DNA of 64,000 nucleotides, taken from Moniliella sp. 'wahieum'. Its lineage: Eukaryota. Position 1 is the stretch's first letter, and each line of letters opens with the position of its first letter. Below are positions 1-64,000 of this stretch, one piece after another. The stretch is taken from NCBI GenBank assembly GCA_003971905.1, contig RSEE01000008.1, positions 372,001 to 436,000 of the forward strand, read 5' to 3'. The position numbers were made by a program, and so were the translations under genes. The notes beneath the pieces were generated by a model, which saw only the letters and a list, made by a program, of their open reading frames with translations, was not told the DNA's origin and searched no databases.

Positions 1-1562
1 ACTGCTGTCCCCCGTACCCCCCGCAAACGGACCAAAACCGTGCCTTCCACCCCAGCTACTGGGCGCAAAAAGCTTGCAGCCAAGGTGAAGGCAGCCCGTT
101 TCCCGACAGCCCTAGCCCGAGGGGACGATGATGAAGGCGGAGAACTCTTGGCCGAGTTGGAGCGCAAGTGCAAGCCATTTGGTGGCGTGGCCAAGGCTCC
201 AGCCCATGAGCGGGCTCGCTTCCCTCCACGTAGGGAGTACTCCATCATTTTTGCCTTGCCGCGAAACCGAATTCTGCTCGATCCAAACTCACTTGGAGAA
301 CGCGCTGGACAATCGTCAGGGGGGATGCTTGTACGTTTGCGGCGTTCCTGGGACGGGAAAGACAGCCACGTGTCGCCAGGTCGTCGGTCTCTTTGCTCCA
401 CCCGCGGAGACGAGTTCAACTTTGTCGAGATCAACGGGATGAAGCTGGCCGAGGCGTCCCAGGTCTACACTGTTCTCTGGTCTGCCCTGCGTCCTGAAGA
501 CGATACCTCGGGTCGTGGGGCCAACTCGGCACTCGACTCGCTCCGTCGCCATTTCGAGCGTGGAGCGATGGGCGCCGGTCTCCGTGGCGGCGGACGCAAG
601 ATGACGGTGGTCCTCTTGGATGAAGTAGACCAGCTACTCACCTCGAGACAGGAGGTGCTCTACAACTTGTTCCATTGGCCCCACCTGCCAGGCGCTCGAC
701 TAGTTGTCCTCGCTTTGGCGAACACGATGGATCTTCCTCAACGTGCGCTTTCGGCCCGTGTGGCTTCCCGTTTGGGCGGGGCCAACGTTCCTTTCCAACC
801 TTATGACGATGCCCAATTGGCCGCTATTGTCCGTTCTCGCCTTGGCATCGCGACGGAAGCCATGGCAGTTTTCCCTCCCCCAGCCATGGAGCAGGCAGCC
901 AAGGGATGTGCCCAGTCCTTCCAGCCCCATGCCATCACGCTAATGGCCAAGCGGGTGGCCGTGGTCAATGGGATGCACGACGAATGCTCGATGTTGCACG
1001 TCGGGCCTTGGAGAGGGCAGCGAGCGCGTCGCCGCAAGGCCAGGCGCCGCTCCCAGTAACGATTGCCGATGTGAATGCTGTCTTTACCGACCTGGCCAGT
1101 TCTGGCGTCGCCGTGATGATCCGTTCTCTCTCCACCCATGCAAAGATGTTACTTTGGGCGGCGCTGATGTGCGCGCGTAAGACGGGACTGTGCGAGTGCA
1201 CGCTGTCGGACCTGGTGGCTACGCATGGGGCGTTGGCTGTTGGGCACAGCATCGGGGCCGCTGCCACGTCTGCGGCGGTAGAGCGGGCTCGACTGTTTGC
1301 GCAAACGGGCTTGCTCGACGAGGAGAAAGCCAGTCGAGACGCCCGCCACGCCCGCATTGCGCCTAAACCCCTGTCGCTGGAGACGTTGGCTGCGCCCCTG
1401 GCCTCTCTTTGCACCCTCGGGCTTCTTGTCCCGTTGGGGAAGGAGTTTGCCCCGGCCCGAGCAGGTGCGTGTGCGCGCGTTCTGATTGCGGTGCGGGAAG
1501 ACGAGGTTCGAATTGCGTTGCGGGAAGATGAGGATCTTCGGTTCCGCCACTTGGTTGCATGA
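1..1562 (+). CDS. ORC1: Origin recognition complex subunit 1 (ORC1/Cdc6 AAA+ ATPase), 5' part outside window, frameshifted
   Basis: Walker A GGCLYVCGVPGTGKTAT (ORF 128..442), FVEINGMKL, Walker B VVLLDEVDQLLTSRQEVLYNLFHWP, ANTMDLP, and DARRMLDVARRALE in ORF 906..1562; stop TGA 1560-1562. Confidence 0.9.
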
Positions 1563-1574
1563 CCGTATGGAAGA

Positions 1575-1855
1575 GTAAAACGCGCGATTACTGTTCTTCC
1601 TACCGACCATTACCCTCTTTTCTTTGTATAATTTCCCGTGCAAGGAGCGGCAGCAGCCATTGCTCCGCTGTGCACTGCCCTGGCCTTGCTGCGGGCCAGG
1701 CAAACCACGACATTCATTTCATCCGACGCGCGAAGTGAGGTAGCTAATACGGTAGCTTATACAGGCAGCGCGTAACGGGGTCCAACAATAGTCGGTGTCT
1801 GGGGTAAAACGCGATGTGGCCGCTAGGGTTGAACACGCAGAGCGCGTTCGCGTTG
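1575..1855. promoter_or_regulatory. Cluster of MCB-like (ACGCG/CGCGT) elements upstream of SLD5
   Basis: aaaacgcgcga ~1577, gacgcgcgaa ~1725, gcgcgtaa ~1768, aaacgcgat ~1807, gcgcgttcgcgtt ~1842, in front of a DNA replication gene. Confidence 0.45.
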
Positions 1856-1967
1856 TGGATTGGCGTCTGTTCCGCCGTGGCACCACAGCGCACCCCTCGC
1901 CACTGCCGGCCAGAGTGCGAGCCCCCAAGCCACCTTCTTCTGCCTCTCTCTCCCCTTCCCCACCGCC

Positions 1968-3140
1968 ATGGCCACGCGCCACGCATACGACTCGGACTCG
2001 TCCGACGATGACATTCCCTCTGCGCCGCCTCTGCGCTCCTCCACTGCGGTGGGACCCAGCGAAGCAGGCCTGGATGCCAGCGACGCTACCCCGCCTCTTG
2101 CCTTCTCCCCCCGTCGAGGCCGCATCGCAGGCCGCTCCGCCGCCGCCCCGCCCCGCTTTGCGGTAGATGACGACGCTATGGACGAAAGTGCTTGGCCTGG
2201 TTCCGAATCTGACCCATTGCGCGCAAGCAGCCTGTTGGACTCCGTTCCCAGACGGGGCGCTTCGACCATGTCCCCCACTCCCGGCCTCGGTGGCCTGGGG
2301 CCTTCGCCGGCCGAGATCATTGCTGCTCTCGGTCCTCCAGGGCCGCCCTTATCTCCCCCTCCTCGCTCTTCTGGACGAACAGGCGTAGGTCTGCCCGCGT
2401 CGGTGGCTTTGGCTCGCGTTCGGGCCGCATGGCAGTCGGAACGCGGGGCACCCGAGTTGCGAATTTGGGAAGGCGAGGCAGTGGCGGCGGTGGAGGCAAT
2501 GATCGAAGAGCAATCTGACATCCTCAACACCCTTGCCGCAGACGACGATACGACAGAGGAAGAGCACCTCCGTCTTTCGCTTGTGGCCGTGGACATGGAA
2601 CGGGCCAAATGGCTGCTCAAGGCGTACCTCCAAGTCCGCCTTGGCAAGCTGGAGCAGTACTCGACCTATATTCAAGAAACACCAGGGGAGATGCTTAAGC
2701 TGTCTTCGGCAGAGCGTGCCTACCTGCGTGGCTTTGAGGGACTGCGTCTGCGCACCCTCGCCTCTACCGTTCTGGACCATTTGCCGCCAGAATGGGCAGG
2801 GCTCAACGACCAGGTCGCCTTGGATGCATGGACTACTGGGATGGGTACGTGTTTTTTGTTTGGGTGCGCTTGGCTCTCGACTGACTCCAGTTCCGGCAGT
2901 GGACAAACCCCCGTTGGACTCGCCCGTTTTTGTGCACTGTCTACAGGACAGCGAGACGTTGCAATTACCCGAGTACGTCTCTACCCCCCCCCCCCCCCTC
3001 CCCCCCCTTAGACCATGCGCGCTGACCTCACGGGCCCTTGAAGCGGCACGACGGCCGAAATGAAAAAGGGGTCCATGCACTTGCTGCGATACAGTGCAAT
3101 CAAGTCTCTCCTGGATCGAGGCAGGGTGGAGCTGCTCTGA
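1968..3140 (+). CDS. SLD5: GINS complex subunit Sld5
   Basis: AWQSERGAPEL...DMERAKWLLKAYLQVRLGKLEQY...LSSAERAY; after intron (~2845-2899) MVDKPPLDSPVFVHC; second intron ~2973-3044; last exon MKKGSMHLLRYSAIKSLLDRGRVELL* (TGA 3138-3140). Confidence 0.9.
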
Positions 3141-3354
3141 CTGTCTGGTCGAAGCCCCGTTTCGTTCTCAGCATGTCATTTCGGACGTGCCTCCTCGCAT
3201 GCATCATGCTCCCTCTATGTATTGCATGCTACGATTCCATCGGGTTGGGCTGCATCTGACAACATCGTTAAAAGTGCGAGTAGCAGGGAAGTGGTGAAAG
3301 GAGCAGGCCAATTGCGATACCATGAGACGCCAGACCCACTCAGTGTATTTTGGG

Positions 3355-5196
3355 TTAGGCCTTGACTTGCTTAGCAGAGCGTGCGGCCGCTTGCTGTGCC
3401 GCTTTGAGCTGGCGCCAGACCATCACTGCATGGGTAGGGCGACGCAGATTGGCTAGGAGGGTCAGGAGCATGCTGAACACGGCCAGGGCAATGGCTTGGT
3501 GGGCCGAGGCCAAGGGGATGGGGACCATGTAGATCAAGGTGGCAATGCCCAGCACCACTTGGGTCGCCGCGGCATGGGTGCTGCCCTTGGCCAGCTTGAG
3601 AATCTTGGGAGGCAAGTACAGCGGGCCACCGGGTAAGGTGGCTGTCGCTTTGGGCAACTCGCGTGCTAGTTTCTTGGTCTTGATCATCAGGCCAATGATG
3701 CAGGCAAACGTAGTGACAGCCAGGATCCGGTGCGCCAGCTGCACCGTCACAGGGTTCTGCGTCAGGTTGGCCCAGATCAGTTGACCCGTCGAGACAGGGG
3801 CGTGGGTGCCGTCAGGGCCGGGACGCTGGTAGCGCGTCACGTACCGTTCGTCCCACAGTTCCTTGGAGGGGGGAGTGAGACGCCAGTCGCCCATGGTGGG
3901 GAACTCATTGTAGACCAGGCCAGCGTCCAGGCCGGCGACCATAGCACCCGAAACAATCGTCACGCACAGCAACGTCGCCACACCAGCGACAGTACGCGTG
4001 TACTTTCTCACCAGCGGGTGGGCCAGCGCACGGGCATACAGCCGCGCCGCGGCCTCGCCCACCGGCTGACCCGGTTGTGCCGCAATTCCATTCGGAGACA
4101 CATCCCAGCCACCAACCTTGCCCGAGCGATGGGCCAGTTTCCAGTCGCGCATGATCCCGAGCCCCGTGTAGAGCATGCCCGCGTACAGGGCAAAGGCGGC
4201 AGCCAGATGGGCCGTGAGGCGGAATTGGCTAACACGAGGGTGCCAGTCTGCCACCTCGTTGGACGAGGGGGAGATGCCAGCCTGCTCTTGCGCCAAGCGC
4301 TCAGCAACAAGACTTCCCTTGGGAGGGACCAGACCTGACTTGACCATAAACCAACCCAGCGCACCTTGGAATGCAATACCCGCCGCGATCGCGTACAGCT
4401 TCCAACGCGTTCCAGGCCCAACCCAACCAGGCTTGGCAAGGAAGAAGGTGGCAGGGATGATGAAAGCGATTCCAATCACACGGCCGAGTACACGGTGGCC
4501 CCACTCCCAGAGGAAAATCGACTTGAAGTCCTCAAGGGTCATGTTCCGGTTCAGCCTGCACCGAGTTAGCATTGCTTGTCACATGTTTTCTCGGGGGGAA
4601 GGAGGGGGAGGTACTGACAAGTAAAACTCAGGAGACTGTTTGTACTTTTCCCATTCCTCTTCCCAGCCTGCTTGCCCTGTCGGCAGCTTCCATCCCATCA
4701 CAGGGTTCCACTCAACGATCGACAGGCCTGACTCAGTCAGGCGGGTAAGGCCGCCAACGATAACGATCCCATATACCAGCAAGGCAAGGAAGAATAGCTG
4801 CTTGGCCACGGCCGGGTGGTGAGCGTGATAGGCTTCTCCCCCCACCCGACGAGGGGGAGGTGGGCTCCTGTTGCGAGGACGGGGAGAAGAAGCAGCGACA
4901 GAATGCGCGGACGAGGACGAAGACGAAACAGATGAAGCGGAGGACGAGGCGATGCCGCGGCAAAGCGCCAGGACGGCGGAGCGGGGCAAAGCAGGAGCCG
5001 AACGAGATAGGTTGAGACCAGCGAAAAGCGAACACAATGGGACAGGCGCACGCGGCGTGGAGCGCACTCCAACGCGCGGGGCTGCGAAGTGGAGAGCACG
5101 CGCCATGGCGGGCGTGCAGGGGCGAGGGCGTAGGAGTGTGCCCCGGATAGGGGCACACATCCCGACGCGCCGCAGCGCCGAGAGTAGGTCAGCCAT
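3355..5196 (-). CDS. COX15: Heme A synthase Cox15
   Basis: IVGGLTRLTESGLSIVEWNPVMG, FKSIFLWEWGHRVLGRVIG, PRVSQFRLTAHL, SGAMVAGLDAGLVYNEFP, PLASAHQ; intron 4556-4618; mitochondrial-presequence-like N-terminus. Confidence 0.95.
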
Positions 5197-5739
5197 CGAC
5201 AACCAAGATTGAGTATAAGGGAAGATGGTGGGGGGAAGATGTGGGGCAGCTGTTCGGCTACCAATAGCCGCCTCTGCGGCGCTGGAAGTGGCACGATCTT
5301 CTTCCTGCCCACTCCGCTGGAGTCGGTGCGTGCGTCGGTGGGTCAGGCCGATCACCGGTCACCGGTCAGGCCGGCCAGGCGCCCCTCAGGCCATGTATGC
5401 ACTACCTTGAAATTTGGATCGTCCCTCCCGAGACGTTTATTCTAGGGGCCCATTAGTAACGGGTTATCGGCTACCTGTCGCCGACACCAACACTCCTTCC
5501 ACTGACAAGTTTCGCGTTACGGTACAGGCAGTGATTATCTCTCATTTGCAACCCAGTGGGCTGCTCCGGGTAGATGAACCACAGGCCGTCAAGACGTTAC
5601 GATAAGAGGAGGGGGAGGGGAGGGGAGGGGAGTTGAAAATGATCGCATAAAGGTCGATGGAGTACGAGATACGGATGCGCAATAGCTACGCTGTGCGCAA
5701 AAATCAGAAGACTTCAGTTGTCCTGTATATACGCCCAAA

Positions 5740-7001
5740 CTAATCTTCTGCAAGGCGAGCCTTGTAGCCTGCCGCGGTGGCTTGCTTGGTCAAGTCTTCC
5801 GTGGCATAGTGGTCCGTGTCCGCGTAGAGCTCAAAGATACGGCGCAACCAAGCCGGACCACGCGACACGGTGGGCAGCAGGTTCATAATAACAGGCAAGA
5901 TGATCTGCTTAGAAAGGCCCGAGGCCACCGCAGCCGTCACAGCAGTAGCAACCTGCTCGGGGTAAAGGTTAGGTCCAAGGAAGGTGAACTGGTGGTCCGC
6001 CAGTGCCGCTCCCAACGCCGTCTTGACCTTCGTAGGGCAGACAACCGTGGTGCGGATGCGATCGGCATGAGCATACCGCGTCCGCAACTCTCCCGTCAAC
6101 GCCTCGTGGAACGCCAGGGCAGCCGACTTGGACGCCGCGTACGAACTCATGTGGGGCAGCGACATGTAAGATGCGGACGAAGCAATCGTCACAACGTGCC
6201 CATGGTTCTCCTTGAGCATGGCGGGTAGGAACTGCTGCACCGTCACCCAGTGCGACAGAGCATTGACACTAAACTCGCGCAGAATTTGCTCTTGCGTCTT
6301 GTCGAGGATCAACCCAGGCATAAAGATACCAGCATTGTTGACTGATACAGTGTTAGCCGTCTGCTCGCAGAAGAGAGAGGGGCGGGGCGAACCAAAGACT
6401 TACTCAAGACGCTCGGGTCACGCCCAAATCGGGCGCGGATTTGTTCTGCAGCGGCAGCCACAGCAGCTTTGTTGGTGATATCCGTTTTGACGTACAGGAT
6501 GTCGGGGTGGCTCCCACTGGCGGGTTTGTATGTGGGAGCACCCATGTCGAGCACCGCAATCTTAGCTCCGTAAGCCTGGGAGAAGCGCTCGACCATGGCC
6601 TTGCCAATACCGGAGGAACCACCAGTGATGACAATCACGTCACGCTTGAAGTCGATGGGATCGGGGTTAAATCGACCCAAGTTTTTCACATAGCGGGTGG
6701 CCAGGCGATGGAGGCGCAAGAGGATCAAACCCGCATACAGTGTCTTTGCCCACTTGGGGATGGCGCTGTTAAGCTTGCGTACGAAGACGGTAAGCTGGAT
6801 GAGGTTGAATGCATGAGTGCTCTGCTCGAACAGCTCGCCAGGAGCCAAGTTGAGCATGGGGCGCCGCGCCTTGCCGGTCTTGATGGCCCAGGCAGCGGCC
6901 AGGATAGGCAGCCAGGTGAGCGCCGAGGGCTGGAGCACCGTGCGTTCCAACGCGTTGGTAATCGTGTCAAGGGTGAACACGGGCGGGCGGTTGGTGGCCA
7001 T
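5740..7001 (-). CDS. Short-chain dehydrogenase/reductase with hydrophobic N-terminus
   Basis: VITGGSSGIG, LINNAG across intron 6342-6403, VTIASSAS, catalytic YAASK. Confidence 0.9.
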
Positions 7002-8458
7002 GGTGGGTAGACGGAGAACTGTGGGCGAGGGTGTGGGTGTGGGCTGGGGCTGGGGGGAGGTGGTGGTGCACGGCAGGAAGGAAGGAGAGGATGGGCGGGG
7101 CAGGTTGGCTCGTGCGAATGCCGGACGCTGTGTTAAAAAGAGACCAGGCGCGCGGCAATCACCCATGCTCGATCATCGATGTCAGTACTCAGTATGGGGG
7201 CGGTGGTGCGCGTCAAGCGTCAATTCCATAGAAGCTCACTAGTCACTTCATGAAAGCTCAAGGTGGGGTAAAGGCGCCTGTGCGTTGTGCCGGGGTCTGC
7301 GTCCGCCCCAGCGAGCCTGGGCGCATGAGGGGAGTCCCAGTGCGGGTGAGGACGCTCGTACAAGACGGCTCTTGTGGCCGGTTTTCGATTATCGACACTA
7401 TCGCTGAGCGATCAGGCTGACCTGCTTGCCCCAAAATTGAGTGGGGACGAGGGTGTGTGGGTGGGAGCAGCCTGGCCGCTCCCTTCCCTATGTCTAACCT
7501 CCCACAGACTGAGAGGAAGAGCAAAGCGTCCGCCTTGGTGCTTGAAGCTTGTCAAGCGCTCAGGCTGAGCAGCCCCCGACTCAAACAGGACCTAGTCGCT
7601 CAGCCACAGCGGGCAACCTGGCGCAGCTGTCAACTTGAACGTTAAACCCAACATTGAAGGAAGTGTGTGAATCGGCCTGGCACGGCCTGCTCTTCGGCGC
7701 TGCTCGGCCACAGTCCAAGGGACATCAGCTCATCGTGTTCAGGAGGCATAGCCGCTGGCTCAGCCGCCCATGACAGGGCGCCAGCGTTGCGCGTGAAAAG
7801 GGCACGGCACCCGTGGTTGCCCCATCAGAACATTGAATCCCCTTGGCCCATAGGCGGCCACAGAAGCAGGTGGCTAGTGGGGCCTGGGGCCATTTATAAA
7901 CACGATGTCAAGGGATTGGCCTTTCCGAACTTGTACGATTTTGGCGGCTGGTAGCCACCAACCATCGATGATCGACATCGCTCATTCGATCGGCCCTACT
8001 TGCTGACCTAACCATCGATGCAGGGAGGGAGTATCGATCATCGATCATCGATCGATCATCATCGAGCAACACATCATGCGTCATATATTGCGGTGTGGGA
8101 TGCGTGATGTGGGATGCGTGACGCGTGACATCTGGCATGCTGACATGGCTGACATGTGATACATCAGGCATCATGCATCATGCATCATCGATTATCCTCT
8201 GCTTGGGCCTTTGCCTGCACCCACAAGGCGTTTTAGCAAGCCGAATGGATTCGTACGAATACTTTCATCGCACTCCATCTCGTACAGCAGTCATCATACC
8301 GCCCTCTACGTTGGTCACGCCAAAGGTGCCATAGCACTTGACGCTGGTGCGTTCGCAAGCGTGCATGTATGCAACAGAATGATGTATCGATTCATTAGGG
8401 AGGGCCAGCCGAGCCGACCAGAAGAGAGGAACGGCAGCGCGCTTCATTCCAATCCATG

Positions 8459-11400
8459 CTACTCGACAGTGGTCTTTTGAGCCATCGTAATCTTGTCCCC
8501 GAGGCTGAGGGCAATGCCCTGGGTCTTGGAGCGGATGCGCACATGGCCTTGGATGTGTCCATTGTCCAGCTGCTCCATGCTGACGTTGGCCAGCGCATCT
8601 TCCCCGAACAACGAGCGGGCATACAGGTTGGCCGACAGGAAACCACAGTCGCCTGCCAGCGAAGCCTCGGGAGTGAGGCAGGCCATGTTGGTGGAGCGCA
8701 TTACATGTTCCAAGTACTGCCGCAAAGAAGGGATGACCGTGTTGACGTTCACCTTGTTTTCCCACTCAAACTCGGTCCACATCGACCGGAACTGGGTCTC
8801 GTCGCAGTACGAGGGCTTGATGTAGTCGAGAATGTCAATGTGAATGTCGTTCATCACCACCAGCCCTCCTTCAGGTGGCGCTGCCGCTTTGGCCCCTCGG
8901 CGCGAAGACGGCGCGACAACGGGTGCAGATGACTCATAGGTGATGTTGCCAAAGATCACACCCGTTTCCGTAGAAGCGACCTTGATAGCAGCCTTGATAG
9001 ACTGGTAGTTATAAGGGCCAATGGTGTAGGTTCCCGGCCGATCCACCAGCGACAGGTCGCCCAGCGTAGCAAATTCAATCGTGAGATTTTGGAGAGTGTC
9101 CTGCGTCTGATTGACAACGAGCACATCGAGAAGAATGTCAAATTGATGAACTTGAACATAGGCCTCCGCGTAAACCGCGTCCGAGAATCCGGTCAGCTGA
9201 ACCACCCGCTGCAGTTTAGAGATAAAGTCGTCCTTGCCCCCTCGGCGGCCCCTGTCGCGGCACCCAGCTCCTTCTCCAAATCGTCCACATCAAAGTCCTC
9301 GGCACCCTTGCGCGCAAACTGACGGAACTGGATCAAGTCCTCAGGCTGGGTCTTGGTTTCCTTGATCGCACTTTGCCTTGTTTCAGCCTCGGCCTTCTTG
9401 GCCACTTGGTGTTCTTCCATCCTGGCAAACGCACTCTTAGTTTCGTCAAGGAACACATCTTCCACATCTGCGTCTTCCGCCCGCCCTTGAGGGGAGGAAG
9501 CATTGGCCGGCAACGAAGCCAGCGTCTGGATGCACGTCATGATACGCTCTGCACTGTCCTCGTCAATTGGGGCAGCTGCCAAAGACGACTGTCCTACCCG
9601 CAGGACCGAGGTCATAATCAGCATGGCCTCCGCCCGCAATGCGTTGAGCTTCGTCTCATCCGCAAAGATCTGCGCATGTCGTAGGACCAGCTTGACCAGA
9701 GTAGAGGCCAAGACAGTGGCCGTATAATAGTCTCCCACAAGAATCAACGCGCGAAGAGGCGGTTTGGACGAAGCCCGGCCTTCGAGCGGGTGACCGCGGC
9801 ATCAAACGCCGTCTCGGTAGCATAGGTGCCATCGGCACGGACCTTGGGTGCACTAGGCTGAGCGGGTGTCACAAGAGCGTCGTTTGGTGGTGTCTCCTCC
9901 CCATGCAGAGCCCGCTCCTCCGCGGCCAGAATAGGGATCTCCCCCAACACTTTGCGAATCCGCTCAAGCGAAGCCAAGACGTCCGCCTGTTCTGTCGCAT
10001 ACTCACCCACAATCCACAGTGCACCGCGGAAGACCTTACCCGACTTGATTTGGTCAAATGTGGCAAGAAGCTTGCTGAGGATTGACGAGCGCAAGTCCGG
10101 GAACCGTTCCACCACTTCTCGCACAAACGCAATCACATCCACCGCTGTCGAGTTGGAGTTGTCACCCAAATAATCGATCAGGACATGGACCACGCTCGAT
10201 GCCACCTCGCTAAACTTGATAGCGCATTGGTGAATGCTCTGGATGAGCAGTTGCTTGTTCTCTGCCGCCGCCGCGGTCCGCCGCCGCCGCATTCGCCGCG
10301 CTCGTTGACTTGGCCAACTCCTTTTGTAAGAAGAGGACCACCTCCTCCACGTTGCGTGAACTCACCATATCCAACGCAATGCGTAGCGCTTTGCGCCTGA
10401 CGTCCATGTCGGTACTGTTCAGCACCCGCAGCAAGTCCATCACCAACGGGTCAATAACGTGACCATGCCGCTTACGCAGCGCATCCAGTCGGTCTAGGAC
10501 GATCAGCTTAACGTTGTTATCGCTCTCCTTTACCACGAGCTCAATCAACGCGCTGGCTGTTGCCTTGATCGCTGCCGCCGTCTGGGTGAGTGCAGCCAAA
10601 GTCGTCGCAGCTTCATACTTGACTGCATGGCTCGGCGCCTCCAGAAGCTCAGAGATGATGCGCACAAAGGCGGTCTGCAAGTGGGTTAGTCGTTTGGGGG
10701 TCATAGGGCGGATAAGAGGAAAGATACGTGCCTTATGTTTGCCCCGCTGAGCTTGATCTCTGTGCGAATAAACTCAATGACAGCGAGCTGGATGCCCTCG
10801 TCCTGCTGGCTGATCTGGTCGCTGAGGGGAGGACGTAATTGAGCGCCTTTTCAGGCGCCACATGGGCGAGAAAAATGAGTGCGTTCCGTCTGCACGCATT
10901 GTCTGACTCGGCGGCAAGGAAGGACTCGATGAGCTCGGGGGCATCAGGGATCAGGTGGCTCGTCGAAGGTGCAGTGTAGATGGAGTAGATACAGACAGCG
11001 TTCTTGCGCACGTAAGAGTAGCGATGGTCGAGGCAGGCCTGGATGGAGGGCACAAGGGGCTCCAACAGTTCTGCCTCGCGAATCTTTTCAATAAAACGGA
11101 GGGTGCTGCCGCGGATGTACTCGTTGGGATGCTGAAGGTCGTTGCGGATGTAGTTGCAGACAAGAATCATCTCCTGACGCAGTTTGCCCTGTTCGTCGGT
11201 CTTAGGACACACCTCCCAGTAAAAGTGCAGCATCTTTTTGAGCGCCTTATTTTTGCTGGGCAGCACATATTGGATGATGGGCATGAGCAGCGTCGGGTGC
11301 GGACGACCATTGAGAGTGGAAGTGATGATGGCGCGCAGGGCCTCCAGCTTGACCTCATCGTCGTTCTTGGTGAGCAGCTTGCGCAGGTCGTTGGACGACA

Positions 11401-11470
11401 GGTTGGTCAGTAGGTCCACGCCGTCAGACGGCGCGACGACGGTGTAGGCTGCCGCCTCGGAGGTAGCCAT
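8459..11470 (-). CDS. SEC26: Coatomer subunit beta (beta-COP), frameshifted
   Basis: [98 protein letters not shown]. Confidence 0.97.
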
Positions 11471-11780
11471 CGTGCAGGCAAAGCAGGGTGATGGGCAGAC
11501 GAGCACCGCTGCCGGCGACACGACCAGCTGGCCCCACGAAGAGTGGAGCGCGCCCTGCAAGGGTGCCTCGCAGCAGGACGCATGGCGCCAGTGTCCAGCC
11601 GCCGTCGCCTCCCGATGCTCCACGTGTGCAGGGCGGCTGAGGTAAGCAGCGTCCCAGTGGTCCGCATTCAATATTCATCGCTCCTCGCCGGCGGCAAATA
11701 CTGACAACAGAGGCAGCCTGCCAGCGGCCACACCCCACCCATCACCACCATCTCCTCCCCCAGCCCAGTCCAGCACCGCC

Positions 11781-13449
<1,669 letters not shown>

Positions 13450-14070
13450 GAAAGACTGAAGGGTGTGTACGGGCAAAGCAATGTAGTAGCCAGTTTATTT
13501 GGTTCCCACTGTAAGTACTGGGTACCAACCGACCAGAGACAAGAAGGCATTCAAGACCCGAAGTTGCCTGCGTTGCTCAAATGCTACTCACATCATACTG
13601 TCTCCTTGCCCGGTAATGCCGGTAATGCATGTCCTAATCAATGATGAGATCGCATTTTGGGTAAGCTGTTGGCAGGCCCCCATTTTGGTGATGCTGCGCC
13701 AAACTGCGCGAGACTGTGTTAAGAGGATGGTAAGGAAAAAAGTGTCCGGGGAAGGTTCATAAAACGGTCATGTGTATGCATCATGCGTACTAGACCTCTA
13801 CTAGGTAAAGGCCAGCGCACCGGGAAAAGGTGTGGGGGGGTGGTACATTAGGGGAAGAACGGGCAACAGCATTAGCTCTGCTCTAAACCCGCCAGACTGG
13901 GGGTAGGTAATACACGACTGACTCGGGCCGAGGGCGGATTTGCTTGCCCCGTTGGGACCTCCAACGGGCCAGAGGCGGGACAAACTTTTGTTCCTCCAGG
14001 GTGGGTGCCGTAAAAGGAGCAGAGGGAAAGGTCGTGGTGGATGTGGTACGGGCATGGCCGTGCACGGAAC

Positions 14071-16216
14071 TCAGGGCGCGAGCCAGGGCGTGTGCCTCGT
14101 CCGCCTCCTTGGGAAGGGGAGCGGTGGCTTGTCTGCGCGGTGCCCGAATCGGAGGAGCGCCCAAGGGGGGGTTGCATTCCAAGAAGAGAGGTAAGTCCCC
14201 ATTGACCCCCAGGCAGCCCGAGCAGCAGAAAGAGGGGTGCCTGTACCGTCCAGCGGAGGATTCGCGGAATTACCTTCCGACCTTGAGGAGAGAGGGGGAG
14301 GCAGGGTGTCGTTAGGGGTGTTGGAGGGAATAGGCGGCGACGCTTGCCCTAAGGCGGACGCGAACCATCGCAGCCCGGCTGTGCTCGCTGTGGCGATACC
14401 TTTGCCGAGGGCAGACGCGCGTGAATCATCCAGTGTGGCTGCTAGGCGAGCTGAGACCCCCTCGAGCATGGTTAGGCGGGCTTCGAACGGATGTCCGATA
14501 GGCCCTTGTGAATCTGGAGCCGACGTCCGCCAAAGGCGGTAGGCAGGTGTAGTTTGCAATGCACGGGTGAAAGGTTTACCAAAGTGAGTCATGGCGACGG
14601 CAACGTTCGGGTCCCTCTCCTCTCGTCCCAGACCTACGGCGGAGGGAGTGCGAGAGAATGAAGGCCTGAGTGAGTCATGCAGCGAGACCGATGAGGACAA
14701 GGGGGTATTGGGCATCGTGGCAGGTAACTTCTTGTCCTGCTGCTCCACTCGCTCTGCTTGAGCTACCGAGTGGAGCAAGCGCGTAATGTACCCTTGGAAT
14801 TGAGCGCGAAGCCAGTCGTCCGAACCGCGGTAAGATAGAGTTGCCGCTCTTTGGGGGTTACTTTCGTCCCATGTCTCAAGGAGGGCAGGGATAATCTCCT
14901 CATCCATCCAGCGCTTGTCGGCTGCAGTAAGTTGGAGCGCCCCTTGAAGCTCACTCAATGTCAAAGCGGAATCGGGAGGGGGATTGCGGAGCTTGTTCCC
15001 CAGTAAGGGAGGGCTGGTAGTCTTTCTCGTTGGCTTGCGAGCCAGTGGAGGGACAGGGACAGGTGACCTAGCCCGTGCCAGGGTGGGCGCAGCTTCATGG
15101 GAGCTTGCTCCCTTTGAAGAGGAAGGGAATGGTGGATCCGACTGTTCCTGTGATGGGCTGGGAGGCTCTGCTACTGTGATCGTCTTGGTCTCGAGATCGA
15201 CCAAGACATCCATTTGAGCTTCCTGCTGGCTCAGTAGGACCGAGTTGCTGGTCCCCACTAGCCAGGAGTGGGCTCGAAGCAGGCCAATTTGTTGGAGAGG
15301 AGGTAAGGGTGGAAAACAGCATTTCCACTAAAGAGCGGAAGGTCCCAGGTGGTATGTGTTGAGGGAGGGGTAGCGCCTGTGCACAATCATCCAGATGCGC
15401 CAACAGGCCTGGAACAAGCAAAACAAGGTCGTACTGCATCCCGCACAAGGCTTCAATCGGATAAAAAGACCATGACCCGCCGTTGAAGGAGCAGTAACTT
15501 GAGAAGCACAAGAAGGTTTGCCCGCCAATCATATACCAACTGCCGTAGGTTGGTACCCATACTCAACGTAGCATCGAGTGAGAGCAATGATATAGGCTTG
15601 TCCTCATCTCCTTGAGGGTCTTCATCCCCCGAGGGGAGGCTCAACCCCAGACCCACCAGCCCAGCATCCCCCTGGACACGAGCACGTGCATCAATCACGG
15701 ATTGGCGTAGGCTGGCCCGCAATCCGTCCTCGAGGGAAGTAGCAAAGTCGGTCAGAAGAGTGCGGTCGTTGAGATCGCCTTGGGCCAAATAGACCCTCGT
15801 GACAATGGCGAGCTTTTGCTTGACAGGAGCAAAGACGGGGGCGGAAGTGAGAACAACGACTGCCTTCTGAACCGTAGCGCGGGTCATGCTGGCGTCGCGT
15901 ACGGCCAGTTTGGATACATTCACCTGGCGGTTGCAGGCCAGCCCGTACACGGTGCCCCGACTGCGAGTGAGAGGGGCAGCGAGGTGGAAGAGACAGAGGC
16001 CCTCGTCGGATTGGTGGCTGCCATCGGGCAAGGCATAGAACGGCACCTGGTTCATCAGCTCGGCATCTTCCTGGAGCGAGGCAGGGTAGGCCCACTCCAC
16101 CTGGGGGCCTACTTGATGGTGAAAGTTGACGACGGCCACGCCGAGCACAAGAGGCTCTGTGCTGGCCGCAGCGTGGGGGGCGCATGTGCGTGCCGAGGCA
16201 AGGGCGGGGCAGGCAT
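14071..16216 (-). CDS. AVL9: AVL9/DENN-like late secretory pathway protein; start and end uncertain
   Basis: GVAVVNFHHQVGPQVEWAYP, PFYALPDGSH, YGLACNRQ, TRATVQKAVVVL, LLVLLKLLLLQRRVM, GTSNSVLL, LTAADKRWMD, YRGSDDWLRAQFQGY. Confidence 0.88.
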
Positions 16217-16802
16217 GGCGGGGCGGCAAGAGACGGGGCCGCCAGACGTCGGCGGCGGAGAGCAGAAGGGCGAAGGCGATGGGGAGGGCGGAGGGCGGTC
16301 GCTGGGGCGCTTGAAGGCTGCCTGCGGCGCACCGGTGTGGGCCGCTCGCGCGCTCAGAGACAGCGGCACAAATTGGCAACACCCGGCCTTCGTCGCATCT
16401 CAGACGGTGATCGGAGCCTCTCCCAACACGCGCACCGCCGCCAAAGCCCCCGGCCGCCCCTGCCGCGGCCCGCCACCAGCGCCCCACGTGGCCACTGCCG
16501 TGGTGCGGCTCCGGCACTCACCGGTGGCACTCACCGGTCAGCCGACGCCCCCCGTGTCGCATGTCACATGTCACATGTCACATGGCCTATGCCCCTAGTC
16601 ACTAGTGCAGTCACGCGTCATGCAGTCACTAGTCATGCGTCATGCAGTCATGCGTCACTCTCGGCGGACGCCGCTGTACACCGATTGAAATGTGCACGTT
16701 CCATCGCCATCCTGTATTCCGCCCGCCCCCCGCGCCCATCCCACCACTTCCGCCTCATGCCAGGCCCGCAGTGCCCCACCGCCACCACCTTGCTGCTCTG
16801 CC

Positions 16803-17758
16803 ATGGCGTCCGGCACACTCCAAGGCGCCGCGCTCGTGGAGCAGGCCACCTCGTCTCCCAGCCAGTTTGGCTTTGGCGAGTTGGTTGCAGAGCCCTCTGT
16901 CCGCACCCTCGCCTCCGCCCCGCCTGGCACCCCCGACGCCCGTGCTTACCAGCTTGCTCGCCTCTTTGCCTGCACCTGGACCGATTACGCTGCCTCCCCC
17001 GAGGCCTTCTCCTTGACTCCTGTGCAGGAACACAAGCTCAAGCTTCTCTCTCTCATCTCCCTCGTTGCTTCGCAGCTGGAATTGCGATATGCCGAGCCCA
17101 GGGTGCTCACTGCCTTGGGCTGTACCGACGCTCGCGGCGCCGAGGCGCTTATCGCCGATGCGATCGCCACCGGGATCCTGACAGGGCACATTGACGAGCC
17201 AAGTAAAGTGTTGTACATCGCCTTCGTCTCCACCTCCCGAGATCTGTCCACAACTCCATCCAGCAACACACCGACCTGGCAACACTTGCCACCAAGCTGG
17301 ACGCATGGGTGCAGACCATCAAACGGGCACAAGCGGCGGTGGCAGCACAAATGCAGCAGATCCGACAAGAGCCGGATGAGAAAATGGCCACCCGCCTTGC
17401 GCACGAGGAGCTTATCGCTTCGCGTATGCCTCTTGCCCTGTGGAGAGCTGCCAACAAGCCCACGTCCCAGAGCGAACAGCGGGTGTGGACCGAATCTGGC
17501 GAGCGCGGCCCACTCGGGGGTCGTCACCGTGGGATAATGGGCAAGAACCGAGCCAAACCCAAGCCGGCGTATGTCCTGGGTCTATTGCGTTGCGACCGAA
17601 GGGTCCCTATCGGGAGGCTGACTCTTTCATATTTCGTCTCGTACAGGAATCGACCGGTGGTACCAAAGGGAGGGCCTCGGATCAAGCGCTCCCGCCAGGG
17701 CCATGGGCCCGTGTCAGCCCCTGACTATGATGAGGACGATGTGGTGATGGAGGAATAA
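16803..17758 (+). CDS. COP9 signalosome subunit 7-like PCI-domain protein
   Basis: ALVEQATSSPSQFGFGEL, LARLFACTWTDY, QEHKLKLLSLISL, EALIADAIATGILTGHIDE...SRDL match the CSN7/eIF3m pattern; probable intron ~17569-17646. Confidence 0.75.
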
Positions 17759-18230
17759 GTCCCTTTTCTTGCATTATAGCGAAGCTTTATGTCACCAGAC
17801 CTTCTCACGAGGTCTCGCGGCAATCCCCAGCAATTCTAGCCGTCCGTCACCGCATTGGTGAGCATTGTATACTTACATTTTTCATTATCTTAACGACCGT
17901 GTGAGCTTTGTATCTACCTCGAGATGTTCCCCCACGTCAAGCTGGAAGAGCTGGCCGGAACGAATAAAACGCGAGAGCAGCCTCAAGCCCCGATAGCTGA
18001 TAGCTGAGAGGAGATCTGAGAGAGATGAGATTTAGATGGAATCGATGATTTCAGACGATCAGTGATTGATGAACTGAGGTGTGGGTGTTATGTCAGCATC
18101 TGACTTTCGTTCGTCACGCGTCAGTGTTTCTTCAAGGACTGCTGCTACTCCACCAACTCAGCTCTGACCTGGACTGCCGGGCTGGCTGGCCAGTGTAGGT
18201 GTGCTCTTTGTACGGTGGTTGAGCAGCCCA

Positions 18231-19976
18231 ATGTCCTTGACCCAAAACCTTGGCGTCACCCCACCCGTGTCGACGGCACCACCGACCGACGCTGAGAAGA
18301 AATTGACCGAGGAGCTGGTTACTGAGTTGCACAGGCAGGGCGTCTTTGAGTCGCCTGCTGAAAGCCAATTGAGGCAAGATGTGCTCGATAAGCTCGATGC
18401 ACTACTCAAGGAGTTCGTTTACCAAGCCTCCCTCAACCAAGGATTCCCCGAAAAGCTTGCCCGATCCGCAGGCGCAAAAGTCTTCGTCTTTGGCTCGTAC
18501 AGCCTCGGTGTCCATGGCCCAGGAAGCGACATTGACGTACTCTGTGTCGTGCCCAAGCATATCCATCGCGACGATTTTTTCCATCTATTTGTGAGCCTCT
18601 TGCGTGCACATCCAGAGGCAACCAATATCACCCCAGTGCCAAGCGCATATGTTCCAGTTATCAATGCCAAGTTCTCGGGTATCAAGATCGACTTGGTATT
18701 TGCCGCTCTCGCCTTCCCCACCATCAAGGACAACCTAGTCCTCTCCAACCCTAGCGTTCTCAAATTCATCGACCCTCCAAGCGTACGTGCCCTGGGGGGA
18801 ACGCGAGTGACAGATGAAATCCTTCGTCTGGTACCCAATGTGTCCATCTTCCGCACCGCTCTTCGAGCCATCAAGCTCTGGGCTCAACGTAAGGGGGTCT
18901 ACTCCAACATTGTTGGCTTCCTTGGAGGCGTGGCATGGGCCATGCTAACTGCCCGGATATGTCAACTGTACCCAAACGGAACGGCTTCAACGGTCGTCAG
19001 TCAGTTCTTTGTCACGTACAAACAATGGGACTGGCCGCAACCTGTCTTGCTGAAGCCGATCGAGACGGGTCCGTTGGCGATGCCCGTTTGGAATCCTGAG
19101 GTATGCTCGCCATCTGTTCGCTGCTGTGCTTGTGTGGTCCGACTAACCCTCCCCTAGCGCAACAAAAACGACCGCGAACACCGAATGCCAATCATCACAC
19201 CGGCTTACCCGTCCATGTGCGCCACGCACAACGTCTCCCTCTCGACCCAGGTGCTGATGACAAAAGCTTTTGAAGAAGCTGATGAGACGTGCCGCAGCAT
19301 CACACTTGGAACGGCAACATGGGCTGATTTGTTCGGCAAGGGCGACTTCTTTTACCGCTACACCTACTATCTCCTCGTCATTGCATCGAGTGATTCACCC
19401 TCCGCCCATCACATCTGCGGGCGCGTCGAGAGCCAGCTGAGGAAACTCATATCCAAACTGGAGGCAAGAAATAATGTTCTTCTTGCGGACCCATTTCCCG
19501 AACGGTTCGATCGTATACAAGGTGGCGAACCAAGAAGAACGTGGAGAAGTGGTAGTGGGCCGAGTACCACCTAAGGTCGCCGCACTGGCCAACTCGGACC
19601 TCGCGTTGGTGAAGAGACGGTCTGCACAACCATATTTTGCATCGGTTTGGCTGTCGTTCCCGCCGCGGGGAGAAAATGCTGGACTTCACCCAACTGAGTA
19701 AAGCTTGGATCGGTGGAGTGAAGCAGTGGAAAGACTACAACGACACATCAATGGGCGTCATGCTTAAATTGGTCAAACAGTGCGCCTCCATCCTAGCTGC
19801 TTTTGGCTATAGTAGACTAACATCCTAGCAGTGATCAGCTCCCACTTTACATGTTCGAAGACAAAAGCTCTACCCCTCATGACAAGCATGACAAGCGGGA
19901 GGATGAAGAGGAGGGGCCTGTTCGTAAGAAAGTCAAGACGGATGATCTCTCACCACTGTACGATCCCTCGTATTGA
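18231..19976 (+). CDS. PAP1: Poly(A) polymerase
   Basis: LGVTPPVS, FGSYSLGVHGPGSDIDVLCVVP, GGTRVTDEILRLVP, GFLGGVAWAML, MPIITPAYPSMCATHNV; introns ~19101-19157 and ~19780-19831. Confidence 0.96.
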
Positions 19977-20802
19977 CCTTACCTCATATGTATTCTATTA
20001 GCCCACATGTTGGCAAAAGCGTCATACTATAGTAACCTTCTCCTGTAATAGCCCTCGTCCTTCTTACCACCAACGCCTATTTCTCGCCTGCGATTGATCG
20101 TCTACGCTACTATCCTATACGCTTCAGTATGCATTGCAGGAGTCCCCATAACCGGGCGGATCAGGATGTGGCTACGCTCTCCCACTGCTGTATAGGGCCC
20201 CAGCGATCCTTGGCTCGAATCCCATTACTTCTTGGCTTCGACAGCGTTCAGCCATTGGCGAGATCCACAATGGCCTTGGATCTGGGAGACGACTATATTT
20301 CCTGAGGCAGTTGTATCTACACTGGAGACCCATGGCCCACACACACTACCTAATCACCCCAGTGGTATCTCGTCCTCTCCCCTTCCAACCAAGTCTCGCT
20401 TCAACCTATCGCCAGCCCGCAATATGTCACACTGACTACGTTGCTGTGTTCTAAGTTCAATCATTCAACACGATCGCTCTCTGGCTCAGTGATCACTGGA
20501 GCGGGTGTCGCTAAGCAAACTACCAGCCAAACACGACTTGACCAAAAATGAAGGATCGTAGGGCGGGCGAGATGAATCAGCGGTAACACGCAGCCGGTCA
20601 GCGGCAGCAGAAGCGAGCTAGACACTGTCCCAGTGCCGGTATCAAATGTGCGAGCAACCTGCTGAGTCCGCACTGGGCCAGAGTTCCGCTAGATGATGCC
20701 CCTCCCTTCCATGTCAGCGTCAGGCAGTGTGTGTAGTCTCTGTTGGCCATTTTCGTATACCACAGTAGGTATAGGCATCTCACCCCCCACCACACCACCT
20801 CA

Positions 20803-23800
20803 ATGCCGCCCACCATGACTGGCTCGGACCTGGTGCTTGGACCCGATGCCGCTGATGGTGTCGTCACCACTCTGCAGCAGCGTTTCGCGCCGACCAACCG
20901 TACTCAGCCTGGGCGCCCACCCTGGTCAGCGCCAACCCGCTCCGCATCTTGGCCAACCTCAACGACGCATCGGCCGAGACATACCGCACCCACACCTATG
21001 AAAATGCCAATTGGGAGAGGGATGGTCGCGACCAGCCGACATCCTTCCCCGCACCCGTATGAACTAGCTGCGCGCGTGTACCACTCAATGCGTCGCAAGC
21101 GCCAGTCCCAAGCTTTGCTCTACACGTGCGTATATCTCTCTTTTCATGCCTTGTTCACGTATTATAGGGCTTCTATTAACTCTTAAACTGATACAACAGT
21201 GGTATAAGTGATTCGGGCAAATCGTTTCTCTCCAAACTGGTCCAGAACCAACTGCTGCGCCTTGCACCCACATCTCGCCCTGGGAAACTCCTGGCGGAAA
21301 ACCTGCAACACGCAGATCAGATTCTTACAGCCTTCGGCCATGCCAAGACGAAAGGAAACTCGAACGCGTCACGCTTTAGCCGGTATACCGAACTGCACTA
21401 TGACACGGCTGGAAACACAACTGGAGCACGTATCTTCACATTTGGCCTCGACAGGTCTCGGGTAATTAGCTTACCCTCGTGAGGAACGTACGTTTCATGT
21501 GTTTTACCAGCTCGTCTCAGGAGCCACCCATGAAGAGAGGGAGATGCTTCGTTTGGACGACACCTCTCCTACCAGCTTTTTAACTCCTCTCGGTGCTATC
21601 GGTACGTCTCCTCATTCAGATTATCGGAACGCCGCATATGCTAACTTTTCTGTGTTCTCTCACACAGTCTCCCGGGTGGTCCATACAGTGATGACTCCTT
21701 ATGATGGACTCACTCCGTGTAGCCATGTTTGACATTGGATTCAAGCCCAAACATATTGTCTCCATATTCTCCGTCTTGTCTGCCCTTCTGGCGCTGGGCA
21801 ACATGAATTCGGAGACCAAATGGCTTCGACGCGACCTTTGAAGCGGCCCATGTGCTTAATCCAGACACACTGGCCAACGCTGCGGACCTCCTTGGGGTAG
21901 AAAAAGAAGTCTGGCCCAACCCTCACCACCCGTACTCGATGTGTCAAGAAAGAAGTCATCACTTCTCTAATGAACGCAAGCGGTTCATCGAAGCAACGCG
22001 ATACTTTGACGCGCGACGTGTATGCCACCCTGTTTGCTTTCATCGTCGAGACGGTCAACCACAAAATTGCTCCTCCTGAAACGGTAGACTCATCAAGGTT
22101 ATTGCAGCCCTCGACATCCCGGGATTTGCCTCAAACGAGGGACACTCCCTCTTCGAGTACTTCCCCCTTGGCTTTGAAGACCTTTGCAACAACCTTTTAT
22201 CCGAGATGCTGTTCAATGGTGTTAACCACTCGTGAGTTTGAAGATTCAGCCAACCCTCCACCCGGGAAATGGTAGACGACGACGTCATCTACTCAAGTCA
22301 TTCCTTCGGAAAATGGTGCGGTTGTAGAACTCCTCCGAGGAACAGTGGTGGGCAAATCGGCGGATACCGTCGTCGGGCTGCTTGGTGTCCTTGACCGCGC
22401 CGGCGCAAAAATCCGCATGGGCAAGTTGAATGAGGAGGATGATTTTCCTCTCGGCCGATTTGGATACGTTTGCCTATCAACCTCGTACATCTCAACACAG
22501 GCCATATATGCATCTTCAAGCAAGCGGAACCAGTTCGGGGTGCGGCACTACCAAAACCCCTGTGTATACTCTGTCGACCATTTCTGGCCTCCGACACGGC
22601 TTCATTTGACGCGGGCCTTGTCTCCCTCCTCCGCCATTCTCGCAACCCCTTCATTGCCCGTTTGTTTTCCGGCCCGAGTCTCGCGATTGAGACCCACCCC
22701 TTGGATGATTCGGTCATTGTCGGAGCTCAGGTTAGTGCCCGGCCACTGCGGCCCATTACGTCGTTAGGCAACCAGCGTACCCGTATGGGCGGTGAAAAGG
22801 TCGAGTCATATCTCAGCTCTGATAAGATATACGGCGTATCTCGGCAGCTCGATGCTACCCTGGTCGAAATCATTGATGCCATCGAGGTGGCAGGCACAGT
22901 TTGGTCCGTCCTCTGTCTCCGAGCCAACGAGTTATCTCAACCCAACGCATTCGACTCTACATTGGTTCGTTCTCAGGTTGCCTCACTGAACATCCCCGAA
23001 CTGATTGTGCGGAAGCAAGTGGAGTACTTTGCGGGCTTCCAACTGCACGAATTTTGCCGTCGCTATGGCAACTTTGTTGCACCAATTGCAGCTGCTGCTG
23101 GTGCTGATAATGCCCGTGGAGAAATACAGGCCTTGGCCATCGCCAACGCTTGGCAACATGGCCCTGATTACACGCTGGGTAAGAGCCAAGTATGGCTCTC
23201 GTATGCTACTTGGCGCAAGCTGGAAGACCGATTGCGTGTCATTGAGAACGAAGCCGACCCATCGGAATCCCCAAGGAGGAGACTTTGGGAGACGAGAGAA
23301 CCTCTGAGGAGCTGCCTCACAAAGAGAACCAAAACCGGATGGGCGAAGAGTATCCCCCTTCTCAGGGTGCTACCCTGTCGGATAATCTGGAATATGGTGG
23401 ACCAGGCCCGCCAGTCGAGCGAGTGAATAACTTGAATATGCCTATTCCCAAGTGGGGACAGGAGGCATATGATGATGCTAATATGGACTTCATGGGCCCC
23501 GCCGAAAGGGGAGGCGACTCGAAGGAAACCGTTGGACTCGGTGGTGATGGACAGTGAGGAGGTGAGCACACCCGTCGGGTGTGGAAGGGAGTGGTTTGGG
23601 GTTTGACGTGTTGGATCCCCAACGTTTTGATTACTACTTTCTCACACATCCACCGTCCGGACGTGATGTTTGCCTTCCGGGAAAAGGTGGCTATCTTCAT
23701 TTTGATTCTCATTGCCAACGGTCTCGTACTATTTTACATCATCGGTGTCGGCGAGATCGTGGTCCAGAGTACAACAAGGTTTGGGACTCAGGGCAGCTGA

Positions 23801-26800
23801 CAGAACATGCGAGTTCAAACAATTTTTGGGTTGCTGTGGCGGGCAACGTTTATGATTTAACCAAGTTCTACAAGGGGTCCCACTCAGGATCACCTAGTTA
23901 CTTCAGCATGACCGACGACGAGAAACTTGGTTACTTTGGGGGAAAAGACTTGACACTCTATTTTCCTGTGCCCTTTACATGGGCTGTCCTGGCCTGGTGA
24001 CAGACAAAGGGTTAGAGCTCACCTACAGTGTCAACTCTACTCAAATCATCGAGGAGGTTCCGGGGCAGGTGATCCACAAGTCCGGCGCCAGCAAGACGAC
24101 AAGGGGATTGCCCTAGCTTCGGATGATTGGTACCCCAACTCCTTTGTGCCAACGATGAAAAAGTACTACAAGGGCGGCTTCGTTTACGCTAAGAAGGACT
24201 TTGCCTCGCAAGGTAGCTACAGAAACTGGGTCTCTGTCGACAACAGCATCTACGATTTGACCGACTATATCAACTCCCAGTCACAGGCGGCCAATGCAAG
24301 CCAATGGAGCTGGATCAACCCCAGCCTGGTGAACCTATTCCGCAACCAGGGTGGCTCAGACGTGACCAAAGATTTTAAGAGCACTCTTTCATCAATGCCC
24401 AAGCTCGAGCAGACACAAACATGAACTGCCTCCAAAAGACGTTCTATGTCGGCAAGATAGACCCTCGGGAAACCCCGCGCTGCATGGTCCAAAACTACAT
24501 CCTCTCTCCTTCTCGGCTGTAATCATGCTGATCATGCTGAGCCGCTTCGTTGCAGCGTTGCAACTCACTCCCAAGCGCCTTCCGGAGCAACAAGACAAGT
24601 TTGTGGTCTGTCAAGTCCCATGCTACACCGAAGATGAGACAGCATCCGCAAGACAATTGACTCCATACGGCTCTGAAGTCGACAAGCGCAAGCCTTTTGT
24701 CATTTGTGACGGCATGATTGTTGGTTCAGGCAACGACGCCCCCACTCCCGAATTGTGCTCGACATTCTGGGAGTTGACAGTCGTGTTGATCCCGAACCGT
24801 TGCCTTTCAAGTCAATCGCTGAGGGAAGCAAGCAGCTCAACTTTGCCAAGGTTTACTCAGGGCTGTATGAGTTTGACGGTCATGTAGTACCATACATCGT
24901 AACTGTCAAGGTAGGCCGTCCCTCGGAGCGTGCCCGACCAGGAAACCGGGGCAAGCGCGACACCCAGATCCTTTTGATGAGCTGGCTCAATCGTGTCCAC
25001 TTTGATGCGCCCATGAGTCCACTCCAGCTTGAATTGACCCATCAATGCAAGAACGTGATTGGGATCGACCCCGCCTTTTACGAGTATGTCCTGACCGTGG
25101 ATGCCGATACGCGAGTACGAGAAGACTCGCTCAATCGTCTGGTTGCGGTCGCGGTAGATGACTCCAAGGTTGTCGCTCTCTGCGGCGAAACGATGCTGGA
25201 CAACGAGGAGAGTAGCTGGTGGACAATGATCCAAGTGTACGAGTACTACATTTCCCACCACTTGGCCAAAGCATTCGAGTCTATTTTTAACTCTGTGACC
25301 TGCTTACCGGGGTGCTTCACCATCTACCGCATCCGGTCAGCTGATAAGGGGAAGCCCCTGTTTATCTCCTCAAGGGTTATTGAAGAGTACAGTGAGAATA
25401 AAGTTGACACGCTTCACAAGAAAAACCTGTTCTCGCTGGGGGAAGATCGGTACCTGACTACTCTTCTCCTCAAGAACTTTCCCTCATTCAAGACCAAGTT
25501 CACCTCGGACGCCAAGTCTCTTACCTCTGCTCCAGACAGATGGGGAATCCTTCTCTCTCAGCGGCGTCGTTGGATTAATTCTACGGTACACAACCTGGCG
25601 GAGCTATCAACTATGGAAGAAATGTGTGGATTCTGTCTCATTTCCATGCGATTTGTTGTCTTCATCGACCTGGTTGGCACCATCATTCTCCCCTCGACAG
25701 TCGTGTATCTCATCTACATGATTTACATGGCTTCCACAAAGAGGGCTGCTGTACCTTATATCTCCATCGCCCTTATCGCAGCCACCTACGGTCTACAGAT
25801 CATTATTTTTCTTCTCAAGCGCCAGTGGCAGTACATTGGCTGGATGTTCATTTATGTGCGTGTTTATCTCCATTGCTGGTATAAACCATAAGAACGTACA
25901 CATGACTGACACCTTTTCGTTCTGCTACAAAAAGTTGCTGGCTTATCCGCTCTGGTCCTTCTTCCTCCCGCTCTACTCTTTCTGGCACATGGATGACTTT
26001 TCCTGGGGAAACACTCGTGTTGTGGTTGGGGAGAAGGGGAACAGGAAGATTATCGCTGGCACCGACGACGAGCCGTATCACGATTCGATGATTCCACTGA
26101 AACGCTTCAGCGAGTACCAGAACGAGGTATGGGATCAAGGAAGCGCAGCCATCGACCCTGATGTCGAACTCAATAATGTACCTGACCCAGGCGAGCTAGG
26201 AAACCCCCTGATCACCTCTTCGAGACGAAGTTTGTTGAAGGGGTCGGTTAAACGATTCTCAGCCTTGGATGAAGGGTCGATGCACAAGGCCAGCTCTGTC
26301 TATTCCGATGAGGAGTCCAAGTACGATACAGGTGACTACTACCAAACTACCAATCTCCTGCAGCCTGCCCCTCCTAGCCAGAGTCACTTCTCGGGCTCTT
26401 ACACTGACGGAAAAAGGCAAGTGCCTACTGGGCCGACCCCGCCCCAGTGGCGTGTGCCTCCAACCGTGCCAATGAGGGAAACGACCTTCGGATCATCAGG
26501 ATACGGCGTTCCACTTCAGGGATCGATGTACAGTCTCCCAGCCCCCATGCCATGTACAGTCTCCCCAGTATGGGGGCGATGCGTGCCAACCCTACCAGCC
26601 CGATGGCTACTGGACAAATAAGCGGCGTGTCCCCAATGGCTAACCCAACAACCTCAGGATTCGGGGGTATGCAGACGCCCTCTGTTATCCCTGACCTCAC
26701 ACCTCAAGCACCCACAGGAGTACCCACCTCATCCCGCCCTGTTTCGATCAATCCCTACGCCGCCCCGGCCGTCCCCCTCCGCGCGAGAGACACCGCCAGC

Positions 26801-26984
26801 CCCTCGACGGGGGATCGTCGTAGCAGTCCAAGAGTACTTGGCGCAGCAGCCATCGCTGATGACCATTACCAAGCGTACTGCTCGTGAGGCCGTTATGGGG
26901 GCCTTCCCTAATGCCGTTTCTATCAAGGGAAAGAAGACTCTCATCAATCAGGCGATCGACGACACACTCCGAGGCAAGTGTTGA
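20803..26984 (+). CDS. Chitin synthase with N-terminal myosin motor-like domain (class V-like), cytochrome b5-like and DEK_C domains; heavily frameshifted
   Basis: Myosin-like [11 protein letters not shown]-loop-like GISDSGKS (~21201), [27 protein letters not shown] motifs [45 protein letters not shown]-terminal [15 protein letters not shown]...GKC* (TGA 26982-26984). Confidence 0.95.
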
Positions 26985-27539
26985 ACCTATATTGACTTTC
27001 CCGTATCTCGATATTCTCTCTGTTTGTTTTATATATAGGAAAAGAGGGATCACAGGTCGAGACCATCAGGAATGGGCGTGGACCTCACCCCCTGGCCAAA
27101 GGATATCAGAAGGTTGTTCACCGCAAGGCGGTATACGAACAGACAACGGCAAAACGCCTGCATGTGAAAAAGAGGGCGGGAGAAGGAAAATTGCATCTTG
27201 AACTGTTTTGGAACCGCCGGAACGGAAAGCTTCAGTATCAACACACAGCATACTGCTTCAGTACAACTCAGTCTGCGTACTCGTACTCACAGCACCCAGT
27301 ACACTCAATACTCAGTCGTTCAGCCGTTCAGTAAAAGGCATGAAAAACGAGTGGACCCACCTGTATACGAGTGGGGCGAAGAGTATGGCGACGGTGGTAA
27401 GGAGCCAACAGGTAAATAGAACAGAGGAAGAAGCACTCCAGGCGAAACGGGCGATGAATGGCCTCGTGCGGATGCGGGTATACGGCGCCAGCTAGGTAAG
27501 CGATCATACTATATCTTCTCCCTTCCATGCCACAACAGC

Positions 27540-28530
27540 ACCTGAGGCGCCGCGCTGAGAGGGATATGAGGATCTGAGAGAGAAACTGAGCTTGAGGCCT
27601 GTGAGGCCGAGGCCTGAGGGAGGCCTCAGGCCTCAGGTCTGATTGAGAGGTTACGCGTTACGGCTGCTGTTTTTGAGAGAGGGCTTTTCTGCGGAACTGA
27701 TCGCGATGCTCGCCTAAACACCAGGCTACTGGTAGAGCAGTAGCGTTTGAAGCTTGAAGCCGGCTTGAGGTGTGTGGAGATCGTAGAAAGTTCGGTTTTG
27801 AGTTCAAAGTAAAGTACGTATATATACACGGTGAGTTCGGGCTCGGCGCTCAGGCTGAGCAGCCTTTTTAGATCTTAGGCCTTAGGCCTTAGGCCCTGAT
27901 TGCTGAGGCTCAGCCTGAGCCGCCAAGCCCCAAAGCCCCAAAGCCCCAAGCGACGTCGTCAACGCGTCAACGCGTCAACGTCGTCATCGTATTAGGGTAC
28001 GTAGGCAGAGCACACTACTTAGCGAACTTATCCGTCGGCAATTACTAGTTACTAGGGTTAGATCTTAAGATCTTCGATCTTATTAGATCGTTTGTGGATT
28101 CTCGGACTGGATGTTAGACAGGGCCAACGCTAAAAAGCTCAAAGATGCAGACTGAGTTACTGAGTGGCTAGTGGAAATGACTGGTGCCTAGCGACTAGGT
28201 GACTAGGTGACCGGTGACTAGCGATGGCCGAGTGATCGATGATCGATGTCGATGACTATTCGATCAGAGACTGATCTCTCGCAGATCGTCTCAGAACTCT
28301 AAGATCTAATCATCCGATCGACAATCTTAGATCGTAGATCTCACAGCTTAATAGGCGAGAGGTACGTACGTTAGGAATAACGCACTTCCTGTTTCGGAAA
28401 TGGGGGGGCAACCTCCGCCTGGTTAATCACCGGTCACCGAGGTAATGCGACTGGGGCATCGCGCAGCTTTTAGGCTTTACGCGTTACGCCTTTCGCTTTA
28501 CCCGCGTTATTACCGGTTACCGGTTACCAT
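27540..28530. repeat. Dense cluster of 7-bp-period TNA-[4-bp palindrome] micro-arrays
   Basis: e.g. TTA-GATC-TTA-GGCC-TTA-GGCC-TTA-GGCC 27868-27895; TTA-CTAG-TTA-CTAG 28042; TTA-CCGG-TTA-CCGG-TTA 28510; TTA-CGCG-TTA 27651. Confidence 0.85.
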
Positions 28531-28922
28531 ATAGCAGGGGGTACTTTGGTTATCTACTCACATGATGTGTCACACATCTCACACCACATATATCTATCCT
28601 CGGCCTCAGGCCTCATTGCAGGCCCCCCCAGCCCTCCCCCCAACCCCGTTCCCTTGGTTTTTCCCCACATCCATATCCTGCCGTCACGCTCTTTCGGCCA
28701 CAGCACCAAGTCGTTTCCTTCATTAACATATTGGAGCAGCGCTTTCTGTTTATCGAATCAGCCTCTCTCCTCATTACCACCATCCAAATACACAGTCTCT
28801 CCCCGCTTCCAGTTTTCTCATCCAGGGTGAGTACTCTCCCCCACCTTGTGGTTACTGCCACCTGACGGAATGTTGACCGGAAAGGTTCTCCACTGCCCCA
28901 CTACATCAGAAGTTATTGAACC

Positions 28923-31083
28923 ATGACGGAAACCGTTCCCCCTCTTCCTCCCATCAGTATGTCGGAGCGAGCTCTGAACATGGCAATGACCCCACCACCC
29001 CCTCCGCCTAAGAAGAGAACAAGCTTGCTGCGTCGTGCTTCGACCCGGATACGCATGTCTCTCTTCAGCCAGTCTAGTCAAACCCAACAGCTTACCGAGC
29101 CACCCCAGGTTCAACAGGATGAAGGTTCTGCAGCTCCTGGGGTGGGAATAATGTCTTCCCTCGGTCGAGGTAGCCGACACTATTGGCACAACCATCGCCG
29201 GCCAAATACCCTGTTGGCCACGGAAAGCAGCGCAATTGGCCCCCGCGAGATGAGCGTTCTGGATGCGATGGCCGAAAGCTCTTCAAGATCTTTCCTCATG
29301 CTCCCACCTCCCCTCCCTTTGGATGCAAAGGCAAGCAGGTCGGCTTCTTCCTTCACAAGTGACGGCCTTCCCATTCCTCCTCTTGGGTTGGAGAGCAGCT
29401 CATCATACTCTGGTCCGGGAACGCCGCTATCTTGTCAGATGCTTACTCCAACGTCTACCCAATGGACTGGATATGATATGGAAGATGAGTGCACACCCTC
29501 AGCCATCACGCTACCAATGCCCTCTACCCACCATCTCATACTGAGTTGCTAAAAGCACCATTGGGGGGGTACCCGCTAGCACTTCCCATCAACAGCAAAT
29601 GTTTGGGTCCCTCTTCCCAAAATTCGCTGGGACTGCTTCCCAATTTATCTCCGACGAACAGGCACATGCTGTCTCGAGGAAACAGCGAACAAGGCAGAGT
29701 TTCCTTTCTCTCGGAGAACAAAAAGGAATCTGTTGAAGCCTGCAATGAAGTCCACGAGCAGCCCTCTTTTCGCGCACCCAATGCAAAGATGCAAACACAT
29801 ATCCTCTCGCCTGGGTCAAACTTGGATCAGCTCTATGCATTACCTCTTTTACTGGCAAAGCAATCCCGCGCACCACAAGATACTCCTCCCTCCTTGTCCA
29901 AGGGGACTGATTTTTATCTCCATCTACAAACACCTGAGAAGGGCAACCTTAAGGAAGGAGAGAAAACGCAACAATGGTCCGAAGCTGCCTCCCGTCCCTT
30001 GTGTAATAATGCTTCATCCGATCCACACTACTTGACATCTTTTTCAGCGTTGTCGGACGACACGTTTCCTGCTTTATCACGTCCACCGCCCAAGATTTCG
30101 CACCCATCTGAAGTAGCAGACGACTTGCATGACCGCAACAGCATCCGCCATGTCAGTCGAGGGTGGAGCGATTGTTTCTCTGACTTCGATGGGAGCCCCA
30201 CATTGTTACCGTCAAGTCACGGAAGTGTCATGCGGCCTTTTTGCAATAATGAGTGCGAACCCGACAGTGGTCTTGCATCGATGCGAGCACAAGTATCAGA
30301 AGAACCATCGGTCGAGGCATGGTCCAACAAGGAGGCGTTCGATGCGGAAGAGCAGGCGGCCATTGCTCATGCTCGCAACGAAACCCTGAAGAAACTCATT
30401 GGTTACAAAGCAGGCCCAGTACTGCGCAAGTCACCATCTTCATCCGTGACCCCCAACCACTCCTCTCATATGGATTCCTCCACAAGAACCTATCATCTAT
30501 GCTGACCGTACACCAGGTTCCCCTTCATGGAAAATGCTTTTGTCCACGTTGGCGTCTCCGATTCCTGACTCATCTGATGCCATGGATTCCGGGGAGGTCC
30601 GTGTTCAAGAGCACTTACCGACCATCGCGCCAGGGCCCTCACTTGCTCGTCTGCGGCTTTCCCATCGTTCACTATCCAAGACTACTGCAGGGGCAGGAGC
30701 GATGGGAGAGTTCCCCGACCGGCCCTTGGTGCTTGGCTCACCATTTGGTTCACCCTAATGCACGCCTTTGGTCTGCACGCCTACAATATGCCCTGCTCAT
30801 CCTAAGGCGGCCATCCGGCTCAATTGACCGCCGTCCCCACCTCTGCATCAGGGGTTACTTATCCGCTCCTACCTTACGGACAGAGGGACATAATATGAAT
30901 TTCACTTCAAGTCCTTCTGCCGGCTATGAAAGCAACCCTCCCGCTTATATGCCATGCGCCTTGGTTACTCTCGCTGTACTAGACTCTTTCCCATCCGTGT
31001 CTCCTCCCCCACGCTTTCCCTACCATTCCCGTCTTATCTCCAGCCTCTCTCTCGACCAAGACATCTTGTTGATTATACAATAA
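28923..31083 (+). CDS. Hypothetical Ser/Pro-rich, likely disordered protein (overlapping ORFs joined by frameshifts)
   Basis: Successive + ORFs 28923..29552, 29489..30505, 30534..30758, ..31083 with similar composition; no recognisable domain. Confidence 0.5.
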
Positions 31084-31608
31084 TACGCAAGAATTCACCA
31101 CTGGCTGGAAGAAACGGCACAGCCGCCGAGCCACCTGCGGTGATGGGGTTTTCCCTCCATTTCTCTATCGATGTCCGCTCGCGTTTCCTCGTTTCCGTCC
31201 ACACGTTCTCTCAATCTCTTGTATCTATGCCCTTGCCGCGTACTTTAGCGGCTACAGAATCTGTTTGTTGTTGATTGAATTCTTCTCTTTTTGCCTCTCC
31301 TTATATCACAGAAAGCATTCAATTGTTGATCGTAGTTAATGGAAGGCTTGAGCTCTTTCGGTGAGCTTGAGCTTTAGTTGAGTGCGCGTTCAGCGTATTT
31401 TTCGCGTTCGTGAGAGGTGGACCTGTGAGAGCACCTGATGGAGTAGGTGTATATTTCATTGAGATCTGTTGACATTGGCATATCTGATGCATGCGATGGC
31501 CATATGTTGATAACCTCGATGTCCGAACATATCGACCATGCCCCATTGAAAAAGGAAGAGGCTTCCGACGTGGTGTGCATCTTCCAGCGTCAAGTTTCTA
31601 TAGTTCCA

Positions 31609-31775
31609 CGAGGAGACCACCGGGCCTACGCGGCCCGGTCTGCTGTGTCGCCACCTTAGCCACCGTTCCACGCTGGAACCCGTCTACGCTGGAAAGACGA
31701 AATCATATCACCGATACGCGCTGGTGGGTGGCTGGGAACGTGGCAGGGGGCATGCTGATGTAGAAAGTGCACAGG
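31609..31775 (-). mobile_element. Helitron-like non-autonomous element 3' portion, copy A
   Basis: Similar to 58597-58783; on - strand a GC-rich hairpin ACCGGGCC-gcgta-GGCCCGGT lies 10 nt before CTCG|T; internal inverted repeat gccaccgttcc/ggaacgtggc. Confidence 0.5.
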
Positions 31776-32656
31776 CGTTTCCCACGGCAATAGCTGAGCC
31801 ACAACTGGCTCTCCGCCATTCCGTCCGTCCCGTACCTCAAGCTCTCTGATCAGCAGGTCCAGGTTGGTCTCCAGCTCCGCACGTTGTGCCGCACCACGCG
31901 CAGCATATGCAAGTGCGGTGCCATGTCCTCGCTGGAGCACATCATGTCTTGTACCCGCACCCAGGCCAAGTTTAGTGCGTTGCATGAGGCAGTGCGGGAG
32001 CCCATTCTCCAGCTCATTCGCTCCATCCCCGACACTCACGTCCGCAACGCACCTATGGTGGAGGACGAGGATGGGACGAGGCGCGGACGGAAGGCACAGC
32101 GCACCGATTACCGCGTGATGGGGCCCGGAGCACTGGGAGGAACCGGAATGGAGGTAGACCACACGCTGCGCGACACGGGATCGCAGGAGGCGCAGAGCGC
32201 GTACCGGCGGTGGTACACGAGAGCACTGCGTCGCCTTTGGAACGCCGGGAGAAGGAACTGCTTCGGCTGCTTAAACAAGCAGAATGCGACAAGAACGCCA
32301 AGTACCAGGGACGCACTCAAGAGCCGTTTTTCCCCCTGGTTTTGACGACGCGAGGATACTACGGCACCAAGACAGCGGGCAAGTTGTTACGCATTGGAAG
32401 GAGTTGGCTACTAAGTCTCAGTGAAAATGGTTCCTCGCTCGGATGTCAACCACGTTCATCCGTGTCCACACGCGCTTCCTAGGGTACGGGACCGGATGGC
32501 GTGAGCCGGAGGGTCCTGATATCCTGGCGATCCCCCTGGTTCCTTGACCTTAGTGGCGCTTCCAAGTAACCCCCGCAAGATGAACGGTTCGGTTTAGACG
32601 TAGCGTTCCCCCTGTCCCAGCCTTAGGCTCTGTCAATGATATGGATTCAGAAGGGG
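31776..32656 (+). mobile_element. 5'-truncated non-LTR retrotransposon (CRE-clade-like, RLE-bearing) 3' end, copy 1
   Basis: Translates NWLSAIPSVPYLKLSDQQVQVGLQLRTL..CKCG..SLEHIMSC (CCHC)..LHEAVR..RTDYRV..EVD..DKNAKY..FFPLVLTTRGYYG, the zinc knuckle plus restriction-like endonuclease pattern; stop ~32547 then ~100 bp 3' tail; multicopy in window. Confidence 0.8.
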
Positions 32657-32756
32657 AGATGTGCATCCGCCTGGCTGCGCCCACCTGGAACGCGCCGGGT
32701 GGAACGTGCCAGGTGGCATGCTTGCGTAATTTTACGTAAAGAAAAAAACGGGGTCT

Positions 32757-33069
32757 CTTGAATTCATATCATTGACAGAGCTTAAGGCTGGGACAGGGGG
32801 AACGCTACGTCTAAACCGAACCGTTCATCTTGCGGGGGTTACTTGGAAGCGCCACTAAGGTCAAGGAACCAGGGGGATCGCCAGGATATCAGGACCCTCC
32901 GGCTCACGCCATCCGGTCCCGTACCTAGGAAGCGCGTGTGGACACGGATGAACGTGGTTGACATCCGAGCGAGGAACCATTTTCACTGAGACTTAGTAGC
33001 CAACTCCTTCCAATGCGTAAACAACTTGCCCGCTGTCTTGGTGCCGTAGTATCCTCGCGTCGTCAAAAC
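32757..33069 (-). mobile_element. Second, shorter copy of the same retroelement 3' end, inverted relative to copy 1
   Basis: Reverse complement of 32339-32650 with very few differences. Confidence 0.9.
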
Positions 33070-34555
33070 TTTATACGCGAGGGTGCAAAGAAATCCGCCA
33101 ACGACCCTACTGCCCTCCGACCTGCACGTGACAGGGGGGGCGCTGGCTACGCCAATAATCGGGCATATGACAGAGTCGCGTCGACGCGTCCTCCACCCCC
33201 TTAAAATGCCCCCTACCCGTGCTCACTGGCGGTGTCCTCATTGCACTCGCACCCGGTGTCCCTTCAATCCACGCCCACCGTTGTGCCGCCACTGCCGTCG
33301 CCCCAAGACTGCCGACTCCCCACAATGATTATTTTCGCAAGACGGATGACCACCCGACGCGTCTCTGACTGGCTCAAAGGGGGGCGGTGGGGTGCAAAGA
33401 GTAACCGTGGCACAAGGCGGAGTGGTGGAGCAAGGAGGAGATGTGGAGAGCAATTGAGGGGGGGGGGGCAAGGGGGGACAAGAAGTGGAGGGGGACAAAG
33501 GGGATCGGTGGATGGTGGGCTCGATCCTTACCCTGGGCCCTGCCAGGAGGCTCTCACCCAGGTTGAGGGGTACAATCCCTTAGGTGAAGGACTCACGGTA
33601 GTTTCGGGTTTGAGCTATTTGGTGGCGTGAATCCGAGGCGGCTGTACGCGTGGCAAGGCTGCGTATGCGCCGGCTTGGAGGTAGTAACGTGTCTGAAGCC
33701 TCCGCGGCTCAGAGACGGGTAGAGGCAGTGGAGGACAAACCCTGCCAGGGCTGAGGCTGGGCAGGGGCGGCTGTCGACGTAGCTGTGAAAGGAACCTACG
33801 CAATATATGCTGTGGTAGGGGGAATCGACGCCGCTGAAGCAAGGCTCGCGCGACTGGGGGATGGAAAGCTGGAGAGGACGAGGTTGGATAATGAAGAGAT
33901 GAGGCAGCTAAGTGGGGACGAGAGGCTGCCTGCATTATACTCGACCAGTTGGCCGGAAACCGTCATGGGATGGACAAGAAAGGCGGTGGGAAGGCACGAG
34001 AATGGAAGGTGGGATAAAGGATCCTTCAGACAGGCGTGAAGGCAAAGGGGTGAGCCACAAGTCTTCAACTGAGCAACATCTGAAGGAAAGGAGACAGGAG
34101 AGAGAGAAGGGAGATAATGGAGCGAGCAGGGCGTGCGCGGCCTGCGAGCGGAACTCTTTCGACCGGCTAAGCGAGAGAGTCACCGATTTACTGAGGAGTG
34201 CAGGGGAGGCCTAGCACTACGTACTACCCCCCAACAGAAGCAAGCGGAGGCTGCGAACACACTAAGAAATCATCCGTGATAGCACTTCCTCGTACCCTCA
34301 TATATCGTGCCCCATAGCTTTTGAGCACCTGTGATTCGGTCAGCGCCGGTTATTAAATAGCCGGTAATTTCGGTTAGTGCAGGCCGTGCTTTTTTATTTG
34401 TTTCAGCACGTTTGCCCCACCGCCCATGTCGCTTGGGGCGGATACAAACGGGTGCGAGTGCCGTTGGCCACACCGAAATTTAAGCCCCACCTTTCCCTGC
34501 TCACGCTGACGACATACCACCACCTTGCCTACCCTTTCCAACACCATCAACCACA

Positions 34556-35660
34556 ATGCCGGTCTTGCCCAGTGCAGCTTTCCTTCGGCTTCCACGCGTC
34601 GCATATTCATCGCTTGCGCGCCGGTCACTCGCTACTGCCACGGGGGCAACCAACTTCATCAAGGTCAGTAGCTCTCGCTGCCAACCAACATGCACCTCTT
34701 CGACCGTATACGTCTAACCTGGCCGCACAGATAGTTGAGGTTTCACCCCGTGATGGCCTGCAAAATGAAAAGAAAATCGTCCCCACCGATGTCAAGCTGG
34801 AACTCATCAACCGCCTGGCAGCAGCGGGATGCAAGACGATCGAGGCTGGCGCATTCGTATCACCCAAATGGGTTCCGCAAATGGGCGATACAGAAACCCT
34901 TTTGCGTCAGCTCGTACCTCAAAAAGGTGTTTCCTACCCTGTCCTCGTCCCTAACGGCAAAGGCCTTGACAAACTGCTTGCTCTCTTGGCGGAGCCTGCG
35001 CTGGCCGCGCGCCCCCCACCCAAGAAATCGCCATCTTCACCGCTGCTACGGATTCCTTTACTAGGGCCAACACTAACTGCACCGTGAGAGAAAGCTTGGA
35101 TCGATGCAAAGAGGTGGCTCAAAGAGCCTTGAACGCCAACCTGGCTGTGCGGGGGTATGTGTCGGTGGTTGCTGTCTGCCCATACGAGGGCAAAGTCGCT
35201 CCTGAGCAAGTGGCCCACGTGGCACGCGAATTGGGAGATGGGCTGCTACGAGGTTTCTTTAGGCGACACAACGGGCGCTGGGACACCAGATCAAATGTTG
35301 AAGGTGTTGGAAGCATGCGAACAGAGCGGTGTACCCACCTCCAAGCTTGCTGGTCATTGCCACAATACATTTGGGACGGGGTTGGCCAACGTCCTCGCCC
35401 TCGCTGAGGCAGGGGTACGTACCTTTGACTCATCTGTCGCGAGCTTAGGGGGGTGCCCCTACTCCCCTGGCGCCACCGGAAACGTGGACACGGAGAGTCT
35501 GGTCTATGCTTTCCATGCTCAAGGCTACCAAACCGGAATCGATCTCCCTGCCTTAGCCCACATTGGGGAGTGGGTGTCGCAAGCAATTGGCCGTCCGAAT
35601 GCTTCCTTGGCTGGGCGCGCCCTTTTAGCCCGGGAAAGAGCCAACAAACCAAAGCTATAA
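34556..35660 (+). CDS. Hydroxymethylglutaryl-CoA lyase, mitochondrial
   Basis: Presequence MPVLPSAAFLRLPRVAY, intron 34664-34730, IVEVSPRDGLQNE, FVSPKWVPQM, YEVSLGDTTG, HCHNTFG, LGGCPYSPGATGNVDTE. Confidence 0.96.
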
Positions 35661-36174
35661 CTGTCCACCGTCCAAGCGCGACAGGGTGATCAATGCATTC
35701 ATAAATGTGCTGTGCTCTCGTCATCCCAATCAGCTGGTCATCGAGGAGACGATAGCAGCCCTTCTTCAAGGTACAGCCTGGCGCGGAGCGAAATGGACAA
35801 GGTGCAACGTTTTTGCAATGCACTCAGTATATGTGCCTTCCGCACGAGGCAAGATGCAATCACTCTTCGAACGGCACCGATACTGCGCACACATGAAGTC
35901 ACTATAGATGCACACAACGTAACCCTTGCGAAACGGCCATGTCGGCTCAGCTATTCACACAGCGTGCACGCTTCTCATGGTTTTTTTGTGGTGGTCAGTA
36001 CTCAGTGGCGACGGCTAACCCGCTCACATCAATCATCTGGGGTGGGCGAATGCCCGACAGAGACAATCCGTATACACCTGAACTGATAAGCTGGAGAAAT
36101 TGGATACAGATTGTCTACTGTGAAGAGTACTACGACAAAATTGTCATATAATGTGTTTCTGACCATAAAGTACT

Positions 36175-37359
36175 CTAGTTGTTCTCAAGCGCAGCAACCG
36201 TGGTGCCAGCGGCCTTGGCGCGCTTGCGCAACTTGTCGGCCGACTTGTTGCCGCGCACACCGCCACCCCAATGGCGACGGCTCTCTCGTACTTGTCAACG
36301 TAGTTGGCCTTGGCAGCTGCCACAAGGTTGGCCAGCTCGCGTTGGTCCTCAGCACGGACATCCTGAACGACGGCGATAGCTGCGGTCTTCTTGTGAACAA
36401 CCTGGCCAAGACGAGCTTTGCCACCCTTGACAATCACCCAGGGGATGCCCATCTTGCGGCAAAGAGCGGGCACGGCAACGACCAACTCGATAGGGTCAAC
36501 ATCGTCGGCAAGAACGACAAGGGAAGCCTTCTGGCTTCGATGAGAGCAATCGAGTGGTTGAGACCGTACTTGACAAAAAGGGGCTTCTTGCCGTCGGCCT
36601 TGAGGTCGGCCTTCTTGCCAGCCGCCACATCGGCAGCCACTGCTGCCAGACGAGCCTTTCTCCTGTTTGCTCTCAGGACGGTACTTGTTCAGCAACTTGA
36701 ACAGGGCAGTGGCAGTGTTCTTGTCAAGCGTGTTGCTGAACTGAGCACGCAAGGAGGGACCTTCAAACGCGAGTTGAGGATGACACGTTGACGCTGGAGG
36801 CGGATGTACTCGGGCCACTTGACGAAGCGAGTCAATCGCGGGCCGGTTGAATGTTCTGGCCCCAATGCCAAAGTGCCGAGGACGGCCTCAAACAAGGGGT
36901 TGGCCTGCTTCTTGGACGCAGACGAGGCGGCCTTCAGGTTCGAAGGGAGCTTGGGGTTCTTCTTGCTGGGAGCCTAAGAAAATCAAGCACAAATAAATCA
37001 TGTCAGCAATGCGAACGAAAAAAGAAAGGAGCGTGGATCATTGAGCAGGGGGGTGTGGATTCCCAAGCCCGGCGTCGCACACGCCGGACCCCCTTACATC
37101 CCCATCGTGCCAGGCTCGATGGGAATGGCTCTAACCGGAAGACTCGCATCGAAATTGGCGTCTCCCCATACGGGTACTAGTTCAATTCGTACAAGGCCTT
37201 CCCCACATCAACTTCAACACTTGGAGCGTAGCTCCAAGCTCAGCTGTCCTTTCTAGCCCTTCCCTCTGAGGGTGTGAGCATGACCTGCGGGCAGTAAGGT
37301 GCAGGCGAGAGTTGAGGTAGATGGGTGTGTCAAGAACGGCGATTGACAACACCTACCAT
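36175..37359 (-). CDS. RPL8: 60S ribosomal protein eL8 (L7a/Rpl8)
   Basis: ATG 37359-37357, intron 37356-36974, APSKK.., [58 protein letters not shown]; stop TAG 36177-36175. Confidence 0.96.
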
Positions 37360-37606
37360 ATCGAGTGTCGAGACAAAGGTGGGGTGGGAAAGATGGGTAA
37401 GGGAGGCGGATGCAGACAATCCACTTTATGCCTTAGCCCCAAAAATTCGCCGCAGCACCAACAACCCTACCGCTACGGGTGGAATTCCGCCGTCAAATTT
37501 CGGCCATGTGTGGAATGAAGCCGTTGCACCGATGTCCCAAAAAGTTCTCTTCCTCTCCCCCCCCGTCGTCCCGCCACGAATCCTCACCTCAAGCACCCAG
37601 CTACAA

Positions 37607-39065
37607 ATGGGCTCGAAGGACTCGCACGACAAAAGCGCAAGGCGCGCAGCAGCGACGCCTCCAAGCCCAAGCCTAAGCGTACGAAGTCGGCTGAATCGGG
37701 GGCCACTGAAGCCTTGATTAAGGTGGATGATCGTCCGGAAACGGGGCCCGTCTTGGTCAGTTGCCCCGACTTGATGTGCCGACTGAGATTCCCTTTACGC
37801 TCTACACCGCCCCTCCTCTCGAGGAGGAGGGTATGGGGGATGATCATGACCAGAACTTGCTTGTGGGTGAGGACGACGTAATGCGTTACGTGTCAAACAA
37901 CGGCGATTGGTCCACCTTTGCGGAGGAGGAGCGCGGCATGGGCCGCGTCCGTGAGTATGATGGCGAGTACATGTTGGGCGTGTACGACCCGGATGAAAAG
38001 ACGGTAACTCTTCGTCGGGCACCGCTCTTGTCTATCCGACGCACCGTGCGTGCCCACGCGGACCTCAACTCCATGGCAACGGGGGTCGAACGACTATGCG
38101 GCTCGGCAGCTGCAGCGGAGGCACCTTGGCGATCTATTTGGTAATCGCAAGATGAAGGCGAAGGCATCCAATGCGGATCGGATGAAGGTTGAGGGCTCGT
38201 CGGAAAGCATGCAGCGGATTCTTACTCAAGTTTCTAGGGTATTCAATCTTCCAGCACCGAGAATGCCCAAGAGGCCAAGGCGACACACGGGGAAGAAGAG
38301 GCCGCCGCTCTCGCCGCAGGTGTACCCGCAGAGGTGCTACGTTACATCCCCATGCCCAATATGAAGGCCGAGCACCCAGAAGAGGTCTATCCCATCTCCA
38401 CATTGGTCCCGACTGACATCCTGCGCATTCTCAAAATCACCTGGATCGAGTCAGCTGAGACTGCGGCGATGTATCCAAATGCCTTCCCTTTCCTCGCCCG
38501 CCAAGAGCACCTACATGCCCGCTCGTGTTCTAGAGACGATCAAGGCGTACAAGACCAACACCTCAAGCCAACTGTTGGAGGATCGAGTTCGTCTGGCTTA
38601 CTTCGGGGCCTTGCTCTGGGGTCTACTCTTCTCTGAGCGGTTGCTCAACAACCGCAAAGCGCTTTCTCAGCGTCTCAAACTCAATGACCCCGCAGGTAGC
38701 TCCACGGTGCTGAATCATCTGTACCTCCACTTCACCGAATCTCAGCGCGGTACCAAGGAGCGGTACATTACCACCTTTATGAAGACCAAAATTCTGGCCC
38801 ACCTAGCCGCCATTTTGCTTCACCTTGACGCCTTTGCGGTCGACTGTGGCCGGGTGTCGGCGGAATTGGAACTCACGCCAAAACGGTGCGTACCTAGGAC
38901 CTCCTGCTGCTGAACTATTACTGACGCTATATCACCAGGTTGACCGACATCTTCCACTCCTTGGGATGCAAGCCGTCAATGGTCAAGTCTTCCACCGAAA
39001 ACCGGACGATCAACAAAAGAGTTCTCCGCTTGCCCTTGTCATGGCCAAAGGCCCGGGCTTTCTGA
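37607..39065 (+). CDS. RPA49: RNA polymerase I subunit A49-like (PAF53)
   Basis: EYMLGVYDPDEKTVTLRRAPL, LGDLFGNRKMK, PMPNMKAEHPEEVYPISTLVP, KILAHLAAILLHLD, (intron ~38886-38938) LTDIFHSLGCK, VLRLPLSWPK. Confidence 0.85.
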
Positions 39066-39325
39066 TTGCATTTGCGACCCACTCATTTCTGGCACGATAC
39101 ATTGGGCACATTTCCCTATGTACATGCATCAATGGCGTGTTTGCGTTTTATTGTAGACAAAATGGATTGCTTTAACGAGAGAAAAAGGGGAGAATCTGAG
39201 ATGTTGTTCGCTACGACCCAGCTGCAACAGACTCCGTTTTTGTATACAGTGCCCAACTCACGCTTCGGTCGGCCACTGAACATCCGTTACTCTATTACTA
39301 ATGAGTTGTGAGAAGGGAAAAAAGG

Positions 39326-39422
39326 TGCGGCCGCCGGGAATCGAACCCGAACCTTCAGCTGCCCCCTGTCAGTCGAGTAACCAACGTGGAAGGCTAAAAT
39401 TCTACCTTTAAACTACAGCCGC
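39326..39422 (-). tRNA. tRNA-Gly(TCC) with 26-nt intron (39361-39386)
   Basis: GCGGCTG acceptor stem pairing with CGGCCGC-A, D-arm TAGTTTAAAGGTAGAA, anticodon arm TTAGC-CT-TCC-A|intron|A-GCTGA, T-arm GGGTTCGATTCCC, downstream oligo-T terminator. Confidence 0.93.
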
Positions 39423-40386
39423 TTGTGTTCAACTTCTGAATGCTCCAGTGGTCTTTCTGATTGACTGGGCACAAACTGACACAAAAGAGCTGAGTGTGAG
39501 TCTGCATTGTACGCAAAACACTTTTCGCGTGTCAAATGCCAAAGCTCTACAAATGCTACAGTTAGTGTGGTATAGGGACTAGTATGCAGGTTGTTAATGG
39601 TGCGGGATTCAAATCGACAGTTCCATAACATCAGCAAAAAGAGGTGGAAGGCAAAGGGTCTTAGCTGGGTGGTGCCGGGGAGGTGGAAGTGCCTGATGAG
39701 ACCTGGAGTCATGTTGGTCCTTGTCACGGGGCGATGCGCAGCACAGCCACCGGAGATATTTCCGTTGGCGCCGCCGCTGCTTATCGTTCGCTCTTGGCTT
39801 CTAATCAGTTCGATCGCCGATGTTCCGCGCGTGCAGATCGGCGGGAGCCATCAGCCACGTGGTCTCCAACAGACCACAGTCAGGCCGCTTGCCTATTGTA
39901 CGACTTGCGGGCCTTTGCCTGCCTATATAAAGACCCGCTCTGTACTAAGAATGCATGGAGGCAAGCGACCAATCGTCTTGTCCTACGTCACCCTCAGCGC
40001 CGCCTTCTCCAGGACTCAGCTTAGGAACGCTATCGCTAGGAAGGCAGAGGGGAGGACGCCTCTTGGGTACGAAGCTCGTGCTTCGGGCCTACGACTGGTC
40101 CCCTTGCCTGACGAGCCAGAGGGCAGGCTCCCCTTTGTGCCCCGTCGGGCGAGGTTGTCATCGCCCGGGAGGCCACACCGTTACAGTCCTGTAGGGTGAT
40201 ACGATTGCACTGATGGTGGTGGGGGCCGGAGCCAACCAACGGCGGCCACAGGGACATCAACCGGCCGGCGACATTGAATCTGGCTGCGGATCAAGAGAAG
40301 CAGGAAAACATCGGAGCTCCTAGGCTTGAAGAGGGGCTGAATGGACCTTGGCCAAATGCACAAGACACCTCGTGGCTCAAAAGTGC

Positions 40387-41451
40387 CTAGAACGTGTGAG
40401 AGCGGGCAACGTTACCAATCTTACTCTTCCAGGTACGGGCTCCCTCGAACCCGTTCTGACCCATGGAAAAGTCAATGAGCGTCTGTTGCACCTCTTGCCT
40501 CGAGGTAAGAACAAACGGTCCATACTGGTATACATCTTGATCCAACGGATTGCCCGCAATGAGAGCAAACGTTGCATCCTCGTCTCCCCTGCATGGGTGA
40601 GCCACACTCCATTTTCTTGCTTGGATCGATCCATTGCAATCGCATCGCGCTCCGATTCGATCTGTGCCTTGTTGGTAAGAACGAGGGTGTGATAAGGCTG
40701 ATACAGGTTGTCCTTAGTTGGCTCGCCCACGTAGATACTGGCCCCAGGCAGCGAATAAATGAAAGCATTCCATCCCGTTGGCAGCGGTTGGAACACCTTA
40801 CCGCCTGGCTTGAGCGTAATGAGGAAGTACCAGCACTGACCCTTGTCCGCACTGCGGACAGGGGAGATAACACCATGCGAGGCACCGGCGATAACCTTAA
40901 TGTCCCATCCGTTCCCTTCGCGCTCCGGGGTTTCAACCTCGGCAGGGCGGGGAAAGGCATGGGGAATGTCTTCATTGCTAATTTCTTGGTAATTAGGCTC
41001 AGAGTATTTGAGCTCGGCAGGCAGGTCGATCCACAACTGCAAACCCTGAGGTTCTTGATCAATGGGCTCGCCCGTCTTTGGATCTTCAAACAAGGGCATC
41101 TCAGCGTGCACCAGGCCCTTTCCAGCTGTCATCCACCATCGCCCCAGGGCCAAAGCGTGCCATAGTGACCCTGGGAGTCTTCGTGTTGGGCAGAGCCTTG
41201 AGGAGGAGGGTGACAGTTGTCATGCCGCGGTGCGGGTGGTCGGGGAAACCGCTGCCCTTTCGGATGCTGAAATGGTCAAGCATCAAGAACGGAGACAGGT
41301 TGCGCAACTGCGGGTGCCAATCGAGCGGCGTACTGTGACTCCATCTCTTCGGGGGTGGCCACCACTCTTGATGGCACGGGCAACGCTGCGGGTGATGGCT
41401 GATCGGGTAGCTTGGCATCAGCAGCTCATCGGGGTGGTCCATTGTTGACAT
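40387..41451 (-). CDS. Pirin-like cupin protein (start may extend to ~41576)
   Basis: LSPFLMLDHF..GFPDHPHRGMTTVT, WMTAGKGLVHAEMP, GLQLWIDLP, QYGPFVLT..DFSMGQNGFEGARTWKSKIG. Confidence 0.93.
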
Positions 41452-41760
41452 TGTGCGAGTGGGTTGGGAGCGGTGCGTAGCGGAGGTGGAAAGGTACCGG
41501 CGAAGGAGTTGAGGGAACGGAAGACGTGAAGGGAGGCTGGAGGTGGCCCTGAGAGGCGGGAGGGTTTAAATACCATGGCGGTGCTTACATAGGGTGCGCA
41601 TGGGGGCAGTAGGCTTGGGAAGCATGCGCTTATGAATGGCTTATGCCCGAGCCAAGCTGCCGGTTCGCACTCGGGACGCTTTTGGGGCAACGCAGGGCAA
41701 CGCCCCCGTGCGGCGTCACAGCATCACCGCTCCCTGTCCGGTGACCTCGCCAGTCACTAG

Positions 41761-42198
41761 TCACTGCGCCACTAGGTCATCGGCGAAGTCACCGGTCGTC
41801 CACTGTGCATCCCGTTCCGGTTCTACTTGGTCCGGCCCCGACGCCACCCCCTCCAGGCAGGATGCAGCAGGGGCCAGCCTTGCTTCCGCTGCCTTCCAGC
41901 GTTCCACCCTCTCTTCTCGTGCGTTCGTCTCCGTTCGACTACGTCCAACGTTGCGGCCTGAGGCGCAATGCTCAACGTTCTCGCTTCCACGGGGTAAGTG
42001 CGCGTCTACCGGTATCGTTGCTCTGTCGCATCCATCGGCGAAGAGGGGTGCTTTGTTACGTGCAGCGAGCATACGGAGCAGGCCCGGCTTTTGCCGTTCA
42101 TAACGGGGTTTTGGCTCCAGTCCTGCGAGCATGCCCTCATCGATCTCATCGGTATCCACGAAGGAAGAGGGGATTGCCCCCCCCAGTGCCGTCGCCAT
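41761..42198 (-). CDS. Hypothetical 145-aa protein
   Basis: ATG-initiated uninterrupted ORF preceded by a pyrimidine-rich leader; natural-looking charged composition; no recognised domain. Confidence 0.4.
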   Translation of the reverse strand: MATALGGAIPSSFVDTDEIDEGMLAGLEPKPRYERQKPGLLRMLAARNKAPLFADGCDRATIPVDAHLPRGSENVEHCASGRNVGRSRTETNAREERVERWKAAEARLAPAASCLEGVASGPDQVEPERDAQWTTGDFADDLVAQ

Positions 42199-43063
42199 GA
42201 TTGCAAGGGAGTTGGAAGAAGCAGGCGAGAAGACATGGACTCCTTGCGTTAGACATCGCTACAAAAACGTGGCGTGAACGTTGAACGTTGAGTAGTGGAA
42301 CGTGTTGAGCCTAGTAGGGCATGTAAGCGAGTGCAGACGCATTCGTGTTGAATGCGACCCTAACGTAACGGGAGTGCCACCAAACCCAAGCGCCCTCTGC
42401 GTCCGCGCCACCAGGCGAGGTCCGCTTGCTGTCCGCCCCCAAACACCATTGCCCATCACGGCCGGGAGGACGAGTATGACTACCTCAACGACTCTTTCGA
42501 AGCACGCAGCGTCTCTCACCAGTCCGTCTCTCATTATCCCACGCGCCCGCACCATATCCTTCTGCGCCACGATCCTTCCGCAGCGGCGTGCGCATATAGC
42601 CCAGCTACAGCCGGTTCCTGCAGTGGACAGAAAAGCGGGCACCTGGGTGTATCGGCATTCGAGGCAACAATCTTTTGTTTTCAACAGCTGATGAGAAAGA
42701 GGGAAAGTGTGTTTGCTGTGCTACTACTACCCCCCGCACTGTTAATGTCTGTGAAGAATTGTAACTTGTTGACGTGGGGATTATGCAGCGCTTCCTATAA
42801 CGTTTCCAAATGCGCCCAACCTTCCCCTATGCGGCAATAGTTTCATATAGTGTCCAATGTAGGTGGCTTCCAGTAGAAGCAGAAACAGGAAGAGAGACAG
42901 GATGCTGTCTGACGATAGAAAAAGTGAATTAGGACCACAATAACACAAGTGTCCCGCGGAGGGTTCCGCATCCAACGGCCTGAGACCTGAAGGAGAGCCA
43001 GGGCGACAAAAGAAAGTTTTGAGATGCACGGTAACAGACGACGATCGGCAATTTAAAGCCCAC

Positions 43064-44321
43064 TTAAAGCAGCAACGAGATGCCCAAGCCTGTCACAGCG
43101 ACAGCCACCACCGCTGTTCCGGCACGGACGATGCTAGCTGGGCTTTTGTGACTCTGGTTGCTCGAGCCCGATGAGCCCGATGAGCTCGACGAGCCCGCTG
43201 ACTTGACAAAGGCACGCACATCGTTTACCGCCCAGTATGCCTCCGAATAAGACGATCCGTTAAGCCCCACCTGGGACGGACACGAGGGGAAGTACTTGTT
43301 GCAACCAGAGATGTCATACGTGTTGGCTGCCCAGTCACCACACAGCGTCATAGTAAAGACAAGCGACATGTTGGAGAATTGGGATGAGCACGATGCGACA
43401 GGGAAGTCCGCTCCCGGCCGCCCCCAAGTCGAGGTATCGACGGTCTGGGAACCGGACTTGAGGTTGCTAGGTACCTGACTGTGCGGGAAGTACCAGACAC
43501 GAATACCAGAGCCCCCCGAGCTCAGGTCGCGCTCCATAGCGAACAATCCGCCTTGGGCTTGGTTCAGTGCCGGACCTGGTGGGAACGACGGTCTTGTCGC
43601 CCAGCACCGTCGTCTGGTTCATCTCGATACGGCAGCCTTCGTTGCCCGCAGCGTAGTTCACAGTGCAATTGTTGAGGGTCGTAATGCCAGTCTGATTCTG
43701 CTGGGTGGTAGGAAAGGTGCATTCGCCCCCAGTGTGGAGGGAAACGAGGTTGCCATTGAACTGGCCGCCGGTTTGGCCCGCATTAGGCACATTGGCATTC
43801 TCGAAAATGTCAATCTCCCCGCCTTGGGGGTAGTTTGGGTGTCGGGCGGGACCATCCAGAAGGAAGGCCAGACGGAGCAGCCGGTGGGGACATGGGTGGC
43901 ATTAAGGACAAATACACCATCTCCATAGGTCTGGTTGGAAGTGATGCGCACCGATGGACGGCCTCAGGCTGCACCTCGGTGGTATCCACGCGCATAATAA
44001 ATTGTCCATCGTTTTGGACATAGGTCAAGTTGGAGGCGATCGCGGTCGCCTTGGGCACATACTTTACCAGACCATGAGTCGAATCTGGGGAAGGCGGAGG
44101 GAAAAGAAAGGTGGAGTCAGCAAGGGGTGATGGACGGGTAGCATGCTGTTAGGAAGAAAGGGGGACCCACCAGACTGGTTGGTGATGTAGTCGCCCCAGT
44201 AGCGGAACTTGTTCTCAAAGTCCGAGCCGGTGTAGGTGTCCTGTAGGCCCCACTTGGCGGCGGACACGAGGGGGGCGAGCACAGCTGCACCGGCGGCAGC
44301 AGCAACAAAGGAGGAGCGCAT
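43064..44321 (-). CDS. GH16 fungal laminarinase-like beta-glucanase, signal peptide and probable GPI anchor
   Basis: MRSSFVAAAAGAAVLAPLVSA signal; HVPTGCSVWPSFW; catalytic GEIDIFE (~43800-43820); IRVWYFP; TLCGDWA; EAYWAVN; Ser-rich linker and hydrophobic C-terminus. Confidence 0.92.
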
Positions 44322-46906
44322 GCGGGGCAAAAGAGTTGGTGGTGGGTGGGAAGCAGACGCGTGCGCAGCTGGCCGGATGGGCTTCTTTTAATGGGGCTAC
44401 ATACTGCGCGGCGCTGCCGATCAGCGGCGGGGATGCAGGATGCCGGTCGGCCGCTGAGCCGGGCGGCCGCTGAGCTCAGCAAACACTGCCCGACTGGGGG
44501 GCGCACCAGACAGGCCCCGAGGGGTGGTGCATGCTGTGACGTTGTGGCATGCAATGGGCTGGTGCTGGGGGGGGCGGCAGCCGGCTGCCACACTAGCATG
44601 CACTGGCATGTACTCAGTAACTCGGTACTCACAACTGACATGTCACAGCAACGCCTAATGCTTGCAGGATGCATGGTGGGCAATATGCAATCCTCATCAT
44701 CGACATCATCGACATCATCGATCATCTGAACAGCGACCAGCGATCATCGATCAGATCGATCACCAGGATTACCCAGGTTGGGAGTCCTCACCAAATCAAC
44801 CAGTCAAGCTAGTCACCAGAAACGGGCAACGAGTAACGTTTAACGTTTAACGACTATCGATTAGGGTCGAGTAAATGACACAGAATCGCACGCACCGCTA
44901 GGGTACACGAACCACACGGCAACGCCTGTCGAACGCCGGGAGATGGAGCAGCATCGACTATTGAAGCAAGGGGAAAACGACAACAACGCCAAGTATACCA
45001 TCAGCCACGCACTCATCAGGAACCGTTCCTCCTGTCGTAGTGCATAATGTTGAGATCAATAAACGCACGCGGGCAAACTAGGCCGCCATGACGCCAAGAA
45101 GATGTTTGAGCTCTGGACGAAATTATATTGAGGGTACCGAGTACCGAGCAATGAAGCCTGAAGCGAAGCTTGAAGCTTAAAGCTTGAAGGCCGAGGGGTC
45201 TTCGCATCATCCATTACATCACGCCTCACCTGGCCACCCTCATCCACTCGCGCATTTTCGGTTTGGAAGCGATTGGGGGTAGCCGGTAGCCAGAGGGACT
45301 TATTGGCCTGTTAGCGAGACGCCATTGGTTTCCCAATAGGGTTATTGGCGCGTTGGCGCAAGCTAGCAACACATCCTGGATTGTAGCGTTTCTTAGTCCC
45401 TTCTGCCTTGCAAATGATATTGGATCTACCCTTCCCACAATCGGATGTAGCGCGACCCCGGAGACACGAATGTGCATCAGTGTGTGTGCCAGCCCAGTCA
45501 CTAGTCAGCCCTGTAACTTGTTTTCGAGTTGCCCTCACAAGTATAGCTCGCGGCATACCCCGTCCTCTGTCGCATTCATCGTGCTCGGAACAGTGGATCA
45601 TGAGACGGTGGGCGATACAACGGTGACATGGTGGTTACGTGGTTACCCTGACCTCAGTGTGGCCATGAGCCTTGTCGTCAACTAGTGCTATAGAACACGT
45701 CACACGTGGCATCGCGCGTGTGGTAAGGAACTGTAGCCAACTTGCAGTCTGTCTAAGGCCTACTGTGCCTCCCCTAAAAGGTGCTCTAAGTGGATACAGA
45801 AACGAGTGACAATCGCAAGGTGCTGGTAGGCATACTTTGAAAAGCTTGAAGAGCTTGAAGAGCTTCAAGCTCCACGACGGTTTCGCAACAAACGGGGTCC
45901 CCAAATGGGACCCAATTAGTCCATGCTTGACGTCGATCGGGAGTTTTGCCTAGACCACGACACCACCAGCCGTAATCATGCTTAGGTGTTGGGGTTCATG
46001 CGACGCTTGCCGTTGGGAGCCAGAGTGGCGTTCACAAAGCTACAATCCAGTCAGAATGGGTCCAACACAAACGAGAAGCGCAAAAAGGGAATGATACGCA
46101 CCGGCGCGTGTAAAGCAGGCGCTTCTTAGCGCGGCCCTTGGGCAGCTTCTTCTTCTCTTGAGGCTCAACCTTGGGAGTCTGGCCCTTGACCTTACCGGCA
46201 CGCGCGAGGGAACCGTGAACCTTACCCCTGTTTTAAGATAGGTCAGTATACCGCTATTCGAAAGCCAAAGGAGGGTGGGAGCAGGGGGAATGGTGCAGGC
46301 GGCAATCCCAAGTTGCAGCCACGCAATTTCCAAAGGGAACAGCAAGCAACAAGGGTAGCTGCAACGCCAGACTCCCCGCCGGGGAGAGACGTACATGTTG
46401 ATGGACTTGCTAAGGCAATCTGGTGGTTAGTCAAAGCACTGTGGCAACTAGCTGAGCCGAGTCAAATACACGAGCAATAGGGTTTGGGCGTTTTTTTTCT
46501 GCAGAGCAAATGAGCTGCGGTAATAACCCTACTAATTTACGCCATCGCGTCTTGGATCATCGATCACGACCACTTCGGAAATCGCTGATTTCCGCTGTCG
46601 ACTGCTGATTTAAAGTACCTGTGCGGACCCAAACTACCGAACCTATTTGCGAGCTCTTCAGTTTCTGTCCATCTGCAGGCAACCGCGCTTGACCTGTATC
46701 TTGTGCACGTGAGCTCAGACGGGACGTTGCCTACTATCTATATATCACACAGGATAATCCTGTTGGTCCGGTTTGACAAAAAAAGTACAGTCCGTAGGCC
46801 ATTTGGCCAGAGGCGGGGCGGGGGGGGGGGAGGATGTCGGGAAGAGAAGTAAACGAAAGGAAGAGAACATGCCCAGGAAACGTTATTTGTCGTCTAATGC
46901 ACACGA

Positions 46907-49428
46907 TCACAATGCGTCGAAATTGATCGCGTACACAATCTTCTTTCGTTCCCGTTCGTCCTCCCGCTGCAAAAACGTCAGTATGATTGGAAACAAAGTG
47001 GGAGAAAGAGGGACTCGCCTTCTCATGGTAGTGCAACAGTAGCACAATCCCCGCTAGGATCAAGAGGAAAACGCCGAGAACAATGGTGACCCATGCAATC
47101 CAGTCACCAGGTCGGAGGTACATTTCCTTGCCCCAGGTGATAGGGGACGGGTGGTGACCGTTGGCGGCTGCCACGGATTGATAAACACAAGCGAGTTGGG
47201 AATGACACCCTCCATCGACATTATCAAGCTTGCCTCCTCGGCTGCCTCGCGCTCCTGCGTCTTGCGATCCCGCGCCCATAGGTCATTGGCTGAGAATGCA
47301 ATCTGCCGTGCCTCTCGTGAGGTAATAGTCGAGTTGTCCACCACCGGGTGAGCCTTCACGGAGTGAATCTGTTTCGCCTCTTTTTCGTGGAGGCGACGAG
47401 ATGAGCCCATCTGGATCAGCTCCACATAATTGTTTGTTCGCCCCAGGCCGAGGTAGGTGTTGGGATGAACCAGCGAGCCGTAGCCGGTATGTGAGTACTG
47501 TGTGGCAGCCTGCGCCCGACGAACTCCATTGGTGTCGAGCACAGTGAACTTGTACGAAGCCCCGGCGTAGTTGACCCCCATGGCTTGAAGGGTAAGATGG
47601 ACTTGTTGCTTGGCTCGCACTCTCCATCACAGGCACCGTTGAGCATGGAAAGTTAAGGAAAAAGGAGTCAAAGAATAAGTTGTTCTGGACAAATGTGGGC
47701 CCCGGCGCACGATAGGAGGGCGGGAGGGTCCTTGATCCAATACTTCGACCGTTTGGAGCATATATCCAGCGTCCCGTCCTCGTCCAAATCCACGAAACTG
47801 ACCCCAACAACATTGGTGATCGTATCCAAGAGCTCCGACTGAGGGGCTTTGATAAACGTTCGCTCCTCTTTCCAGTCGTCGCCGCCTCCGCGGCCAGGGC
47901 CACAGCCAGCCACGCCGAGCCCAGCCTGGCCACACGCCACATTCTCCAACAGCACCGCCACACTGCCACCTTGGAACGCCTTGGTTGCCGTGACAAGGAG
48001 GTCAGGGTAGCCGTCCTTGTTGTAGTCCCCCACGCTGAAAGAAATGATGGGAGGCTGGGGAGTACACTCGTATCACTCAACAGAAGCATCCACCCCGGCC
48101 CCAGAATTTGAGAGACGGGGATCCTCCGGTCCCTTCGATTACCGGTGCCACCATTGCGGTGGGTAAGGCGGTCCAGGTCCAACGCGAAATGAGGGTCAGG
48201 TAGACAGAGTCGCTGAGGATCACGACACTTCACCTCCTCTTCCCCCGAGTCAGATGCTTCCGTATCACCCCAGGGAGGCCAAGTACGCCAGTTCCAGGAC
48301 CAATTCCAGGGCCATTCCCAGTGCTGATCGGCAAGAGTACAAAGTCCCACCTGCCGGTTGTAGACAATGTTGATGTAGCAATCCTTCTCGTCACAATTTC
48401 CAAATACCAGGTCGATCGTCCCGTCGCGGTTGAGATCAGAAAAACTCACCATCCCACTTCCAGGAGGCAAGTCGCCTGTCCGACTCAGTTGGAAATACGC
48501 CGTCTCATTCTCGACCGGAACCGAGGTACGAAGTGCGGTCCAGATCTCGTAGCTTGGGGCCGTAAATTGTTTCCCGACGCAAGTAAGGAACAGATCTGCA
48601 CAGCAATGTTAGGCACCCGTACGGATCACTAGGCATCAAAACGTACCAGCGACACAATCACCATTCAGGTCCACAAACGAGGACGAGTGAGGCGAGGTAA
48701 GCTGGCATCGGGACTTGGTCGGATGGCCATCCTGGTCGAGAAGAATAATTTTGTCCGCAACGAAGGCAGGATGGGTAGCGTTGGCGCTCTTTCTTCCCTC
48801 CATTTGATTCGGAAGAGCGTAAGAGGAGTATTGAAGCCCGGTGTGTGTCCCAGGAAGTCCATGGTCAAGTCCCCTGTGGCGTCAACGAGCACAGGATGGG
48901 CCAAGTTGGTCGACGGCAACTCAATTGGGGTTGGGTCAAATCCACCAGTCTCTCGTCCAATAAAGAGATGAAGGTTCAGAGTGTCTACCAACCCGTCTTT
49001 CGAGGGGGCCGACATGAGCACCAGTCCAGCACCCCATCGTGATTCACATCAGTCGGGACTGCGTTCTGGATCACACCTTTGCCAGGGAGGTTGAGTGTGG
49101 TGTACACAGTTGGCACGCCTTGGGGTGGTTCAAAGGCAAACCTGGCATGGTTCCACCTCCGCACTGATACGGCTGTGCCAGTGTCGTCCAGCAAAAACGC
49201 ATCGGTGAACTGGTCGCCATCCTCGTCACCCCAGGCGAGAATGCGGCCATCGTTGAGGCCCAGATCGCCGGTGCGGATCAGCCCCTCGTACTTGAAGCGC
49301 TTGCGGTTGAAGAGCCCCGCCTGGACCGGCTCTGCGCCGACATTCAGAAGAAGGAGAGCAAGAAGTGGCGACAGCGACAGCGACAGCAGCGCCCGCGCGC
49401 ACCAGTCCAGCCCAGTGAGCCGAGCCAT
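46907..49428 (-). CDS. ITFG1/LINKIN-like FG-GAP-repeat single-pass membrane protein
   Basis: Signal peptide; AWGDEDGDQFTD, TDVNHDGVLD, SDLNRDGTID, GDYNKDGYPD, VDLDEDGTLD repeats; GVNYAGASYKFTV, LGLGRTNNYVE, VIPNS; TM helix then EK|REDERERKKIVYAINFDAL*. Confidence 0.92.
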
Positions 49429-49653
49429 TGGTGGGCGTTGTGGAGATGAGAGGCGCTGATTGGGTGCACTTGTGGCCCGGAGGCCGCCGCCACAACGACG
49501 CGCGTTGAACATTGAACGTACATTGAACGTTCAGGCCAACATTGAACGTTTGAACGCGCCCAGTTGCACCGACTGGGCGGTCTTTTTTTTTCGGGTGCCC
49601 TCGCCAGCCGCTCCCCACCTCCTTCTTTCTCCCACCCAATCTGCCTCACCACC

Positions 49654-52205
49654 ATGCCGCCCGCCCGGGTCGATGGCAAGCGCAAGCGTGCCCGAGAGCA
49701 ATCCGGCGTCCCTGCGACCAAGGAGGATGTGAAGGACGTGCTGGGACAGACTGCGTCCGGTGAATTGGACCTTGCCGATGCTGGCTCCTCGTCGGAGGAG
49801 GAAGCAGAGGCAGACGACGAGTCCGACCCGGAGGTGGAGGCCCTGCCTGAGATTGATGCAGCGCCTTCGGACGATGAAGAGAAGCCGTCGGGTGATTCGG
49901 AAACGGAGGATGACGAAGGGTTCGATTCGGAGGACATCGATAACTGGGATGGATCCGGCGAAGAAGGAGAGGATGACCGTTTGCGCGCGTTTGGCCGAAA
50001 GAAGATGAGTCCTCGGATATCTCGAGTGGAGACGAAACCGCTCCTGGAACTGCTGAAGAGGCTTCCAAGATTGAGTCTCGTCTGTCGCGTGCCATTCAAA
50101 AGGCGCGCGGTGCCAAACCCGAGGAAGGCGAGACGGAATACAACAATCTTGGTATCGACACCCGCTTCGCCGCATCCAACATCGACCCTGCAAAACAAAA
50201 CCCAGATGGGTCAAACAAGGGCGTGCTCACAGTCAGTGAGCTGACGGGTGTACCCAAGCGTGTCTACCCCCAATCGAGCCTAATTACGACTCTGATTCGT
50301 CCACGGAAGAGACGACGAACCGCATTGGGAATGTGCCGCTGGAGTGGTACGATGATCTTCCGCACATTGGGTATGATGTGAACGGGAAGAAGGTGCTCCG
50401 CCCGGCCCAGGGTGATGCACTGGACAACTTCCTTGCCACAATGGAGGACCCCGAAAGCTGGATGACGGCTGAAGACAAGCGCACGGGTGGACAAGTGCGT
50501 CTGACGGACGAGGAGCTGGACATCATTCGTCGTTTGCAAAATTCGGAGATTCCCGACGAATCTTACAACCCCTACGAGCCTACCGTCGAGTGGTTCACTG
50601 GAAAGGGGATGGAAATGCAGACTCCTATGACGGCACGACCGGAGCCCAAGTCAAGGTTTGTCCCATCCAAGTGGGAGCACAAGAAGATCATGAAGATTGT
50701 GCGGGCCATCCGCGAGGGAAGAATTGTGCCACGGCGCCGGCGCAGGAGACGCCCGAGTACTACGATGTGGGAGAACGAGCAGGCTAGGGAAGACCACCCT
50801 ATGCACATGCCCGCGCCCAAGCTCGCCCTCCCTGGGCATGAAGAGAGCTACAACCCGCCCGCTGAATACTTGCTGGATGAGGCGGAGCGCAAGGCTTGGG
50901 AACAAGCTGCACCTGAGGACCGTAAGCTGAACTTCTTGCCCGCCAAGATGAGCTCGTTGCGGTCGTGCCACGGTATGAGAATTCTGTCAGGGAGCGTATG
51001 GACCGTTGCTTGGACCTACTTGGCCCCGCGCATGCTCAAGCGTAAGGTCGACGTGCCGAACGCAGAGGTGTTGTTGCCAAGCTGCCTGCTCCCAAGGACT
51101 TGCGTCCGTTCCCTACCCACAGCGGCAGTCGAGTACAAACATCCTTCTGCTCCCCGTGTGCGGGCAGCTGCTCTGGACCCTACCGGTGCCTGGGCCGCTA
51201 CTGGCGCTGAGGATGGTCGTGTGCGTCTGTGGAACTTGACAACGGGACGGTGCGATGCCGTGTACGACCTTCATGCCTCCTCGGCAAAGGAGGACCGCGC
51301 ACCCGTGTACTCGCTTGCCTGGTGCCCCAACGCAAGCAAGTCACTTTTGGTTGCCAGCACGGTGGGCCGAATCGCGATCATCGCCCCCCGGGAGGGAAAC
51401 GTTGGCTTCCCTGCGACAACTAGCGAGTCGTTCCAATATGCCATTCAAGGCTTTCCTATTGGGGATGAGGAAAAGGATGAGAAAGCACCTGCTGAGTGGG
51501 TACGTCCTGCGAATGCGGAGCGTGAGCGTGGAATCGCTGTCTACATTCACATCCCCGGTACGGCCCGACAGGTTGCATTCCACCCCAAGGGTGACTACTT
51601 CGTCACGGTGGTACCTGATGCGACACGCGGGCGGGCTGTGTTGGTTCACCAGCTGTCGCGCCATCGTTCCCAGGCGCCATTCCGAAGGGTGGCTAAGGGT
51701 TCGGCAGTGCAACGTGCTGTGTTCCATCCTACTCGGCCACACCTCCTGGTCGCGACGCAACGGTACGTACGGATCTACGACTTGGCCCAGCAAGCTCTGG
51801 TGCAGACGCTCCAGACAGGGCTACGCTGGATCTCGTCGCTATCCGTGCACCCAAGCGGGGAGCATGTCTTGGTCGGTTCGTACGATCGCAAGTTGCTCTG
51901 GTTTGACCTTGAACTATCAACGCGGGCTACAAGATGCTCGGTACCACGCTCGGGCGGTACGCCAGGTGGCTTTCCATCCGACCTTGCCGCTTTTTGCATC
52001 GGTCGCCGACGACGGCCAAGCGCACATCTACCACGCCACGGTTTACTCGGACTGGGCACAGAACGCTTTGATTGTACCGCTCAAGATCTTGCGTGGCCAC
52101 CAGGTTAAGCAAGGACTTGGGATCTTGGACGCCATGTGGCATCCCTCCAAGCCCTGGCTACTCACCGCAGGTGCTGACGGCCTCGCTCGTCTTTGGTCTA
52201 ACTGA
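49654..52205 (+). CDS. ERB1: Ribosome biogenesis protein Erb1/BOP1
   Basis: [65 protein letters not shown]40 C-terminus [28 protein letters not shown]. Confidence 0.96.
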
Positions 52206-52500
52206 TTGGCCCCCAAAGGGCAGTTACTTGCGTTTTCTTTGACTCTGGTCAGGTCGAGGCTATAGAGGCTCCGTATAGTCAAGTGAGAACACGCACACGT
52301 GGTACTTGGATGTACACGTAGCAGCAATTGTAAGAAACTGGCGGCAATTAGATGGCCTCTATAGCCAGCTAATTGAAGAAGTCAGGGAGCAGAGCAAGAG
52401 CACGGAGGGTGAACAAAGTATCGGGCGCAAGCAGTAGTGCCAAAATATCAGACAGGGTATAGAAGCCACCAGCGGTACGGAGGGTCGGTTATACGACAAT

Positions 52501-55500
52501 GAAGCTATCATCTGTCACTACAGTACAGTCAAGAGAGGGGAAGAGAGTGCATCATGTCAATTTTTTCTCCGGGGTGGAAGGGGGGATGAAGTACGTGAGG
52601 TCGTGAAGCCAGAGCAGACGGATCAGGGTAACGTGAAAGGAGGGGTGTAATAGACATCCCTCGAGGGGGGAAAAGTGGTATCTGAGGAGGGTGAAGATGG
52701 GGCTTTAGTACGTTTCCGGAGTAGAAGGTTCCGGCGTCTATCGCCAAGAGACGATTCGGCCATCTTTTCATCCTCCACTTTCTCCTCGCCAATCTTCTCC
52801 ATGTCCGCGGCAGTCACGAGAGTGGCAACCTCGCCCTTAACCAAAGCACGGCGCGAAGTGAAGCCAGGAGGGCACCACGTGCGGCTGTTCCAGGGCTTGC
52901 AGCTCGGGTCGTGGTACATCAAGTCGACTTGCTCAAGAGTAAGCCCCTGAGTCTCCGGACGAAGAAGAAGACGAGGAGAGCGTTGACAATGTTCCAGGAA
53001 GCAAAGATGAAACCGTAGGCTGCGAATGCAAGAGGTCAGCGCGGGATCGATACAACCAGAGCCCAACAAACATCAGGAGAAATATGCGTACCATAGCCAA
53101 TATTGCCCGTAATGGGCTGCGTGAAGAATGCCAAAGCAAAGTTCCAGGCCCAATTGGTGGCTGTCGAAAGGGCGGCTTGCTTGGAACGAGTGCGCGCGCC
53201 AAAGTTCTCGCCGCACCAGACCCACACGGCAGGAGACCATGTGCAAGCAAGGCAGAAGACAAAGAAGCAGCCAGCAACGGTCATCAGATCACCCACTCCC
53301 TTGGAGAGGTGGGGCTGACCCATCACACCGCTCTCGTTACCAGCGACACCCGCGATGGCAAAGACGAACAGCCACAGGGAGCATCCAAGCGCGCCATAGA
53401 AGAGCGTGTTGCGGCGACCCCATGCTTCCACCATCCACAGACCAGGGGCAGTGCAGACAAAGTTGACCGCGCCAAGAATGATTTGAGTCACGTACGAGTC
53501 CTTGAGGCCGGCGTTGGCAAATACCTGGTTGCCATAGAAGAAGAAATCTGGGGAGAAGAAAAAGAGTCAGGAAGGAGCGGTCGGGAAGAGGTGGGAGTGT
53601 AACGTACAGTTGCCGCCACAGAGTTGCTGCCCCATCTGAAGCGCCATGCCCATGCACGTCCGGAAGCAAGTCGAGTTTTCGAATTTGAAGCAGTCAGCCC
53701 ACGTTGCGTCGGCGGCGTTGGCAGCTTTTTCCTCCTCGATATGCTGGATCAGGTCCTGGTACTCCGATTCGACGTGCGGGTCCTGGTCCGCAACGCTCAC
53801 ACCATGCATCTGGGCGATCGCCCTCTTCGCTTCATCGTACCGGCCTTTTTGTACGCTAATGGTGGGCGACTCGGGCGTCAGCATCGCAACTGCGCCTTGA
53901 AGCATGGCAAACACAAAGCCGATCGCAACCAATACTCGCCACGATGCCGAATCGTTGTTGCCAGCGTACCGCGTACCGATGGCAATGGCGTAGGCCAACA
54001 GAATGCCAAGGGTAATCGCAAACTGGAAGAAGCCGCCCATCATACCACGGATTTGCCGGGGCATGAGTTCGGATTGATACACTGGCGCAAGGGCGGAGGA
54101 CATGCCAATGCCGTAGCCAGATACCAAACGGCCAATGCCAAATTGAACCCAGGAGTGGACAGAGGCGACCTTGATGATGCAACCGATGATGATCCACAGA
54201 GCTGACACCTGGACACTGTACTTTGTGCCCAGGCGGTTTTGCCAGATGTTGCCCGTAAGAGCGCCAATGCCACAGCCGATCGACATGAAACCAGTGATCA
54301 GGCCCTGGAGCCAAGGCGACCAGGCCTTCTCATACTTCCCGTCGGGGTAAGTGACCGCCCCGTAGCAAACCGGCGTTGGAAATCTTGCATGGGGTACAAA
54401 CCAGCCATAATGCCGGTCTCATAGCCAAACTGTTGTCATGAAAATAACAGCGATCAGTATGGGATGTTCTTCATTTGGTGCACGAATGAGGGGGAGACAT
54501 GGACATACGTTAAGACCGGCACCGATGGTCACCAGGGTTACCAGGTGAACCATAATGCCGATAGAAGTGCCTCCGAGTTTCATGGTGAAGCCGAAGAACT
54601 AGTGGTAAGGAAATAGGAGCGCGGAAAGAGTAGGAGTGTGTGAACCTCAAAGAGGTGGGCGTGTGGCTGGTATAATAGCCTGTAGGGTGTGGGTTGGTTA
54701 CTGAGAAGACGGAGGAGAGATGTTGTGGACAAGAAGAACAATCGATGGGGTCGGTGGTCCTCTGTTATATACCCCAAAGATGTATAACACAAGAGAGAAG
54801 ACTAGGCGCCAAGAAGCCAGTGTAGGAACAAGCACAACAGTACAGGAACAATTCCAACTGTTGCATGGGGGAACTTTTGCCAGCCACGCGGGTCATCCAT
54901 CAGTCGACCAGCGGTGCTGCTTCATGCATCATGCATCATGACCATTCCATATTCATCTCAGGCTCTTGATCCCCTGTGAGAGACATGTGACATGTGACAT
55001 GTGAGGCCTGAGATCTGGCGATCAGTCGATCAGGAGAAGAAGGCAAAGGCCTAAGGCCTACCGCATAACAGTAACCCCCCCCTCCACTCTGTACGCAACG
55101 TTCACAAAATGCTTAATGCAGCGCGCCCTCCCTGCGATTGCAGGCTGTTCCTCTGCGAGAGCTATACACAAACGCCGTCCCAGACAGCACTGCGACTTCG
55201 ATGCGAGTGCGCAGTGTGGGGGCTATGGACAGCCATACGGAGCCCCAGGGAGCCCCACTATTATGCTCTAGGTCCCAGACACGCAAAGCCTCTTGCCTCT
55301 GCCCACAATATAGCCGCCATGTTTCAGGTAATCAAATGTCTATAGGCTCTAGGCACGAGGCCTGAGGCCGGCCTGAGGTCTTTCCGGACTTTGCCGGCGG
55401 TACGTATGTTTCTAGTGTGAGTGATATAATAGTCTCGGCCGCACTTCTGTCACGCTCCCGTCTGACCAGTGTCCATATGTAGCCCGTTGTTCGGCTTAGG

Positions 55501-56046
55501 TCTTACTCAGTCCGCCGGCACAGTTGCGACAATCTGGCGTGCCTGTATGTCCCGTTGGCGCTTAGCGCATTAGCTCACTACTACATGGACAGTTGCACCG
55601 CCAGTACTCCGCCCCACTAAGCTTCGAACTTTTCAAGCCGTCAGGCCTCAGGCTCAGGCCTCAGGCTTCAGGAGCTTCGGGCCCCTCACCTCAGGCTTCA
55701 GACCCTTCTTTGCTCTAACCTTTCAACGCCCCATTCGACACCCAATTTAGTCTCGCTAACGTCCCATAAACCCCACGCGAGGGCCTGCCTTTAGAACAAC
55801 ATCCCCAGGTGCGGTTGCCTGCGCAAGGGTCACCGGCGGTCTCCAGCGGTCCGAGGGCTAGCCCTGGCCACACATGTCCGAGACCACAAAAATGACCTGC
55901 TCTCTCTCTCCACCTATTTGTAAGGGCGCCATATGCCGTCAGCATCCCCATCCTCTCGCCTCTGGCGCCACTCCTCATCTCCATTCCCATTTCGTCTCTT
56001 TCTCTTCTCCTCTTCCCAGTCCGGGCTCGACCCAGCGCATGTCTTC
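52501..56046. repeat. Left arm of ~3.5 kb inverted segmental duplication
   Basis: Reverse complement of ~59385-62933; includes transporter gene and ~1.45 kb upstream DNA. Confidence 0.95.
52705..54583 (-). CDS. MFS sugar porter (hexose transporter-like), copy 1
   Basis: GRLVSGYGIG, PVYQSELMPRQIRG, PESP, QQLCGGN|YFFFYG, WGRR, ETQGLTLEQV; three introns; several 1-bp deletions relative to copy 2. Confidence 0.93.
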
Positions 56047-57717
56047 CCGCTCATGATCCACACTGCATAACTGTACTTGAGATAATATGTCGCTGGAAAG
56101 CCAGGATCCTTGCAGCTCGCCTTGGCCTCGCTCATGTTGGAGCATTTGTCACGGGTGAAGGCGGACTGACAATCCCCGCGGAGCCTACGCGCGCCCTTCG
56201 CCTTCCTAACCCCGTTCCCTTGTTGGTTAAATGGTCAGATCCTTTCTGATCCGATCTCAACATTCAACTGAGGCCCGTTCTCTACCGAGAATAGAGCACA
56301 CTCCCTGATCATCGATCAGATTCAACTCAATCCGATCCTCGTAGTGGCTGTGGCAAGCCCCCCAGTGCGACGACCAAAGTTTTACATATCCGCACAACAA
56401 TAGCCCAGGCCCCCGCGGGCGGTGCCAGCCCCCCGTGACAGAGCTCGACTTTGGTGGTCTACACCTCTCACCCCTATTTTGGTTCGACGCGATCAACAGA
56501 AGGCGCTCAGCCTCACATGCAAAACCAGCTCCATCATTGTTTGTCCTCACTGATGCACACTGCTGCTCTGTCGTTCCACGATCTCGTCCGTCTTTCCCTG
56601 GCAGTAGCGTTAAATGCGTTTCCACCTGACCTCTCTCCTGTCCCAGAAATGAGACCGCCTCTGCTTTTGCTCGAAGGAAACTGATCATTTCCCGGCTCCA
56701 TTTCCCGGCTCCACTTCCCTAAGCAACATGTGATGACACCTGGAGTCCTGATGGTCCTCGAGGGTGACGCAATCGCACTGATGGTGGTGGTGGTCTAAGT
56801 CAACCAGCAACGCCTACAGAGGAACATCATGCAGCGAGTCGCCACCAGGGGCTAAGCCGCGGAAGAAGGAAAAGCAGGAGAGAGAAAACAACGGAACTCC
56901 CAGGCCTGAGGAGAACTGAAGGGACATTGGCCAAAAAGCACGAGCCACCCCATGGCTCAACAACATGCAAAACATTGGCCCTTCTTGGATGGTGGGGAGC
57001 AGACCAGGAGATGCCTCTTCAAATACTCTCATCCGCCTGACTCTATATGATGGGGGACGATTCACATTTATGGCCTTGCTCGAGAAACTGAGAGAGACCT
57101 CCATTGCCAAGCTTCTGGAGTCAATCACGATCCCATGTCTTCTTCAAACGGATCCAAGCAGCGAGAGAAGTCGTTCGAATTGATCGCAGCAGACAGTGTG
57201 ATTCACTGCAACACGAACTTCTTCCACGTCGACCGACATCACCGAGATCGGTTAGAGCCACAACCGAAACGACAACCCAAAAAAGGGGGTGACAAGTTCC
57301 TGCCTGCTACGGATCAAATTCCATCTGCTTCTTCGTCGCATCGGCTCTTGATCCTCTGCTTCGGCTACGCATATAAGGCCAAGAATAGAAACACTTTTTT
57401 TACCAATGAGACAACCTGTGGCGGAACGAGATGCAAGCATTGTTTGTCCACCGAGAGTGGGTGTCTGCCACATCCGTGTTTCCTATACTGTTTTGTGCCG
57501 GCCCGACTGCTTTTTGGGGTATATACAGTCTCAGCTAGCCTAGAAGCAACGTTTTTGTATTCTCATGGCCTGTCGTTGTGCCCCGACCTCATGGCTGAAT
57601 TCCGGGCCAACCCAATCCCCCACATGTGGCCGATCGGTCATCAAAGGGCGAATGGAGAGCACTTAAAGAGGAAATGTTTACCCTCCTCAAAAACTGATGC
57701 CACTTCCTGCCTTAATT

Positions 57718-58491
57718 CCCCCCTTTTGAATCCATATCATTGACAGAGCTTAAGGCTGGGACAGGGGAACGCTACGTCTAAACCGAACCGTTCATCTTGC
57801 GGGGGTTACTTGGAAGCCCCACTAAGGTCAAGGAACCAGGGGGATCGCCAGGATATCAGGACCCTCCGGTTCTCGCCATCCGGTCCCGTACCCTAGGAAG
57901 CGCGTGTGGACACGGATGAACGTGGTTGGCATCCGAGCGAGGAACCATTTCCACTGAGACTTAGTAGCCAACTCCTTCCAATGCGCAAACAACTTGTCCG
58001 CTGTCTTGGTTCCGTAGTATCCTCGCGTCGTCAAAACCAGGGGGAAAAACGGCTCTTGAGTGCGTCCCTGGTACTTGGCGTTCTTGTCGCATTCTGCTTG
58101 TTCAAGCAGCCGAAACAGTTCCTTCTCCCGGCGTTCCAAAGGCGACGCAGTGCTCTCGTGTACCACCCGCCGGTACGCGCTCTGCGCCTCTTGCGTTCCC
58201 GTGTCGCGCAGGTGTGGTCCATCTCCATTCCTGATCCTCCAGTGCTCCAGGCCCCATCACGCGGTAGTCGGTGCGCTGTGCCCTCGGTCCGCGCCTCGTC
58301 CCATCCTCGTCCTCCACCATAGGTTCGTTGCGGACGTGAGTGTCGGGGATGGAGCGAATGAGCTGGAGAATGGGCTCCCGCACTGCCTCATGCAACGCAC
58401 TAAACTTGGCCTGGGTGCGGGTACAAGACATGATGTGCTCCAGCGAGGACATGGCACCGCACTTGCATATGCTGCGCGTGGGTGCGGCACA
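57718..58491 (-). mobile_element. Third copy of the RLE-bearing non-LTR retroelement 3' end
   Basis: Highly similar to 31886-32656; ORFs 58102..58548 and 57828..58166 give CKCG..HIMSC and DKNAKY..FFPLVLTTRGYYG..WKWFLARM. Confidence 0.88.
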
Positions 58492-58596
58492 TAAGGGGGG
58501 GTTCACCACACCTTCCTCTTCTTCCCCATCCCGTTGTGCTGAAGACATATAGGACTTTCCAAAAACCGATTGACTTTAGACGTTTTGTAATGATTA

Positions 58597-58783
58597 CAAG
58601 GAGAACCACCGGGCCTACTGCCCGGTCAGCCGGGGCTTCGCCCCAGCTGCCGTTCCCCCTTCGCCACCGTAGCCACCGTTCCACCGTCGCCAACACCGAC
58701 ATAGAAATAATTCACCGATTCGTTCTGACTGCAGGGGGCGTGGAACGTGGCACGGGGCACAGCTGATGTAAAAAGTGCACAGG
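58597..58783 (-). mobile_element. Helitron-like non-autonomous element 3' portion, copy B
   Basis: Shares blocks with 31609-31775; on - strand hairpin ACCGGGC-agtag-GCCCGGT 11 nt before CTTG|T; extra GGGGC-GAA-GCCCC hairpin. Confidence 0.5.
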
Positions 58784-59384
58784 GCGAATGGAGGAATAAT
58801 ATAACGTAGGGATATGCCGTACTATGTGTATTACCCTCTCCCTCTCTTTTCGGTTGGAAGGTACTGTAGCGACGTACTATACGGCAAGCAGAAGGCGCGA
58901 TCTGAGCTACCACACAGAAGCAGATGAGCGAAACGAGGTAACGAGGTGCGTGACGAGGTGGCAGTGGCAGGGAAGAACTGAGGAATGCGCCAACAGCGGT
59001 GTCTACTACACGAGCGGCTTACAATTGAAACAAATGGTGGAGGCGCCACTGCTGGGACGCGCGGCGCAGACTAAGCCTGAAACAAGCTTGTAACGCCACT
59101 CACAACAGCCACAGTGCAACAGTATATTTTTCAAAAGCAAAAAGACATTGACCTCGTTTCCCTACTGGCCAAAACACAACGGCTGATGCATATAGTTACC
59201 TACTGCTCCTTCGCGAGTTGCCCCAGGCCACTTGCCATGGCTAGGGGGCGCACCAGAGCGTGGCTGATACATTGGTGGTTGCCGCGTGTGTGGCGGGTCC
59301 GTGCGACTCGGCATCATCACCCTGCTCCTTCTGCGGCGCTTCTTACAAAACGCGTTAAGCCACCAGTAATGAGCTCTATAGAGA

Positions 59385-62300
59385 GAAGATATGCGCTGGG
59401 TCGAGCCCGGACTGGGGAAGAGGAGAAGAGAAAGAGACGAAATGGGAATGGAGATGAGGAGTGGCGCCAGAGGCGAGAGGATGGGGATGCTGACGGCATA
59501 TGGCGCCCTTACAAATAGGTGGAGAGAGAGAAGCAGGTCATTTTTGTGGTCTCGGACATGTGTGGCCAGGGCTAGCCCTCGGACCGCTGGAGACCGCCGG
59601 TGACCCTTGCGCAGGCAACCGCACCTGGGGATGTTGTTCTAAAGGCAGGCCCTCGCGTGGGGTTTATGGGACGTTAGCGAGACTAAATTGGGTGTCGAAT
59701 GGGGCGTTGAAAGGTTGAGAGCAAAGAAGGGTCTGAAGCCTGAGGTGAGGGGCCCGAAGCTCCTGAAGCCTGAGGCCTGAGCCTGAGGCCTGACGGCTTG
59801 AAAAGTTCGAAGCTTAGTGGGGCGGAGTACTGGCGGTGCAACTGTCCATGTAGTAGTGAGCTAATGCGCTAAGCGCCAACGGGACATACAGGCACGCCAG
59901 ATTGTCGCAACTGTGCCGGCGGACTGAGTAAGACCTAAGCCGAACAACGGGCTACATATGGACACTGGTCAGACGGGAGACGTGACAGAAGTGCGGCCGA
60001 GACTATTATATCACTCACACTAGAAACATACGTACCGCCGGCAAAGTCCGGAAAGACCTCAGGCCGGCCTCAGGCCTCGTGCCTAGAGCCTATAGACATT
60101 TGATTACCTGAAACATGGCGGCTATATTGTGGGCAGAGGCAAGAGGCTTTGCGTGTCTGGGACCTAGAGCATAATAGTGGGGCTCCCTGGGGCTCCGTAT
60201 GGCTGTCCATAGCCCCCACATCTGCGCACTCGCATCGAAGTCGCAGTGCTGTCTGGGACGGCGTTTGTGTATAGCTCTCGCAGAGGAACAGCCTGCAATC
60301 GCAGGGAGGGCGCGCTGCATTAAGCATTTTGTGAACGTTGCGTACAGAGTGGAGGGGGGGTTACTGTTATGCGGTAGGCCTTAGGCCTTTGCCTTCTTCT
60401 CCTGATCGACTGATCGCCAGATCTCAGGCCTCACATGTCACATGTCACATGTCTCTCACAGGGGAATCAAGAGCCTGAGATGAATATGGAATGGTCATGA
60501 TGCATGATGCATGAAGCAGCACCGCTGGTCGACTGATGGATGACCCGCGTGGCTGGCAAAAGTTCCCCCATGCAACAGTTGGAATTGTTCCTGTACTGTT
60601 GTGCTTGTTCCTACACTGGCTTCTTGGCGCCTAGTCTTCTCTCTTGTGTTATACATCTTTGGGGTATATAACAGAGGACCACCGACCCCATCGATTGTTC
60701 TTCTTGTCCACAACATCTCTCCTCCGTCTTCTCAGTAACCAACCCACACCCTACAGGCTATTATACCAGCCACACGCCCACCTCTTTGAGGTTCACACAC
60801 TCCTACTCTTTCCGCGCTCCTATTTCCTTACCACTAGTTCTTCGGCTTCACCATGAAACTCGGAGGCACTTCTATCGGCATTATGGTTCACCTGGTAACC
60901 CTGGTGACCATCGGTGCCGGTCTTAACGTATGTCCATGTCTCCCCCTCATTCGTGCACCAAATGAAGAACATCCCATACTGATCGCTGTTATTTTCATGA
61001 CAACAGTTTGGCTATGAGACCGGCATTATGGCTGGTTTGTACCCCATGCAAGATTTCCAACGCCGGTTTGCTACGGGGGCGGTCACTTACCCCGACGGGA
61101 AGTATGAGAAGGCCTGGTCGCCTTGGCTCCAGGGCCTGATCACTGGTTTCATGTCGATCGGCTGTGGCATTGGCGCTCTTACGGGCAACATCTGGCAAAA
61201 CCGCCTGGGCACAAAGTACAGTGTCCAGGTGTCAGCTCTGTGGATCATCATCGGTTGCATCATCAAGGTCGCCTCTGTCCACTCCTGGGTTCAATTTGGC
61301 ATTGGCCGTTTGGTATCTGGCTACGGCATTGGCATGTCCTCCGCCCTTGCGCCAGTGTATCAATCCGAACTCATGCCCCGGCAAATCCGTGGTATGATGG
61401 GCGGCTTCTTCCAGTTTGCGATTACCCTTGGCATTCTGTTGGCCTACGCCATTGCCATCGGTACGCGGTACGCTGGCAACAACGATTCGGCATCGTGGCG
61501 AGTATTGGTTGCGATCGGCTTTGTGTTTGCCATGCTTCAAGGCGCAGTTGCGATGCTGACGCCCGAGTCGCCCACCATTAGCGTACAAAAAGGCCGGTAC
61601 GATGAAGCGAAGAGGGCGATCGCCCAGATGCATGGTGTGAGCGTTGCGGACCAGGACCCGCACGTCGAATCGGAGTACCAGGACCTGATCCAGCATATCG
61701 AGGAGGAAAAAGCTGCCAACGCCGCCGACGCAACGTGGGCTGACTGCTTCAAATTCGAAAACTCGACTTGCTTCCGGACGTGCATGGGCATGGCGCTTCA
61801 GATGGGGCAGCAACTCTGTGGCGGCAACTGTACGTTACACTCCCACCTCTTCCCGACCGCTCCCTTCCTGACTCTTTTTCTTCTCCCCAGATTTCTTCTT
61901 CTATGGCAACCAGGTATTTGCCAACGCCGGCCTCAAGGACTCGTACGTGACTCAAATCATTCTTGGCGCGGTCAACTTTGTCTGCACTGCCCCTGGTCTG
62001 TGGATGGTGGAAGCATGGGGTCGCCGCAACACGCTCTTCTATGGCGCGCTTGGATGCTCCCTGTGGCTGTTCGTCTTTGCCATCGCGGGTGTCGCTGGTA
62101 ACGAGAGCGGTGTGATGGGTCAGCCCCACCTCTCCAAGGGAGTGGGTGATCTGATGACCGTTGCTGGCTGCTTCTTTGTCTTCTGCCTTGCTTGCACATG
62201 GTCTCCTGCCGTGTGGGTCTGGTGCGGCGAGAACTTTGGCGCGCGCACTCGTTCCAAGCAAGCCGCCCTTTCGACAGCCACCAATTGGGCCTGGAACTTT

Positions 62301-62933
62301 GCTTTGGCATTCTTCACGCAGCCCATTACGGGCAATATTGGCTATGGTACGCATATTTCTCCTGATGTTTGTTGGGCTCTGGTTGTATCGATCCCGCGCT
62401 GACCTCTTGCATTCGCAGCCTACGGTTTCATCTTTGCTTCCTGGAACATTGTCAACGCTCTCCTCGTCTTCTTCTTCGTCCGGGAGACTCAGGGGCTTAC
62501 TCTTGAGCAAGTCGACTTGATGTACCACGACCCGAGCTGCAAGCCCTGGAACAGCCGCACGTGGTGCCCTCCTGGCTTCACTTCGCGCCGTGCTTTGGTT
62601 AAGGGCGAGGTTGCCACTCTCGTGACTGCCGCGGACATGGAGAAGATTGGCGAGGAGAAAGTGGAGGATGAAAAGATGGCCGAATCGTCTCTTGGCGATA
62701 AGACGCCGGAACCTTCTACTCCGGAAACGTACTAAAGCCCCATCTTCACCCTCCTCAGATACCACTTTTCCCCCTCGAGGGATGTCTATTACACCCTCCT
62801 TTCACGTTACCCTGATCCGTCTGCTCTGGCTTCACGACCTCACGTACTTCATCCCCTCTTCCACCCCGGAGAAAAAATTGACATTCTGCACCCTCCCCTC
62901 TCTTGACTGCGCTGTGATAGAGATGATAGCTTC
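59385..62933. repeat. Right arm of ~3.5 kb inverted segmental duplication
   Basis: Reverse complement of ~52501-56046. Confidence 0.95.
60853..62735 (+). CDS. MFS sugar porter (hexose transporter-like), copy 2, apparently intact
   Basis: ATG 60853 (MKLGGTSIG), introns ~60928-61007, ~61830-61890, ~62347-62418; same sugar-porter motifs; TATA-like TATATAA ~60665; stop TAA 62733-62735. Confidence 0.95.
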
Positions 62934-64000
62934 CCTATAGGCTGACCCCCCTGGCACCAATCCCGCTTCTATTTTGTTCGAGTATGGTTCATGCACCTCC
63001 ATGCTTCCAGTGTGTCGCGCTGCCATCGGGAGCATCGGTGATACACCAGCTGCGCTTCTGCTGCAGGTGCTGAATTAAGGGGGTCATTTTGCTGGGGGGC
63101 GAAAGGCGGCCTAAAACCCGGATCAAATGGGCACAGTCCGCATCCCCTGCTGTTCGGGGAGGACTCACCTACTGTATGTTTTGGCCGGATCCGAATGGCC
63201 ATCGGTTGAGCAGACCAACCACGTAACCACGTGAAGTCCAGTATAGTAGACCGCCTCGAGGTTCACAGCTCGGGAAGAAACGAAGATGGGTTACGCGGTC
63301 CTGGATCATGATCCGGCAGAGGGGAACGATGCCTTCCACTGCTTGGTGCTCTGGATTGTTGACGGGGGGGCACCCATGCGTACCCAGTACTCGTTTGGCC
63401 ATCGGAAATATCTATAGTAGTGGGAACGGATATTTCGGTGGAGCGGTTGAACCACAAGAAACAAGTGCATACCCGTTGGTGTGATCACGTTGGACGGGCG
63501 CTTGATCGTGACCTCATCCTTGCTGCTCACCGGGGCGAACGTTGCGTCTCCGTCAGCCACAGAAAGGATCGCGCGTTGGTCAACAGGTGAATCGCACATA
63601 ATATGAACGTTTTGTTGTCCGATATGAAGGCAGCTATGATTATAGGCAAGAGGAAAGAGCCATGGCGGAGTGAGAGGTCCGAAATGGAGTTCAGTGAGTC
63701 GGAGAAGAATTTGCTTATTTTCAAGTCAAGGAGAACACAGGAGCGGGGCACTGTGGTGGCAACGTCAATACACAACACCACGGCGTAGTCATGACCACAT
63801 CGCTCGGCCTGTGCACATTCTGTTCAATCAGCATCCCTGCTCTGGACCAACGTAGCATGAAGTTCAACCTGCCTGCCAACATGCATGCGCGCTGGCACCA
63901 GTGCAACTGAGCTCACCATCCCCTTTTGAGCACCAGGCAAAATTTCGACACATTCCCTTTCTCGTCCGGAAGGGAGGCCTCAAGGAAAAAGAGACTGGCA

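What the first reader, a model, noticed from the sequence alone, without database searches (positions are those of the whole stretch)
27540..28530. Intergenic arrays with a fixed grammar, TNA-[4-bp palindrome]-TNA: possible serial footprints of an undescribed cut-and-repair or transposition process
Seen: this kilobase is packed with 7-bp units made of a T-N-A trinucleotide plus a 4-bp palindrome, e.g. TTA-GATC-TTA-GGCC-TTA-GGCC-TTA-GGCC (27868-27895), TCA-GGCC-TCA (27626), TTA-CGCG-TTA (27651, 28477), TGA-AGCT-TGA (27748), TTA-CTAG-TTA-CTAG (28042), TGA-CCGG-TGA-CTAG (28208), TTA-CCGG-TTA-CCGG-TTA (28510). Within one array the TNA usually stays constant while the core can change, which simple slippage does not produce. 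Across the window I see at least 11 cores (GGCC, GATC, CATG, TGCA, TCGA, CTAG, CCGG, CGCG, AGCT, ACGT, GTAC), and I noticed the arrays only outside coding exons. Established: cut-and-paste transposons duplicate their target (3-bp TWA for PIF/Harbinger, 3 bp for CACTA), and Tc1/mariner excision leaves terminal nucleotides between the duplicated target. Inference: each unit looks like a duplicated 3-bp TNA target plus 2 nt from each inverted end, stacked by repeated hits in open chromatin. The core diversity would require many families or an unknown enzyme or hairpin-repair route, so this may be an undescribed mechanism shaping promoters.
Basis: partly seen in the sequence, partly recalled or inferred. 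Interest (0 to 1): 0.8.

Follow-up and report, generated by a model that had tools for sequence, protein, structure and literature searches.

The report
Seven-base TNA-plus-palindrome repeats between fungal genes
The spacers between genes of this smut-related fungus are peppered with short runs of a 7-base unit (T-any-A plus a 4-base palindrome) that look like stacked scars of repeated DNA breakage and repair at T-N-A sites, a pattern I could not find described anywhere.

Summary
TNA + 4-bp palindrome + the same TNA occurs 56 times in the window against about 2.4 expected. No other trinucleotide class or core length is enriched. In 27540-28530 there are 15 against 0.2 expected. None of the 56 lies inside a Pfam-supported ORF. 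The window comes from a basidiomycete of the Ustilaginomycotina.

TNA does behave like a duplicated target. However, 37 of 43 chains extend by a half-core beyond the outermost TNA on one side. The commonest form is TNAXY-Y'X'-TNAXY, bare 10-mers are rare (3 of 33), and the core spectrum resembles ordinary TNA-flanking dinucleotides. The palindrome therefore looks copied from the local flank, not from transposon tips.

My best reading (about 0.35) is repeated staggered breakage at TNA, the cut geometry of PIF/Harbinger-type transposases. Repair is imprecise and templated, adds exactly 7 bp and regenerates the target. Slippage then changes copy number.

No transposase or TIR element lies in the window. 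No genome, strain data or reads were available, and eight literature searches found no description. Interest is fairly high; the mechanism is unproven.

The parts
20737..26981 (+). Upstream neighbour: class V/VII-type chitin synthase gene with myosin-head, cytochrome b5, Chitin_synth_2 and DEK_C pieces. Its 3' end bounds the spacer.
   Evidence: Pfam hits on ORFs 22443-23423, 23566-23997, 24366-24884, 24710-25888, 25722-26618 and 26622-26981
27593..27642 (.). Degenerate (TGAGGCC)n running into (TCAGGCC)n. It contains truncated spacers (GGCC-TG-TGA-GGCC, GGCC-GA-GGCC). The two orientations form an 11-bp-stem hairpin.
   Evidence: fold -18.8 kcal/mol, z -4.6
27651..27662 (.). TTA-CGCG-TTA-CG (single unit plus half-core)
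27747..27772 (.). TGA-AGCT-TGA-AGCCGGCT-TGA: a 4-bp core followed by an 8-bp palindromic core between the same TGA
27868..27895 (.). TTA-GATC-TTA-GGCC-TTA-GGCC-TTA-GGCC (mixed-core chain; exact CTTAGGC x3.1)
27957..27986 (.). 8-bp variant array (TCA-ACGCG) x3.6
28042..28082 (.). TTA-CTAG x2, then TTA-GATC-TTA and 8-bp variants (AGATCTTA)
28178..28255 (.). TGA-CTAG(G)/TGA-CCGG/TGA-CTAG array, then TGA-TCGA x2.3 with one truncated spacer (TG)
28298..28309 (.). TC-TAA-GATC-TAA (12-mer of the TNAXY-Y'X'-TNAXY form, read on the minus strand)
28427..28439 (.). TCA-CCGG-TCA-CCG
28477..28489 (.). TTA-CGCG-TTA-CGC
28510..28528 (.). (TTACCGG) x2.7, 19 nt = TNAXY + 2 x 7
28602..28615 (.).
28920..31080 (+). 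Downstream neighbour: long ORFs without a Pfam match. The arrays lie in the roughly 1.9-kb spacer before it.
5352..5368 (.). (TCACCGG) x2.4 at the 5' end of the COX15 gene (minus strand)
7182..7247 (.). TCA-GTAC-TCA-GTA and TCA-CTAG-TCA-CT, upstream of a short-chain dehydrogenase gene (minus strand)
8033..8190 (.). Cluster: (ATCGATC) x3, TGA-CGCG-TGA, TGA-CATG-TGA, (GCATCAT) x3 ending TCA-TCGA-TTA
16513..16660 (.). Cluster upstream of Avl9 (minus strand): TCA-CCGG, (CATGTCA) x3.6, then TCA with cores CTAG, CGCG, TGCA(G), TGCG
17992..18123 (.). GAT-AGCT x2.3 (near-grammar) and CG-TCA-CGCG-TCA, upstream of the poly(A) polymerase gene
35995..36006 (.). TCA-GTAC-TCA-GT
41752..42291 (.). AG-TCA-CTAG-TCA-CT (41752-41765) and (TGAACGT) x2.4 (42275-42291)
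44690..45189 (.). Cluster: 9-bp variant CA-TCA-TCGA x3.4, TCA-TCGA-TCA, (TAACGTT) x2.7, (TGAAGCT) array with one TAA
45496..45507 (.). AG-TCA-CTAG-TCA
46555..46566 (.). GA-TCA-TCGA-TCA
54918..55060 (.). Cluster upstream of a sugar-transporter gene: (TCATGCA) x2.7, (GACATGT) x3.3 running into TGA-GGCC-TGA-GATC, (AAGGCCT) x2.1
55641..55672 (.). (TCAGGCC) array, x4.7 with one deletion
56307..56318 (.). GA-TCA-TCGA-TCA
59762..60518 (.). Mirror copies of 54918-55672 in the other arm of the inverted duplication. They are identical, so they are not independent events.

Best explanation
The arrays are mutational scars, not genes or binding sites.

Each event adds exactly 7 bp at a T-N-A. The TNA and usually the next two bases (XY) end up as a direct repeat. 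Between the two copies sits the inverted copy Y'X', giving TNAXY-Y'X'-TNAXY, that is TNA + palindrome XYY'X' + TNA.

I read this as staggered breakage across TNA with a 3-nt stagger. That is the target and cleavage geometry of PIF/Harbinger-superfamily (PHIS) DDE transposases, whether acting through element excision or abortive cutting.

The break is then repaired imprecisely. Both TNA copies are kept and the gap is closed by a few nucleotides of templated or fold-back synthesis from the adjoining flank. This is why the cores are palindromic yet almost any sequence.

Every event leaves two identical TNA targets, so hits stack into short arrays with a constant TNA. Replication slippage or unequal exchange later adds or removes whole units. 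Purifying selection against +7-bp frameshifts confines the arrays to spacers.

Shown: the grammar, its specificity, its intergenic restriction, and the flank-derived half-core.
Inferred: the break, the enzyme and the repair route.
For: 1. T.A specificity. Only TNA+4 is enriched among 48 class/length combinations (56 vs 2.4). 24 of 24 symmetric heptamer runs are TNA-centred. The 12-mer form [abcde][e'd'][abcde] is found 62 times for TNA-starting 5-mers vs 0.4 expected, and at most 7 times for every other class.
2. TNA is duplicated directly. Same N 56; complementary N 2 vs 2.25 expected.
3. The palindrome is tied to the flank. 37 of 43 chains show a half-core outside the last TNA on one side. 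25 of 33 single units are 12-14-nt period-7 runs. TNAXY...TNAXY is the top phase class (12 of 62 runs; 9 of 14 twelve-mers). The core spectrum tracks background TNAXY frequencies within about 2.5-fold.
4. Units exist only as repeats. Single 7-bp TNA-centred palindromes are not enriched (192 vs 177.6 +/- 13.3). Nor are longer TNA-centred palindromes outside the arrays. So sequence is being added, not selected.
5. End-joining-like variants. There are truncated or partly doubled spacers (core-TG-TGA-core, core-CA-TCA-core, core-GA-core) and 8-/9-bp units. Cores differ across one TNA 17 times vs 9.7 expected.
6. Known biochemistry, from passages read. PHIS elements duplicate TNA/TWA (PMC4482050). 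mPing tolerates any middle base and is modelled as leaving 3-nt TSD-derived 5' overhangs (PMC4561436). PIF/Harbinger belongs to the core fungal DNA-transposon set (PMC5751038).
7. Location. 0 of 56 units lie inside Pfam-supported ORFs.
Against: - No transposase domain was found in the 162 ORFs scanned. No TIR element with a TNA duplication was found in the window: 3 of 35 candidates had TNA flanks, which is no enrichment.
- Ustilaginomycotina are described as TE-poor (PMC5751038, passage).
- Characterised PIF/Harbinger excision is precise, 109 of 110 events (PMC2836001). The imprecise route I invoke is not documented for this superfamily.
- The plain fill-in product TNATNA is not enriched (49 vs 51.7).
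- The phase preference is moderate only. 31 of 124 run ends fall at the T, against 14% if uniform. Run lengths spread over 10-14 nt, so 'TNAXY + Y'X'' is the mode, not a rule.
- 14-mers are commoner than chance extension of 12-mers predicts (7 vs about 2.6).
- I could not derive a single simple repair path that yields the product; the one I sketch needs two 2-nt syntheses.
- No ancestral (pre-event) state was available, so insertion versus other histories is inferred from one genome.
Confidence: 0.35

Rival explanations
1. Each unit is a classical mariner-style excision footprint: a duplicated 3-bp TNA target plus 2 nt left from each inverted end of a cut-and-paste transposon. Units are stacked by repeated insertion and excision. 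The many cores reflect many element families.
For: - The architecture TSD-palindrome-TSD matches mariner/Stowaway footprints, which retain the TSDs plus TIR ends (PMC4561436, passages).
- TNA is directly repeated (56 vs 2.4).
- 8-bp palindromic cores share their outer dinucleotides with neighbouring 4-bp cores (AGCT / AGCCGGCT, GGCC / GGCCGGCC, TCGA / TCGATCGA). This is expected if 2+2 or 4+4 terminal bases were left.
- NuwaII elements have C|TNA|G targets and GG-starting TIRs (PMC4482050). That would give the commonest core, GGCC (10 of 56).
Against: - Flanks should be random, yet 37 of 43 chains carry the half-core outside the array.
- Bare 10-mers are 3 of 33, and 17-mers of phase T..A only 2.
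- 12 of 16 possible cores are used, at frequencies close to background TNAXY. That would need a dozen families in a lineage described as TE-poor (PMC5751038).
- 6-bp palindromic cores (3+3) are absent (1 vs 0.6).
- No element was found in the window.
- PIF-type excision is precise (PMC2836001).
Confidence: 0.12
2. No nuclease is involved. These are an unusual class of 7-bp microsatellites. Quasi-palindromic heptamers are especially prone to replication slippage or hairpin-mediated expansion, and so accumulate in neutral spacers.
For: - Many arrays are exact tandem copies of up to 3.6 units.
- The period is strictly 7: spacer 4 between identical TNAs occurs 105 times vs 33.9 expected.
- Run phases are spread over all seven positions.
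- Arrays can fold with TNA as a 3-nt loop.
- From recall, no call: palindromic repeats expand readily in vitro through hairpin-coil transitions.
Against: - Hairpin stability cannot explain why only T.A flanks the centre. CNG-, GNC- and ANT-centred heptamers show no excess at all, though C:G would be more stable.
- Predicted hairpins are weak, -3.3 to -6.1 kcal/mol with z -0.4 to -1.6 for four arrays.
- Most instances are below two full copies. The 12- and 13-nt runs number 9 + 9 of 33, and the outer bases of the 12-mers look random: 2 of 9 match, which is chance level. Slippage cannot create that.
- Slippage does not predict new palindromic cores beside an unchanged TNA, or truncated or doubled TNA spacers.
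- Precursor single units are not enriched.
Confidence: 0.2
3. Hairpin-type transposon footprints. An element makes a 5-bp duplication (TNAXY) and excises through hairpins on the flanking DNA, as hAT and Transib/RAG do. Opening one hairpin 2 nt off-centre adds the palindromic (P) nucleotides Y'X'.
For: - The modal structure is exactly a 5-nt direct repeat + 2 nt that are the reverse complement of the repeat's last two bases.
- Ac/Ds footprints are palindromic sequences derived from flanking DNA (PMC4561436, passage).
Against: - The only superfamily with 5-bp duplications and flank hairpins, Transib, is reported missing from fungi (PMC5751038, passage).
- hAT makes 8-bp duplications.
- An asymmetric target (T at position 1, A at position 3 of 5) is unlike known symmetric targets.
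- P nucleotides would be expected on both flanks and in variable number, but the period is fixed at 7.
- 11-, 13- and 14-nt forms are nearly as common as the 12-mer.
Confidence: 0.1
4. Selected cis-elements: arrays of dimeric transcription-factor sites, or frame-independent stop-codon traps (TGA/TAA or their complements every 7 nt), in promoters and UTRs.
For: - The arrays sit in spacers, often just upstream of genes (COX15, SDR, Avl9, PAP, pirin, sugar transporter).
- TNA equals TAA/TGA or their reverse complements, seen directly in the sequence.
Against: - 12 different cores and all four N are used, so no single motif exists.
- TAG-type spacers (TNG class) are not enriched (4 vs 4.3).
- Strand orientation relative to the neighbouring gene is mixed (with the gene map).
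- Selection would not produce palindromic cores, nor the half-core flank rule.
Confidence: 0.04
5. Assembly or sequencing artefact.
For: The assembly shows signs of residual homopolymer errors. The two arms of a 3.5-kb inverted duplication differ almost only by 1-nt indels, mostly next to an identical base.
Against: - The arrays are complex, sequence-specific and of many kinds.
- They avoid ORFs completely.
- They recur identically in both arms of the duplication.
- An independent metagenome contig from a different basidiomycete class carries the same grammar.
- Homopolymer-type errors cannot create them.
Confidence: 0.02

Closest known systems
Mariner/Stowaway (Tc1/mariner) excision footprints: both TA duplications retained plus a few terminal nucleotides of the element
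   Same: The architecture is a direct repeat of the target, then a short palindromic filler, then the direct repeat again. Each event gives a net small insertion. The scars accumulate in non-coding DNA.
   Different: The duplicated target here is TNA, not TA. The filler is any of 12 palindromes and matches the local flank rather than one element's tips. The increment is fixed at 7 bp.
PIF/Harbinger superfamily (PHIS) including NuwaII: 3-bp TWA/TNA target duplications (PMC4482050); mPing/Ping/Pong excision (PMC2836001, PMC4561436)
   Same: T-N-A with a free middle base. A 3-nt staggered geometry. A preference for gene-proximal DNA. Presence in basidiomycetes.
   Different: Characterised members excise precisely (109 of 110 events) and leave no scar. 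No element or transposase was seen in the window.
hAT (Ac/Ds) and V(D)J-type hairpin footprints with palindromic (P) nucleotides
   Same: The palindromic bases are templated from the flank. The modal form TNAXY-Y'X'-TNAXY reads as a direct repeat plus 2 P nucleotides.
   Different: hAT duplicates 8 bp. Real footprints vary in length. Here the period is fixed and the repeat starts at T-N-A.
Bacterial heptanucleotide arrays (cyanobacterial STRR and related heptamer-armed hairpins)
   Same: Period-7 tandem units in intergenic DNA. My metagenome scan with (TNAGGCC)3 mostly hit such high-GC, bacteria-like contigs (my inference from G+C and ORFs; no taxon call was run on them), e.g. L001 and L095.
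   Different: Bacterial units are not individually palindromic and follow no TNA rule. Arrays are longer and come as inverted pairs. Only 3 of 121 loci had a second palindromic-core heptamer array; of those, L095 looks bacterial on reading and L064 and L027 look fungal.
Ordinary micro-/minisatellites made by replication slippage
   Same: Exact tandem copies. Copy-number classes fall off steeply (33, 7 and 3 chains of 1, 2 and 3 units).
   Different: There is a strict sequence grammar. Most instances are below two full copies. Truncated-spacer variants occur.

Membership tests
PHIS (PIF/Harbinger/NuwaII) transposon activity scars | 3-bp T-N-A (or TWA) direct duplication at the site | tested here: met
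   The same TNA flanks a palindromic core 56 times vs 2.4 expected. A different N does so 7 times vs 5.1 expected.
PHIS (PIF/Harbinger/NuwaII) transposon activity scars | A DDE transposase (and Myb-like partner), or MITEs with TIRs and TNA duplications, in the genome | tested here: not met
   None in the 64-kb window. No transposase Pfam domain in 162 ORFs. No enriched TIR+TNA candidates. The whole genome is not held, so absence from the genome is untested.
PHIS (PIF/Harbinger/NuwaII) transposon activity scars | Excision is known to leave such scars | tested here: not met
   The literature read reports precise excision for mPing, 109 of 110 events (PMC2836001; PMC4561436). Footprints appeared only with mismatched TSDs.
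   The half-core matches the flank in 37 of 43 chains. The core spectrum resembles background TNAXY.
   No genome is held.
Hairpin (P-nucleotide) transposon footprints | Inverted copy of the bases adjoining the break | tested here: met
   The form TNAXY-Y'X'-TNAXY occurs 62 times vs 0.4 expected. It is the modal phase class.
Hairpin (P-nucleotide) transposon footprints | A target duplication length of a known hairpin-forming superfamily present in fungi (hAT, 8 bp) | tested here: not met
   The direct repeat is 5-7 nt at a fixed 7-nt spacing. Transib (5 bp) is reported missing from fungi (PMC5751038).
Slippage microsatellite | Exact head-to-tail copies of one unit | tested here: met
   34 exact period-7 runs of at least 2 copies vs 4.0 expected.
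Slippage microsatellite | No requirement for a particular sequence grammar; birth from chance proto-repeats | tested here: not met
   24 of 24 symmetric units are TNA-centred. Other centres are not enriched. The 12-13-nt forms cannot arise by slippage.
Slippage microsatellite | Length polymorphism in whole units between individuals | not testable with these tools
   No runs were listed. The two paralogous arms are identical in the arrays.

The most novel reading that the evidence does not exclude
Basidiomycete spacers are being written by an undescribed, self-propagating break-and-repair process. An enzyme cuts at T-N-A; it may be a PIF/Harbinger-like transposase that is active or domesticated, or something unknown. 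The fungal repair machinery then answers with a stereotyped 7-bp templated insertion that palindromises the neighbouring dinucleotide and recreates the target. Promoters thereby accumulate diverse heptamer arrays without any transposon remaining. The same grammar on a Thelephorales-like agaricomycete contig (L064) hints that the process spans two subphyla.
Probability: 0.3. Interest if true: 0.85.

Novelty: new variant of a known kind. Interest (0 to 1): 0.68.

Why it matters
If the arrays are scars of a TNA-specific break-and-repair cycle, they are a readable record of a mutational process. That process adds sequence to promoters and UTRs in 7-bp steps and creates its own hot spots.

This would bear on several questions:
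- how TE-poor fungal genomes still bear transposase activity;
- how short tandem repeats are born;
- how regulatory DNA diversifies.

The grammar is sharp enough (one 12-mer form, 62 vs 0.4 expected) to be counted in any genome. Its taxonomic spread, its age and the responsible enzyme are therefore directly testable. If it instead turns out to be a slippage-prone repeat class, the unexplained T.A rule is still a new constraint on slippage models.

Tried and rejected
**Data sources that gave nothing**
- Whole genome: none is held for this window.
- Sequencing runs: none was listed for 24500-31500. The raw-read and strain-polymorphism tests could therefore not be run.
- Earlier scan notes: nothing for this genome, its relatives or the ERB1 sequence. 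Word searches returned only prokaryotic TNA-target MITEs and bacterial heptamer hairpins.
- Trying to reach the rest of the L095 contig: the record is not held.

**Metagenome scan with (TNAGGCC)3**
- Most are high-GC contigs carrying one array or bacterial heptamer arrays (bacterial by my reading of G+C and ORFs; not checked by a taxon call).
- Only L064, L027 and L095 had a second palindromic-core array.
- L095 proved to look like a bacterial heptamer spacer on reading.
- L064's two extra arrays have a null P(>=2) of 0.007 for runs of at least 12 nt. That is uncorrected for the 69 loci examined. They are exact 14-mers, which are much rarer by chance.

**Models and tests rejected**
- P nucleotides from a 3-bp TNA duplication would give cores T-N'-N'-A. 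These are not palindromic and not seen (reasoned from the sequence).
- A perfect palindrome with complementary N, as from hairpin-capped or fold-back replication: 2 vs 2.25, rejected.
- A 7-bp target duplication at a pre-existing symmetric heptamer predicts runs from mid-core to mid-core. Only 1 of 8 fourteen-mers fits.
- Decay of perfect 14-mers by one substitution. The length classes fit (my arithmetic), but the outer bases of the 12-mers are random, so it is rejected for that class.
- Snap-back products with a 2-nt spacer: 10 vs 4.3. This is a weak excess and partly in coding DNA, so it was not pursued.
- The paralogous arms 52540-56050 / 59380-62895 as an internal +7-bp test: the arrays are identical, so it is uninformative.
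- The repeat at 31894-33069 / 57717-58481 as a candidate TNA transposon: no TIR or TSD was seen on inspection.
- A codon-usage gene finder was too weak. Pfam on ORFs was used instead.

**Literature**
Eight full-text searches found no paper describing these arrays. The listings and abstracts were scanned, and four papers were read as passages. Supplements were not opened.
Full report
**What the window is.** Pfam hits on long ORFs show a fungal nuclear region. They include a chitin synthase with a myosin head, ERB1/BOP1, poly(A) polymerase, coatomer beta, Avl9, COX15 and sugar transporters. The ERB1 ORF (50240-52108) is most like unnamed proteins at 84% and 80% identity. Among named ones it is closest to Tilletiaria anomala (60%), followed by other Ustilaginomycotina. 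The organism is therefore a basidiomycete of that subphylum. I did not try to name it further. No whole genome is held and no sequencing run could be listed.

- In the window, T-N-A + 4-bp palindrome + T-N-A occurs 63 times, 56 of them with the same N.
- The same-N form is expected 2.4 times under a 3rd-order Markov null. Under a block-wise 2nd-order null it is expected 2.48 +/- 1.22 times, maximum 7 in 60 simulations.
- I repeated the count for all 16 classes of flanking trinucleotide (first and third base) and for palindromic cores of 2, 4 and 6 bp. Only TNA + 4 stands out. The next palindromic-4 classes are 9 vs 3.6 and 9 vs 5.7, TNA + 2 is 12 vs 7.1 and TNA + 6 is 1 vs 0.6.
- Identical TNAs are separated by exactly 4 nt 105 times vs 33.9 +/- 6.1. 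Directly abutting TNATNA is at expectation (49 vs 51.7).
- Exact period-7 tandem runs of at least two copies number 34 vs 4.0 expected. 24 of the 34 have a unit that is as reverse-complement-symmetric as an odd-length unit can be, vs 0.43 expected. All 24 have T and A beside the odd centre.
- The 56 units form 43 chains: 33 of one unit, 7 of two and 3 of three. They use 12 of the 16 possible cores and all four middle bases (TCA 25, TGA 10, TTA 7, TAA 1 chains).
- None of the 56 lies inside the 25,783 nt of Pfam-supported ORFs, and 2 straddle ORF ends. The density outside those ORFs is 1.47 per kb.
- With the gene map, the clusters sit in spacers. They often lie just upstream of genes (COX15, a dehydrogenase, Avl9, poly(A) polymerase, pirin, the sugar transporters) but also downstream of genes (coatomer, an ITFG1-like gene).

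**An equivalent description.** A tandem array of TNA + XYY'X' has two dyad axes per period, one on N and one in the middle of the core.
- Odd palindromes centred on TNA are accordingly enriched up to 6-bp arms (27 vs 3.4). Those centred on ANT, CNG or GNC are at expectation.
- The excess is entirely inside period-7 runs. Single 7-bp TNA-centred palindromes are not enriched (192 vs 177.6 +/- 13.3). Longer ones outside the runs are not enriched either.
- Units therefore exist only as repeats, which argues that sequence has been added rather than a motif selected.

A 3-bp target duplication plus two bases from each transposon tip gives TNA-core-TNA with unrelated flanks.
- Instead, 37 of 43 chains have the matching half-core (2 nt) immediately outside the outermost TNA: 16 on the right only, 16 on the left only, 5 on both and 6 on neither. 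About 12% would be expected by chance.
- For the 33 single-unit chains the period-7 match runs 12 nt (9), 13 nt (9) or 14 nt (7). Only 3 are bare 10-mers.
- Among all 62 grammar-conform period-7 runs of at least 11 nt, chance gives about 2.5 eleven-mers, 0.55 twelve-mers and almost nothing longer. The commonest phase class starts at the T and ends in mid-core, i.e. TNAXY(Y'X'TNAXY)k. It accounts for 12 runs, including 9 of 14 twelve-mers and 3 of 4 nineteen-mers.
- Run ends fall at the T in 31 of 124 cases, against 14% if uniform. This is a real but moderate preference.
- The 12-mers are not decayed 14-mers. Their next outer base matches the repeat in 2 of 9, the chance rate.
- Written generally, [abcde][e'd'][abcde] is found 62 times when the 5-mer starts T-N-A, vs 0.4 expected. 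It is found at most 7 times for any other class.
- The spectrum of XY in the cores lies within about 2.5-fold of the background frequency of dinucleotides that follow TNA outside the arrays. Chi-square is 34 on 15 df, and the units are not all independent.

Together these results say that one half of the palindrome is ordinary flank and the other half is its inverted copy.

**Is TNA or the core the duplicated target?**
- Across a core the two TNAs are the same 56 times, complementary 2 times (2.25 expected) and otherwise different 5 times (2.85 expected).
- Across a TNA the two palindromes are the same 35 times (0.6 expected) and different 17 times (9.7 expected).
- New cores beside an unchanged TNA do occur, but modestly. 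TNA changes beside an unchanged core do not.
- Mixed-core chains are 3 of 10, and two of the three are the two copies in the inverted duplication.

**Variant units look like end-joining products.**
- Spacers are truncated or partly doubled, as in GGCC-TG-TGA-GGCC, GGCC-GA-GGCC, TCGA-CA-TCA-TCGA and TCGA-TG-TCGA.
- There are 8- and 9-bp units.
- There are 8-bp palindromic cores (AGCCGGCT, GGCCGGCC, TCGATCGA).
- Identical palindromes are separated by 3 nt 76 times vs 15.3, and by 4 or 5 nt 26 and 24 times vs about 14-15.

**Structure.** Four arrays folded as single-stranded DNA give only -3.3 to -6.1 kcal/mol, with TNA as a 3-nt loop and z -0.4 to -1.6. Only the place where a TGAGGCC run meets a TCAGGCC run makes a strong hairpin (-18.8 kcal/mol, z -4.6). 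Hairpin-driven slippage alone is thus weakly grounded. It cannot explain why centres flanked by C and G, which would pair better, show no excess.

**Search for an agent.** No transposase domain appears among the 162 ORFs scanned against Pfam (12, 150 of 167 ORFs of at least 120 aa; the 17 omitted were the 12 already scanned and 5 short overlapping ones). A search for inverted 9-mers flanked by a 3-bp direct repeat gave 35 candidates. Only 3 had TNA flanks, with TIRs of at most 13 nt, so there is no enrichment. The 98%-identical repeat at 31894-33069 and 57717-58481 has no TIR or target duplication that I could see.

**What the literature says (passages read with 'find').**
- PHIS elements include PIF/Harbinger (TWA) and NuwaII (C|TNA|G, TIRs starting GG, found in two basidiomycetes among others) (PMC4482050).
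- mPing excision is precise in 109 of 110 yeast events (PMC2836001).
- mPing is modelled as staggered cleavage of the duplications that leaves 3-nt 5' overhangs, and its middle base is free (PMC4561436).
- The same paper contrasts mariner/Stowaway footprints (duplications plus TIR ends) with Ac/Ds footprints (palindromes made from flanking DNA through hairpins).
- A survey of fungi lists PIF/Harbinger in the core fungal set, finds Transib missing from fungi and calls Ustilaginomycotina compact and repeat-poor (PMC5751038).
- Eight full-text searches turned up no description of TNA-plus-palindrome heptamer arrays. I saw only listings and abstracts for the other papers and opened no supplements.

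**Elsewhere.**
Most are high-GC contigs that look bacterial (my inference from G+C and ORFs; no taxon call) with a single array or with the known bacterial heptamer arrays. L001 has 104 period-7 runs in 6 kb. L095 reads as a spacer between what look like two bacterial genes.
- L064 (12 kb) is fungal. Its IDO ORF is 80% identical to Thelephora ganbajun, and the named hits below it are agaricomycetes too. Besides the seed array it has two exact 14-nt runs with other cores, TGA-ACGT and TCA-AGCT. The null P(>=2) is 0.007 for runs of at least 12 nt, uncorrected for the 69 loci examined, and exact 14-mers are far rarer.
- L027 (1.5 kb) looks fungal by eye and has TCA-GGCC x3 and TCA-ATAT x2.
- The grammar may therefore reach beyond this lineage within Basidiomycota. 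This is suggestive, not shown.

**How I think it works.**
- Shown: a process that acts at T-N-A, keeps TNA as a direct repeat, adds exactly 7 bp, makes the added core the palindrome of the adjoining dinucleotide, produces end-joining-like variants, and is seen only where frameshifts are harmless.
- Inferred: a staggered break across TNA, repair that retains both copies, and short templated or fold-back synthesis from the flank. PHIS transposases are the only eukaryotic activity I know with this specificity.
- One path that gives the modal product has two steps. One end copies XY in trans after pairing at TNA. The other end folds back on its own T..A and copies Y'X'. The two ends are then joined blunt. 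I could not find a simpler path.
- Each event doubles the target, so later hits and slippage build arrays.
- I put 0.35 on this reading. The rest is unassigned.

**Verdict.** Transposon tips are not supported as the source of the palindromes, and many families are not needed. I rate it a new variant of a known kind (break or transposon scars, or short tandem repeats), with a real chance (about 0.3) that it reflects an undescribed repair or transposase process. Interest 0.68.

Noticed in passing
52540-56050 and 59380-62895: A 3.5-kb inverted duplication encloses about 3.3 kb. Each arm carries a sugar-transporter gene and its upstream heptamer arrays. The arms differ almost only by about a dozen 1-nt indels, mostly next to an identical base. 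These could be residual homopolymer errors of the assembly or very recent divergence.
   Followed up: partly
31894-32660, 32759-33069 and 57717-58481: A dispersed repeat is 97-98% identical between the two sites. At the first site its last ~310 nt are also present as an inverted copy 109 nt away. There is no Pfam hit, no obvious TIR and no target duplication. It may be the end of a retroelement.
   Followed up: partly
L001 (metagenome contig, 6042 nt held): Almost the whole stretch is made of period-7 tandem runs with many different units: 104 exact runs of at least 2 copies at GC 0.62. It resembles the bacterial heptamer-array elements noted in earlier findings of this scan.
   Followed up: no
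L064 5499-5512, 6000-6023, 7124-7137: A Thelephorales-like agaricomycete contig carries three TNA-plus-palindrome heptamer runs with three different cores in one ~2-kb spacer between an IDO gene and a fungal transcription-factor gene.
   Followed up: partly
27925-27949: (AAGCCCCA) x3.1, an exact 8-bp tandem repeat, sits inside the same spacer and does not follow the TNA-palindrome grammar.
   Followed up: no
8462-11674, 20737-26981 and other genes: Several conserved genes (coatomer beta, chitin synthase, A49, sugar transporter) are split over adjacent ORFs in different frames. This is compatible with short introns, but given the homopolymer indels above, some may be assembly frameshifts.
   Followed up: no
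2984-3007: A run of 24 C with one interruption lies at the end of the Sld5-like ORF region.
   Followed up: no
16609-16658: Inside one cluster a 22-bp higher-order unit (three heptamer-type units with different cores) is itself repeated 2.3 times. Arrays therefore also grow by larger duplications.
   Followed up: no
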